Below are positions 1 through 41,558 of a stretch of 41,558 bases of DNA, one piece after another. The stretch spans positions 1-41,558 of the forward strand of contig JBQCHW010000070.1 of assembly GCA_051954315.1 (NCBI GenBank), written 5' to 3'. Position 1 is the stretch's first letter; each line of letters begins with the position of its first letter. The stretch is from Solirubrobacterales bacterium. Lineage in GTDB: Bacteria; Actinomycetota; Thermoleophilia; Solirubrobacterales; 70-9. Made by a program: the position numbers and the translations under genes. The notes under the pieces were generated by a model. That model did not search any database, was not told where the DNA came from, and was given only the letters and a program-made list of their open reading frames with translations.

Positions 1-3000
1 GGACGGGTCGGTCCTCGTCTTCGAGTCCAAGGCACGACTTACCGCCGATGACAACGCGGGCCATACCGCGATCTATCGCTACGACGATGTCGACAACAGC
101 CTCGTCTGCGTCTCCTGCGGGCCACTGCCGGCGACCAAAGACGCGCGCCTCCAGGACCTGGTCCGTGTCAACAACTCGATGATCATCCACAACCTCACCA
201 TGGACGGCAGTCGTGTCTTCTTCGAAACCGAAGAGGCGCTGGTCGACGACGACACCGACGGCGTCAACGACATCTACCAGTGGAGCGAGGAAGAAGGTGG
301 TGAGGGCAAGGTTGACCTGATCTCCTCCGGCAAATCCACCGCATACCCGCTGGCCGCCGGGATCGAAGCCAACTACGTTCCGACTCCCAACATTCTCCTC
401 TCGGTGACGCCCAGCGGCAAAGACGTCGTCTTCATCTCCCAGGATGCATTGGTACCCGGCGCTCCGGAGGGGGGAGCAGCCCAGATCTACGATGCCCGAG
501 TCGGCGGCGGCTTTCCGGTCCCGACGGCGCCGGCGATCTGCCAGGAGGACAGCTGCAAGGGGGGGCTGGCCAGCGTCCCGTCCTTCCTCGACCCTCCCTC
601 TCAGTCGCTCCAGGGGTCCGGCAACGTCAAGCCCCGAAAAACCAAGCACCACCGCTGCCGCGCCAGGCACAGGAAACACCGTCGCTGTGGCCGGCACAAT
701 ACCAGGGGTGCGTCGCGCCTGGCTTCCGCCAGCGCCGCCGACATCGGAAACCAGGTAGTCGGGGCCGTAACTGCAGGAGGCGCCTTGCGAGGCGATGAAG
801 CTCCGCAGGGTTCAGCTGGGACTGTCGCCGGGGATTCGACGACGGCGGTTGTCGATCCCGTGTCCTCATTCGACTATGGCATCGAAAAGGTAGGAGCGGC
901 GCTCTCGACCTCGGCGGCGGGGCTGCACCCGGACTTCAACTCCACCATCGTCCTCAATCACTCCCTCCGGGAAAACGGGGAACCGGACGAAAAAGGCGCC
1001 AGCACCGAAGAGATTTCGGTGTCGCTGCCGCCCGGCCTGGTCGGCAACCCGACTGCGACCCCCCGCTGCAAGACGGCGGAACTGGTCGCCTTCAACTGTC
1101 CGATCGCCTCTCAAGTAGGGATCGCGAAGGTCCGCGTAGCCTGGCTCGCGGGAAACCCGGCTGACGGCGGCAAACTCTCCGAGCCGCTCTACAACCTCGA
1201 ACCACCCCACCCCGACGAGGAAGTGGCGCGCCTCGGCTTCACGGCTGCCTACCCGATCTTCATCGACGTCAAGGTGCGCACGGCGGGCGACTACGGGGTG
1301 ACGGCGACCGCCTACGGGCCTCCGGGTCTGAAGGAAGTGGTGAGCGCGGAAACGATGCTGTGGGGTAACCCGGCCGATCCGAGCCACGACAAACAGCGGC
1401 TGACGCCGAAGGAAGCAAACTCCTGCGACACCGCCTGCGAAACCCCCAATGGAGTACGCAAAAGCGGCCTGGAAGCACCGCTCAAGGCCTTCATGTCGAA
1501 CCCTTCGGTCTGTCAAGAAGGCTCGGTCGACGTCGCTGTCAAGAGCTACCAGCTCCCCGGCCAGACCTTTACCGCCTCGGCCCCCCTGGCCCCGATCACC
1601 GACTGCACCGGCCTCCCCTTCGCCCCCAGCTTCGAAGCAGACCCCACCAGCCACGAGGCAGGGGCCCCCACCGGCCTGAAGACGGTCCTGAGGCTCCCCC
1701 AGCACCTGGGCGAAGAAGAACGCGCCACCGCCACCATGCGCGAAGCGAGGGTCACCCTCCCCGAGGGCATGCAGGTAGCCGCAGGAGCCGCCAACTGGAT
1801 CGGCACCTGCTCAGAGGCCCAGGTCGGCTACCACCAGGAAGTCGACACCGCCTGCCCGGACAACTCAAAGCTCGGCACCGCCACGATCATCTCCCCGGCC
1901 CTTTCGGTCCCGATCGAGGGCACGATCTACCAGCGCAGCCCCGAACCGGGCCGCCAGCTCGGCCTCTGGCTGACCGCCGACGCCCTCGGCCTCCACGTCA
2001 AGCTCCCCGGCTCCCTCGAGCCCGACAAGAACACCGGCCGCCTCACCGCGGTTTTCTCAGACCTCCCCCAGGTCCCCGTCGAAGAGATCGACCTGAACGT
2101 CTGGGGTGGGGAGAGGGCCCCGCTGCAGAACCCCGACCGCTGCGGCACCTTCACCACCGACTTCTCCTTTGCCTCCCATTCAGACGATCCGGCCGCAACC
2201 GGCCAGAGCACCATGGCGATCACCGAAGGCTGCAACCAGGGCTTCGACCCGACCCTGCACGCCGGCGTCACCAACCCCGTAGCCGGCAAGTACAGCCCCT
2301 TCGTCTTCGACCTCACCCGCCCCGACGGCAACCAGGCCCTGCGCGGTTTCGAGCTGAAGCTCCCCGACGGCGAGCTCGCAAAGCTCGCGGGCGTCCCGCT
2401 CTGCTCTGACGCAGACGCAGACGCCGGTACCTGCCCGCAGGGCTCGCGGATCGGCAGCCTCCAGGCCACCACCGGCCCCGGCCCCGACCCGCTCAGCATC
2501 CCCCAGCCCGGCAAGCCCCAACCCCAGATCTACCTCTCAGGCCCCTACAAGGGCTCCCCCTTCTCGATCCTCACCGAGGTCCCCGCCCAAGCAGGCCCCT
2601 TCGACCTCGGCACCCTCGCGGTAAGAAGCGGCCTCGACGTCGAACCCGAGAGCGGCCGCGCCGTGGTCAAGGCAGACCCCCTGCCCCAGTTCTTCGAAGG
2701 GGTGGGGATCGCCTACCGCCACCTCCGCGCGGTGGTAGACCGGCCCGAATTCAGCCTCAACCCGACCGACTGCCGCGAAATGGCGGTCACCTCCGACGTC
2801 ACCTCCCCCAAGGGCACGGTCGCCCATCCCGCCGCCCGCTTCCAGGTCGACGGCTGCAAGGCCTTGAAGTTCAAGCCCAAGCTTTCCTTGAAGCTGCGCG
2901 GCGGGACCAAGCGCGCCGACTACCCGGCGCTGACCGCGGTCCTGAAGGCCCGCAAGGGCGACGCCAACATCGCCTTCGCCTCGGTCGGCCTGCCGCATTC

Positions 3001-3472
3001 GGAGTTCCTGGCCCAGGAGCACATCGGCACGATCTGCACCCGCAAGCAGTTCGCCGCCGATGCCTGCCCGAAGAAGTCCGTCTACGGCAAGGCCAAGGCG
3101 ATCACGCCGCTCCTAGGCAAACCGCTCTCAGGCCCGGTCTACCTCAGGAGCTCAGATCACCCGCTGCCGGACCTAGTGGCGAAACTCGGCGGTCAGCTGG
3201 AGATCGACCTGGTCGGCCGCATCGACTCAAAGCACGGCGGCATCCGCACCACCTTCGACTCGGTGCCTGACGCCCCGGTGAGCAAGTTCGTCCTGCAGAT
3301 GCGGGGCGGCAATAAGGGGCTGCTCACCAACTCGACTGACATCTGCCGTGGCAAGCACAAGGCGACGGTGGCGATGAAGGCGCAGAACGGGCGCAGGGCG
3401 AAGCTGCGGCCTTTGCTGCAGAGGTCGGGCTGCGGGTCCGGAAAACATAGACAAAGGACTGCGCATGAGTAA
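1..3472 (+). CDS. Large secreted multidomain protein, paralogue A (5' end outside the window)
   Basis: Frame 2 is open from the window edge to TAA 3470-3472. Residues upstream of the first listed Met (DGSVLVFESKARLTADDNAGHTAIYRYDDVDNSLVCVSCGP) align with paralogue B around 38450-38640, so the gene starts before position 1. It has PD40/TolB-like 'DGS.VFFE..EAL...D.N...DIY.W' repeats, a Cys/Arg/Lys/His-rich linker (623-706) and four tandem repeat modules. GC3 is high. Confidence 0.85.
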   Translation, partial: DGSVLVFESKARLTADDNAGHTAIYRYDDVDNSLVCVSCGPLPATKDARLQDLVRVNNSMIIHNLTMDGSRVFFETEEALVDDDTDGVNDIYQWSEEEGGEGKVDLISSGKSTAYPLAAGIEANYVPTPNILLSVTPSGKDVVFISQDALVPGAPEGGAAQIYDARVGGGFPVPTAPAICQEDSCKGGLASVPSFLDPPSQSLQGSGNVKPRKTKHHRCRARHRKHRRCGRHNTRGASRLASASAADIGNQVVGAVTAGGALRGDEAPQGSAGTVAGDSTTAVVDPVSSFDYGIEKVGAALSTSAAGLHPDFNSTIVLNHSLRENGEPDEKGASTEEISVSLPPGLVGNPTATPRCKTAELVAFNCPIASQVGIAKVRVAWLAGNPADGGKLSEPLYNLEPPHPDEEVARLGFTAAYPIFIDVKVRTAGDYGVTATAYGPPGLKEVVSAETMLWGNPADPSHDKQRLTPKEANSCDTACETPNGVRKSGLEAPLKAFMSNPSVCQEGSVDVAVKSYQLPGQTFTASAPLAPITDCTGLPFAPSFEADPTSHEAGAPTGLKTVLRLPQHLGEEERATATMREARVTLPEGMQVAAGAANWIGTCSEAQVGYHQEVDTACPDNSKLGTATIISPALSVPIEGTIYQRSPEPGRQLGLWLTADALGLHVKLPGSLEPDKNTGRLTAVFSDLPQVPVEEIDLNVWGGERAPLQNPDRCGTFTTDFSFASHSDDPAATGQSTMAITEGCNQGFDPTLHAGVTNPVAGKYSPFVFDLTRPDGNQALRGFELKLPDGELAKLAGVPLCSDADADAGTCPQGSRIGSLQATTGPGPDPLSIPQPGKPQPQIYLSGPYKGSPFSILTEVPAQAGPFDLGTLAVRSGLDVEPESGRAVVKADPLPQFFEGVGIAYRHLRAVVDRPEFSLNPTDCREMAVTSDVTSPKGTVAHPAARFQVDGCKALKFKPKLSLKLRGGTKRADYPALTAVLKARKGDANIAFASVGLPHSEFLAQEHIGTICTRKQFAADACPKKSVYGKAKAITPLLGKPLSGPVYLRSSDHPLPDLVAKLGGQLEIDLVGRIDSKHGGIRTTFDSVPDAPVSKFVLQMRGGNKGLLTNSTDICRGKHKATVAMKAQNGRRAKLRPLLQRSGCGSGKHRQRTAHE
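1546..3096 (+). repeat. Direct repeat copy 1 (3' part of paralogue A), near-identical to 40008-41558
   Basis: Collinear with 40008-41558 at a constant offset of 38462 nt at both ends, so no indels. About nine of ten bases match by eye. The shadow ORFs 1546-1806(-) and 40008-40268(-) are both 86 aa and nearly identical. Confidence 0.9.
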
Positions 3473-3926
3473 GACCAGAACACACCTCTTTCTATCGATG
3501 ACCCTGCTGTCTCTGCTCGCCGCACTTGGCATCGGCGGATGCGGAAATGGTGAGGAAACGGCGGCGGCTTCGCTGCCGAAGGTCAAATTCATCAAGCAAG
3601 CGGACCTGATCTGCAGCAACGCCTCGATCGATCAGGCGAAAAAGGCCGCAAGCTACGTCTTCGATCACCCTGGGGCGAAAGAAGTAGACCTGGTGCTGCC
3701 AGCAGCGATACCTCCACTTGAACGAGAGCTCGACGAACTCGAAGAGCTTGGCGGTCCTAGCGGCGAAGAGGAAGAGTTCGCGGTCTACCTCGAGGAATTC
3801 GCGAAGGCATTGGATGAATTGAAGGCCGAACCTAAATCCGCTTTGTCTCCGGCAGACAACCCGTTCAAGAAGGCAAACAAGCTAGCGACTGAACTCCAGT
3901 CCGGAGATTGTAGTCAAACGCCATAA
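3465..3926 (+). CDS. Putative lipoprotein (153 aa)
   Basis: The ATG overlaps the upstream stop (ATGAGTAA, 3465-3472). Signal peptide with lipobox LAALGIGG|C. The mature part is acidic and helical. Confidence 0.75.
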   Translation: MSKTRTHLFLSMTLLSLLAALGIGGCGNGEETAAASLPKVKFIKQADLICSNASIDQAKKAASYVFDHPGAKEVDLVLPAAIPPLERELDELEELGGPSGEEEEFAVYLEEFAKALDELKAEPKSALSPADNPFKKANKLATELQSGDCSQTP

Positions 3927-3971
3927 GGCGCAAACCGTTCGGTCTTGCCGAGCGCACAAATAGGGGGAAGC

Positions 3972-4685
3972 ATGATCTCGAAAATGCACCAAAAGCTCGG
4001 CACCGCCGGTTTGGTGGTGGCGATCTTGGCGCTGATAGTGGCGCTTGGAGGAGTAGCCATTGCTGCCGTACCTGGCCTCAACTCAAAGCAGAAGAAGCAG
4101 GTTACGAAGATCGCGAAGAAATACGCTGGGGCTCCCGGCGCCGCTGGATCCGCAGGCTCTCAAGGGCCAAAGGGCGAGCCCGGCGCCGCCGGCAAGGACG
4201 GGACGAACGGAGTGAGCCCGGTGGGGTCAGAATTCACGGGTGAAGAAGGACCCTGCAGCGAAGGTGGGGTCAAGTTCAGTGGATCGAGCACCACGTTCGC
4301 TTGCAATGGTCGGCCGGGGCCTACGGATACCAAGCTCCCCTCGGGCGAGACCTTGAAGGGTCTGTGGCAGTTCCAGGTCAACAACAACCCGTTTGGCCTG
4401 GGGCTGATGACGATCAGCTTCCCATTACGGGTTGAACCGGGACCGGACCCCGTTTGGGTCCCCGCAGGCACCTCAGAAGGCGAAAACGAACATTGCCCTG
4501 GAGAAGTGGACAACCCGAAGGCTGACCCCGGCTACTTCTGCGTCTACGCGGGCTTGGTGCTTGGTACCGCGACCGAAGAACCTTCGTCCCTGGGCGCTGA
4601 TGCGGCGCTGGGCTATCGAGGGGAATGGGCCATCGAAGGAGAAGTTGCGCTGGCCTATGGAAGTTGGGCAGTAACCGCCGATTAG
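3972..4685 (+). CDS. Membrane-anchored collagen-like repeat protein
   Basis: ATG 3972 follows 'agggggaag'; the listed TTG at 3945 is less likely. One N-terminal TM helix (LVVAILALIVALGGVAIAAV). Nine consecutive G-X-Y triplets (GAPGAAGSAGSQGPKGEPGAAGKDGTNG). Cys-containing C-terminal domain. Confidence 0.75.
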   Translation: MISKMHQKLGTAGLVVAILALIVALGGVAIAAVPGLNSKQKKQVTKIAKKYAGAPGAAGSAGSQGPKGEPGAAGKDGTNGVSPVGSEFTGEEGPCSEGGVKFSGSSTTFACNGRPGPTDTKLPSGETLKGLWQFQVNNNPFGLGLMTISFPLRVEPGPDPVWVPAGTSEGENEHCPGEVDNPKADPGYFCVYAGLVLGTATEEPSSLGADAALGYRGEWAIEGEVALAYGSWAVTAD

Positions 4686-4719
4686 GCACTCCGACTACTT
4701 GGACGGCCGAAATCCACGG

Positions 4720-4751
4720 GCAGGGGCTGCTGATTCGGCGGCCCCTGCTTT
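4720..4751 (+). terminator. Candidate intrinsic terminator after the collagen-like gene
   Basis: 8-bp stem gcaggggc (4720-4727) / gcccctgc (4741-4748) followed by ttt. Confidence 0.4.
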
Positions 4752-4820
4752 CACAGTGGGCAAGCCGAGCGCTTCGAGCTACGGGTGTGCGCAGGGGAAT
4801 CCTGTGGGTAGAACCCAGAG

Positions 4821-7232
4821 GTGCCCCCCAGAAAAGCAGAGAAAGCCCTCTCGGAGTACGAGCGCAAGCGGGACTTCGGGAAGACCTCGGAGCCGGCGCC
4901 GAAGAAGCGGCGAGGAAAGAAGGGGGCGCCGCGGTTCGTCGTTCAGGAACACAGCGCCCGGCGGCTGCACTGGGACCTGCGGCTCGAGCATGAGGGGGTT
5001 GCTGCTTCTTGGGCTATTCCGAATGGGATTCCGGAGAGCCCGGATGAGAATCGCAAGGCAGTGCATACGGAGGACCATCCGCTCGAGTATTTGAGCTGGG
5101 AGGGGGAGATTCCGAAGGGGGAGTACGGGGCCGGGACGATGGTGGTCTGGGACTCGGGCACCTACGAGCTGGAGAAGTGGACCCAGGGGAAAGTCGTCGT
5201 CGACTTCCACGGGGAGCGGCTGCGGGGGCGGTATGCGCTGTTTCGGGCCGGCAAGGCCGAGAAGGACTGGATGATCCATCGGATCGATCCTCCTGCTCAT
5301 GAGCGCGATCCGTTTCCGGAGAACTTGGTGCCGATGCTGGCGAAGCTCTCGCAGCTGCCGCGCGACGACAGCAAGTGGGCGGTGGAGGTGAAGTGGGACG
5401 GGATCCGGGCTATCGCCTACTGCCAGCCGGGCCGGGTTCAGCTGCAGACCCGCAACCTCAACGACGTCACCGCCCAGTACCCGGAGGTGCGGCGGATATC
5501 CCGCGCCCTGGGCGCCCACGACGCCGTGCTCGACGGCGAGATCGTCGCCTTCGACGAGGAGGGCCGGCCGAGCTTCGAGCGGATGCAGCAACGCATCCAC
5601 AACACCGACGAGAACGTGATCCGGCGGCGGATGCAGACCCACCCGGTCGTCTACGTCATCTTCGACCTCCTATATCTGGACGGGCAGGACCTGACCGGGG
5701 AGCCCTACACGCGCCGGCGCGAGCTGCTGGAGGGGCTGGAGCTGAAAGGCGACGCTTGGCAGACGCCGAGCTACGCGATCGGCCACGCCGAGGAGCTGCT
5801 GGCGGCGAGCAAGGAGCAGGGACTCGAGGGTGTGATGCTGAAGCGAGCCGACTCGATCTACTGCCCCGGCAAGCGCAACGGCACCTGGCTGAAGGTCAAA
5901 AACGTCAGCCGCCAGGAGATGGTGATCGGCGGCTGGACCCCGGGCGAAGGCCGCCGCAAGGAACACCTCGGCGCCCTCCTGGTCGGTTACTTCGAAGGGG
6001 ACGGCGGCAAGCCGGTCCTCCGTTATGCGGGGAAAGTCGGGACCGGCTTCAAGGCCGCCGACCTGACCGCGATCACCGCCCGTCTAGCGCCGCTGGAGCG
6101 CAAGACGAGCCCTTTCGGCGCCGGCCCGAAACCGCCGAAAGGCGCCCGGTTCGTCGAGCCGCGCCTCGTCGCCGAGGTTGAGTTCCGCGAGATGACCGGC
6201 GAGAAACAGCTGCGCCACGCCGCATACAAAGGGATGCGGGAGGACAAGGCGGCCGACGAGGTGGTGCTGGAGCAGGCGACCGACCCACAGGGCGAGTCGG
6301 TGACTGCCACCGCCGTCAAACGCCCGCGGAACAAAGCCGCGGTCACGGTCGAAGGGCACGAGCTCGAGCTCTCCAACCTCGACAAGGTCCTCTACCCGAA
6401 GGCCGGCTTCACCAAGGGCGAGCTGATCGACTGGTACGCGCGGATCGGCGAGGTCCTGCTGCCGCACCTGCGCGGCCGGCCGCTGACCCTGAAGCGCTAT
6501 CCCAACGGCGTCGAGGGCAAACACTTCTACGAGAAGCGCTGCCCCAGCCACCGCCCTGACTGGGTGACCACGGCCAGCGTCTGGAGCGACCGCCACAAGG
6601 GCGAGATCGACTACTGCGTGGTCGAAGACGTGGCGACCCTGGTCTGGCTGGCGAACCTCGCTGACATCGAGCTTCACACCTCCCTCGCCAAAGCCGCGGC
6701 GATCGAGCGCCCGACCTCGATGGTCTTCGACCTCGACCCCGGCGCCCCCGCCGACATCATCGATTGCTGCCAGGTTGCGGTCTGGCTGCGCGGCCTCTTC
6801 GAGCAGCTCGGGCTCGAGTGCTACCCGAAGACCTCCGGCTCGAAGGGGATGCAGCTCTACGTGCCGCTGAACGGCGAGGTGACCTACGACGACACGAAGC
6901 CGTTCGCGAAAGCGGTCGCCGAGACGCTGGAGAAGCGCTTTCCCGACCGCGTCGTCTCGCAGATGTCGAAGGCGAAGCGCCCGGGCAAGGTGTTGATCGA
7001 CTGGAGCCAGAACGACCAGCACAAGACGACGGTCTGCGTCTACTCGCTGCGGGCGAAAGATCGGCCGACGGTCTCGACCCCGCTGGAGTGGGACGAGGTC
7101 ACCGCGGCGCTCGAGGGAGGCGAGGCCGACGCCCTGGTCTTCGACCACGCCGACGTGCTCGAGCGCGTCGCCGCGAAAGGCGATCTCTTCGCGCCGCTCC
7201 TGAATGAAGAGCAGGAACTCCCGAACCTCTAG
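4821..7232 (+). CDS. ligD: Multifunctional ATP-dependent DNA ligase LigD (phosphoesterase - ligase - polymerase/primase)
   Basis: GTG start. N-terminal 3'-phosphoesterase signature PRFVVQEHSARRLHWDLRLE. Ligase motif I KxDG (EVKWDGIRA, ~5387-5410). C-terminal primase-polymerase motifs (MVFDLDPG, IDWSQN). Confidence 0.92.
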   Translation: MPPRKAEKALSEYERKRDFGKTSEPAPKKRRGKKGAPRFVVQEHSARRLHWDLRLEHEGVAASWAIPNGIPESPDENRKAVHTEDHPLEYLSWEGEIPKGEYGAGTMVVWDSGTYELEKWTQGKVVVDFHGERLRGRYALFRAGKAEKDWMIHRIDPPAHERDPFPENLVPMLAKLSQLPRDDSKWAVEVKWDGIRAIAYCQPGRVQLQTRNLNDVTAQYPEVRRISRALGAHDAVLDGEIVAFDEEGRPSFERMQQRIHNTDENVIRRRMQTHPVVYVIFDLLYLDGQDLTGEPYTRRRELLEGLELKGDAWQTPSYAIGHAEELLAASKEQGLEGVMLKRADSIYCPGKRNGTWLKVKNVSRQEMVIGGWTPGEGRRKEHLGALLVGYFEGDGGKPVLRYAGKVGTGFKAADLTAITARLAPLERKTSPFGAGPKPPKGARFVEPRLVAEVEFREMTGEKQLRHAAYKGMREDKAADEVVLEQATDPQGESVTATAVKRPRNKAAVTVEGHELELSNLDKVLYPKAGFTKGELIDWYARIGEVLLPHLRGRPLTLKRYPNGVEGKHFYEKRCPSHRPDWVTTASVWSDRHKGEIDYCVVEDVATLVWLANLADIELHTSLAKAAAIERPTSMVFDLDPGAPADIIDCCQVAVWLRGLFEQLGLECYPKTSGSKGMQLYVPLNGEVTYDDTKPFAKAVAETLEKRFPDRVVSQMSKAKRPGKVLIDWSQNDQHKTTVCVYSLRAKDRPTVSTPLEWDEVTAALEGGEADALVFDHADVLERVAAKGDLFAPLLNEEQELPNL

Positions 7233-7266
7233 TTAGGAACCTCGCTCCAACGGGCAAAAGAGGCCC

Positions 7267-8283
7267 ATGGAGAGAAATTCTGCTGGGGACAGAGATCAGG
7301 TGCGCGAGCGCAACGGGCACGAGAACGTCGACCCTGTCCGCGCCGACTACGCACCCGAGGGCGCCGAGTCGAAGACCGGCCTCGGGGCGACGCTGAAACG
7401 GACGCTGACCGAGTTCCAAGAGGACAACCTCTCAGACTGGGCGGCGGCGCTCACTTACTACGGGCTGCTTTCGCTGTTCCCGGCCCTGATCGCGATGGTC
7501 TCGCTGATCGGGATCTTCGGCGATCCCCAGACCACCACTTCCAAGCTGACCGAGATCATCACCGAAATCGGCCCCGAATCGGGCGCGGAAACCTTCGAAG
7601 GGCCGATCAAATCGCTCACCGAAAACCAGAGCGCCGCCGGCTTCGCCTTCGTCTTCGGCCTCGCCGCCGCACTCTGGTCGGCCTCCGGCTACGTCGGCGC
7701 CTTCACCCGCGCCTCCAACATCATCTACGAGACCCCCGAGGGACGCCCGTTCTGGAAGCTGCGGCCGCTGCAGATCGCGGTCACCCTGGCGATGATCATC
7801 ATGATGGCGCTGCTCGCCGTCGGCCTCGTCCTCACCGGCCCGGTGGTCGAAGCCGTCGCCAACCCGATCGGTCTCAGCAGCACCGCGGTCGACGTCTGGA
7901 ACATCGCCAAGTGGCCGGTGATGGCGGCGATCTTCATCCTCATGGTCGACGTCCTCTACTACACGACCCCGAACGTGAAGCTGCGCGGGTTCAAATGGGT
8001 CACCCCCGGCGCGATCCTCTCGATTGTCGTCTGGGCGATCGCCTCGGCCCTCTTCGCCTTCTACGTCTCCAACTTCTCCTCGTACGACAAGACCTACGGC
8101 ACCCTCGCCGGGCTCGTCGTCCTGCTGCTCTGGTTCTGGATCACCAACCTGGCGATCCTCTTCGGCCACCAGATGAACGCCGAGCGCGAGCGCAGCGAGG
8201 AGATCAAGGAAGGTCAGCCGCGGGCGGAGAAGGAGATCCAGCTGGAACCGCGGGACGAGCCGAAAGACCAGAAGACCACCTGA
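7267..8283 (+). CDS. YihY/BrkB-family inner membrane protein
   Basis: The N-terminal motif LKRTLTEFQEDNLSDWAAALTYYGLLSLFPALIAM is typical of the YihY family. Multiple TM helices and a charged C-terminal tail. Confidence 0.85.
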   Translation: MERNSAGDRDQVRERNGHENVDPVRADYAPEGAESKTGLGATLKRTLTEFQEDNLSDWAAALTYYGLLSLFPALIAMVSLIGIFGDPQTTTSKLTEIITEIGPESGAETFEGPIKSLTENQSAAGFAFVFGLAAALWSASGYVGAFTRASNIIYETPEGRPFWKLRPLQIAVTLAMIIMMALLAVGLVLTGPVVEAVANPIGLSSTAVDVWNIAKWPVMAAIFILMVDVLYYTTPNVKLRGFKWVTPGAILSIVVWAIASALFAFYVSNFSSYDKTYGTLAGLVVLLLWFWITNLAILFGHQMNAERERSEEIKEGQPRAEKEIQLEPRDEPKDQKTT

Positions 8284-8309
8284 GCGTGGTGAAAGGAAGG
8301 GGACGAGGC

Positions 8310-8582
8310 ATGCGAGGTACGAAGAGGATGAAGAAGACGGCGTCGCGGGCGGTGCCGCTGGTCGTCGGCCTGGCCGAGAACGACTACGCCCGCAAGAACC
8401 TGCAGCGCGGCGCCGCCAGCCTGCGCGAGGGAGCGCGAGCGCTCGCCTCCGGGCGCACCCACCCGAAAGGCACGTGGCCGAAGCGGATCGCCGCGGTCGG
8501 CCTCGCCGGCGCGGCTGCGGCCGCGGCGATGGCGAGCAAAGGCTCCGGCTCGGGCTCGGGCAACGAGGGCGCCCAGAAATGA
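8310..8582 (+). CDS. Hypothetical small protein (90 aa), basic N-terminus, Ala-rich hydrophobic segment
   Basis: ATG 8310 follows 'gaaaggaagggga'. Strong GC3 bias in this frame. The stop overlaps the next start (ATGA at 8579-8582). Confidence 0.55.
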   Translation: MRGTKRMKKTASRAVPLVVGLAENDYARKNLQRGAASLREGARALASGRTHPKGTWPKRIAAVGLAGAAAAAAMASKGSGSGSGNEGAQK

Positions 8583-8854
8583 AGATCGTCTTCACCCCGA
8601 TCAGCATCGTCCTCGGGCTGATCGCCGGCCTGGTCGGCAAGAAGATCTTCGAACAGGTCTGGGGCCTGATCGACGAAGAGGAGCCGCCGAAGCCCGAGCA
8701 CCGCGAATTCGCCTGGCCGAAACTGATCGCGGCGCTGGTCGTCGAGGGGGCGATTTTCCGCCTCGTCAAAGGCCTCGTCGACCACGGAACCCGCACCTCC
8801 TTCGCCAAAGTCACCGGCAAGTGGCCGGGCGAGGAACGGCCGGAGCCGGAGTGA
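8579..8854 (+). CDS. DUF4235-like small membrane protein
   Basis: MKIVFTPISIVLGLIAGLVGKKIFEQVWGLI is the typical N-terminus of this family as I recall it. ATGA overlap with the upstream gene. Confidence 0.7.
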   Translation: MKIVFTPISIVLGLIAGLVGKKIFEQVWGLIDEEEPPKPEHREFAWPKLIAALVVEGAIFRLVKGLVDHGTRTSFAKVTGKWPGEERPEPE

Positions 8855-8934
8855 GCCCGCATTAGAAAGCACAACTCCGGGTAACTGTTGGAAAGAGCCA
8901 GTCGTCCAATGCAAACGGCAAATCGGAGGAGCAG

Positions 8935-9105
8935 ATGAACACCAGAGCAGACAGAGGATCCGGGGTCGGCGGAATTTCGTTGGGAGGCATCCTCGTGATC
9001 ATCGGGATCGTGCTGATGATCGTCTGGAGCTTCTGGATCGGGCTGATCATCGCCCTGATCGGGCTGATCGCCTTCGGCGGCTTCGCGCGCGGGAAGTGGT
9101 ACTAG
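8935..9105 (+). CDS. Small two-TM membrane protein (56 aa; below the ORF-track cutoff)
   Basis: ATG 8935 lies 5 nt after GGAGGA (8925-8930). Product: MNTRADRGSGVGGISLGGILVIIGIVLMIVWSFWIGLIIALIGLIAFGGFARGKWY. TAG at 9103-9105. Confidence 0.6.
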   Translation: MNTRADRGSGVGGISLGGILVIIGIVLMIVWSFWIGLIIALIGLIAFGGFARGKWY

Positions 9106-9163
9106 CGCCGTACTCCTGCCTCGAGTTGAGCCCCGGCTCACTCCGAATCTGAACGATTACCAA

Positions 9164-9185
9164 GGGCCGCCAGCGCTGGCGGCCC
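9164..9185. terminator. Hairpin between convergent genes (candidate bidirectional terminator)
   Basis: Perfect inverted repeat gggccgccagc/gctggcggccc with no spacer between the arms, located between the 3' ends at 9105 and 9215. Confidence 0.5.
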
Positions 9186-9214
9186 GTGGGTTGCCGGCAT
9201 TGCGCCCAACGGGG

Positions 9215-9898
9215 CTAGGAGACGAAGAGGGGGTTTCCGGCTTCGTCCTCCAATGTTCTCGTCCCTTCGACCATCACGCTGGTCGGGCACAGGAATCCTC
9301 CGCTGGTCTTACTGAGGCCGCTGCCTTCAGGCGTACTCCTGATGGTCGCGCGGGCATCTTCCGGGGTTGTGGTGAAGTCCGCCTTCATCGGGGTCGCCCG
9401 GCCGTATTTGCATTCGCCGATGGTTGTGCTGACGATGATGAATTCGAGGCTTTTCGGTTCCGCGGAACATTTGCCGCCTCGCATCTGCATTTCGTCGTTG
9501 TTCATCGTCGGCGTGGAGCGCAGGCAGACGGGGAGGACGGGTGTGACGCTGATGTTGCCGAGCACCGAGCTTGTGCACTCGTTCGCCGGCTCCGTCGCCG
9601 CTTTCGGGCCGGTCCCTCCGATGACCACACTCGTGAGTTCCCCTTCCACGGTGCCGCCCGAGTTTTTGATCACCGTTCCGGTCCCGGTCCCAGTGGTGCA
9701 TTCGAACAGCTTGGTGCCTTCTGTGGTGAGAATGCCTGTCGTACCGACCTGTGTCGCTTTGAGGTCTCCTGTGCCTACCGCCACCAGTCCGCCTCCGCTG
9801 TTTGTGAGTTGAGGGTCGTTCACCGCCGACGCGGTCGCCGGAAGCACGACCAGCGCCACCAAGACGGCCGAGCAGGTTAGAGCAAGTTTCCAATTCAT
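9215..9898 (-). CDS. Small secreted Cys-containing Thr/Gly-rich protein, family member P1
   Basis: ATG at 9898 lies 7 nt after AAGGAG; the listed start 9931 is less likely. Signal peptide ends ATASA. Six Cys are spaced as in P3 and P4, with shared blocks (ECT, NECT, C-LRSTPTMN, STTIGECKY, GGFLCP, PLFVS). Confidence 0.85.
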   Translation of the reverse strand: MNWKLALTCSAVLVALVVLPATASAVNDPQLTNSGGGLVAVGTGDLKATQVGTTGILTTEGTKLFECTTGTGTGTVIKNSGGTVEGELTSVVIGGTGPKAATEPANECTSSVLGNISVTPVLPVCLRSTPTMNNDEMQMRGGKCSAEPKSLEFIIVSTTIGECKYGRATPMKADFTTTPEDARATIRSTPEGSGLSKTSGGFLCPTSVMVEGTRTLEDEAGNPLFVS

Positions 9899-10051
9899 CG
9901 GTAACTCCTTTCGGAGGGCTGACCGAGGCAAAGCCCGGCGCCCTGAGATTCTTACTCAAACCTTTTGGAGCAAATATCGGCCCTTGTCAAAGACACCCTG
10001 GTTCGCAAAGCGTCGCCCGGCTGCCGCAAGGCACCCGGGCTGGAGTGGCTG

Positions 10052-11110
10052 ATGTATGTTCAGCGCAAGTTGCCAGGGGGAACTTCGCGAACCGCCCGCA
10101 TCGCTGGAATCGTCACCGCGGTTGTCGCCGTCTTCGCTGTCCTGGTCGCGACCGGCTCCTACACCGCCGGCATCGCCTTCTTCTTCTCTGTCCCGATCGG
10201 CCTCACCGCCTGGTGGTTCGGACCGCGGCCGGGTCTGGTTGTGGCGGTCGGCTGCCTGCTGCTGTTCGCGATCGCCGATCTCATCCACCCGATGCCGGAA
10301 TTCGCCCTCGCGGTCGTCATCCGCGGCGTCTTCTTCCTCGCCGTCGCGGCGGCGGTCTCCTGGATCGCCGAGCGGCTGCGGACGCTCGAGCACTCGGCCG
10401 AGGAACTCGAGGCGATCCGCGCCGCGCTGGCGCCGGCCGAGCTTCCCGACCTCGCGGATCTCGACGCCGCCGCGGCCTTCGTCCCCTCCGAGCTCGGGGT
10501 CTCCGGCGACTTCTACCTGCTGACCAACGGCCCCGACGGCTCGACCGTCGCGGTGGTCGGCGACGTCGTCGGCCACGGTCCCGCCGCCGCCCGCCTCGCC
10601 ACCTTCATCCGCGCCCGCTTCGCCGCCCTCGCCGCCAACACCAGCGACCCGGCGGAATTGCTGACCCTCGCCAACACCGCCCTCGCCGAGCGGCCGGGCC
10701 GCGGGAAGGAGCTGGTCAGTGCCCTCTGCGTGCGAATGCGCCCGGAAGAGGACAAGGTTTGCTGGGCGCGGGCCGGCCACCCGCCGCCGCTCTGCCTGCC
10801 GGGGCTGGAGGAGCTGCCGATCGATGGCGGCACCTTCCTGCTGGGGGTGGAGGAGCGTTTGGAGCTGGAGAACATCGAGTCGCCGCTGGAGCACAGCGAC
10901 GGGCTGGTCGTCTACACCGACGGCGCAACCGACGTGCGGCGGGGCAAGCAGGTGCTCGGCCTCGAGGGATTGCGGGGCGTGCTGGCGCCGCTGACCGGGC
11001 TGGGGGCGCGGGTGATCGTGGGTGAGGTGGAACGGGCGATCCTCGCCTGGGCTGACCGTCCGATCCGCGACGACCTCTGCCTGGTGGTGCTGAAGCCGGA
11101 GCGCGGGTGA
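10052..11110 (+). CDS. Membrane-bound PP2C/SpoIIE-family protein phosphatase
   Basis: ATG 10052 is preferred over TTG 9965, which would leave no promoter space for the divergent P1 gene. N-terminal TM helices. SpoIIE-type motifs GDFYLL...VAVVGDVVGHGPAAARLA and VVYTDGATD. Confidence 0.8.
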   Translation: MYVQRKLPGGTSRTARIAGIVTAVVAVFAVLVATGSYTAGIAFFFSVPIGLTAWWFGPRPGLVVAVGCLLLFAIADLIHPMPEFALAVVIRGVFFLAVAAAVSWIAERLRTLEHSAEELEAIRAALAPAELPDLADLDAAAAFVPSELGVSGDFYLLTNGPDGSTVAVVGDVVGHGPAAARLATFIRARFAALAANTSDPAELLTLANTALAERPGRGKELVSALCVRMRPEEDKVCWARAGHPPPLCLPGLEELPIDGGTFLLGVEERLELENIESPLEHSDGLVVYTDGATDVRRGKQVLGLEGLRGVLAPLTGLGARVIVGEVERAILAWADRPIRDDLCLVVLKPERG

Positions 11111-11215
11111 CAACAGTTTCCGGGTGCCAAAGGGCACTTATCCAACCGGGTACTCGCGGTTTCTTGACGTCAGAAATCTGACCGGTACAAAGGAGGAGCT
11201 TCATTATTTCTCCTG

Positions 11216-11264
11216 GCTCCCGAGGTGCCCTCACATATCCAGGACGTCTCGGGAGCTCCTTTTT
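11216..11264 (+). terminator. Hairpin plus T-tract in the 185-nt spacer upstream of the dehydrogenase gene
   Basis: 9-bp stem gctcccgag (11216-11224) / ctcgggagc (11248-11256) followed by tccttttt. Confidence 0.4.
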
Positions 11265-11295
11265 CCTGGCGGGCGCGACGCGATAGCGTCGAGGC

Positions 11296-12285
11296 GTGTT
11301 TGCACCCGCAGGCCAGTCCCCGGTGACGATCGCGGTGACGAACCGCCTGCCCGAGGCGGCGCTGGAGGCGCTGCGGGAGGCGGGTGAGTTGCGGCTGGAC
11401 GACCGCACCGAGGCGATCCCGCGCGAGGACCTGCTCGAGTTGGCCGGCGGCGCTGACGCGATCCTGACCCTGCTGCACGACCGGGTGGACGAGGAGCTGC
11501 TGGAGGCCGCCGGGCCGCAGCTGCGCTGCGTCGCCAACGTCGCCGTCGGCTACGACAACGTCGACGTCGAGGCGGCGGGGCGGCGCGGGGTGATTGTCAC
11601 CAACACGCCCGGGGTGCTCGACGACGCGACCGCCGACCTGACGATGGCGCTGATCCTGGCGGTGACGCGACGGGTCGTCGAGGGAGACCGGCTGATCCGC
11701 GCCGGCCGCCCGTGGACCTGGGGGATGTCGTTCATGCTCGGCGCCGGCGTGCGGGGCAAGGTGCTCGGAATCGTCGGCCTCGGCGGGATCGGCCGGCGGG
11801 TGGCGGAACGGGCTCGCGCCTTCGGGATGGAGATTGCTTACCACTCGCGCCATCCCGCTCCGGACGAGGTAGTCGCGGAGCTCGAGGCCGAGCGGCTGTC
11901 GCTCGACGAGCTGCTGGCTCGCGCCGACATCCTCAGCCTGCACTGCCCGCTGACGCCGGAGACGCGTCACCTGATCGGCGAGGCGGAGCTGGCGGCGATG
12001 AAGCCGAGCGCGGTGCTGATCAACGCCGCCCGCGGCCCGGTGGTCGACGAACCGGCGCTGGCGCGGGCGCTCGCAAAGGGGGAGATCGCCGCCGCGGGTC
12101 TCGACGTCTACGAGCACGAGCCGCGAGTCGAGCCGGCGCTGCTCGAGCTCGAGAACGTCGTCCTCGCCCCGCACCTCGGCTCGGCAACGGTCGAGACCCG
12201 CACGGCAATGGCCGAACTGGCGGCCCGCAACGCGATTTCTGTACTGCGCGGCGAAGGGCCATTGACGCCAGTAGCGCCACAATGA
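11296..12285 (+). CDS. D-isomer-specific 2-hydroxyacid dehydrogenase (glyoxylate/hydroxypyruvate reductase-like)
   Basis: NAD-binding GIVGLGGIGRRVAERA. Catalytic-region motifs INAARG and APHLGSAT. Confidence 0.88.
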   Translation: MFAPAGQSPVTIAVTNRLPEAALEALREAGELRLDDRTEAIPREDLLELAGGADAILTLLHDRVDEELLEAAGPQLRCVANVAVGYDNVDVEAAGRRGVIVTNTPGVLDDATADLTMALILAVTRRVVEGDRLIRAGRPWTWGMSFMLGAGVRGKVLGIVGLGGIGRRVAERARAFGMEIAYHSRHPAPDEVVAELEAERLSLDELLARADILSLHCPLTPETRHLIGEAELAAMKPSAVLINAARGPVVDEPALARALAKGEIAAAGLDVYEHEPRVEPALLELENVVLAPHLGSATVETRTAMAELAARNAISVLRGEGPLTPVAPQ

Positions 12286-12289
12286 ACGG

Positions 12290-13798
12290 GTGGAGCCCGT
12301 AGCTACCAAGCGGACCATCCGTCACCGGATCGGCGGCGAGGAGACGAGCGGCGCTTCTTCACGCACCTCGCCCGTCTACGACCCCGCCACGGGGGAGGTC
12401 CAGGCCGAGGTCGTGCTCGCCGAGCTGGGCGACGTCGACGCCGCGGTCGCCGCCGCGCGCGAGGCGTTCGCGGAGTGGTCGCAAGCTTCGCTCAGCCGCC
12501 GCGCCAAGATCATGTTCGCCTTCCGCGAGCTGCTGAATGAGAACGTCGAGCAGCTGGCGCGGATCGTCTCCTCCGAGCACGGCAAGGTGCTCGAGGACGC
12601 GAAGGGGGAGGTGCTGCGCGGGCTCGAGGTGGTCGAGTTCGCCTGCGGGATCCCGCACCTGATGAAGGGCGAGTTCTCCGACCAGGTCTCGACCACTGTC
12701 GACGCCTACTCCTTCCGCCAGCCGCTCGGGGTCTGCGCCGGGATCACCCCGTTCAACTTCCCGGCGATGGTGCCGATGTGGATGCATCCCGTCGCCATTG
12801 CCTGCGGCAACACGTTCGTGCTGAAGCCCTCGGAGCGCGACCCGTCCGCCTCGAACCTCGTCGCCGAGCTCTACGCCGAGGCGGGGCTGCCGGCCGGGGT
12901 CTTCAACGTCGTCCACGGCGACAAGGTCGCGGTCGACGCGCTGCTCGACCATCCCGACGTCGCCGGCGTCTCCTTCGTCGGCTCGACTCCGATCGCCCAG
13001 TACGTGCACGCCCGCGGGACCGAAAACCGCAAGCGGGTGCAGGCGCTCGGCGGGGCGAAGAACCACGCGGTGGTGATGCCCGGCGCCGACCTCGGCTACG
13101 CCGCCGACCAGCTGGCCGCCGCCGGCTTCGGGTCGGCCGGCCAGCGCTGCATGGCGATCTCGGTCGCGGTCGCGATCGGCGACGCCGGCGACGAGCTGGT
13201 CGATGAGGTGGCGCGGCGGGCGCGTGAGATCAAGGTCGGCCCCGGCCTCGAGCCCACCTCTGAAATGGGCCCGGTGGTGACGCCGCAGGCGCGCGAGCGG
13301 ATCGTCGACTACATCGGCCAGGGCGCCGAGGCGGGGGCGCGGCTGACCGTCGACGGGCGCGAGCTGGAGATGGACGGCGGCGGCTTCTGGGTCGGGCCGA
13401 CCCTGATCGACCAAGTCGAGCCGGAGATGTCGGTCTACCGCGACGAGATCTTCGGCCCGGTCCTCTCGGTCGTCCGCGGCGGCGGGCTCGACGAGGCGGT
13501 CGAGCTGATCAACCGCAACTCCTACGCCAACGGCGCCGCGATCTTCACCGGCTCCGGCTACGAGGCCCGCCGCTTCCAGCGCGAGGCCGAGATCGGGATG
13601 ATCGGCATCAACGTCCCGATCCCGGTGCCGATGGCCTTCTACTCGTTCGGCGGCTGGAAGGACTCGCTGTTCGGGGACCACCACATCCACGGCCCCGAGG
13701 GCGTCCGCTTCTACACCCGCGGGAAGGCGATCACCAGCAGGTGGCCGGCGACGCAGGCGCCCTCGGACGCCTCGATGCACTTCCCGACCTCAAACTGA
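12290..13798 (+). CDS. mmsA: CoA-acylating methylmalonate-semialdehyde dehydrogenase
   Basis: Aldehyde dehydrogenase fold with active-site GQRCMAIS and the MMSDH-type C-terminus FGGWKDSLFGDHHIHGPEGVRFYT. GTG start 5 nt after the upstream stop. Confidence 0.88.
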   Translation: MEPVATKRTIRHRIGGEETSGASSRTSPVYDPATGEVQAEVVLAELGDVDAAVAAAREAFAEWSQASLSRRAKIMFAFRELLNENVEQLARIVSSEHGKVLEDAKGEVLRGLEVVEFACGIPHLMKGEFSDQVSTTVDAYSFRQPLGVCAGITPFNFPAMVPMWMHPVAIACGNTFVLKPSERDPSASNLVAELYAEAGLPAGVFNVVHGDKVAVDALLDHPDVAGVSFVGSTPIAQYVHARGTENRKRVQALGGAKNHAVVMPGADLGYAADQLAAAGFGSAGQRCMAISVAVAIGDAGDELVDEVARRAREIKVGPGLEPTSEMGPVVTPQARERIVDYIGQGAEAGARLTVDGRELEMDGGGFWVGPTLIDQVEPEMSVYRDEIFGPVLSVVRGGGLDEAVELINRNSYANGAAIFTGSGYEARRFQREAEIGMIGINVPIPVPMAFYSFGGWKDSLFGDHHIHGPEGVRFYTRGKAITSRWPATQAPSDASMHFPTSN

Positions 13799-14476
13799 TC
13801 GCGGCGGCGTTCCCTCGATCCACTCGGCTCGGTCTCCCTCGACCTCCCGCTTCCAGATCGGCGCCTCAGCCTTGATCCGGTCGATCGCTTCGCGGGCGGC
13901 GGCGAAGGCGGGGCCGCGGTGGGCGGCGGCGACTACGACGATGACGCTCGGCTCGCCGAGTGGGACGGCGCCGGTGCGGTGCTCGGCGGCGGCGCCCTCG
14001 ATCTCATGGCGGGCGAGGATGTCGGCGAGGATCGCGACGATCTTCTCCTCGGCCATCGGCTCGTAGGCCTCGTAGTCGAGCCGCTCGACGTCGCGGGTGG
14101 TGCCCTGGAAGGTGACGATCGCGCCGGTGTGGCTGGTGGCGACGAGAGCGTTGAGGCGGTCGGCGGAGAGCGGTTCGGCGGTGACGCGGACGTGTGGACG
14201 CGACGCTCCCTCGCCGCGCTCGCCGGCGCCGCCGCTGACGGGCGGGATCAGCGCCAGCTCGTCGCCGGCCGAGAGCGTGGCGTCCTCGCCGACGTAGGAA
14301 CGGTTGACCGCCATCACCACCGGCATCGCCTCCAGCGCCGCGCCCAGCGGCTCGCTCTCGGCGGCGAGCGCCCGCAGCGCCTCGGCGACCGTCGCCCCCT
14401 CCGCGACCTCGACCTCGAGGCTGTCCCGCTCGGCCCGCTCGCGCAGGACCGCGAAGAGCCGTACTTGCAGCACCAT
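13790..14476 (-). CDS. moaE: Fused molybdopterin synthase MoaD-MoaE
   Basis: The N-terminal ~83 aa are MoaD-like and end in the conserved IPPVSGG. The rest is MoaE-like ([17 protein letters not shown]). It overlaps the mmsA 3' end by 9 nt (convergent). Confidence 0.85.
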
Positions 14477-14493
14477 CGCCTTATCCTAGGCCG

Positions 14494-14994
14494 ATGGACC
14501 GCCCCCCCGAGGCCGCCGGAGCCGGCGATCTGACCCACCTCGACGCGAGCGGCAACGCGCGGATGGTCGACGTCGGCGGCAAGCCGGCGACCGAGCGGAG
14601 GGCGCGAGCGGAGGTGACGGTGCGGATGTCGCCGGAGACCGCCGGCAAGGTGCTGGCCGGCGATGCGCCGAAGGGCGATGTGATCGGGACCGCGCGGCTG
14701 GCCGGGATCCAGGCGGCGAAGCGGACCGACGAGCTGATCCCGCTCGCCCACCAGCTGCCGCTCTCCCACGTAGATGTCAGGGTGGAGGTCGACGGCGCGA
14801 GCGGCGAGGCGCGGATCGAGGCCGAAGCGGCGACGGTCGCCGGCACCGGAGTGGAGATGGAGGCGCTGACCGCCTGCTCGGTCGCGGCGCTGACCCTCTA
14901 CGACATGGTCAAGGGCATCGAGCGCGGTGTCGTCATCGATGGGCTGCGCCTGCTGGAGAAGACGGGCGGCAAGCATGACTGGCGCGCCGAGTAG
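14494..14994 (+). CDS. moaC: Cyclic pyranopterin monophosphate synthase MoaC
   Basis: [24 protein letters not shown] and [10 protein letters not shown] motifs. 166 aa. Confidence 0.9.
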
Positions 14995-15487
14995 CGAGCC
15001 GCCGCGGGCGGCGGTCGTCACCGTCAGCTCCTCGCGGGCGGAGGGCGGCGGCAGCGACGAGTCCGGCGACGCGCTGGTCTCCTTCGTGGAAGAAATGGAG
15101 GGAGAGGTTGTCGCGCGCGAGCTGATTCCAGACGTGCGATCCGAAATCGAAGCCGTGCTGAAGCGGCTGGCCGCAAGTGAATCTTGTGACCTGATCCTCA
15201 CCACCGGCGGCACCGGCTTCGCCGCCTCCGACGTCACCCCGGAGGCAACCGAGGCGGTGATCGAGCGGCGGGCACCGGGAATCGCCGAGGCGATGCGCGC
15301 CGCCTCGGCAGAGCACACCCACCACTGGATGCTCTCCCGCGCCGTCGCCGGCATCCGCGGCAGCACCTTGATTGTCAACTTCCCCGGCAACCCGAAGGCG
15401 ATCGCCGAGACCGCCGGCGCCCTGCGCCCGGCGCTGCCCCACGCCGTCTCGCTCCTGCGCGGAGCGCCGACCGCGCACCGCGCGTGA
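14975..15487 (+). CDS. moaB: MoaB/MogA-family molybdenum cofactor biosynthesis protein
   Basis: Start taken at internal ATG 14975 ([19 protein letters not shown]). Motifs [19 protein letters not shown] and PGNP. Overlaps the moaC end by 20 nt. Confidence 0.8.
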
Positions 15488-16815
15488 GCGAGCGGCGGGC
15501 GCCGGAGGCGAGGCGCGAGGAGCCGTTGGCGCCGGAGGCGGCGCGCGAGCGGGTGCTGGCCGAGGTGATCCGGCTCGACGCCGAGCCGGTGGGCCTGGAG
15601 GACTGCCTCGGCCGGGTCACCGCCACCGAGGTGAAGAGCCCGATTTCGTTGCAGCCTTTCGACAACTCGGCAATGGACGGCTACGCCCTCCGCGCCGCCG
15701 ACACCGAAGGAGACCAACCCCGCCTGCGCCTGGTCGGCGAGTCGCGCGCCGGCCACCCGGCCGAGGTAGCGGTGGAGGAGGGCGAGGCGATCTGGATCTC
15801 GACCGGCGCGATGCTCCCCGAGGGCGCCGACGCGGTGCTGCCGGTCGAGGACACGAGCGAGGAGGACGGCGAGGGGCAGCAGCACGGGGAGGCCCGGCTC
15901 GTGCTGCCGGCCCGCCCGGCGCGCGAGGGGGAGAACATCCGCCGCGCCGGCGAGGACGTCCAGGCGGGCGACGTCCTGATCCCGGCCGGCAGGCAGCTGC
16001 ACGCCGCCGAGGTAGCGGTCCTGGCCGCCGCCGGCATCGCCGAAATCGAATGCGCCCAGCGCCCGCGCGTGGCGATCCTCGGCAGCGGCGACGAGCTGAT
16101 CCCACCCGGCCAGCCCCTGGGCCCGGGCCAGATCCACGACTCCAACACCTACGCCCTCTCCGCCCTGGTCCGAGAAGCCGGCGCCGAGGTGGCCCACGTA
16201 GCCCACCTCCCCGACGACCCCGTCGCAACCCGCCAAGCCTTCGCCGCCGCCCTCTCTCCCGAACTGCATCAACTTGACCACCCAGCAGATGGTCAAGTTG
16301 ATGCAGTTCGGGCTCCGGACGTTCTGATCGTCGCCGGCGGGGTGTCGGTCGGGCGGCACGATCACGTCAAGGGGGCGCTCACGGACCTGGGGGTCGAAGA
16401 GCGGTTCTGGCGGGTGGCGCTGCGACCGGGGGGGCCGACCTGGTTCGGCGTGCTCCCTCGCGAGGACGGTCGTCCGACCCTCGTCTTCGGCCTGCCCGGC
16501 AACCCGGTCTCGGCGATGGTCACCTTCCACCTCTTCGCCAAACCGGCCCTTCGCGCCCTCGCCGGTCTCGACTTGAACTCCGCCCGCACCCGGGCCACCC
16601 TCGCCGCCGCCTACCGCAAGAAGCCCGGCAAGGCTCACTACCTCCGCTGCCGCCTCGAGCTCACCGATGGCGGCTGGTGCGCCCACCTCACCCGCGAGAC
16701 TCAGGGCTCCCACGTGCTTACCTCGATGCTCGCCGCCGACGCCCTCGCCCTGATACCCGCCGACCGCGAGGAGATCCCCGCCGGCGAGCAGGTCGAGGTC
16801 GAGCTGTTGCGTTGA
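15484..16815 (+). CDS. moeA: Molybdopterin molybdotransferase MoeA (carries an in-frame palindromic insertion)
   Basis: Motifs FDNSAMDGYALRA, AGGVSVGRHDH and GLPGNPVSAMVTF. GTGA overlap with moaB. Confidence 0.9.
   Translation: MSERRAPEARREEPLAPEAARERVLAEVIRLDAEPVGLEDCLGRVTATEVKSPISLQPFDNSAMDGYALRAADTEGDQPRLRLVGESRAGHPAEVAVEEGEAIWISTGAMLPEGADAVLPVEDTSEEDGEGQQHGEARLVLPARPAREGENIRRAGEDVQAGDVLIPAGRQLHAAEVAVLAAAGIAEIECAQRPRVAILGSGDELIPPGQPLGPGQIHDSNTYALSALVREAGAEVAHVAHLPDDPVATRQAFAAALSPELHQLDHPADGQVDAVRAPDVLIVAGGVSVGRHDHVKGALTDLGVEERFWRVALRPGGPTWFGVLPREDGRPTLVFGLPGNPVSAMVTFHLFAKPALRALAGLDLNSARTRATLAAAYRKKPGKAHYLRCRLELTDGGWCAHLTRETQGSHVLTSMLAADALALIPADREEIPAGEQVEVELLR
16258..16312. repeat. Perfect 22-bp-stem inverted repeat (11-nt loop) inside moeA; possible miniature palindromic insertion
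   Basis: cccgaactgcatcaacttgacc (16258-16279) / ggtcaagttgatgcagttcggg (16291-16312). The 19-nt core arm has 9 G+C, against ~70% GC around it. It is translated in frame as PELHQLDHPADGQVDAVR. Confidence 0.8.
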
Positions 16816-16824
16816 GGCTGGCGT

Positions 16825-17379
16825 CTAGGACGCGGCCTGGCCGACCGCGAACGCAAGTCGGGCGTGGAGCTCGGCGGCTTGCTCGGGCGACATCACCGGT
16901 CGCCGGCGCGAGAAGTACCACCGCAGGCTGCGCGCCGGCATGATCATCACCCCACGCCGCTTCGCCGGCACCTTCTCGACGATGTATGCCTGGCTGAAGA
17001 CGAGCAGCGCTTCCACCTTCATCCCGGTGATCGTCTCCAGCGTTTTCTTCTCCGCGTAAGCCTGGTTCAGCATCTTCGGCTCGAGGTGCGCGAGCCAGAC
17101 CTTGCCGGCGCGGCTCTTGGTCTCGATCGAGTAGATGCCACCCGGACCGACCACGATGTGGTCGATGTTGCCGCGGCCGAAGGAGACGTCGTGGATGACG
17201 TGCCAGCCATCCGCGGCGAGGGTTTCGAGGATGCCGCCAACCACTTCCTCCCCCTCCGCGCCCTGCGCCCAGTTGCCGTAGTCGCGCTTGAAGCTGCCGC
17301 CCAGGAAGCGCTTCCAGGACCGTGCCTTTGCCTGGGCCCGAACATGCTGCCCTGCGACTCGTCTCGTGCCCGACTCCAT
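16825..17379 (-). CDS. NERD (nuclease-related domain) protein
   Basis: GAEGEEVVGGILETL..DGWHVIHDV....GNIDHIVVGPGGIYSIETKSRAGKV matches the NERD pattern (GE, D.iDHivi, ExK). Confidence 0.8.
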   Translation of the reverse strand: MESGTRRVAGQHVRAQAKARSWKRFLGGSFKRDYGNWAQGAEGEEVVGGILETLAADGWHVIHDVSFGRGNIDHIVVGPGGIYSIETKSRAGKVWLAHLEPKMLNQAYAEKKTLETITGMKVEALLVFSQAYIVEKVPAKRRGVMIMPARSLRWYFSRRRPVMSPEQAAELHARLAFAVGQAAS

Positions 17380-17456
17380 ATCTAGCCGTACCTATCGGTC
17401 CCGCACGCGACGGCCTGAGCGGAGCAAGCGAATGTTCGGTCTGATGGAGTAGCGGC

Positions 17457-17972
17457 ATGGAGCTGCTCGAGACCAAGCCCCTGCACGAGGGCAAGCACGT
17501 CGACTTCGTCGCCAAGCGCTACCGGCACGCCGACGGCAGCGAGGTGGAGCGGGAGATCGTCGAGCATCCGGGGTCGGTGGCGGTCCTGGCGCACGACGAC
17601 GAGTTCGCCTACCTGGTGGCGCAGCCGCGGGAGGCGGTGGAGGAGGAAGAGCTGCTGGAGATCCCGGCCGGGACGCTCGACCACGAGGGGGAGAGCGAGC
17701 TCGAGTGCGCGCAGCGGGAGCTGGCCGAGGAGGCGGAGCTGCGGGCGGAGGAGTGGAGCGTGCTGCACGTCATCTATCCCAGCCCGGGCTTCCTCACCGA
17801 GAAGGTGACGATCTTCGAGGCGACGGGCCTCTCGCCGGCGAGCGGGGAGCGGGACGAGGACGAGGAGATCGAGATCGTCCGCCTCGACCTCGCCCAGCTC
17901 GACGAGGCGCTGCCCCAGATCCGCGACGCCACCACGGTGATCGCCCTGCAGTACCTGCAGCGCCGGCGCTAG
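17457..17972 (+). CDS. NUDIX hydrolase (ADP-ribose pyrophosphatase-like)
   Basis: Nudix box core GESELECAQRELAEEAEL. 171 aa. Confidence 0.85.
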   Translation: MELLETKPLHEGKHVDFVAKRYRHADGSEVEREIVEHPGSVAVLAHDDEFAYLVAQPREAVEEEELLEIPAGTLDHEGESELECAQRELAEEAELRAEEWSVLHVIYPSPGFLTEKVTIFEATGLSPASGERDEDEEIEIVRLDLAQLDEALPQIRDATTVIALQYLQRRR

Positions 17973-19219
17973 CCGTCGCGGTTGAGCCGGGCGGCGCGCT
18001 TGGTCAGGTAGTTGCGCTCGGGGATGCTCCTGGTCAGCTCGGCGGCGCGCTCGTACTCGGCGGCCGCCGCGGTGCGCTCGCCCGCGTCCTCGAGCAGGTG
18101 GGCGCGGGTGCTGTGCAGGCGGTGGTGACCGGCGAGCTTCTCGTCGAGCTCGTCGAGAAGCGCCAGGCCCGCGTCCGGCCCATCGACCATCGCCGCCGCG
18201 ATCGCCCGGTTGAGGGCGACCATCGGGTTGCCGGTCACTTGCTCGAGCAGGCCGTAGAGGGCGAGGATTTCGCCCCAATTGGTCTCCTCCGGGCGCTTCG
18301 CCTTCGCGTGCTCGGCGGCGATCGCCGCCTGCAGCTGGTACTCGCCGACGGCGCCCTGCGCCACCGCCTCGCCGAGGATCGCCCGGCCCTCACCGATCAA
18401 GGCGCGGTCCCAGAGCGAGCGGTCCTGCTCCTCGAGCGGGATCAGCCCGCCACCGGCGTCGGTGCGGGCGGGGCGCCGCGCCTCGGTCAACAGCATCAGC
18501 GCCAGCAGGCCGCCGGCCTCGGGCTCGGCGGGCGCCGCCAGGTGGACGATGCGGCCGAGCCGGATCGCTTCGGCGGCCAGGTCGGCCCGCGCCAGCTCAG
18601 CGCCGGCGCTGACCGCGTAGCCCTCGTTGAAGATCAGGTAGATCGCCCGCAGCACCGAGCGCAGCCGCGCGGCCCGCTCCTCCGCCGCCGGCATCGCGAA
18701 CGGCTCGCCCGACTCCTTGACCGTCTTCTTCGCCCGGCTGATCCGCTGCGCCATCGTCTGCTCCGGGACGAGGAAGGCAGCGGCGATCTCCCCGGTGGTG
18801 AGGCCGGCGACCGCCCGCAGGGTGAGAGCGATCGCCGAGGCGGGGGAGAGCGCCGGGTGGCAGCACATGAACATCAGCAGCAGGGTCTCGTCTTCCTCGC
18901 CCACCTCCTCCGGTGCTGCCGGCGGCACCGGCTCCGCCGCCACCGCGTCCTCACGCTCGCGCCGCGCCACTTCGCTGCGGATCCGATCGCTCATCCGGCG
19001 CGAGGCGACGTGGACGAGCCAACCGGTCGGGTTCTCCGGCAGTCCCTGCGCCGGCCACTGTCGCGCCGCGTCGATCATCGCCTCCTGCACCGCGTCCTCG
19101 GCGTCGGCGAAGTCGCCGAACCGCCGCGCCACCGCAGCGAGGGCCCGCGGCGCACCCTCGCGCAGCAGGCCCTCGATCGCGTGGTTCCTTTGGCCCGGCA
19201 TAGGTGCGAAAGGAACCAC
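17969..19219 (-). CDS. ECF-type RNA polymerase sigma factor with a long C-terminal extension
   Basis: Region 2 (DAEDAVQEAMIDAA..WL) and region 4 HTH (LTTGEIAAAFLVPEQTMAQRISRAKK), then a ~200-aa TPR-like tail. It follows a YciI gene, a common pairing. Confidence 0.85.
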   Translation of the reverse strand: MVPFAPMPGQRNHAIEGLLREGAPRALAAVARRFGDFADAEDAVQEAMIDAARQWPAQGLPENPTGWLVHVASRRMSDRIRSEVARREREDAVAAEPVPPAAPEEVGEEDETLLLMFMCCHPALSPASAIALTLRAVAGLTTGEIAAAFLVPEQTMAQRISRAKKTVKESGEPFAMPAAEERAARLRSVLRAIYLIFNEGYAVSAGAELARADLAAEAIRLGRIVHLAAPAEPEAGGLLALMLLTEARRPARTDAGGGLIPLEEQDRSLWDRALIGEGRAILGEAVAQGAVGEYQLQAAIAAEHAKAKRPEETNWGEILALYGLLEQVTGNPMVALNRAIAAAMVDGPDAGLALLDELDEKLAGHHRLHSTRAHLLEDAGERTAAAAEYERAAELTRSIPERNYLTKRAARLNRDG

Positions 19220-19222
19220 GAC

Positions 19223-19621
19223 TCAGTGCTGGATCGGCGCGCTCATCACCTCGCGGACCTCGATCCGCTGCTTGATCGGTTTGCCGCCGGGGCCGGGGGC
19301 GGCGGAGCCTTCGGCGGCGATCTCGATCGCCCGCTCGACCGACTCGACGTCGATGATCCGGTAGCCGGCGAGCAGCTCCTTCGACTCGGGGAAGGGACCG
19401 TCGGTGACGACGGGCGTGCCGCTCTCATCCCAGACGACGAACTTGGCCAGCTCCGGCGCGGACAGACCGCGGGCATCGACGAACTCGCCACGCTCAGTCA
19501 GCTCGGCGTTCACGTCCTTCTGGTAGGTGATGTGGGCGTCGACCTCCTCCGGCGTCCACTTCGTCATCGGCGGCACGTCAGCCGGAACTCCACCGTAGTC
19601 CTGCAGCAGCATGAACATCAT
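19223..19621 (-). CDS. YCII-related domain protein
   Basis: 132 aa. DGPF.E.KE...GY motif (VVTDGPFPESKELLAGYRIIDV). RBS aaggagg upstream. Lies 3 nt upstream of the sigma gene. Confidence 0.8.
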   Translation of the reverse strand: MMFMLLQDYGGVPADVPPMTKWTPEEVDAHITYQKDVNAELTERGEFVDARGLSAPELAKFVVWDESGTPVVTDGPFPESKELLAGYRIIDVESVERAIEIAAEGSAAPGPGGKPIKQRIEVREVMSAPIQH

Positions 19622-19740
19622 CGTCGACCTCCTTGTTCGTCGCGCCCCTTCCGTAGGGCGCGTTCACAAGTCTGTCGGAGCCGCGCTGCGTTTTTCGACA
19701 TCGCCCGCAGAATCAGTCCCGATGGGCGAATTAGGCCCGG

Positions 19741-19848
19741 CTAGCGGCGCGGATGCTGCCGCACCTGGCGCTCGCGGGCGGCGATTTCGCGCATGCGCCG
19801 CTGCGACTCGGCTGCGTTGGCGAGCGTGAAGCTGGCTAGGAACCGCAT
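19741..19848 (-). CDS. Candidate small ORF (35 aa, basic)
   Basis: The ATG (complement of 19846-19848) lies 6 nt after AAAGGAGG. Product: MRFLASFTLANAAESQRRMREIAARERQVRQHPRR. Divergent from the CGNR gene. No homology support is available here. Confidence 0.35.
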   Translation of the reverse strand: MRFLASFTLANAAESQRRMREIAARERQVRQHPRR

Positions 19849-19941
19849 GATCTGCCTCCTTTGAAAACCATCACAACAACTTTGCGACACCGGCAAAAGC
19901 AACTTGCCGGTTTCACCAACACTAGCTAAACTAGATAGCCG

Positions 19942-20499
19942 GTGTCAAGCGATTCTCACAAGAGCGAGATGAAGCCCGAGATCGACCTTCTCGTCGACTT
20001 CGTCAACACCCGCGACCTCGAGGAGGAGACGGATTCGATCACCGATCCCGCCCAGCTAGGGGCCTGGATCGCCGAGCGCACCGGCGAGCACCTGCCGGAG
20101 CTGCAGGCAGAGGATGTAGGGCGGCTACAGGGCCTGAGGGAATCGATCCGGGCGCTGATGCACACCAACAACGGCGGCGAAGTGGGCGAGGCCGACCTGG
20201 AGCCACTGCGCGAAGCCGCTGAGCGCAGCCGCTTCCGCCTCGGCTTCGACCCCGGCGGAGGCCTAGAACTGAAGCCCGCCCGCGCCGACCTCTCCGGCTT
20301 CGAGTCGAGCCTCCTCCTCGCCCTCGAGCACCTCCAGTGCCACGAGGTCTGGCCCCGCCTCAAGGCCTGCACCGACGACGGCTGCCAGTGGGCCTTCTAC
20401 GACACCACCCGCAACCGCTCCCGCACCTGGTGCTCGATGGACGTCTGCGGCAACCGCCAGAAGACCAAGCGCTACCGGAAGCGCAAGAGCGCCGCATAA
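19942..20499 (+). CDS. CGNR zinc-finger (ABATE-family) putative regulator
   Basis: C-terminal zf-CGNR signature WCSMDVCGNRQKTKRYRKRK. GTG start. Confidence 0.85.
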   Translation: MSSDSHKSEMKPEIDLLVDFVNTRDLEEETDSITDPAQLGAWIAERTGEHLPELQAEDVGRLQGLRESIRALMHTNNGGEVGEADLEPLREAAERSRFRLGFDPGGGLELKPARADLSGFESSLLLALEHLQCHEVWPRLKACTDDGCQWAFYDTTRNRSRTWCSMDVCGNRQKTKRYRKRKSAA

Positions 20500-20509
20500 C
20501 CAGGCCGGA

Positions 20510-20539
20510 GGGACAAGCCGCCAAAAGGCGGCTTGTCCC
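20510..20539. terminator. Bidirectional terminator hairpin between convergent genes
   Basis: Perfect 13-bp stem gggacaagccgcc / ggcggcttgtccc with loop aaaa. Confidence 0.65.
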
Positions 20540-20545
20540 AATCAC

Positions 20546-21112
20546 CTAACCGAGGAAAAGCGAGGACGGTTTTGTGACGGTGTAGTTGGAGGTCCAGGTG
20601 CCTTCTGACGCGCAGAAGAAGCTGCCGCTGATCTTTTTCAGTTTAGTCGTGTTGATCGAGATTTTCGCCGGCGAGCCACCGATCAGAGTGCCTATGTCGG
20701 TTCCGGGGGATGCTCCGCCCCCATAAACGCAGCTGATGCCGAGGCTTGTGTCATTGACTGTGACTTCGTTCCCGATGGCAAATACTGTGCCGCTGGGGAA
20801 AATCGTCAATTCGCCTCCTTTGAGAGTGACCATGTCCTTGGAGCATTTTTCTGTAGTGATGGACCCGGCACCCCCTGCGCGTACTTCGGTGTTGGTGGTT
20901 ACGGTGCCAGTAGCGGTCGATCCGGTGCATGTGGTTTCGATGCCGGCTTTCATCACAGAAGAGGTGCCGGGGGTCATGGTTGCTTCCAGAGCTCCTGTGT
21001 ACTCGGTGCCCGCCGGCGATGTGAGGGTCGGGGTGGCTGAGGCGCTGCTGGCAAAAGCCATCAGCGAAGCAGCGGCCAAGGCCAACAGGCCGAACATCTT
21101 TTGATGCTTCAT
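20546..21112 (-). CDS. Small secreted Thr/Gly-rich protein, divergent family member P2
   Basis: RBS AAGGAG sits 7 nt upstream of the ATG. Signal peptide ends SSASA. It shares the N-terminal LTSP.GT motif and the C-terminal G.FFC / SLFLG pattern with P1, P3 and P4 but has only four Cys. Confidence 0.8.
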   Translation of the reverse strand: MKHQKMFGLLALAAASLMAFASSASATPTLTSPAGTEYTGALEATMTPGTSSVMKAGIETTCTGSTATGTVTTNTEVRAGGAGSITTEKCSKDMVTLKGGELTIFPSGTVFAIGNEVTVNDTSLGISCVYGGGASPGTDIGTLIGGSPAKISINTTKLKKISGSFFCASEGTWTSNYTVTKPSSLFLG

Positions 21113-21213
21113 GTGATTTCTCCTTGAGTGGGTGTTTGAAGCGCAGTTGTCCTAACAGACAGCTGCCGATAACTCAAGAACAATTGAGGAAAGCTGGCGA
21201 GTTTGCGAGAACG

Positions 21214-23805
21214 TCAGGCGACGCCGATCTCAGCGACCGGCTTCTTCGTCCCATCCCCCTGACGCGCCTGCACCGGTTTCGTCTTCGCGCAGAGGGCGGC
21301 GAACTTTTCCAGCAGCGCTTCCAGCTTCTCCGGGCGAACGGCTGCGCGCTGCTGCGCAAGCGGCTCTTGGTGGGCGCCTCCGGAGAGCTCCTTGACCGCG
21401 GCATCGATTTCGCGGGCGATCTCGGGGGTCCAGCGGACCATGTGGAGGTTGTGGACGCGGATGTTGCGAACCTGCCGCTCGACCGTATTGCCGAGGACGT
21501 AGACCTCGATCATCCGCTCGTAGGCCTTGCGCAGCTCCAGCTTCCAGCGCTGCGCTTCGGCCTCGTAACGCGGGTCATTGCCCTTATATAGAGGCGTCAG
21601 CTGACTCTTCAGCTCGTGCCTCAAGGCCTTGGCGCGCGCCATCGGCGAGCGCGCCTCCCAGGGCAGATCGTCAGAGACCACGCCGACATCGTGGTAGCGG
21701 CGTTCGAGCGCCTGCCCATGTAGCTCGACCCCGAGCTCCTCGGCCTTCTCCTGCAGGTAGTAGACGAAGACGAGGTCGTGGGTGAGGACGACGACCTGGC
21801 GGTGGGCGGCTTCCTCGACCAGGCGGGCGGCGACGTGCTCGCGGCGCTGGTGATCGAGGGAGGAGACCGGGTCGTCGAGGAGGATCGCGCTGCGCTCGCT
21901 GCTGACCCGCAGCTCGGCGAGGAAGAAGGCGGTCGCGAGCGCGGTCTGCTCGCCGGTGCTCAAGACCTTGCCGACCTTCTCCCGCCCCTCGGCGCGCAGC
22001 TTGAACTGGACCGCCGGCTTGCCTTTGCTGGCCGAGGCCTTCAGCTCGACGCGGCTGGCGATTGGGTCGAGCTCGCTCATCTCCTGCTCGACCGCTTCCC
22101 GCAGGCGGTCGGTGATCGCCAGGCGGCTGAGCTCGCGGATCCGGTTGGAGATCGAGGCGGTCGAGAGCTCCCGGCGCGCCGCTTCGCGGGTGGCGATCGC
22201 CTCCAGGCTCTCTATATAGGCGAGGACATCGGCGCGCGCCTCTCCGACCGCCTGCCGCGCCCGCAGCTGCCGCAGGCGCTCCTGCACCCGGGCGCGCTCG
22301 CGCTCGTTGCGCAGGACCGCGAACCCTTCGGCTTCGGCGACCTGAACCGCGACGTAGTCGCGCAGCGGCTTCAGCTCCAGGCCCCCGTCGAGGGAGGGCT
22401 CGCTGCGGCCGGTGACGATCGCCAGCCGGTCGGCCAGCGCCGCCAGCGCCGCGTCGGCCGGCTCCTGCAGGTGCTCGCCGGCAGCAGCCACCGCGACCTC
22501 CGCGTGGTGGGACAGCTCGCCGAGGTCCGGCAGCGCTTCCAGGTGCTCGGTCAGCAGCGCGTCGACCTGCCGCACCTGCTCGCGCAGGTTGCCCGAGACG
22601 AAGGCCTCGAAGCGCCGCATCCGCTCCCGCCCCTGCTCTTCCAGGTCCTGCTGGCAGAGGGGGCAGGTGGCGTCGCCGGCCTCGTTCGGGAAGGCGCCGT
22701 CGCCGGCTTCGACGAAGCGCCGCGCCGCCTCCCACATCTCCCGCCAGGCCTCGCCGCCGGTCCCCGGCTGCGGCTGGTCGGCGAAAGCCTCGGCGGCAAC
22801 CTGGTCGACGGCGGCCGAGGCGCGCGCCAGCCGCGTGCGCAGCTCGCCGATCTCCTCCAGCGCCTCATCGTCGAGCCGCTTCCAGGCGTCCTCGAGCTCG
22901 GCGGCCAGCCGCTCGACCGCCGCCGCGCGCTTCCGCGCCGCGGCCTCCAGCTCACGGCTGCCGTCGGAGGCGATCGCCGCCTCTGCCTTCTCCAGCTCCC
23001 GCAGCTCCGCCAGCTCCTCCTCGCCCAGCGCGCCGAAGGCCTCGACCTCCGCCCGCGTGGCTTCGCCCGCCTCGACCCGCGCCAGTAGCGCCGCCGCCTC
23101 CGGGTCGTCCAGCTCCGGCAGCTCGGGCAGCGCGTCCCGCAAGCCGTCGATCTGCTCGGCCAGCTCCTCCGCCAGCTCGCCCTGCGCCTCGACCAGTTCC
23201 TTCAGCAGCCGCAGCGGCCGCGGCGTGTGTTCGATCGTGTTCGACTTGCTGATGCAGAAGTCGGCGCAGCTGGCGTCGAAGGCGGTGATCGCGGAGAGGA
23301 TCCGCGGCGCCTCCTCGGCGAGGTCGACCTCCACCACCCGCTCCTCGCCTTCGATCGCGATCACGAACTCTGCCGTCTGCGGCGCCTCCGCCCGGCCGGG
23401 ATCGAAGACGTCGTGAAGCACCTCGCCCGGTTCGGCGGCCCGGCAGACCCGGCGCGCCAGCCGCCCGTAGCCGCTCTTGCCCGCCCCGTTCTCGCCGAAG
23501 ACGACGTTGAGGCCGGGGCCGAAGGAGAGCGCCTGGTCGCCGGCGAGGCTGTTGATGTTCTGCAGGTTGCGGATCTGCCGCAGTTCCACCGTCCCGTAAG
23601 CGCCCTCGTCGGCCGGCAGGTCGACCAGCCCTAGCGGCGGCAGCTCAGCGTCGCCGCCCCCGAGCAGCGCCGCCAGCACCCGCCCCCGCCCCGCCTCGTC
23701 GAGCGGGCCGTCGCAGAGCAGCCGCAGCAGCCCGCGCTGCCAGGCGGGCAGCTTCTCCGACCAGTTGAAGATCCGCTTCTGGAGGAACACGTCCCGCTCG
23801 GGCAT
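21214..23805 (-). CDS. Rad50-like ABC-type ATPase of the AAA_13 (RloC/PrrC-related) type
   Basis: Walker A GENGAGKS (aa 104-111). ~500-aa Ala/Glu/Leu/Arg-rich coiled-coil insert with CPLC at aa 381-384. ABC signature LSTGEQ (615-620), Walker B ILLDD (641-645), H-loop LTHD (674-677). ~185-aa C-terminal domain. Confidence 0.8.
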   Translation of the reverse strand: MPERDVFLQKRIFNWSEKLPAWQRGLLRLLCDGPLDEAGRGRVLAALLGGGDAELPPLGLVDLPADEGAYGTVELRQIRNLQNINSLAGDQALSFGPGLNVVFGENGAGKSGYGRLARRVCRAAEPGEVLHDVFDPGRAEAPQTAEFVIAIEGEERVVEVDLAEEAPRILSAITAFDASCADFCISKSNTIEHTPRPLRLLKELVEAQGELAEELAEQIDGLRDALPELPELDDPEAAALLARVEAGEATRAEVEAFGALGEEELAELRELEKAEAAIASDGSRELEAAARKRAAAVERLAAELEDAWKRLDDEALEEIGELRTRLARASAAVDQVAAEAFADQPQPGTGGEAWREMWEAARRFVEAGDGAFPNEAGDATCPLCQQDLEEQGRERMRRFEAFVSGNLREQVRQVDALLTEHLEALPDLGELSHHAEVAVAAAGEHLQEPADAALAALADRLAIVTGRSEPSLDGGLELKPLRDYVAVQVAEAEGFAVLRNERERARVQERLRQLRARQAVGEARADVLAYIESLEAIATREAARRELSTASISNRIRELSRLAITDRLREAVEQEMSELDPIASRVELKASASKGKPAVQFKLRAEGREKVGKVLSTGEQTALATAFFLAELRVSSERSAILLDDPVSSLDHQRREHVAARLVEEAAHRQVVVLTHDLVFVYYLQEKAEELGVELHGQALERRYHDVGVVSDDLPWEARSPMARAKALRHELKSQLTPLYKGNDPRYEAEAQRWKLELRKAYERMIEVYVLGNTVERQVRNIRVHNLHMVRWTPEIAREIDAAVKELSGGAHQEPLAQQRAAVRPEKLEALLEKFAALCAKTKPVQARQGDGTKKPVAEIGVA

Positions 23806-23919
23806 CGCTGAAGTTTTTCAGAACAGTCCAGCCGGTCCAGCCGGCGAGTCCGTGCGGCCAGCCTGGCTCTGGGATGCTGTGCCCCTCGCTCGTCTGAGCC
23901 AACCAGTCTGGAGAGATAT

Positions 23920-25467
23920 ATGTCGCGTTCGCGTCTTTCGCTGTTGTCCCTTGCCCTGCTCGCCTTGGCCGCTCTGTCCCCCGCCGCCCCGGCAGCTGCC
24001 GAACAGCTCGCCTACCAGTGCGGCAGCGACATCTGCCTGATCGACCCGGACAACCCGGCCGACGAGGGCAAAGACATCACCAACACCGCCACCGGCTCGG
24101 AGTGGTACCCGAAGTGGTCCCCGCTCGGCAACGCGATCGCTTACATGGGGCTCTATCCCGGCGACAACACCTGGGAGATCTACTCGATCGATCCCGCCGA
24201 ATCGGATCCGTCGGCGACCAACATCTCCCAGACCCCCGACCGCGATGAGAACAGCGAGTTCGACTGGTCCGCGGACGGGACCAAGATCGCCTTCGGCTCC
24301 CACAACCTCGCCAGCGACAACCCGCTCCAGGGCGAGGCCTACGTCGCCCGTGCCGATGGGGCCTCGCAGCCGGTCGCGATCGGCTCGAGCCCGGCCAACG
24401 AGGGCGCGCCGCACTTCTCGCCGGACGGCAACACCGTCGTCTTCGCCCGCGAAAGCCAGATCCTGATGGCCCCGGCCGACGGGACCGGGACCCCGACCCC
24501 GATCTCAGCTGCCGGCGTCGACTGGTCCCCCGACGGCCGCTACCTGGCCGGCTTCCGCTACGGCGCCTACCCCTACGGGCTGGAAATCAGCAAGGTCGAC
24601 GGCTCCGGGCGCTACGAACTCGAAAAGCCGATCGACAGCGGCACGCGGATCGACTGGTCCTGCGACTCGACCCGCATCGCCTACGTCGCTGACGAAGAAC
24701 CCAACCTCGACCAGGTTTGGGTCGCACCGACCGACGGTTCCGGCATCGGCGTCCAGATTCCGATGCCGCCCCACTGGTTCGTCCCCCACAACCCCGTCTT
24801 CTCCCCCGACGGCACCCGGATCGCCTTCGATGCCCGGCCCGACAGCGGCCCCGGCTACGAGCAGATCCTCGTCGCCCCCGCCGACGGCAGCGCCCCGGCG
24901 GTTCCGATCACCGATTCGGCCACGAACAACGAACAGCCCTCGTGGAAGCCGGGCCCGGAGTGCGCGGGTCAGATAGCACCGCCGCTAGTGCCCGGCGAAG
25001 GCGGCGGTTCGGGCTCCGGAGGCGGCAGCGGGAGCGGCACCGCCGGCGGCAACCTGCCCGCGACCCAGACCCCGGTGAAGCTGAAGCTCTCCCTGTTCAA
25101 GCAGCCGGTCATCCACAACCACTTCATGACCATCGCCTTCATCGACTGCCATGCGCAGGGCGGCCACCCGACTGGCAAAGTCGCTGAAATCTGCGCCGCC
25201 AACGCGCACGCCTACCCGACCGCGGTGGCGCCGCAGACGGCCTTCCGCCTGGAAAAGCCGAAGGCCTCGAAGCCCCTCTTCGCCAAGGGCGGCGTCAAGG
25301 TCCCCGCCGGCAAGAAAAAGCCGCTGAAACTGAAGATCACCGCCGCCGGGATGAAGCTCCTGAAGCCCGGCAAGACCCTGAAGCTGAAGGTCTCGATCGT
25401 CACCCGCCAGGGGACCGCGAAGCCGGTGAAGAAGACGAAGACGGTGACGGTTAAGGTCCCCAAGTAG
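23920..25467 (+). CDS. Secreted TolB-like PD40 beta-propeller repeat protein with Gly/Ser linker and Lys-rich C-terminal domain
   Basis: Signal peptide ends APAAAE. Repeated W/FSPDG..IAF motifs. GGGSGSGGGSGSG linker. Lys-rich tail. Confidence 0.85.
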   Translation: MSRSRLSLLSLALLALAALSPAAPAAAEQLAYQCGSDICLIDPDNPADEGKDITNTATGSEWYPKWSPLGNAIAYMGLYPGDNTWEIYSIDPAESDPSATNISQTPDRDENSEFDWSADGTKIAFGSHNLASDNPLQGEAYVARADGASQPVAIGSSPANEGAPHFSPDGNTVVFARESQILMAPADGTGTPTPISAAGVDWSPDGRYLAGFRYGAYPYGLEISKVDGSGRYELEKPIDSGTRIDWSCDSTRIAYVADEEPNLDQVWVAPTDGSGIGVQIPMPPHWFVPHNPVFSPDGTRIAFDARPDSGPGYEQILVAPADGSAPAVPITDSATNNEQPSWKPGPECAGQIAPPLVPGEGGGSGSGGGSGSGTAGGNLPATQTPVKLKLSLFKQPVIHNHFMTIAFIDCHAQGGHPTGKVAEICAANAHAYPTAVAPQTAFRLEKPKASKPLFAKGGVKVPAGKKKPLKLKITAAGMKLLKPGKTLKLKVSIVTRQGTAKPVKKTKTVTVKVPK

Positions 25468-27053
25468 TGCTGATCGACGGCCTGCCGCTGGAAGCTCCCG
25501 CCGCGCCGCTGGGCGACCTGCCGCGGGTCGGCTTCGACGCCGGGCCCGATGAGCTGGCGCTGGTGTCGGCGACCCGCTCGATGACCTGGCGTGAGCTCGA
25601 GGAGGAGAGCGAGCGGTTGGCCGGCGGCTATCGGGCGATGGGGCTGGAGGCGGGCGACCGGGTCGCCTCGCTGATGCCGAATCGGATCGCCCTGATCGTC
25701 CACTACCTCGCCTGCTTCAAGGCCGGGCTGGTGGTGACGCCGCTGAACTACCGCTACACCCACCGCGAGATCGACCACGCGCTGCAGGTCAGCGGCGCCA
25801 AGACGCTGCTCGCGCACGTCGAGCGGACCGAGGACGTGGGGGAGAGCGAGCTCGCGGGGGCGCTGCCGCTCGGCCTCGTCTCCTACGCCGACCCGGAGGG
25901 CCCGGGGCGCGCCGGGGACGTCGACTGGCCGCACGACTTCGACCGCCTGCTGGAGAGCGAGCCGCTGCCGCCGGCGCCGCAGCCCGACCCGGCCGAGCCG
26001 GCGGCGATCTTCTTCACCTCCGGCAGCACCGGGCCGGCCAAGGGCGTCACCCACACCCGCGAATCGCTGCGCTGGATGATCGCCAGCGCGGCCGCGGCGT
26101 TCGAGCTCGGCCCCGAGGACGTCTTCCTGCCCGGCTCCTCGATGTCTCACATCGGCTCCTTCCTCTGGGCGCTCAGCACGCTCTCGGTCGGCGGCGAGGT
26201 GGTGGTGGCGCGGACCTTCGACAGCCACGAGCTGCTGCCGTTGCTGCGCGAGCGCCAGCCGACGGTGCTGGCGATGATCCCGGCGGCGCTGCTGGCCCTG
26301 GTCCGCGACCACGACCTGCAGCCGCATGACTTCGACTCGCTGCGGATCTGCCGCTGCGGCTCGGACAAGGTCTCGACCGAGCTCCTGCACGAGTTCGCCG
26401 CCGTCGCCGGCTTCCCGATCGTCGAGGGCTACGGGATGACCGAGGTCGGGCTGGCGACGCTGAACCCGCCCTCGGGCGTGGTCAAGCAGGGCTCGATCGG
26501 GCGGCCGATCAACGGCTTCAGCATCGCCCTGCGCGGCGAGGACGGCGAGCCGGTCGGCGCCGACGCGGTCGGCCGCATCTTCATCCGCACCCGGGCGCGG
26601 ATGTCCGAATACTGGGAAGCGCCGGAGGCGACCGCCGAGGTCTTGAGCGAAGACTGGATCGACTCCGGTGACCTCGCCCGCGCCGACGAGGACGGCTACC
26701 TCTGGTTCTTCGGCCGCAAGAAGCAGGTGATCGTCCACGACGGCTCCAACATCAGCCCCTACGAGGTCGAGGGCGCCCTCAACGAGCACCCGGCGATCGC
26801 CCTCGCCGGCGCCGTCGGCGTCCACGACGAGGTCCACGGCGAGAACGTCCGCGCCTACGTCACCCTCCGCGACGGCGCCACCCGCCCCGCCGCCGCCGAC
26901 CTCATAGTCCACTGCCGCGACCGCATCGGCTACAAGGCCCCCGAGGAGATCCTCTTCCTCGACGAGATGCCCCTCAACCCCACCGGCAAGATCGACCGCG
27001 TGGGCCTGAAGAAGATGGCCGAAGAGCACCTGCACCCGCACGGGTTTAATTAG
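25467..27053 (+). CDS. AMP-dependent acyl-CoA synthetase/ligase
   Basis: Adenylate-forming motifs FFTSGSTGPAKGV, EGYGMTE, SGDLA and NPTGKIDR. The GTG overlaps the upstream TAG by 1 nt. Confidence 0.88.
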   Translation: MLIDGLPLEAPAAPLGDLPRVGFDAGPDELALVSATRSMTWRELEEESERLAGGYRAMGLEAGDRVASLMPNRIALIVHYLACFKAGLVVTPLNYRYTHREIDHALQVSGAKTLLAHVERTEDVGESELAGALPLGLVSYADPEGPGRAGDVDWPHDFDRLLESEPLPPAPQPDPAEPAAIFFTSGSTGPAKGVTHTRESLRWMIASAAAAFELGPEDVFLPGSSMSHIGSFLWALSTLSVGGEVVVARTFDSHELLPLLRERQPTVLAMIPAALLALVRDHDLQPHDFDSLRICRCGSDKVSTELLHEFAAVAGFPIVEGYGMTEVGLATLNPPSGVVKQGSIGRPINGFSIALRGEDGEPVGADAVGRIFIRTRARMSEYWEAPEATAEVLSEDWIDSGDLARADEDGYLWFFGRKKQVIVHDGSNISPYEVEGALNEHPAIALAGAVGVHDEVHGENVRAYVTLRDGATRPAAADLIVHCRDRIGYKAPEEILFLDEMPLNPTGKIDRVGLKKMAEEHLHPHGFN

Positions 27054-27326
27054 CCTGAGCGCATGGGAAGCGGCGATACGACAGCTGGTGCGGGGATCCA
27101 TCCTGACCTCGCCGTTGCTCTCGGCGCCGAAGCCGAGCGCGGCTACGACCTATCGAAGGCAAGACGCCGTCAAGTCGGCCCGCCATTGCTGGCCGACCCC
27201 TCCGCGTGATTGAGCTTCCGCCACTCGTGATCCTTACGGTGCGGCATAGAACTCGCCAAGTGGAGCTAAAGATAGGGGCCTGGAGGTACCCGGCTGACCG
27301 CCGACCCGCTCACTCGCCGAAGCGCA

Positions 27327-27596
27327 GTGATAACTCATACTCCACCACCTGCTGTAAAGTCGGTAAACGTGACGAATGGAGTTGGGCTCAAGGCAGCAGC
27401 GCGCGCTGAGATGATCAGGCGGCTTTCCGTCGCCGGTCAATCGGTTGCCGCAGGGGAGTCGACCCTGTTTCACGCCAAGCTTGAGCGGGACCGCGAGATC
27501 AAGAAGGCAAGTGAACTTGGGCTCAGTCGCCGTGAAGTCGCTCAGGCAGTTGGACTTACCGCGGCGGGCATTCAGCAGATCCTTTCCCGGACCTAG
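27327..27596 (+). CDS. Small protein with C-terminal helix-turn-helix (possible controller/regulator)
   Basis: C-terminal LGLSRREVAQAVGLTAAGIQQILSRT looks like an HTH. The stop lies 6 nt before the methyltransferase ATG. The start codon is uncertain (GTG 27327, GTG 27366 or ATG 27411) and there is no clear SD. Confidence 0.45.
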   Translation: MITHTPPPAVKSVNVTNGVGLKAAARAEMIRRLSVAGQSVAAGESTLFHAKLERDREIKKASELGLSRREVAQAVGLTAAGIQQILSRT

Positions 27597-27602
27597 CTCG
27601 GG

Positions 27603-28988
27603 ATGCCACAAGCGAAGAAGCGTTCGGGCCGACAACCCGGCTCAAGTCCCGAGCCAGTGGCGATGATCCGGGTCTCCGATCTTCCTCGCCAGCGGCGCTT
27701 CAAATTCGATCCCGAGAGCATGGGTCGATTGACGCACCACCTTTTCCGTTTCCCGGCGAAGTTTCACCCGCCGGTTGTCAGACAGCTGATTCAGGACTAC
27801 ACGGAGGAAGGAGAGACGATCCTCGATCCGTTCTGTGGTAGTGGCACGCTGCTGGTGGAGGCTTCGGTCCTCGGGCGCAACTCCATCGGTATTGACGTCG
27901 ACCCGCTGAGCGTCTTCGTCACCAACGTCAAGGTTCATGCGCTGCGCCAAAGCAGTATCGAAGAAACGACAGAAGGGCTGGCCGAGATCCTCGACGAGCT
28001 ACAGCGAACTCCTCAGGAACTCGCGAGCTTCAAGACCTCCGACCTAAATCCGCACGAGTATGAGGCTGAGCTGGACGGTGCATGGGTTCCGGAAATCCCC
28101 AAGCTCCATCACTGGTTCTACCGCTATGCCATCGTCGACCTAGCCCGCCTGCTTGAGGCCATCGACAAAATCGACGCACCTCAGACGCACCGCGACTTCC
28201 TCCGCCTCATTTTCGCCGCTACCGTTCGAGGGGCGTCGCGGGCTGACCCTGTACCTGTCTCAGGGGTTGAGGTGACCAGAGTCATGCTTGAAAAGGAGCG
28301 GAAAGGGAGATCGGTTGATGTAATTCAAATCTTCCGAAAAAGACTGCGATGCGCCGTTGAGGAGATGGGCACCTACCGAGATGCGCGGGTCGCGAGCGCA
28401 AATGCTCGCGCCTATCGAGCCGACATTGCCTCTCTGCGGACGAATCTGGCACCTCAAGTTGATGTTGTAATTACCTCTCCGCCCTATCACGGCGCGGTCG
28501 ACTACTACCGTCGCCACCAACTCGAGATGTTCTGGCTTGGTATGACTAAGGATCAAACCGACCGCCTTAGGCTGCTCGAGCACTATCTCGGCCGCCCGCG
28601 GGTGCCGGAAAGGCACCGCTATGTGGCGGGAGAGAGTTTGGAGTTAGCAAAGACCCAGAGTGTCGAGGCGATGATGCGGAAGGTCTCCCCAGAGCGAGCT
28701 AACGCTTTTAAGCACTACTCAATTGGGATGTCTCGAGCCTTTCAGAACATTGCACGGCGAATGGATGAGGGAGCGTGCTGCATCCTTGTCGTCGGCCACA
28801 GCAGTTGGAACGGAGGTTCAATTAACACGTCTCAGTTGATGGCCGAACTAGCCCAGCCGCATTTCAAACTTGGAGAACGTCTCTATTACCCGGTGAAGAA
28901 TCGGTATATGTCATATGAGCGTCACAATGGGGCCAGTATCGACCAAGAGCACGTGCTGATTTTTGAGCGAACGGCGATGGAGGCTTAG
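27603..28988 (+). CDS. DNA methyltransferase (N6-adenine or N4-cytosine), motif I upstream of motif IV
   Basis: AdoMet motif I ILDPFCGSGTLLVEA (F77-G81, nt ~27831) preceded by FPAKFHPPVVRQLI. Catalytic motif IV ITSPPYHG (S292-Y295, nt 28476-28487). C-terminus EHVLIFER. Confidence 0.85.
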   Translation: MPQAKKRSGRQPGSSPEPVAMIRVSDLPRQRRFKFDPESMGRLTHHLFRFPAKFHPPVVRQLIQDYTEEGETILDPFCGSGTLLVEASVLGRNSIGIDVDPLSVFVTNVKVHALRQSSIEETTEGLAEILDELQRTPQELASFKTSDLNPHEYEAELDGAWVPEIPKLHHWFYRYAIVDLARLLEAIDKIDAPQTHRDFLRLIFAATVRGASRADPVPVSGVEVTRVMLEKERKGRSVDVIQIFRKRLRCAVEEMGTYRDARVASANARAYRADIASLRTNLAPQVDVVITSPPYHGAVDYYRRHQLEMFWLGMTKDQTDRLRLLEHYLGRPRVPERHRYVAGESLELAKTQSVEAMMRKVSPERANAFKHYSIGMSRAFQNIARRMDEGACCILVVGHSSWNGGSINTSQLMAELAQPHFKLGERLYYPVKNRYMSYERHNGASIDQEHVLIFERTAMEA

Positions 28989-29022
28989 CCGACGTGCATA
29001 ATGCGACTCGCGAGGACCGCTG

Positions 29023-31644
29023 ATGACCGACGATTCCACAGACGACCTCAAGCCTGCGAATTCTCCCCAGGTGACGGGTGAGGGCTCCGAGGAGAACGGG
29101 GATTCAACCGAGGGCACGCTCGCAGCGGCCCTGGATGCAGACGGCGAGTTTCAGGAGAATCTCACGGTTGAGATCGCCTATGAGGTAATACAACTGCTTT
29201 CTGAGCAGCTGTACTCATCGCCTCTAAAGGCGATCGAGGAGCTGGTGGTCAACTCGTGGGATGCCGACGCGTCTGAGTGTCGGGTCTTCGTTCCCACTCC
29301 CGATGTTCTTGCAGATATTGCGCCGACCACGGCCATCGCTGTGCTGGACAACGGCCACGGAATGACGGTGGACGACCTGCGGAATCTTTGGCACGTAGGA
29401 CTTTCAAGTAAGAGGGATGCAGGATGGGAGCAACGTGCCAACCGGACTCAGATAGGGAAGTTTGGAATTGGCAAGCTCGCGAGCTACGCGATTGCCCGTC
29501 GGGTTACCTACTTGACCAAGGTGCAAGGCGAGCCAGTCCGAGGCGTCACTATCGATTTCGAGCAGTTCCGAACGGCCGAGAATGGGGATGGCGATGTTGA
29601 GTCGGTAACCCTACGAATGATGCGGTTTGATGAGCCGGATCGACTTCTGGAGGAGCCACAGGTGGCATCTCTCTTGGAGGGCCTCGATGTCGGAGGGGAC
29701 ATACTGAGTGAGAGTGGGTGGGAGCACTGGACGCTTGTTGTTCTTGAGTCTTTGAAGCCGAAGGCCGCCGATGTAACGGAAGGGCGGCTCCGTTGGGTTC
29801 TGTCCACCGCAATGCCAGCAGCGTCAGATTTCAATCTGTATCTCAATAAGACCAATGTCGCTAGTTCAAAGCTGACCGGTGATTTTCCGGTTGATTTTAC
29901 GATCACGGAGGTCAACCCTGAGCGGCTCAAATCCTTGAAGAAGGCGACGGGAGTTGAGTGGACTGTAGACGGTGACCGTCTCGTGTCAGACTCATTCCCC
30001 GTCGGGGTGCGCGGTCGGATTCGGGTGGCGGAGCGGTCACTCTATGCGGCCAGTGGTAAGAGCGAGGACCTTGGACGCAGCCATGGGTTCTTTGTTCGGG
30101 TCCGCGGTCGCCTAGTCAACGAGACTGATCCTCTATTTGGCGCGAAGCCAGTGTCGTTCACGACCTTTTACAACTTGCTGGCAGAGGTCGATGCGGATGA
30201 TCTAGACAGCTTCATCACCGCTCCTCGGGACGACGTGGTGCAGGCGACTGAGAAGGAGCACTTCAGGTCTCTGCTGTTGGAGTTATTCAATGAGGCACGC
30301 ACTCGTCACGAGGCACATCTCGATGAGAAGGACAAGGAGGACCAGAAGCGCGAGGAGTCGCGGATATATGTCAATCCGCAGCTTGTAGAGCGGCCAGTGG
30401 CCGATGTCTTGGTTAACGAAGCAGGCGGCTCTGAGGCCAAAGACTGGCTCCTACTTGACCCCGGGGAGGACGATGAGGCACTGCAGCGCCTCATCGAGAG
30501 CCTCTATGAGGAGAGCCCGGAGCGACGCCGGTACACCTACAAGTACACGGGTTCTGGCAATCAGCAGGCGATTGCGCGATTCGATGCAGATCAGGGGATT
30601 TTCTGGGTCAACGAGGACCACGATCTCGTCATCGCAAATCAGGACGATCCAGAGGCGCGACGACTATTGGAGGTCGTGATCACTGCCGAGGCGATGCTTG
30701 AGGTTTATCTTCGCGAGGCGGCCATTGATCCGCGTGTGGTCGAGTTTGTCCTCACCCGACGCGACCAATTGCTTCGGAGTCTGGCGCGGGATGAGCTTTA
30801 TTCGCTCAAAGCAATCGCAGCGTCAATCCGAAGCGCCCGCGACTCAGCAAACGAGCTCGAGATTGCTGTTGTCGGCGCGTTGCGGTCTCTTGGCTTCGTA
30901 GCCAAGCACGTTTCGGGCTCCGGGACTCCCGATGGAGAGGCGTGGTACGAGGTATATGGCCCGGAGCAAAAGACGTTCACGCTAGAGGCGAAGTCATCCA
31001 AGGATGTTCCCTCGCTGGGAAATCTCGACTTCGGCGGTCTTCGCCAGCATTACGAGGACAAAAGGGATGAGGGGGCGGAGGGCTGCCTCCTTGTTGCTCC
31101 AGCCTATCCGGGGCAAAATGAGCCAGAGGAAGGTCAGGTCGGCAAACGCGCTACGACCCAGAGCGTCTCGTGCTGGACGATTGACAGCCTCTCGGCGGTC
31201 GTTGAGGCTGCCGAGGTCCGTCATATCACTGCCGAGGAGATACAAAAGATCGTTCTCACGAAGTTCAAGCCGGGTGAGGTCAAAGAGGCCGTCGACCTGC
31301 TGCTCAATGACCCGGGTTGGTCGCGTCGCTCGCTCTACATGGCAATCCTCGACAGCTTGGAGGCTCTCAAAGGCCACATGCCGAATAGCCCACGAACCGT
31401 CGACATGCTTGCCGCCCAGATAGCGATGAAGTCGGATTTTGCCGGTATCGAGCGAGACGACATTCTCGACGCCGCCGAGCAGATGGCCCAAGCCAGCAAG
31501 GGAATGCTGCACGTGACGCGGACCGATGGGACGATTCGAGTCCCCGGATCGCTTGATGAGTTACGCCGGCGCTTGAAGGGCATGACTGGCGACCACGGTG
31601 AGCCACGCCGCCGAGGCACGTTTCGTGATCGCTCGGACTCGTAG
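29023..31644 (+). CDS. GHKL (Bergerat-fold, MORC/MutL-like) ATPase fused to a C-terminal PD-(D/E)xK nuclease-like module
   Basis: N-box EELVVNSWDAD (aa 72-82), G1 DNGHGM (109-114), G2 GKFGIGKLA (145-153). C-terminal Mrr-like pattern ELEIAVVGALRSLGF...TPD637GEAW...FTLE655AK657SS. Confidence 0.8.
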   Translation: MTDDSTDDLKPANSPQVTGEGSEENGDSTEGTLAAALDADGEFQENLTVEIAYEVIQLLSEQLYSSPLKAIEELVVNSWDADASECRVFVPTPDVLADIAPTTAIAVLDNGHGMTVDDLRNLWHVGLSSKRDAGWEQRANRTQIGKFGIGKLASYAIARRVTYLTKVQGEPVRGVTIDFEQFRTAENGDGDVESVTLRMMRFDEPDRLLEEPQVASLLEGLDVGGDILSESGWEHWTLVVLESLKPKAADVTEGRLRWVLSTAMPAASDFNLYLNKTNVASSKLTGDFPVDFTITEVNPERLKSLKKATGVEWTVDGDRLVSDSFPVGVRGRIRVAERSLYAASGKSEDLGRSHGFFVRVRGRLVNETDPLFGAKPVSFTTFYNLLAEVDADDLDSFITAPRDDVVQATEKEHFRSLLLELFNEARTRHEAHLDEKDKEDQKREESRIYVNPQLVERPVADVLVNEAGGSEAKDWLLLDPGEDDEALQRLIESLYEESPERRRYTYKYTGSGNQQAIARFDADQGIFWVNEDHDLVIANQDDPEARRLLEVVITAEAMLEVYLREAAIDPRVVEFVLTRRDQLLRSLARDELYSLKAIAASIRSARDSANELEIAVVGALRSLGFVAKHVSGSGTPDGEAWYEVYGPEQKTFTLEAKSSKDVPSLGNLDFGGLRQHYEDKRDEGAEGCLLVAPAYPGQNEPEEGQVGKRATTQSVSCWTIDSLSAVVEAAEVRHITAEEIQKIVLTKFKPGEVKEAVDLLLNDPGWSRRSLYMAILDSLEALKGHMPNSPRTVDMLAAQIAMKSDFAGIERDDILDAAEQMAQASKGMLHVTRTDGTIRVPGSLDELRRRLKGMTGDHGEPRRRGTFRDRSDS

Positions 31645-31710
31645 CTTCTCAACTTGAGGCTACAGTCGGCTATTCGGCCGTTCACTAGCTCCGCTCCCAT
31701 CGTATCCCTG

Positions 31711-31738
31711 CCATTTCGGGCACTAGTGCCCGAAATGG
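31711..31738. terminator. 28-nt perfect palindrome downstream of the GHKL gene (terminator or binding site)
   Basis: ccatttcgggcactagtgcccgaaatgg is its own reverse complement. It lies 67 nt after the stop at 31644. No T-tract follows. Confidence 0.45.
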
Positions 31739-31807
31739 GGCGCCGATTCAGCTGCGGTTGGAATGATCTCCAGTGAGCGGACGCCCACGTGCAGGGACTT
31801 CCTTCGA

Positions 31808-31880
31808 TGGAGCTAGGCGGATTCGAACCGCCGACCTCCTGGGTGCGATCCAGGCGCTCTGCCAGCTGAGCTATAGCCCC
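31808..31880 (-). tRNA. tRNA-Ala (anticodon CGC)
   Basis: A 73-nt cloverleaf read by hand: acceptor GGGGCUA/UAGCUCC with G3:U70, D arm GCUC/GAGC, anticodon stem CCUGG/CCAGG with loop AUCGCAC, T arm GGCGG-UUCGAAU-CCGCC, discriminator A. CCA is not encoded. Confidence 0.9.
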
Positions 31881-31966
31881 GGGGCTTGGCGGATGGGAAG
31901 TTGCTCCCATTGCCGCGCAAGCGACAGGATAACCCCATAGTCTTTGGGAGCCTCCTGAGGGACAGC

Positions 31967-32908
31967 ATGAGCATCCTCGACGACGCCATTCGAGAGCACC
32001 TGGAACTGAAGCGCGCCCATGGCGCGGATGAGGCCGAGCTGAAACGGCTCGAGGACGAGGCCTTTGGGCCGCCCGGGCGGCCGGAGGAGCCCGATCCCTT
32101 CGCCGAGGCGCCGACGGAGTTCATGGCGACCCCAGATGTGCCGGGGGAGGCGGGGCCGGCGGAGTCGAGCGGCGGGCGGCGGATCAACATCGCCGACCTG
32201 CAGGAGCCGCCCCCGCCAGAGCGCGTCGAGGAGCGCGAGCAGCCGCGGGTGGAGGCGACGGATGCGATCGAGCCGGAGGCCGAGGCCGCACCGCTCGCCC
32301 CGGCCGAGGACGCGGGCCAGGCGGCGCCGCCGGCGGAGGAGGACCTGCCCCTCGCCGAGGAATCGCCGGCGATGGAGCACGAGATCGTCGTCGAGCCAGC
32401 CGAGGACCTCGCCCCGGAGCCCGCCGCCGAGGCCGCGCCAGGCGAGGAGACCCAGGAGCGCCACGCGATCGCCGAACAGCCGACCGAACTCTTCGACATC
32501 GAGGCCGAGATGGGGACCGAAGACGCCCCCGCCGAGCCCGCGGCTGAGATCCAGGCCTCCCGCACCGAGCCCCTCGCCGACGACGAGGACGAAGAGGACG
32601 AGGAGTTCTGGAGCGAGCAGCGCCTCTCCGACGAGCTCGATCAGGCCCTGGAGGCCCCGCCGCTCACCGACGAGCACGAGGTGGCGCCCCGCACCGACGT
32701 CCACGAGATCCCCGCGCCGGTCGCCGACCCCTCGGCCCCCGTCCAGGAGGACGAGGACGAGGAGGACGACGCAGCCCGCCCGGACTACGACCCGGACACC
32801 GGCCACGAGGACGTCCTCGAGGACACTCCTGACTTCCTCGAGGACGCCCCCGAGGACGACGAGCTCTGGTTCGAGCAGAAGCCCCCGAAGGACTTCGACC
32901 TCGACTGA
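31967..32908 (+). CDS. Highly acidic Asp/Glu/Pro/Ala-rich protein (313 aa), probably disordered
   Basis: ATG 31967 is preferred over the listed 31886, which abuts the tRNA. Short helical N-terminus MSILDDAIREHLELKRAHGADEAELKRLEDEAFG, then a low-complexity acidic body. GC3 is high. Confidence 0.65.
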   Translation: MSILDDAIREHLELKRAHGADEAELKRLEDEAFGPPGRPEEPDPFAEAPTEFMATPDVPGEAGPAESSGGRRINIADLQEPPPPERVEEREQPRVEATDAIEPEAEAAPLAPAEDAGQAAPPAEEDLPLAEESPAMEHEIVVEPAEDLAPEPAAEAAPGEETQERHAIAEQPTELFDIEAEMGTEDAPAEPAAEIQASRTEPLADDEDEEDEEFWSEQRLSDELDQALEAPPLTDEHEVAPRTDVHEIPAPVADPSAPVQEDEDEEDDAARPDYDPDTGHEDVLEDTPDFLEDAPEDDELWFEQKPPKDFDLD

Positions 32909-32911
32909 GAA

Positions 32912-32935
32912 GGGCCGCCCCCTCAGGAGCGGCCC
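32912..32935. terminator. Hairpin between convergent genes
   Basis: 7-bp stem gggccgc / gcggccc with a 10-nt loop. Confidence 0.35.
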
Positions 32936-32960
32936 CAGTTCCTCGGCTACGTAGCCTCAG

Positions 32961-33641
32961 CTACGAGATGTACATCGGCGTGACGCCCGCTTCGTCTACC
33001 TCCAGTGTGTAGGACGCTTCGAGCCTGGCGGCCGAAGGACAGAGGACCCCGCCTTCCTCCTTGATGAGTTCGGTATTGACGCCTGCAGGCATCGTCAATA
33101 CGGCATCGCTCCCCGCGGTATCTGTGCTGAAGGTGCCTTTGAAGGCACCGGTCCGGTTGTACTTGCAGCTCCCAACCGTTGTGCTGTCGACGACAACTGT
33201 GATGCTGCGCGCCACCTGGGCGCAACTGTTGCCGCGGATCGTAAATTCATCTGACCCACTAACAGACTGGAGGCACCAGGGCACGCCGTTCCCGACGTTG
33301 AATGTGGGCGTGAAGTTGCCGAAGCTTCCTGTGCACTCGTTCGACCCGTTGAAGACCGCGCCGGTGCCTCCGGACGCCACCGTGGTGATGTTCGCTTCGA
33401 CTTCGGTGCCGTTGTTCTTGATCACTTCCGCTGTCATCGTTGTGCTGGTGCATTCGGTCAGCGTGTTACCGCTGGCGTCCTTGAGCTTGCTGTTGCCGAC
33501 GTTTGTCACTTTCACTTTCGTACCCACGGCCACCCGCGTTCCTGTCGGGCTTGTGAGTTGAGCCGCGGAGGCACTCCCTGCCAAGGCGAGGATCGCGAAC
33601 GCAGCCACGGCCATTGAGGTCGTCAAGACCCTTCTATTCAT
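32961..33641 (-). CDS. Small secreted Cys-containing Thr/Gly-rich protein, family member P3
   Basis: Signal peptide ends GSASA. Six Cys. Closest to P4 (LTSPTGTR, ECTS.TMT, NNG.EVE, NECT, GNG.PWCL, IRGNSCA, STT.G.CKY, EEGG.LCP, P.YIS). Confidence 0.85.
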   Translation of the reverse strand: MNRRVLTTSMAVAAFAILALAGSASAAQLTSPTGTRVAVGTKVKVTNVGNSKLKDASGNTLTECTSTTMTAEVIKNNGTEVEANITTVASGGTGAVFNGSNECTGSFGNFTPTFNVGNGVPWCLQSVSGSDEFTIRGNSCAQVARSITVVVDSTTVGSCKYNRTGAFKGTFSTDTAGSDAVLTMPAGVNTELIKEEGGVLCPSAARLEASYTLEVDEAGVTPMYIS

Positions 33642-33716
33642 GAGACTTCCTTTCTTGATGCCTGGCAGTCGCCAGGCGTTGATCGATCTCTCAGAGACGC
33701 TTGCCTGCAGACGCGC
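33642..33716 (-). promoter_or_regulatory. Conserved 5' leader of P3 with hairpin 33660-33677
   Basis: ~75 nt upstream of the ATG align with the P4 leader (36195-36274). Hairpin gcctggc-gact-gccaggc ends ~8 nt before the SD aaggaag. Confidence 0.55.
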
Positions 33717-33750
33717 ATCCGCGAGAGCTGCCCCAGTGCGGGGCAGCGCG

Positions 33751-33780
33751 ATTAGAACCGGATTGGACGACCAGGGTCAA
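33751..33780 (-). promoter_or_regulatory. Candidate sigma-70-type promoter for P3
   Basis: On the minus strand: TTGACC (33780-33775), 18-nt spacer, TCTAAT (33756-33751). Confidence 0.3.
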
Positions 33781-33811
33781 GAACACCGGGGTTCGCCAAG
33801 GCGAAGAGAAG

Positions 33812-33884
33812 TGGAGCCAGCCGGGTTCGAACCGGCGACCTCCTGCTTGCAAAGCAGGCGCTCTTCCAGCTGAGCTATGGCCCC
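33812..33884 (-). tRNA. tRNA-Ala (anticodon UGC)
   Basis: A 73-nt cloverleaf: acceptor GGGGCCA/UGGCUCC with G3:U70, anticodon stem CCUGC/GCAGG with loop UUUGCAA, T arm GCCGG-UUCGAAC-CCGGC. It lies 26 nt downstream of lipA. Confidence 0.9.
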
Positions 33885-33910
33885 GCTCCGGGGATTGTAG
33901 GCCGCTTCGA

Positions 33911-34882
33911 CTAAGCGATCAGCTGCTCGGCGCGATGCGACTCCGGCAGGTTCTGGTCGGCGTGGTAGCTCGACCGCACCAGCGGGCCGGCGGCGACGGA
34001 CTCGAAGCCGAGGTCGTAGGCGGCTTGCTCGAGGGCGGCGAACTCGTCGGGGTGCCAGTAGCGGACGACCGGCAGGTGGTTCTCGGTGGGGCGCAGGTAC
34101 TGGCCGACGGTGAGGACTTGGACGTGGTGCTCGCGCAGGAGGCCGAAGGTCTCGACCATCTCCTCGAAGGACTCGCCGAGGCCGACCATCAGCCCCGACT
34201 TGGTGACGACGTCGGCGCCGCCCATCTCCTTCGCCATCTTCAGGACGCGGGCGGAGCGGAGGAACTGGGAGCCGCGGCGGGCGACGGGGTAGAGGCGTGG
34301 CACCGTCTCGACGTTGTGGTTGAAGACGTCGGGCCGCTCGTGGACGACCTTCGCCAGCGGCATCTCCTGGCCGCGGAAATCGGGGGTGAGGATCTCGACC
34401 TTGCACTCGGGCGCCAGCATCCGGATCGAGCGGATGACGCCGACGAAGGCGCTCGCCCCGTAGTCGGGCAGGTCGTCGCGGTCGACCGAGGTGACGACGG
34501 CGTGGCGCAGCCCCATCGCCTTCACCTGGTTGGCGACGCGCAGCGGCTCGAGCGGGTCGTTCCAGCTCGGCTTGCCGGTCTGCACGTTGCAGAAGCCGCA
34601 GCGGCGGGTGCAGACGTCGCCCAAGATCATGAAGGTCGCAGTGCCGCGCTCCCAGCACTCGCCGACGTTCGGGCAGTTGGCCTCCTCGCAGACGGTGTGG
34701 AGGTTGTCGGAGCCGATCTTCTCCTTCAGCCGCCGGTAGTTCGGCCCTCCCGGCGCGGGCACCTTCAGCCACGGCGGCTTGCGGGCGCGGCGGAAGGGGA
34801 CGGTGCCCTCGGCCTCTGCGGCGGTGCCGCCCGGCTTGGCCCGGGAGCGGGTGACGTGGATGCGCTCGGCGGTCTCGCTCAT
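33911..34882 (-). CDS. lipA: Lipoyl synthase
   Basis: Both Fe-S cluster motifs are present: CEEANCPNVGEC and radical-SAM CTRRCGFC. Confidence 0.93.
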   Translation of the reverse strand: MSETAERIHVTRSRAKPGGTAAEAEGTVPFRRARKPPWLKVPAPGGPNYRRLKEKIGSDNLHTVCEEANCPNVGECWERGTATFMILGDVCTRRCGFCNVQTGKPSWNDPLEPLRVANQVKAMGLRHAVVTSVDRDDLPDYGASAFVGVIRSIRMLAPECKVEILTPDFRGQEMPLAKVVHERPDVFNHNVETVPRLYPVARRGSQFLRSARVLKMAKEMGGADVVTKSGLMVGLGESFEEMVETFGLLREHHVQVLTVGQYLRPTENHLPVVRYWHPDEFAALEQAAYDLGFESVAAGPLVRSSYHADQNLPESHRAEQLIA

Positions 34883-34897
34883 CGGCTCGAACTGAGC

Positions 34898-35842
34898 CTA
34901 GCGAGCCCCCACATCGGCCGGTGCGGCCCAGAGCACCTCGTGCAGCCGCTTCAAGCAGTCGTCGACAAAGTCGAGGTCGCCGCCGACCCGCATCCGCCCG
35001 CGGTCGCCGTCGAGGAGCGCCGCGAACCAGGTGTCGACGGTGCCGATCGCCCAGGCGTCTTCGGACGGTTTGGCCTTGACGCAGCGGACCGTGCCGCCGG
35101 CGCTTACGTGCACAGTCAGGGTGTCCGAGCCGCGCTCACCGTCGAATCCGGTTGTGCCGACGATCCCGAGTTTGATGCTCCGCTCTTGGTGTTCGGGAAG
35201 TTGCAGCAGGGGAAGGGAGGCTCGCAGCGCGGTCGTCATCTCGCCGACCGTCAGGCCCCCTTCCTCTTCGCCTTCGACGTGCTGCTGCCGCCAGCGGCCG
35301 AGCCCCGCCATCAGCGCCATCGCGTGCCGGGTCTGGTCGCTCATCTGGTAGCGCTTGCGATGCCCTTTGCCAGGGGTCTCATAAAGGAGGCTCCAGGAGA
35401 GCAGCTGGTGGGTGCGGCGGCTGACCTGGTGGAAGGTCATCTCCGCGGTCGCCTCAGCGAGGTCGGTGGCGGAGCGCCCGCCCTGGCCGAGCTCCTCGAT
35501 CCACCCGTATGTCCACATCTCGCCGAGTAGGCCGCAGACTGTCCACAACCCTTCGCCGCTACCGGGGCCGGTGACCCAAGGAAGCGAAGCTTTCGAGTAG
35601 GAGTCGATCAGGTGGTAGAGGTCCCGCCCGGCCGGGCTGAGGCAGTGGATCACGGTCGAGGGAACGCCGGCGACCTCTTCGCGGTCGACGAGCCCCAGTT
35701 CCGCCAGCTTGCGCGCATGCCGGTAGACAGTGCGCGGCGCATAAGTCGGAACCTTTTCGGTCAGCTTCTTGGTGCGCAGAGACCGAGGGCCGAGGGCCAT
35801 CAGGATCGGCCCATTAGCCCCGTTTCCGAGCAGCTTCAACAT
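34898..35842 (-). CDS. Winged-helix (HxlR/ArsR-like) transcriptional regulator with an SCP2-like C-terminal domain
   Basis: Two wHTH-like segments (TKKLTEKVPTYAPRTVYRHARKLAELGLVDRE; MTFHQVSRRTHQLLSWSLL). 15 nt upstream of lipA. No alternative start exists in the open upstream frame. Confidence 0.6.
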   Translation of the reverse strand: MLKLLGNGANGPILMALGPRSLRTKKLTEKVPTYAPRTVYRHARKLAELGLVDREEVAGVPSTVIHCLSPAGRDLYHLIDSYSKASLPWVTGPGSGEGLWTVCGLLGEMWTYGWIEELGQGGRSATDLAEATAEMTFHQVSRRTHQLLSWSLLYETPGKGHRKRYQMSDQTRHAMALMAGLGRWRQQHVEGEEEGGLTVGEMTTALRASLPLLQLPEHQERSIKLGIVGTTGFDGERGSDTLTVHVSAGGTVRCVKAKPSEDAWAIGTVDTWFAALLDGDRGRMRVGGDLDFVDDCLKRLHEVLWAAPADVGAR

Positions 35843-36194
35843 GTCGGCGACGGAGGTCTCCTCGCCGTAAAGCTTTTTCGACTCCGCTTCGATGGGCTGG
35901 CCGCCTCTCCCCGAATAGTCCGCCGTCCCTGACTGGGTACGCGACGATATCCAGCGTAGCTCGCCCTGTCACTGAGTGCCAACTGCTAACGAGCGACTTT
36001 TGTCACTCGCTGACCCTCTAGGTGATACACCCATTTGCAGGGGAAAGACAAGAACCGTCCTATCCGCTGCATCGCCCGACGACGAGGTAAACGTCCGCTG
36101 GTCTGCTCACACACCCTTGATCGCTCGCGAATCGCTGGTAGAAGCTCCAATCGAAACATCCCGTCCATTCGGGCGGAAAGCAAAGAGCCCTCGA

Positions 36195-36274
36195 GACGCG
36201 CGTCTTGCAGGCAAGCGCCCCGAGAGCTCGATCAACGCCCAGCCAAGCTGGGCATCAAGGAAAGGAAGTATCTC
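36195..36274 (+). promoter_or_regulatory. Conserved 5' leader of P4 with hairpin 36237-36253
   Basis: Aligns with the P3 leader. Hairpin gcccagc-caa-gctgggc differs from the P3 hairpin by two compensatory base-pair changes. Confidence 0.55.
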
Positions 36275-36973
36275 ATGAGCAAGAAGCTCATCACGGCCTG
36301 TATGGCTCTGTTCGCGCTTGCGGCGTTTGTGTTGCCGGCGTCAGCCTCTGCAGTCGAACTCACACATCCGACAAGCACGCGGCTCGCTACCAACGTGAAG
36401 ATCGATGCGACAAGCATCGGGATCCAGAAGTTGACAGACCCCTCGGGCAACCCGCTGGTTGAATGCACGTCTGCGACAATGACAGGAACGCTGACCAAGA
36501 ACAACGGCAGCGAAGTGGAAGGCAGCATCGAAAGCACCACCTTCAGCGGAACTGGCACGAACGGCGAGTGCACATCGGTCATCGGAGGACTCACCGTCGA
36601 CACGAACCTCGGCAACGGTACGCCTTGGTGCCTCCGCGCGACCCCGACGATGAACGCAGATGAATTCCAAGTTCGTGGAAACTCCTGCGCCAACGCATCG
36701 CGGCCGATCACATTTGTCCTAACAAGCACAACGATCGGTACCTGCAAGTACTCGCGGAGCGAACCGATCAGGGGGACATACACCACAGATACAAACCCCA
36801 ATCCGCAGGATGCAATCCTGAGCCTCTCTGGAAGTGGTGAAACAGGCACGACCGACACCAATTTCACGAAGGAGGAAGGATCCTTCCTTTGCCCCGGCAG
36901 CGGAACGCTGGACATGGAATTCACACTGGAGACAGACACCACGCCGACCGCGTCACCTCTGTATATCTCGTAG
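36275..36973 (+). CDS. Small secreted Cys-containing Thr/Gly-rich protein, family member P4
   Basis: ATG 36275 follows aaggaaaggaag; the longer listed ORF from 36035 is not supported. Signal peptide ends ASASA. Six Cys. Confidence 0.85.
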   Translation: MSKKLITACMALFALAAFVLPASASAVELTHPTSTRLATNVKIDATSIGIQKLTDPSGNPLVECTSATMTGTLTKNNGSEVEGSIESTTFSGTGTNGECTSVIGGLTVDTNLGNGTPWCLRATPTMNADEFQVRGNSCANASRPITFVLTSTTIGTCKYSRSEPIRGTYTTDTNPNPQDAILSLSGSGETGTTDTNFTKEEGSFLCPGSGTLDMEFTLETDTTPTASPLYIS

Positions 36974-36992
36974 GAGCACTCTCGACGCTATT

Positions 36993-37030
36993 GGTTGGGC
37001 CGCCGGTGTGGGCTGCCCAACCTTTATTTT
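36993..37030 (+). terminator. Intrinsic terminator after P4
   Basis: 12-bp stem with one mismatch (ggttgggccgcc / ggctgcccaacc), loop ggtgtg, then tttatttt. Confidence 0.65.
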
Positions 37031-37182
37031 GAGGAGTCCGGAGCCGCCGGGTGACACAAGTCACTCGGCGCACTCCTGGCGTACCTTGACACCGATGACC
37101 AGAGCCTCCTACGTTTCGGCTGAACTGGAGAGGGCTAGCAACTACTCCGGCAGGGAACTTCATCAGAAGAAGGGGTATAGGA

Positions 37183-40100
37183 GTGACCATAAAAAAGCTC
37201 TTGGCAACTAGCGCGCTTCTGTTTGCAGCAAGCCTTGCTCCTCCACTCCCCCCGTCCCCGGCGGCCGCAGCTGGTTGCCCAAACGAAGCCCTTCGGGTGG
37301 GACCCTCAGCCACCCTACCCGGCTGCCGAGCCTACGAGCTGGTCAGTCCCCCTAACAGCGATGGGCGGATGCTGGAGGCAATCTCACAATTTACGTTTGG
37401 TCGCCCATACGATCTGTTCCCTACCGAACTTGCATCTCCGGTTAAGGACAGCTTTATCTACGAGACGTTCGCCGGAGCCTTGGCATCTCCCGCAGGCGGG
37501 AGTGGGGCATTCGACGTCTACCGGGCGGAACGCCAGTTGAGCGGATGGAACACGATCGACCACCTCAGCCGTCCTTCGGTGAACTTGGTCTGGCCGTTTC
37601 CAGGCGGAGCCTCCGCCGACCATACCTACTCCTTCCAGGACGAAGGGAATGCAAGTTATCTGCGAGATTCCCAGGGTTCCTATGAGTTGACGGGCATAGG
37701 ACAGCTAGGAGCTGAACCAGCTGCGCAGGGAAGGTACATAAGCGACGGCGGTGGCCACGTGCTTTTCTCTACTGGCGACAAAGTAGGGCAGAGCGAATGG
37801 TGCAGTGGCTGTCCGGTGCTACAACTCCAGCCCAATGCTCCTCCGACCGGGACCGGCGCCGTGTACGACCGCGATGCCGATGGGGAAACCCACGTCATTT
37901 CTTTGCTGCCCACCGACGAACCTCCAGCTGCAAATGAAGAGGCTTTCTACAAGGGTGCCTCAAAAGACGGCAGATCAGTGGCCTTCATGATCGAAGGAGT
38001 CTTGTATGTGCGCCTCAACAGGTCGAAAACGCTTGAAGTGGCAGCTGGGAGCCCCAAATTTGCTGGCATATCCGCGAATGGGAGATTTCTCTTCTACGTT
38101 GCCGGCGGCATCATCCATCGCCTTGATACCCAGGTTCCCGCCGATACTGAGATAAACCCGAGCGGCGAAGCAGAAGTCGTCAACATTTCGGATGACGGTT
38201 CGCACGTCTACTTCATCTCTGAGCAGCAGTTGGCTGGCGGTGAAGGCACTGCCGGACAACCAAACATGTACGTCTGGACCAGCAATGGCCTCAACTTTAT
38301 ATCCACGGTGGTGCCTAGCGACTTATCTCGCACCTCCGGAGATCTAGCCAATATTCCCTCATTGACGGCTTGGACTCACCGGGTGTTCGAGGCTCCATCT
38401 GGTGCTGAAGCAGGACCCGGTGCCGAGTCGTCACGCACCACCCCAAATGGCGTTGTGCTCGTTTTCGAGTCTAGGGGACAGCTGACCTCATACGATAACA
38501 ATGGTCATACCGAGATTTACCGGTATGACGAAGCAGAAAGCCCGCACCTTAGGTGTGTGTCCTGCAATCCCCATGGCGACGCTTCCGGCGATGCCCACTT
38601 CCAAGATTTGGAGCGAGTAGGCCCTCCATTCGTTCTCAACAATGTTAGTAGCGACGGCACCAAGGTGTTCTTCGAATCTCCTGAAGCCCTAGTCGCGGGA
38701 GATACCAATGCGGGTAACGACATTTATGAGTGGGAACAGGTCGGGTCCTCATCGGCACTAGATCTGATCTCCTCGGGAAAGCAGTCAGATTATCCCCTTC
38801 CTGAAGGGTGGCTTTCTCCCTTCACCCCTAAGGGGAACCTCCTTCTGTCGGTCACTCCGAGTGGAAATGACGTCTTTTTCACGGCGAAGGAGGCGCTGGT
38901 CCCGGGTGCCGGCGAGGCGGGCACCCAGGCAATCTACGACGCCAGGGTCGACGGTGGCTTCCCGGTGCCCCCCGTTAAGGCTCAGTGCTCCGAGGATGGG
39001 TGTAGGCCTGTCGGATCCGGCGCGACCTCCTCCCCCAGTTCGACGCAGTCCGAACGCCCTTCCGGCGGCGGCAACATCAAGCCGCGGAAGCGTCGCTGTG
39101 GCCGCGGGACGAAGAAGGCGACGCGCCGCAACTGCTTGAAGCATCGTCGCCATTGTCGCAAGCATCGCCACTGCTCCAAGGACGCTAAGCAGGCTCGGGC
39201 CCGAAGCTCGGCTGCAGTGGCTTCCCCGTCCCCGCCGAATCAGGAGCCTCCGACGCAGGGAAGCGCGTTCGGGGCCACCTCCGAGAAGGTCTCGAGTAGC
39301 GCGCAGACGACGAGTCAGCCCTCGGCTGTCGAATCCGAAGAATTCGGCATTGAAGCGTTCGAGGTCGGGTTAACTAACTCGAACGCTGGCACTCCAGGGG
39401 ATTTCACTACCACCTTTGTCCTCAACCATTTTGTAGATGGCGCAGGCCGCCAGGAAGCCAACGCCAGCGTGGAAAACCTCTCCCTAAACCTGCCTCCGGG
39501 CCTGTTGGGAAATCCTGCGGCGGTGCCCCGCTGCCGCATGGGCGACTTCGTCTCCTTCGGAAATTGCTCGCTCGACGCTCAGGTGGGAGTCACCACCGTA
39601 CGGGTGGGAAACCCTCTCTACACCAGTGCGACCGAGCCCGTCTACAACCTGACCCCGCCTCATCCAGGTCAGGAAGTCGCCCGGCTTGGATTCATCGCCG
39701 ACCTCTTCCCCGTCTTCATCGACGTCAAGGTTCGGACCGCGGAGGATTACGGAGTCACCGCCACTGTGCATAATGCGCCTGGACTTGGAGCGGTGATTCG
39801 CTCAAAAACCACCCTTTGGGGTGATCCGGCTAGCTCTCTCCACAACGAACAGCGCCTCAGCCCCTACGAGGCGGCCTGCACTGGTAACCCCGAATGCACG
39901 CCCCCTCCTGGCGGTCACGCGAGCGGGATCCCCGACGCTGATCAAAAGGCCTTCATGACCACCCCCTCGGCCTGCCAGTCAGGTGAAGTGAGCTTGGAAG
40001 CAACGGCCTACCAGCTCCCCGGCCAGACCTTCACCGCCTCCGCCCCCCTAGCCCCCATAACCGACTGCACCGGCCTCCCCTTCGCCCCCACCTTCAGCGC

Positions 40101-41558
40101 CGACCCCACCAGCCACGAGGCAGGCGCCCCCACCGGCCTGAAGACGGTCCTGAAGCTCCCCCAGCACCTGGGCCCCGACGAACGCGCCACCGCCACCATG
40201 CGCGAAGCGAGGGTCACCCTCCCCGAGGGCATGCAGGTAGCGGCAGGTGCCGCCAACTGGATCGGCACCTGCTCTGAGCAGGAAGTCGGCTACCACGAAG
40301 AAGTCGACACCGCTTGCCCCGACAACTCAAAGCTCGGCACCGCCACCATCAAGTCCCCCGCCCTCTCGACCCCGATCGAAGGCACGATCTACCAGCGAAG
40401 CCCCGAACCGGGCCGCCAGCTCGGCCTCTGGCTCACCGCCGACGCCCTCGGCCTCCACGTAAAGCTCCCCGGCTCCCTCGAGCCCGACAAGCAAACCGGC
40501 CGCCTCACCGCGGTCTTCTCAGGCCTCCCCCAGGTCCCGGTCGAAGAGATCGACCTGAACGTCTGGGGTGGGCCCAGAGCACCGCTGCAGAACCCCGACC
40601 GCTGCGGCACCTACACCACCGACTTCTCCTTCAGCCCCCATTCCAACGACCCGGCCGCGACCGGCCAGAGCCAGATGCAGATCACCGAAGGCTGCAACCA
40701 GGGCTTCGACCCGAGCCTCCACGCCGGCGTCACCAACCCGGTAGCCGGCAAGTTCAGCCCCTTCGTCTTCGACCTCACCCGCCCCGACGGCAACCAGGCG
40801 CTCAGGGGCTTCGAGCTGAAGCTCCCCGACGGCGAGCTCGCGAAGTTGAAGGGCGTCCCCCTCTGCTCGGATGCCGACGCCAACGCCGGCACCTGCCCTG
40901 CGGGCTCGCGGATCGGAAGCCTGCAGGCAACCACCGGCCCCGGCCCCGACCCGCTGACGATCCCGCAAGCCGGCAAGCCCCAGCCCCAGGTCTACCTCTC
41001 AGGCCCCTACAAGGGCTCCCCCTTCTCGATCGTCACCGAGGTCCCCGCCCAGGCCGGCCCCTTCGACCTCGGCACCCTCGCGGTCAGAAGCGGCCTGGAC
41101 GTCGAACCGGAAACCGGCAGGGCGGTGGTCAAGGCCGACCCCCTGCCCCAGTTCTTCGAAGGCGTCGGCATCGCCTACCGCCACCTCCACGCGGTCGTCG
41201 ACCGGCCCGAATTCAGCTTGAACCCGACCGACTGCCGGGAAATGGCGGTCACCTCCGACGTCACCTCCACCCAGGGCACCGTCGCCCACCCGCAGGCCCG
41301 CTTCCAGGTCGACGGCTGCAAGGCGCTGAAGTTCAAGCCCAGGCTCTCCTTGAAGCTGCGAGGCGGGACCAAGCGGGCCGCCTACCCGGCGCTGACCGCG
41401 GTCCTGAAGGCAAGGAAGGGCGATGCCAACATCGGCTTCGCCTCGGTCGCCCTGCCGCATTCGGAGTTCCTCGCCCAGGAACACATCGGCACGATCTGCA
41501 CCCGCAAACAGTTCGCCGCCGATGCCTGCCCGAAGAAGTCCGTCTACGGCAAGGCCAA
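37183..41558 (+). CDS. Large secreted multidomain protein, paralogue B (3' end outside the window; absent from the ORF track because no stop is reached)
   Basis: GTG 37183 follows gaagaagggg. Hand translation from 37183 to about 39400 met no stop, and the rest is supported by collinearity with paralogue A rather than codon-by-codon translation. Signal peptide VTIKKLLATSALLFAASLAPPLPPSPAAAAG. PD40-like repeats, a basic Cys-rich linker (39073-39200) and the same repeat modules as paralogue A. Confidence 0.85.
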   Translation, partial: MTIKKLLATSALLFAASLAPPLPPSPAAAAGCPNEALRVGPSATLPGCRAYELVSPPNSDGRMLEAISQFTFGRPYDLFPTELASPVKDSFIYETFAGALASPAGGSGAFDVYRAERQLSGWNTIDHLSRPSVNLVWPFPGGASADHTYSFQDEGNASYLRDSQGSYELTGIGQLGAEPAAQGRYISDGGGHVLFSTGDKVGQSEWCSGCPVLQLQPNAPPTGTGAVYDRDADGETHVISLLPTDEPPAANEEAFYKGASKDGRSVAFMIEGVLYVRLNRSKTLEVAAGSPKFAGISANGRFLFYVAGGIIHRLDTQVPADTEINPSGEAEVVNISDDGSHVYFISEQQLAGGEGTAGQPNMYVWTSNGLNFISTVVPSDLSRTSGDLANIPSLTAWTHRVFEAPSGAEAGPGAESSRTTPNGVVLVFESRGQLTSYDNNGHTEIYRYDEAESPHLRCVSCNPHGDASGDAHFQDLERVGPPFVLNNVSSDGTKVFFESPEALVAGDTNAGNDIYEWEQVGSSSALDLISSGKQSDYPLPEGWLSPFTPKGNLLLSVTPSGNDVFFTAKEALVPGAGEAGTQAIYDARVDGGFPVPPVKAQCSEDGCRPVGSGATSSPSSTQSERPSGGGNIKPRKRRCGRGTKKATRRNCLKHRRHCRKHRHCSKDAKQARARSSAAVASPSPPNQEPPTQGSAFGATSEKVSSSAQTTSQPSAVESEEFGIEAFEVGLTNSNAGTPGDFTTTFVLNHFVDGAGRQEANASVENLSLNLPPGLLGNPAAVPRCRMGDFVSFGNCSLDAQVGVTTVRVGNPLYTSATEPVYNLTPPHPGQEVARLGFIADLFPVFIDVKVRTAEDYGVTATVHNAPGLGAVIRSKTTLWGDPASSLHNEQRLSPYEAACTGNPECTPPPGGHASGIPDADQKAFMTTPSACQSGEVSLEATAYQLPGQTFTASAPLAPITDCTGLPFAPTFSADPTSHEAGAPTGLKTVLKLPQHLGPDERATATMREARVTLPEGMQVAAGAANWIGTCSEQEVGYHEEVDTACPDNSKLGTATIKSPALSTPIEGTIYQRSPEPGRQLGLWLTADALGLHVKLPGSLEPDKQTGRLTAVFSGLPQVPVEEIDLNVWGGPRAPLQNPDRCGTYTTDFSFSPHSNDPAATGQSQMQITEGCNQGFDPSLHAGVTNPVAGKFSPFVFDLTRPDGNQALRGFELKLPDGELAKLKGVPLCSDADANAGTCPAGSRIGSLQATTGPGPDPLTIPQAGKPQPQVYLSGPYKGSPFSIVTEVPAQAGPFDLGTLAVRSGLDVEPETGRAVVKADPLPQFFEGVGIAYRHLHAVVDRPEFSLNPTDCREMAVTSDVTSTQGTVAHPQARFQVDGCKALKFKPRLSLKLRGGTKRAAYPALTAVLKARKGDANIGFASVALPHSEFLAQEHIGTICTRKQFAADACPKKSVYGKA
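40008..41558 (+). repeat. Direct repeat copy 2 (3' part of paralogue B)
   Basis: See 1546-3096. Same offset at both ends. GC rises abruptly at ~40008 relative to 37183-40000. Confidence 0.9.

Follow-up and report, generated by a model that had tools for sequence, protein, structure and literature searches.

Since 2008, restriction enzymes with a GHKL ATPase have had entries in REBASE and have been predicted from the genes around them. R.HgiDII and R.BbrUII, both REBASE type II enzymes, have a GHKL domain at the N-terminus, and a putative restriction enzyme that combines GHKL with PD-(D/E)xK, R.VeiORF1182P, was reported in 2008 (PMC2441816). In B. breve UCC2003, transformation is limited by the BbrUII system (PMC5829577). 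The name paraMORC3 was given in 2008 to an architecture of GHKL, S5 and restriction-fold domains, a prediction from sequence comparison in which stand-alone genes were noted in Proteobacteria and Bacteroidetes (PMC2292703). VcSduA, a stand-alone GHKL plus PD-(D/E)xK nuclease of Vibrio cholerae, was shown in 2025 to defend against phage, and this activity requires its ATPase glutamate and its nuclease lysine (PMC12137116). It belongs to Shedu type I-D, which joins a GHKL domain to a DUF4263 nuclease (PMC10441436). For experimentally studied defence by a methyltransferase and a GHKL nuclease, our literature search returned only VcSduA and comparative papers from 2008 and 2021. In the literature searched, no demonstration of the role of the ATPase in GHKL-carrying restriction enzymes was found.

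The window analysed here, a stretch of 41,558 nt from a Solirubrobacterales bacterium, contains a locus that invites comparison with these systems. Three co-directional genes, separated by gaps of 6 and 34 nt, fill a low-GC islet beside a tRNA-Ala(CGC) gene (Table 1). We interpret the islet, with a probability of about 0.7, as a mobile two-gene restriction-modification module comprising a DNA methyltransferase and an ATP-gated restriction enzyme, accompanied by an accessory HTH regulator. In the terms used for type II-like restriction-modification, a methyltransferase with intact motifs adjoins a nuclease with an intact site, and their linkage is kept across genomes.

Table 1. Features of the islet and its right border, in window coordinates.
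Feature	Position	Strand	Basis
Low-GC islet, variable-slot cargo	27047..31800	.	GC, GC3, homology breakpoints
16-nt conserved element TGTAAAGTCGGTAAAC	27353..27368	+	Alignment with L013 and L010
Small HTH protein, 61 aa, candidate controller/regulator	27411..27596	+	Sub-threshold HTH_3; conserved ATG
DNA amino-methyltransferase, 461 aa	27603..28988	+	N6_N4_Mtase; motif I precedes motif IV
GHKL ATPase / PD-(D/E)xK nuclease fusion, 873 aa, candidate restriction subunit	29023..31644	+	Homologues, model, motifs
GHKL (Bergerat-fold) ATP-binding domain, ~residues 40-235	29140..29727	+	HATPase_c_3, invariant motifs
Transducer / S5-like middle domain and long helix, ~residues 236-445	29728..30357	+	Foldseek, hhalign
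Helical/beta linker, ~residues 446-600	30358..30822	+	Secondary structure from model
PD-(D/E)xK nuclease core, ~residues 601-735	30823..31227	+	E613, P636-D637, E655-A-K657; weak folds
C-terminal helical / winged-helix-like region, ~residues 736-860	31228..31602	+	Foldseek; sub-threshold HTH_32
Palindrome, perfect, 14+14 nt; terminator-like hairpin, no T tract	31711..31738	.	Nuclease gene-tRNA spacer
tRNA-Ala(CGC)	31808..31880	-	ARAGORN; 3' end abuts islet and is the right border of the slot

A preliminary description of this locus had proposed a horizontally acquired islet without a recombinase, AT-richer than both flanks, lying on the 3' side of the tRNA gene between 27054 and 31807 and holding three co-directional genes. 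All of this is borne out, and the proposed extent is correct to a few bases. The islet runs for 4.75 kb from the stop codon of an acyl-CoA synthetase-like gene to the 3' end of the tRNA gene. Its GC content is 0.584 as against 0.673 in the rest of the window; in 500-nt windows GC drops from 0.68-0.75 to 0.54-0.62 across ~27.0 to ~31.9 kb, and the lowest value of any other 4754-nt window, with the whole sequence scanned, is 0.601 (mean 0.673). GC3 in the three islet genes (0.59, 0.65 and 0.66) departs by about 0.3 from that of the flanking genes (0.90-0.97).

The borders are visible in close relatives, which have both flanks in common with the window (90-95% identical) but whose slot is filled with unrelated cargo. 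In contigs L084, L085 and L125, homology to the window ends at 27046, unrelated DNA follows, and homology resumes at 31801 (L084, L085) or 31787 (L125). L125 carries a TIR-Mrr_cat protein together with a methyltransferase-like protein, and L084 and L085 have a different cargo in this tRNA-Ala(CGC) slot. The tRNA gene itself is 100% identical in L083, L084 and L125, and the DNA past its 3' end differs. Because relatives share the flanks and differ in cargo, the 3' side of tRNA-Ala(CGC) is a variable hot spot, and the islet borders are simple replacement breakpoints. There is no recombinase or integrase gene in the islet, the spacers left outside the three genes (~280 nt and 163 nt) are too small to hold one, and a search of 26800-32100 found no att-like direct repeat at the left border matching the tRNA 3' end; a tRNA-targeted integrative genomic island was rejected on these grounds. 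Acquisition most likely took place through homologous recombination within the conserved flanks, which replaced the cargo of the slot, and not through the action of a site-specific recombinase. A 78%-identical relative lies in an island where an integrase gene and HNH, patatin, CHAT and HD genes are also found. The palindrome near the right border folds as RNA at -23.8 kcal/mol (z -2.3) and is preserved in L083 with altered bases. Scans for sigma-70 promoters and intrinsic terminators gave sites no more numerous than in shuffled sequence.

The 873-aa protein begins with a GHKL module. HATPase_c_3 matches residues 67-197 (E 8e-19), the characteristic motifs are present (E73/N77/D80, D109xGxG113, G145KFGIG150 and T162), the N-terminal part of NF050001 matches as well (E 9e-22), and a PDB sequence search with the whole protein returned Hsp90 N-domains only. 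In an AF2 model (pLDDT 80), Foldseek aligns the ~430-500 N-terminal residues to TRAP1/Hsp90, MORC2 and SMCHD1 modules at E values of 1e-12 to 1e-9, among them TRAP1 (2e-12), MORC2 with DNA (9cdh, 7e-11) and SMCHD1 (6mw7, 1.4e-9). A flexible loop of the middle domain bears K346 and R352, both invariant. Homology was undetected for the linker (~446-600), which has no Pfam match, and searches of residues 236-873 with Pfam and PADLOC gave no significant family. The C-terminal part was modelled separately, as the Foldseek results of the full model were dominated by the ATPase module. It resembles HindIII, EcoT38I, EcoO109I, EndoMS/NucS and the BspD6I small subunit, all weakly (best E 4e-3); a PDB search with a profile of the C-terminal 306 residues gave no match, and sub-threshold matches to Mrr_cat, FokI_cleav_dom and NA-iREase1 occur in several homologues. 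The nuclease residues are invariant in 37 sequences, with (E/D)xK retained in 74. Down to ~30% identity, all 74 homologues keep E73, N77, D80, DxGxG, GxxGxG, T162 and K346 in the N-terminal half and E613, D637 and E/D655-x-K657 in the nuclease. The region beyond the nuclease core aligns with ORC winged-helix domains over ~90 columns (rmsd 3.3), and HTH_32 is found below threshold in 6/16 homologues; going by the model, it is a candidate for the DNA-recognition part.

The 461-aa protein carries DPFCGSGT at residues 75-82 and TSPPY at residues 291-295. It matches N6_N4_Mtase (E 7.9e-18), UPF0020 (1.3e-11) and, over residues 33-418, the PADLOC model MTase_II PDLC03322 (E 1e-37). Across 52 homologues adjoining the nuclease gene, conservation of both motifs (as DPFxGSGT and TSPPY) is 92% or higher. 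It thus has the appearance of an active DNA methyltransferase, and the SPPY motif suggests N4-cytosine as its target base. These matches, with HATPase_c_3 and the conserved PD-(D/E)xK residues, agree with the earlier proposal of a modification enzyme paired with a GHKL ATPase-nuclease. MADS (mad2), Tiamat (TmtA) and MutL were rejected, their matches being weak and confined to SAM-binding or ATP-binding motifs, and PADLOC, NCBIfam and Pfam, as anticipated, do not map the locus cleanly onto a named system.

The HTH assignment stands less firmly. The maximal reading frame (27327-27596) begins with GTG, and a conserved ATG gives the 61-aa form; HTH_3 does match, but at E 0.015 for the full frame and 0.004 for the shorter form, both under the Pfam cut-off. 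Homologues of this protein lie upstream of the methyltransferase in only two of 80 related loci (L010 and L013), with 61-74% identity from residue 29 onward. The sole upstream block conserved with these two loci is TGTAAAGTCGGTAAAC, ~45 nt before the conserved ATG, a candidate promoter or operator. What the gene has to offer for comparison with restriction-modification controller (C) proteins is this sub-threshold match (HTH_3 E 0.004), the homologue in 2/80 loci and the 16-nt upstream element.

The family to which the 873-aa protein belongs is large. More than 1300 homologues were found, with a full length of ~840 aa; clustering of the C-terminal module alone at 50% identity gives 639 clusters, and a survey of 185,579 species genomes confirmed 364 loci. 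Whether the ATPase is linked to methyltransferases in other genomes had been named beforehand as one point on which the preliminary description could fall. In 74 full-length loci from other species, a DNA methyltransferase is directly adjacent in 64 and within two genes in 2 more. The adjacent enzymes comprise 52 of the ~440-aa family seen in the window, 11 unrelated beta-class N6_N4 enzymes of ~296 aa and one C5 Dcm together with Vsr; a Vsr-Dcm fusion occurs at one of the two loci where the methyltransferase is near but not adjacent. Three unrelated methyltransferase families partner the nuclease, and its linkage to methyltransferases extends across phyla, so that the preliminary description stands on this point. 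The two genes are mostly -3 to +30 nt apart, their frames usually overlapping or nearly touching. All three relative orientations are seen, and the arrangement tracks the nuclease phylogeny, so the pair is inherited as a unit. Six of the 74 loci have no methyltransferase within two genes, and five of them are from Gammaproteobacteria, Alphaproteobacteria or Bacteroidota. As these six retain every catalytic residue, a host can tolerate the nuclease when no methyltransferase is linked to it, which suits a regulated or sensor-type nuclease equally well. Among PLSDB plasmids no close full-length homologue was found; a single distant member, from haloarchaea, occurs there besides proteins of other GHKL families, and phage records gave other GHKL families only.

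It is possible to outline how such a module might work. The 461-aa enzyme would methylate a specific motif in host DNA, and the 873-aa protein would be the restriction subunit, probably working as a dimer by analogy with the GHKL proteins MutL, Hsp90 and MORC. On ATP binding, the N-terminal gate may shut over DNA gripped by the transducer/middle region, an ATP-driven step that could permit cutting by the C-terminal PD-(D/E)xK nuclease. Cleavage would occur at unmethylated sites read by the C-terminal helical/winged-helix region, with the HTH protein as a putative accessory regulator. Since no report on the ATP dependence of HgiDII-type enzymes was found in the literature searched, the gating step would be without direct precedent among restriction enzymes. 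It is tempting to go further and to speculate that these proteins form a mechanistically distinct class of restriction enzyme, in which a MORC-like GHKL dimer clamps or loops DNA by means of ATP and then licenses the nuclease at unmethylated sites, the members without methyltransferase being derived sensors of the Shedu kind. We regard this as doubtful; if it were true, the two genes would be a minimal prokaryotic prototype of methylation-sensitive MORC action.

Several observations weigh against a restriction-modification reading of the islet: the nuclease fold has weak structural backing (best Foldseek E 4e-3), residues 236-873 are unrecognised by any Pfam or PADLOC model, and the HTH assignment lies below threshold. 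The 873-aa protein might instead be a stand-alone immune nuclease of the Shedu-like or paraMORC3 type, whose GHKL domain senses a cue of infection (DNA ends, a phage protein or nucleotide levels) rather than the state of methylation, the neighbouring methyltransferase being an independent orphan or a mere safety device. VcSduA has the same domain order, acts as a single-gene defence and needs both its ATPase and its nuclease residues (PMC12137116). The six homologues without a methyltransferase within two genes keep all catalytic residues, and the phyla of five of these orphans recall the lone paraMORC3 genes of Proteobacteria and Bacteroidetes (PMC2292703). We nevertheless consider this reading improbable, given that the methyltransferase is adjacent in 64/74 loci, belongs to three families, often overlaps the nuclease gene at stop and start codons and is co-inherited with nuclease clades. 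Moreover, a DUF4263/SduA_C (PF14082) signal was absent from residues 591-873 of the window protein at E <=10, from the PADLOC results and from 16 homologues at E <=1, and no Shedu structure was among the 50 best Foldseek matches.

Far less probable is a role in methyl-directed repair or strand discrimination in the manner of MutL-MutH or NucS/EndoMS, in which the methyltransferase would mark parental DNA and the GHKL-nuclease would nick the unmethylated strand near lesions or mismatches. The GHKL module is weakly similar to the MutL N-terminus (TIGR00585, E 8.5e-5), the C-terminal model aligns with EndoMS/NucS over 99 columns (rmsd 3.2), and occasional recruitment of paraMORCs to repair was considered by Iyer et al. 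(PMC2292703). Against these stand the foreign composition, a slot that varies among strains and is occupied in sister strains by other cargo of defence-like appearance, a patchy distribution across phyla with swapped methyltransferase partners, and a neighbourhood without a MutS-like mismatch sensor or clamp-binding partner; absence from contigs whose flanks are 90-95% identical would be unexpected for a housekeeping system. The slot also bears on a type IV-like possibility, that of a modification-dependent nuclease attacking foreign methylation patterns beside a methyltransferase unrelated to self-protection: the cargo of L125 (TIR-Mrr_cat) resembles type IV/Mrr-type nucleases, and Mrr_cat appears below threshold in two homologues. 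Type IV enzymes, however, lack the systematic linkage and translational coupling to methyltransferases that 64/74 loci here show, and no reader of modified bases (SRA, EVE, YTH or DUF262) was detected; we give this possibility the smallest chance of all.

The family is of interest beyond this locus. It is large, compact at two genes and conserved at both active sites, and is therefore a convenient test system for how an ATP clamp of the Hsp90/MORC type is coupled to the cutting of DNA and to the detection of its methylation. The same coupling is also relevant to the proposal that eukaryotic MORC proteins arose from restriction-modification systems. At such loci, the defence-finding models now in use register nothing but an orphan methyltransferase, and systems of this kind are therefore likely to be undercounted.

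Compared with known systems, the fold of the first ~450 residues and the ATP-binding motifs are common to the window protein and to MORC, SMCHD1, Hsp90 and MutL. It lacks the CW zinc finger, coiled coil, hinge and MutL C-terminal endonuclease of those proteins, and unlike them its effector is a fused PD-(D/E)xK nuclease in a mobile pair with a methyltransferase. Full-length MutL was rejected (TIGR00585, 21.6 bits against a cut-off of 180, residues 66-122 only). VcSduA likewise places a GHKL domain, a clamp-like middle domain and a PD-(D/E)xK nuclease in one polypeptide, and its essential ATPase glutamate and nuclease lysine are the counterparts of E73 and K657; it is, however, shorter, stands alone and carries DUF4263 (SduA_C), whereas the window family is linked to methyltransferases. 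Membership of Shedu (SduA) was rejected for want of a DUF4263 signal and with a methyltransferase adjacent in 64/74 loci.

Like the window protein, HgiDII and BbrUII have an N-terminal GHKL domain and are encoded beside a methyltransferase, in their case the cognate one, and they provide the best curated match to its GHKL domain (E 9e-22); hhalign aligns an NF050001-family member on the P. aeruginosa plasmid pY89 to residues 41-290 at 98.8%. The window protein is, however, ~200 residues longer, similarity is undetectable past residue 290, and membership of NF050001 was rejected (77 bits against a cut-off of 550, residues 49-188 on profile positions 3-137 of 659). In view of the precedents of R.HgiDII, R.BbrUII, R.VeiORF1182P, paraMORC3 and VcSduA, the earlier view that the effector falls outside the classical types and that the layout is uncharacterised is overstated. 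The observation made in the preliminary description is confirmed, and its interpretation as a whole is partly supported.

In architecture, the likeness is to paraMORC3. The window protein joins an N-terminal GHKL domain, its ATP motifs intact, to an S5/transducer domain and, at the C-terminus, a restriction-endonuclease fold with E-D-ExK residues; its family has in common with paraMORC3 the predicted setting of restriction-modification, alongside Vsr and DNA methylases, and a sporadic phyletic spread that includes stand-alone copies in Proteobacteria and Bacteroidetes. With hhalign, residues 46-412 align at 98.3% to a protein of the E. coli P2-like phage PhiR44_1 that is annotated ParaMORC3 and adjoins a Dcm gene, although only the ATPase and transducer part aligns and the C-terminal half does not. 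The window family differs in being mostly paired with a ~440-aa N6_N4-type methyltransferase, not Dcm. The architecture of the 873-aa protein matches the paraMORC3 of Iyer et al. 2008, and it is a candidate member of that family, the comparison of sequences having covered the PhiR44_1 protein. The preliminary description had pointed to that paper for its prediction of GHKL-based restriction-modification systems, and the paraMORC3 architecture is named there (PMC2292703); the system in the window is a relative of the restriction-modification kind predicted in 2008, and a widespread one.

The evidence fits a reading of the methyltransferase (461 aa) and the fused GHKL ATPase-nuclease (873 aa) in the low-GC islet as a restriction-modification pair, in which the methyltransferase would mark host DNA and the ATPase-nuclease would attack DNA without the mark. 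Our scan of 185,579 species confirmed 364 loci, and the 80 listed, 74 with a full-length nuclease gene, come from Actinomycetota, Chloroflexota, Acidobacteriota, Planctomycetota, Bacteroidota, Proteobacteria, Spirochaetia and archaea. A homologous methyltransferase of about 440 aa lies directly adjacent in 52 of the 74 full-length loci (on the same strand, 24 lie upstream and 18 downstream; 9 are downstream and convergent, and 1 is upstream and divergent). An unrelated beta-class N6_N4 methyltransferase of about 296 aa lies directly downstream in 11/74, and one locus (L043) has an adjoining C5 Dcm methyltransferase followed by Vsr. The gaps between nuclease and methyltransferase genes are mostly -3 to +30 nt, and methyltransferase type and arrangement track the nuclease tree. 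With direct adjacency in 64/74 full-length loci, the linkage on which the preliminary description had staked its reading therefore holds in other genomes.

Among the loci with no adjoining methyltransferase, L060 has the ~440-aa enzyme two small ORFs away, and at L062 a DUF4928 gene lies between a Vsr-Dcm fusion and the nuclease gene. For six homologues (L018, L030, L036, L048, L051 and L052) the two nearest genes on either side include no methyltransferase; five of the six group together in the nuclease tree, and five are from Gammaproteobacteria, Alphaproteobacteria or Bacteroidota. All six keep every ATPase and nuclease catalytic residue, and the question is then how they avoid cutting their own DNA.

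Residues 67-197 of the 873-aa protein match HATPase_c_3 (E 8e-19). In 37 aligned homologues of 45-87% identity, E73, N77, D80, D109-x-G-x-G113, G145-K-F-G-I-G150 and T162 are invariant, and together they are the four ATP-binding motifs of GHKL proteins. Two residues in a flexible loop of the domain after GHKL, K346 and R352, are likewise invariant. In an AF2 model (mean pLDDT 80), Foldseek matched the first 430-500 residues to the ATPase and middle-domain modules of TRAP1/Hsp90, DNA-bound MORC2 and SMCHD1 (E 1e-12 to 1e-9). Such strict conservation of the ATP site speaks only for selection on nucleotide binding or hydrolysis, and for nothing beyond.

The C-terminal half matches no family in Pfam or PADLOC, and the same alignment shows an invariant pattern of E613, P-D637 and E655-A-K657. 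When residues 568-873 were modelled separately (pLDDT 77), the best Foldseek matches were HindIII, EcoT38I, EcoO109I, EndoMS/NucS and the BspD6I small subunit, all weak (strongest E among the fold matches 4e-3), and the last ~90 residues weakly matched ORC winged-helix domains. Profile searches of the homologues gave sub-threshold matches in several to Mrr_cat, FokI_cleav_dom, NA-iREase1 and HTH_32, and none to DUF4263 even at that level. All 74 full-length homologues from other genomes, down to ~30% identity, keep the ATPase and nuclease catalytic residues, the sole nuclease change being E655 to D in the distant clade. In a library of 1.84 billion proteins the C-terminal module forms 639 clusters at 50% identity and ends complete-looking proteins of ~810-890 aa, in the same relative position as here; the many shorter matches may be fragments from short contigs.

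MutL, Hsp90 and MORC are GHKL proteins with established dimer and ATP-closure behaviour. By analogy, we propose that the restriction subunit probably dimerises, and that ATP binding would close its N-terminal domains round DNA and so couple recognition to cleavage. A dimer model proposed for the Shedu nuclease VcSduA (PMC12137116) is the second basis of this proposal. It is the role of the ATPase that makes the family worth experiment.

The methyltransferase matches N6_N4_Mtase (E 7.9e-18), UPF0020 (E 1.3e-11) and, over nearly its whole length, the PADLOC type II methyltransferase model (E 1e-37). Motif I (DPFCGSGT, residues 75-82) lies ~210 residues ahead of motif IV (TSPPY, 291-295), and both are at least 92% conserved in the 52 homologues adjoining a nuclease gene. 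SPPY in amino-methyltransferases is typical of N4-cytosine enzymes, and suggests that type here. The match of the HTH gene to HTH_3 falls short of the threshold (E 0.015 with the maximal ORF, 0.004 with a 61-aa form). Among the 80 listed loci, L010 and L013 alone have a homologue of it, which in each lies just upstream of the methyltransferase; conservation in the three-way alignment begins at a 16-nt element (27353-27368), with a shared ATG at 27411. Its product is, tentatively, an accessory regulator of this sub-lineage.

The composition profile falls from 0.68-0.75 GC in the flanks to 0.54-0.62 between ~27.0 and 31.9 kb. Segment 27047-31800 has a GC of 0.584, and the lowest of 273 other windows of equal length is at least 0.601. 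GC3 is 0.59, 0.65 and 0.66 in the islet genes, 0.97 and 0.91 in the adjoining genes and 0.97 in lipA. The three ORFs are separated by 6 and 34 nt. From these values and the ORF and tRNA placement, the coordinates, spacing and composition shift first described are therefore correct.

Coordinates of the islet genes, the adjoining tRNA and the cargo occupying the same slot in close relatives
Feature	Coordinates	Strand	Remarks
Islet ORF 1	27327-27596	+	HTH
Islet ORF 2	27603-28988	+	methyltransferase
Islet ORF 3	29023-31644	+	873-aa ATPase-nuclease
tRNA-Ala(cgc)	31808-31880	-	ARAGORN; 3' end faces islet
Alternative slot cargo	L084:11581-14627, L085:11581-14627		RTX calcium-binding protein + low-GC 346-aa ORF, no Pfam match
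Alternative slot cargo	L125:11579-14457		class I SAM-methyltransferase-like protein + TIR-Mrr_cat (TIR_2-Mrr_cat) protein

With the left-flank protein as query, metagenomes yielded contigs of very close relatives (L084, L085 and L125; 90-95% nucleotide identity in the flanks), and the comparison with islet-less relatives thus placed the ends. Homology stops at 27046, the stop codon of an acyl-CoA synthetase-like gene, and resumes at the tRNA 3' end, at 31801 (L084, L085) or 31787 (L125), with ~3 kb of unrelated DNA between. These contigs carry a 100% identical tRNA, and divergence begins at most ~20 nt from its 3' end. Since matching flanks enclose other cargo, the DNA on the 3' side of tRNA-Ala(CGC) is a hot spot that varies between strains and exchanges its cargo. 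The islet was rightly called recombinase-less, having no room for such a gene, and no tRNA-end repeat was found at its far border; exchange probably proceeds by recombination in the conserved flanks. In an 87%-identical relative (L083) the pair also adjoins tRNA-Ala(cgc), and the gene on the far side of the tRNA differs. In a 78%-identical relative the pair lies, without a tRNA, in what looks like a defence island (L081:1-22586) with a tyrosine integrase, HTH_17 genes and HNH, patatin-like, CHAT-like and HD-domain proteins. The spacer that separates the tRNA from the nuclease gene contains a perfect 14+14-nt palindrome (31711-31738), and L083 keeps the hairpin with altered bases; since the palindrome has no T tract, it does not qualify as a canonical intrinsic terminator.

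Other segments of the window vary as well. Low-GC DNA (0.56-0.57) at 20494-21263 is missing from the otherwise collinear L084, L086, L125 and L140 and is probably another small insertion. The gene for a 515-aa secreted protein (23838-25467) is not at that position in L084, L086 or L125, is present in L085 and lies elsewhere in L140 (77% identity); gene content thus also varies directly to the left of the synthetase gene. Two paralogous low-GC genes (32961-33641, minus strand, and within 36035-36973, plus strand) flank tRNA-Ala(TGC) and lipA; they encode secreted proteins of ~230 aa with a signal peptide, common LT.PT..R...ECTS..MT motifs and the ending ..P(M/L)YIS. L084 lacks the first gene, and in L085 it has been replaced; the second is included in a long low-GC stretch (35700-39500, 0.56-0.60) that starts where L084/L085 homology stops (~36010).

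The preliminary description of a restriction-modification-type defence module rested on a real finding and was right in its main interpretation; it overstated the novelty, since a prediction of 2008 already covered the class and REBASE lists related enzymes. Iyer, Abhiman and Aravind defined paraMORC3 as GHKL, S5 and a C-terminal restriction-fold domain with E-D-ExK, occurring in restriction-modification contexts and as stand-alone genes (PMC2292703), and the window protein shows this architecture. Orlowski and Bujnicki noted the GHKL domain of R.HgiDII, and R.VeiORF1182P is a putative GHKL and PD-(D/E)xK enzyme (PMC2441816). The curated BbrUII/HgiDII NCBIfam model covers only the first ~140 residues (77 bits against a cut-off of 550). 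A BbrUII/HgiDII member whose gene converges with a Dcm gene on P. aeruginosa plasmid pY89 aligns by hhalign only over residues 41-290; for a ParaMORC3-annotated protein of a P2-like E. coli phage, whose gene likewise converges with Dcm, the alignment spans 46-412.

Two P2-like phages carry such pairs with GHKL proteins of 650-670 aa: in Escherichia phage PhiR44_1 (L165:2522-5570) a Dcm methyltransferase and a GHKL protein annotated ParaMORC3 lie between portal and replication genes, and in Yersinia phage P37 (L166:1486-4531) a Dcm and GHKL pair closes the linear record, a short way past the replication gene. Methyltransferase and GHKL-nuclease pairs of this sister family therefore travel on phages. 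A distant full-length member of the present family (881 aa), on a plasmid of the haloarchaeon Salarchaeum japonicum (L164:4016-6661), is 32% identical in GHKL, 31% in the transducer and 22% in the nuclease region, keeps D...LEAKG and neighbours a divergently oriented 450-aa protein with no family match.

For this architectural class, we found direct evidence of ATPase and nuclease residues in phage defence for VcSduA only, where both are needed (PMC12137116). VcSduA is stand-alone and carries DUF4263, a domain that the present family lacks by profile searches and Foldseek. From these comparisons, the window protein belongs to an already known kind and represents a family that curated models cover only in the ATPase domain.

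Follow-up and report, generated by a model that had tools for sequence, protein, structure and literature searches.

Subfamilies of Type II restriction endonucleases with an N-terminal GHKL domain, confirmed or putative, are found in REBASE (Orlowski & Bujnicki 2008, PMC2441816). Among them, R.VeiORF1182P combines the GHKL domain with a C-terminal PD-(D/E)XK fold, and R.HgiDII/BbrUII carry a GHKL domain and an unassigned C-terminus (PMC2441816). HgiDII is a characterised GHKL-bearing enzyme and is classed as orthodox Type II, subtype P (PMC2441816). Cleavage by such an enzyme may therefore proceed without ATP, which counts against the ATP-coupled reading preferred below. None of the GHKL domains of the REBASE Type II enzymes has a demonstrated role. 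The paraMORC families were described by Iyer, Abhiman & Aravind (2008, PMC2292703). There, paraMORC3 consists of GHKL and S5 domains followed by a C-terminal RE-fold with an E-D-ExK motif, and a role in R-M systems was predicted, in which ATP would drive an engine that works with a nuclease. The subset of paraMORC3 with the nuclease is presented as mainly proteobacterial and Bacteroidetes stand-alone genes with a RecB-like nuclease, and it was later equated with DUF4263/Shedu (PMC12137116). VcSduA from Vibrio cholerae is a Shedu type I-D defence nuclease with a predicted GHKL dimer, and its ATPase mutants and nuclease mutants each abolish phage defence (PMC12137116). Among the proteins of this plan found in the literature, only VcSduA, a methylase-independent Shedu variant, had been examined by experiment, and no study was found showing a role of the ATPase in an R-M enzyme, though GHKL-restriction nuclease fusions have been catalogued since 2008.

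The window analysed here, the whole stretch of 41,558 nucleotides, contains a gene for an 873-aa GHKL ATPase-PD-(D/E)xK nuclease fusion (R) and, upstream of it, a DNA methyltransferase gene (M). The features are collected in Table 1. Like the GHKL restriction endonucleases in REBASE, the R protein has an N-terminal GHKL domain and a nuclease-bearing C-terminus, and its gene is paired with a DNA methyltransferase; the likeness to the R.VeiORF1182P subfamily is one of described domain plan. The best named matches of the R protein were NCBIfam BbrUII/HgiDII (E = 9e-22) and PADLOC REase_II (E = 2.6e-12), both to the N-terminal domain only. The BbrUII/HgiDII model (NF050001) reached 77.3 bits against a cut-off of 550, and only its profile positions 3–137 of 659, the GHKL part, were aligned. 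Therefore, the R protein lies outside that family. The paraMORC3 family as described shares the architecture of the R protein and the motif order E...D...ExK (PMC2292703). The R-protein family differs from its nuclease-bearing subset in that the core is Mrr/FokI/HindIII-like, DUF4263 gives no signal and about 80–90% of the loci have a linked methyltransferase. VcSduA also has the same plan, a GHKL ATPase with a clamp-like middle domain and a C-terminal PD-(D/E)xK nuclease (PMC12137116). However, it is a single gene with a DUF4263 nuclease and methylation-independent self/non-self discrimination (PMC12137116), whereas the R-protein family has no DUF4263 and a conserved methyltransferase. The catalytic cores of FokI, HindIII and Mrr resemble that of the R protein, a weak likeness confined to about 80–130 residues, and these enzymes, unlike the R protein, are without a GHKL ATPase. 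A GHKL domain and a transducer also occur in MutL-MutH-Dam and in eukaryotic MORC/SMCHD1, where they form an ATP-operated dimerisation clamp on DNA that is tied to DNA methylation. The MutL/MutH clamp is tied to a PD-(D/E)xK nuclease as well; in the R protein the nuclease is fused in cis. In contrast to MORC/SMCHD1, the R protein has no CW or coiled-coil chromatin modules, and its MORC2 likeness is at the fold level only. In 2008, fusions of a GHKL domain with a nuclease were predicted for R-M contexts, and 2025 brought the validation of a Shedu-type fusion; the R-protein family fits this known kind.

Table 1. Features of the locus, with positions numbered from the first letter of the window
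Feature	Extent	Position	Strand	Evidence
Small ORF, candidate Xre/HTH_3-type controller (C) protein	61 aa from M29	27411..27596	+	weak HTH_3 match
M gene, DNA methyltransferase	461 aa	27603..28988	+	Pfam, PADLOC, motifs
R gene, GHKL ATPase-PD-(D/E)xK nuclease fusion	873 aa, stop codon included	29023..31644	+	ORF list, translation
Acidic disordered N-terminal tail	aa 1–31	29023..29115	+	composition, pLDDT, homologue N-termini
GHKL (Bergerat-fold) ATPase domain	~aa 47–250, boundaries approximate	29161..29772	+	Pfam, invariant motifs, Hsp90 alignment, Foldseek
Middle/transducer domain	~aa 251–405, boundaries approximate	29773..30237	+	Foldseek, invariant loop
Helical hairpin, small beta unit, helical linker	aa 409–467, aa 504–530, aa 534–607	30238..30846	+	AF2 secondary structure
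PD-(D/E)xK nuclease core	~aa 609–735	30847..31227	+	AF2 topology, conservation, HindIII profile, family Pfam matches, Foldseek
C-terminal helical bundle and winged-helix-like module	~aa 736–856	31228..31590	+	Foldseek
Basic C-terminal motif E-P-R-R-R-G-T-F-R	aa 860–868	31600..31626	+	conservation
Perfect 14+14-nt palindrome, possible transcription stop	downstream of R	31711..31738	.	inverted-repeat listing
tRNA-Ala(CGC), right islet border		31808..31880	-	ARAGORN

Domain organisation of the R protein

The R-gene ORF is real: it was listed mechanically, begins with ATG and is translated without internal stops. The residues quoted in the original prediction (E72, N77, D80, D109, G111 and G113; G145, G148, G150, D637, E655, A656 and K657) were all found at their positions, and the quoted helix, ELEIAVVGALRSLGF, starts at residue 611. 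More than 1,363 homologues were found, mostly 830–870 aa long, and the full-length AF2 model had a mean pLDDT of 82.5. Conservation was followed in 40 homologues and in a set of 33 sequences that takes in a divergent subfamily about 27–30% identical to the R protein. All of the GHKL motifs and the E-D-(E/D)xK residues were invariant in the 40 homologues. The residue and motif agreement is far beyond chance because of the HATPase_c_3 E-value given below and the invariant residues of both centres.

The Pfam search placed HATPase_c_3 (PF13589) on aa 67–197 (68.4 bits, cut-off 25, E = 8e-19). The three nucleotide-binding motifs are E73-L-V-V-N77-S-W-D80 (E-x3-N-x2-D), D109-N-G-H-G113 (D-x-G-x-G) and, in the ATP lid, G145-K-F-G-I-G150-K151. 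Motif I is invariant in both sets, as are D109, G111, G145, G148, G150 and K151, and position 113 is G, S or A in the divergent subfamily. N77 and D80 had been correctly assigned to motif I, but its register had been given as E72-x4-N77. The catalytic glutamate of Hsp90 (R-E-L-I-S-N) aligns with E73, and the preceding arginine pairs with E72. Therefore, the canonical motif is E73-x3-N77-x2-D80; both E72 and E73 are invariant in the 40 homologues. The ATPase had also been called MORC/MutL-type. It is of the Hsp90/MORC (HATPase_c_3) type, and the MutL half of the label failed: the MutL model TIGR00585 gave just 21.6 bits (cut-off 180) on aa 66–122 only, and no MutL_C was found in the Pfam search.

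Foldseek matched the GHKL region to TRAP1, Hsp90, MORC2 and SMCHD1, the last two being among the best matches. The matches reach through the middle domain, with about 450 aligned columns to the MORC2 ATPase module and 540–790 to Hsp90/TRAP1. No Pfam model matches the middle domain (about aa 251–405). It contains an invariant loop, G-K346-S-E-D-L-G-R352-S-H-G-F, in which K346, S347, D349, R352, S353, G355 and F357 are invariant in the 40 homologues; R352 is conserved in 32 of the 33 sequences of the divergent set. The K346...R352 loop is a candidate gamma-phosphate sensor. The hairpin, beta unit and linker that follow gave no Pfam or PDB sequence match. The original prediction had left the roughly 450 aa between the modules without a known motif, which is true of Pfam; by Foldseek, this stretch is probably for the most part the GHKL middle/transducer domain with a helical linker.

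The C-terminal two thirds of the R protein are covered by no Pfam, NCBIfam or PADLOC model, and the Pfam search gave no match of the window protein itself to any nuclease model. The nuclease assignment rests on several modest signals that converge and on strict motif conservation. The full-length AF2 model and an independent model of the C-terminal region gave the same alpha-beta-beta-beta-alpha-beta pattern with good confidence (H609–622, E626–628, E640–643, E651–656, H670–679 and E685–692 in the full-length model), which is a restriction-endonuclease-type topology. E613 is on helix 1, P636-D637 precedes strand 2 and E655-A-K657-S658 is on strand 3. E613, D637 and K657 are kept in 33 of 33 homologues, archaea included, down to about 27% identity, with glutamate at position 655 in 21 of them and aspartate in 12. 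A sequence profile of the core found HindIII (E = 9e-4), with the ExK falling on the catalytic D108-A-K110. Among 18 family members, Pfam matches were obtained to Mrr_cat (7/18), FokI_cleav_dom (7/18) and RE_HindIII (2/18); the best Mrr_cat match (E = 7.4e-5) came from a divergent member. Two of the 18 matched NA-iREase1, an 'inactive' restriction-endonuclease-like domain. Foldseek returned EcoT38I, EndoMS/NucS, PaqCI and viral Mrr-domain and 'restriction endonuclease' proteins with local probabilities of 0.95–0.99 but weak E-values (best 8e-3 in PDB and 3e-3 in BFVD). The C-terminal Mrr-like PD-(D/E)xK module of the original prediction, with D637 and E655-A-K657 as its putative catalytic residues, is thus supported by the topology, the fold and profile matches, the Mrr_cat members and the conservation.

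The tail of about 200 aa, in which no motif had been recognised, is by fold a helical and winged-helix module like the C-termini of ORC/Cdc6 and RuvB. The local Foldseek matches cover the winged-helix and lid regions of ORC/Cdc6 (7ctf_A, 90 columns, rmsd 3.2, prob 0.99; also 7jk6_D and 8s0c_A) and RuvB. This tail is a candidate DNA-binding or recognition element. In the basic C-terminal motif, R862 and R863 are invariant and P861, F867 and R868 nearly so in 40 sequences; the motif is conserved in the close subfamily only and not in the divergent one. At the other end, the acidic stretch had been described rightly: the first 45 aa contain 13 D/E and one K, and residues 1–26 are predicted to be disordered (pLDDT < 50). 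The length and sequence of this tail vary among close homologues with its acidity kept, and it is absent in distant ones.

The methyltransferase partner and the islet

The M protein matches Pfam N6_N4_Mtase and UPF0020 and, over its full length, PADLOC MTase_II (E = 1e-37). Its motif I FCGSG (aa 77) precedes motif IV SPPY (aa 292). A gap of 34 nt separates the M gene from the R gene. The gene next to R is indeed a methyltransferase, as proposed. In 66 of 81 related loci, a DNA methyltransferase is located within 700 bp of R, and in three more within 1.5 kb; three different gene orders occur, and M orthologues adjoin R in 53 of the loci. In one locus (L086), M and R overlap by 4 bp. The original idea of an effector beside a methyltransferase agrees with this adjacency and with the co-evolution of the two proteins: the identities of R and M are correlated (Pearson r = 0.77, 1,225 pairs). 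The R proteins linked to beta-class methyltransferases form one clade; in other clades the partner is a complete methyltransferase of the beta N6/N4 or C5 kind. M is occasionally swapped for a methyltransferase of another class, and R members 40–50% identical pair with three different classes. Such a range at this identity would be unusual if R alone fixed a single recognition sequence. Four of the 81 loci have adequate flanks and no detectable methyltransferase, so some members may work by themselves or with an M encoded elsewhere.

The small ORF upstream of M, counted from M29 of an 89-aa ORF (27327..27596), matches HTH_3 with E = 0.004, below the cut-off. It is kept directly upstream of M only in L018 (74%) and L015 (61%). 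The genes lie in a low-GC islet of about 27.05–31.8 kb, with a GC content of 56–61% inside and 66–74% outside. No tRNA-derived direct repeat was found at the left border. In close relatives, this M-R pair recurs in unrelated surroundings, which in one case include an integrase. R and M are inherited and exchanged as a mobile unit, as indicated by the correlation of their identities, the clade-specific methyltransferase classes, the low-GC tRNA islet and the unrelated neighbourhoods. Family matches were found 364 times among 185,579 species-representative genomes. Their spread is patchy over many bacterial phyla and archaea, and they are common in Actinomycetota, Chloroflexota and Acidobacteriota.

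Proposed mechanism and alternatives

The R protein is probably the restriction component of a mobile, ATP-coupled two-gene R-M cassette, possibly of three genes (C-M-R). What was observed, and carries this explanation, is the identity of the domains, conserved residues in both catalytic centres, a methyltransferase that is tightly linked and co-evolving, and the character of the islet. The upstream methyltransferase would mark host DNA at N4-cytosine or N6-adenine, as its SPPY motif suggests, and the 873-aa R protein would attack unmarked DNA. It is built of the Hsp90/MORC-like GHKL and middle domains, the helical linker, a single-active-site nuclease of the Mrr/FokI/HindIII kind and the helical and winged-helix tail. 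The tail, possibly with linker elements, would bind DNA and read the unmodified site. ATP binding would then dimerise two GHKL domains, as in the Hsp90, MutL, MORC and type II topoisomerase ATPases. By this dimerisation the clamp would close on DNA and the two nuclease domains would meet and cut both strands, and hydrolysis would reset the enzyme. A further proposal is tentative and, in our view, somewhat doubtful: the family may be a distinct ATP-dependent restriction class, in which an Hsp90/MORC-like GHKL clamp gates a FokI/Mrr-like nuclease and ATP-driven dimerisation around unmethylated DNA is obligatory for double-strand cleavage. The clamp might there stand in place of the helicase/translocase of Types I, III and ISP or the AAA+ GTPase of McrBC, a suggestion we hold equally loosely.

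It is unlikely that the R protein is instead a Shedu-type (type I-D, 'paraMORC3', VcSduA-like) stand-alone immune nuclease, whose GHKL domain would sense infection and license the nuclease, the methyltransferase being incidental or part of another system. The plan is the same, with a HATPase_c_3 GHKL domain, an Hsp90-like middle domain and a C-terminal PD-(D/E)xK nuclease, and the loss of phage defence in both kinds of VcSduA mutant (PMC12137116) speaks for such a role, as do the few members without an adjacent methyltransferase, one of them beside an OLD/UvrD pair in an apparent defence island. However, DUF4263 (PF14082) was unmatched at E ≤ 10 by the window C-terminus and matched by 0 of the 18 family members, which include matches to the Mrr_cat, FokI and HindIII models instead. 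No SduA model was matched in PADLOC and no Shedu structure appeared in the top 50 PDB fold matches. R has a neighbouring methyltransferase in 66/81 loci, with which it co-evolves, whereas nuclease-bearing paraMORC3 and VcSduA are described as stand-alone (PMC2292703; PMC12137116). Still less probable is a Type IV (Mrr-like) nuclease, which would depend on modification and cleave methylated foreign DNA, beside a methyltransferase of non-target specificity. NTPase partners are frequent among Type IV enzymes, Pfam relates the core best to Mrr_cat, through the match of the divergent member (E = 7.4e-5), and the fold matches include a viral Mrr-domain protein. The near-obligate, co-evolving linkage, including the 4-bp gene overlap, is nevertheless the signature of a modification-protected system; the core equally resembles HindIII and FokI, cutters of unmodified DNA, and the Pfam search of the R protein detected no SRA, EVE or YTH modified-base reader.

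The combination of a GHKL ATPase, a PD-(D/E)xK nuclease and a methylase also has a counterpart in MutL, MutH and Dam. A module for methyl-directed repair or nicking, in which a MutL-like ATPase is fused to a MutH-like nuclease and the methyltransferase serves strand discrimination rather than defence, seems very improbable, even with EndoMS/NucS among the fold matches and with the occasional recruitment of such modules to repair raised by Iyer et al. (PMC2292703). The patchy spread (364/185,579 genomes), the low-GC tRNA islet and the unrelated neighbourhoods with an integrase argue for a mobile selfish or defence element and not for housekeeping repair; the MutL models are far under the cut-off (21.6 vs 180 bits), and no MutS-like partner was seen in the inspected loci. 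It is hardly credible that the nuclease or the ATPase is degenerate and the protein only a DNA-binding or regulatory factor. The two NA-iREase1 members and the absence of a nuclease HMM match for the window protein would fit, but both centres retain all their catalytic residues throughout the family (27–87% identity), which is unexpected after inactivation.

The family lends itself to the question of whether DNA cleavage can be licensed by a clamp of the Hsp90/MORC type, because it is large, compact (two genes) and well predicted structurally, with cleanly defined catalytic residues. If the ATP-gated class were true, it would offer a tractable model in bacteria of the way in which GHKL ATPases linked to methylation (MORC, SMCHD1) engage DNA. 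Work on the family would also fill an annotation gap; the family does not overturn current ideas and agrees with what the literature had predicted.

The palindrome downstream of R has no T-run and was therefore missed by the terminator scan. An AGGA Shine-Dalgarno-like motif is located 6 nt 5' of the R-gene ATG. In databases, the R protein is named 'ATP-binding protein' or 'hypothetical'.

The R gene and its ATPase module

The gene of R, an 873-aa fusion of a GHKL ATPase with a PD-(D/E)xK nuclease, was confirmed as originally predicted, with an ATG start, 873 codons and no internal stop. An AGGA motif lies 6 nt 5' of its start codon, and the GC content of the gene is 58% vs 66% for the window. 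All of the residues named in the original prediction were found at their positions, and the helix ELEIAVVGALRSLGF begins at residue 611. The N-terminus is acidic as claimed; residues 1–45 hold 13 Asp/Glu and one Lys, and disorder was predicted for residues 1–26 in the AlphaFold2 (AF2) model. The length and sequence of this tail vary in close homologues while its acidity is kept, and it is absent in distant ones.

The ATPase domain was identified as HATPase_c_3 (Pfam; residues 67–197, 68.4 bits vs a cut-off of 25, E = 8e-19). No variation occurs in its three Bergerat motifs among 40 homologues of 45–78% identity. The motifs are also invariant in a 33-sequence set including a 27–30% identical subfamily with archaea, with the exception of G113, where that subfamily permits Ser or Ala. 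The residues proposed for motif I were correct but their register was not. E72 had been taken as its first residue, and alignment with Hsp90 pairs the catalytic Glu (R-E-L-I-S-N) with E73 and the Arg preceding it with E72. Therefore, motif I is E73-x3-N77-x2-D80. Both E72 and E73 are invariant in the 40 homologues. Motif III (IGKFGIGKLASYAIA) shows a close likeness to IGQFGVGFYSAYLVA of Hsp90.

The ATPase had been described as MORC/MutL-type, of which the MORC likeness stood. In the NCBIfam ranking, the N-terminus of BbrUII/HgiDII restriction enzymes, an HSP90-family model, sacsin and HtpG all came above MutL, and a MutL identity was rejected at 21.6 bits vs a cut-off of 180. The full-length AF2 model (mean pLDDT 82.5) matched TRAP1/Hsp90, MORC2 and SMCHD1 in Foldseek with alignments of about 400–790 columns, and in this search the Hsp90/MORC matches crowded out others. 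The alignments run on through the middle (transducer) domain. Therefore, much of the 450 aa previously described as lacking a motif probably corresponds to the second domain that GHKL ATPases usually have. This domain carries an invariant loop, G-K346-S-E-D-L-G-R352-S-H-G-F, which by inference only is a candidate gamma-phosphate sensor. It is followed in the AF2 model by a long helical hairpin (409–467), a small beta unit (504–530) and a helical linker (534–607).

The nuclease core and the C-terminal tail

When the C-terminal 289 aa of R were searched by sequence in Pfam (E ≤ 10) and in the PDB, nothing above noise came up (BTRD1, ATP-cone, talin). A sequence signal for the nuclease emerged only once divergent family members were added. 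In both AF2 models, residues 609–692 form an alpha-beta-beta-beta-alpha-beta unit with E613 on the first helix, P636-D637 just ahead of strand 2 and E655-A-K657 on strand 3. The arrangement is that of a textbook PD-(D/E)xK domain. The expected conservation of the catalytic residues was borne out, since E613, D637 and K657 are kept in 33 of 33 homologues, with Glu in 21 and Asp in 12 of them at position 655. The core profile of the family matches HindIII (E = 9e-4), and its (E/D)-A-K-S falls on the HindIII D-A-K-S, in which D-A-K represents the catalytic Asp108/Lys110 (PMC3479186). When 18 family members were scanned singly against Pfam, Mrr_cat was matched by seven (best 7.4e-5), the FokI cleavage domain by seven, RE_HindIII by two, NA-iREase1 by two and RE_endonuc by one. 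The E-values of Foldseek with the C-terminal model were weak, none being below 1e-3, and therefore the fold was not called from Foldseek alone. Its high-probability local matches were EcoT38I, PaqCI, EndoMS/NucS (118 columns, rmsd 3.7) and two viral proteins, one with an Mrr domain and one labelled 'restriction endonuclease' (130 columns, rmsd 4.8). Three independent lines, namely topology, conservation and sequence similarity, agree on a PD-(D/E)xK nuclease. The restriction-endonuclease fold proposed for this region is upheld by the AF2 topology, the HindIII profile match and the restriction-type Foldseek matches.

The other class of local Foldseek matches was to the winged-helix/lid region of ORC, Cdc6 and RuvB; 7ctf_A aligned with the tail over 90 columns (rmsd 3.2, prob 0.99). 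Because of these matches, residues ~736–856 are modelled as a helical bundle with a winged-helix-like module, a plausible candidate for a DNA-binding element. The acidic N-terminal tail and the strongly conserved basic P-R-R-R-G-T-F-R motif co-occur in the close subfamily; distant members lack them or do not conserve them. An electrostatic contact between the two, intramolecular or intersubunit, is conceivable.

Features of the window
Feature	Position (nt)	Strand	Remark
R	29023..31644	+	873 aa
Acidic disordered N-terminal tail of R	29023-29115	+	occurs with PRRRGTFR motif in close subfamily
Basic motif P-R-R-R-G-T-F-R of R (aa 861-868)	31600-31626	+	conserved in close subfamily, not in distant members
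M, DNA methyltransferase	27603..28988	+	34 nt 5' of R
61-aa ORF	27411..27596	+	directly 5' of M; weak HTH_3 match, E = 0.004
Palindrome, perfect, 14+14 nt	31711-31738		between R and tRNA-Ala; without T-run
tRNA-Ala (CGC)	31808-31880	-	borders islet
Imperfect direct repeats, several	32077-32486		high AT skew
tRNA-Ala (TGC)	33811-33884	-	2 kb from tRNA-Ala (CGC)
Second low-GC stretch	35500-39500		57-61% GC; downstream of islet
312-aa ORF	36035-36973		in second low-GC stretch
AAA_13/SMC-like ATPase, 863 aa	21214-23805	-	PADLOC PDC-S06
LigD	4821-7232	+	complete, three domains
1,097-aa ORF	179-3472

The methyltransferase, the islet and the R family

The neighbouring methyltransferase (M) was confirmed by Pfam and PADLOC. 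It matches N6_N4_Mtase and UPF0020 in Pfam and, over its full length, MTase_II in PADLOC (E = 1e-37). Its motifs come in the order I (FCGSG, residue 77), then IV (SPPY, residue 292). Solved structures, including tRNA m2G and DNA N4C methyltransferases, match M around motif I only. Therefore, the target base may be m4C or m6A. The 61-aa ORF is kept at the same place relative to M only in L018 and L015, the related loci with the closest M, and it may therefore encode a controller protein (C). A 57-aa ORF overlaps the M gene start in another locus, L088.

M and R lie in an islet (about 27.05–31.8 kb) of 56–61% GC vs 66–74% in the flanks. The palindrome between R and tRNA-Ala (CGC) reads CCATTTCGGGCACT/AGTGCCCGAAATGG. 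A tRNA-derived direct repeat was sought at the left islet border and none was found, the score being within that of shuffles. The islet holds no integrase, and a promoter and terminator scan of it gave no more than chance expectation.

The R family is large and left unnamed by databases. More than 1,363 database matches, nearly all of 830–870 aa, are labelled 'hypothetical' or 'ATP-binding protein'. The 185,579 species-representative genomes contain 364 matches, and the family occurs in Actinomycetota, Chloroflexota, Acidobacteriota, Planctomycetota, Bacteroidota, Proteobacteria and archaea. Full-length members were not found in PLSDB plasmids, which gave GHKL-domain matches only, annotated 'ATP-binding protein'. 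Of 81 non-redundant loci, 66 have a DNA methyltransferase no more than 700 bp from R (window's type 53, complete beta-class N6/N4 12, C5 1), and three further loci have one within 1.5 kb. Twelve loci are without a methyltransferase, eight of these having truncated flanks. M is found upstream, downstream on the same strand or downstream and convergent, and in one close relative the two genes share 4 bp. The pairwise identities of R and M are correlated (Pearson 0.77, 1,225 pairs). The same M-R pair is present in close relatives (78% and 63% identity), but its surroundings there are unrelated; those of one relative include integrase, excisionase-like HTH, patatin and CHAT genes. The linkage, the co-variation of R and M and the varied gene order and neighbourhoods are the behaviour of a mobile restriction-modification (R-M) module.

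The R proteins with a beta-class M partner all fall in one clade (L012, L016, L019, L024, L030, L031, L034, L036, L040, L055 and L058), where M is a short, complete N6/N4 enzyme often overlapping the R 3' end. The M of L018 is 69–71% identical to that of the window while its R is only 45% identical, and L073 and L083 are unbalanced in the same way. A few loci thus point to R lineages having exchanged their (C-)M unit. R proteins about 43–47% identical to the window's pair with three methylase classes. R is paired with a C5 methyltransferase in L048, and a Vsr-C5-methyltransferase fusion and a DUF4928 gene lie upstream in L067. A few family members are solitary. In L057 (8771-12981, minus strand), R lies next to a Gabija-like pair made up of an OLD-TOPRIM/AAA_15 ATPase and a UvrD-like helicase; a methyltransferase was not seen at this locus. 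In L004 (10548-16068, minus strand), R adjoins a complete Type I R-M system.

Proposed function and other features of the window

The analysis shows which domains R has, that both of its active sites are conserved and that it is linked to, and co-evolves with, a methyltransferase. Its proposed role as the effector next to M is supported. R is probably the restriction subunit of an R-M pair. The rest of the mechanism is drawn by analogy with the Hsp90, MutL, MORC and topoisomerase ATPases. Upon ATP binding, the GHKL domains would dimerise and the clamp would shut on DNA, with the winged-helix tail assisting the recognition of an unmodified site. Dimerisation would also place two FokI/Mrr-like nuclease domains, each with a single site, side by side to cut both strands, and ATP hydrolysis would reset the enzyme. 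An obligatory need of cleavage for ATP is given somewhat less than an even chance, because HgiDII, which also bears a GHKL domain, counts among the orthodox Type II enzymes (PMC2441816).

Orlowski and Bujnicki (2008) listed five subfamilies in REBASE whose N-terminal domain is GHKL, and one of them, R.VeiORF1182P, has a C-terminal PD-(D/E)XK fold (PMC2441816). The paraMORC families were defined by Iyer, Abhiman and Aravind (2008), who placed them in R-M systems and described paraMORC3 as GHKL, S5 and an RE-fold domain with E-D-ExK (PMC2292703). Proteins like paraMORC3 are now treated as Shedu type I-D, of which VcSduA requires both its ATPase and its nuclease for phage defence (PMC12137116). 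R resembles R.VeiORF1182P, paraMORC3 and VcSduA in its working plan of a GHKL domain with a PD-(D/E)xK nuclease. Membership of BbrUII/HgiDII was rejected, since R scores 77 vs 550 bits in NCBIfam and aligns by its N-terminus alone. A Shedu identity was likewise rejected; DUF4263 is absent (0 of 18 family members scanned singly against Pfam) and R is not stand-alone. A Type IV enzyme was also weighed and was rejected or down-weighted. The R family is well defined and uncharacterised within an already predicted kind, the R.VeiORF1182P subfamily being compared by description only. A literature search brought up no experimental work on a GHKL-nuclease that acts together with a methyltransferase. 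The main value of the family is that it would offer a clean model in which to ask what role a GHKL clamp has in a restriction enzyme.

Elsewhere in the window, the SMC-like ATPase matches PDC-S06, a PADLOC candidate defence family, over nearly its whole length (E = 1e-149). About 3.8 kb, with PD40 beta-propeller and AMP-binding enzyme genes, separate it from the islet. The ORFs between and around the two tRNA-Ala genes have no Pfam match, nor do the 312-aa and 1,097-aa ORFs. The second low-GC stretch may be another acquired segment. LigD, an NHEJ ligase, comprises phosphoesterase, ligase and primase-polymerase domains.
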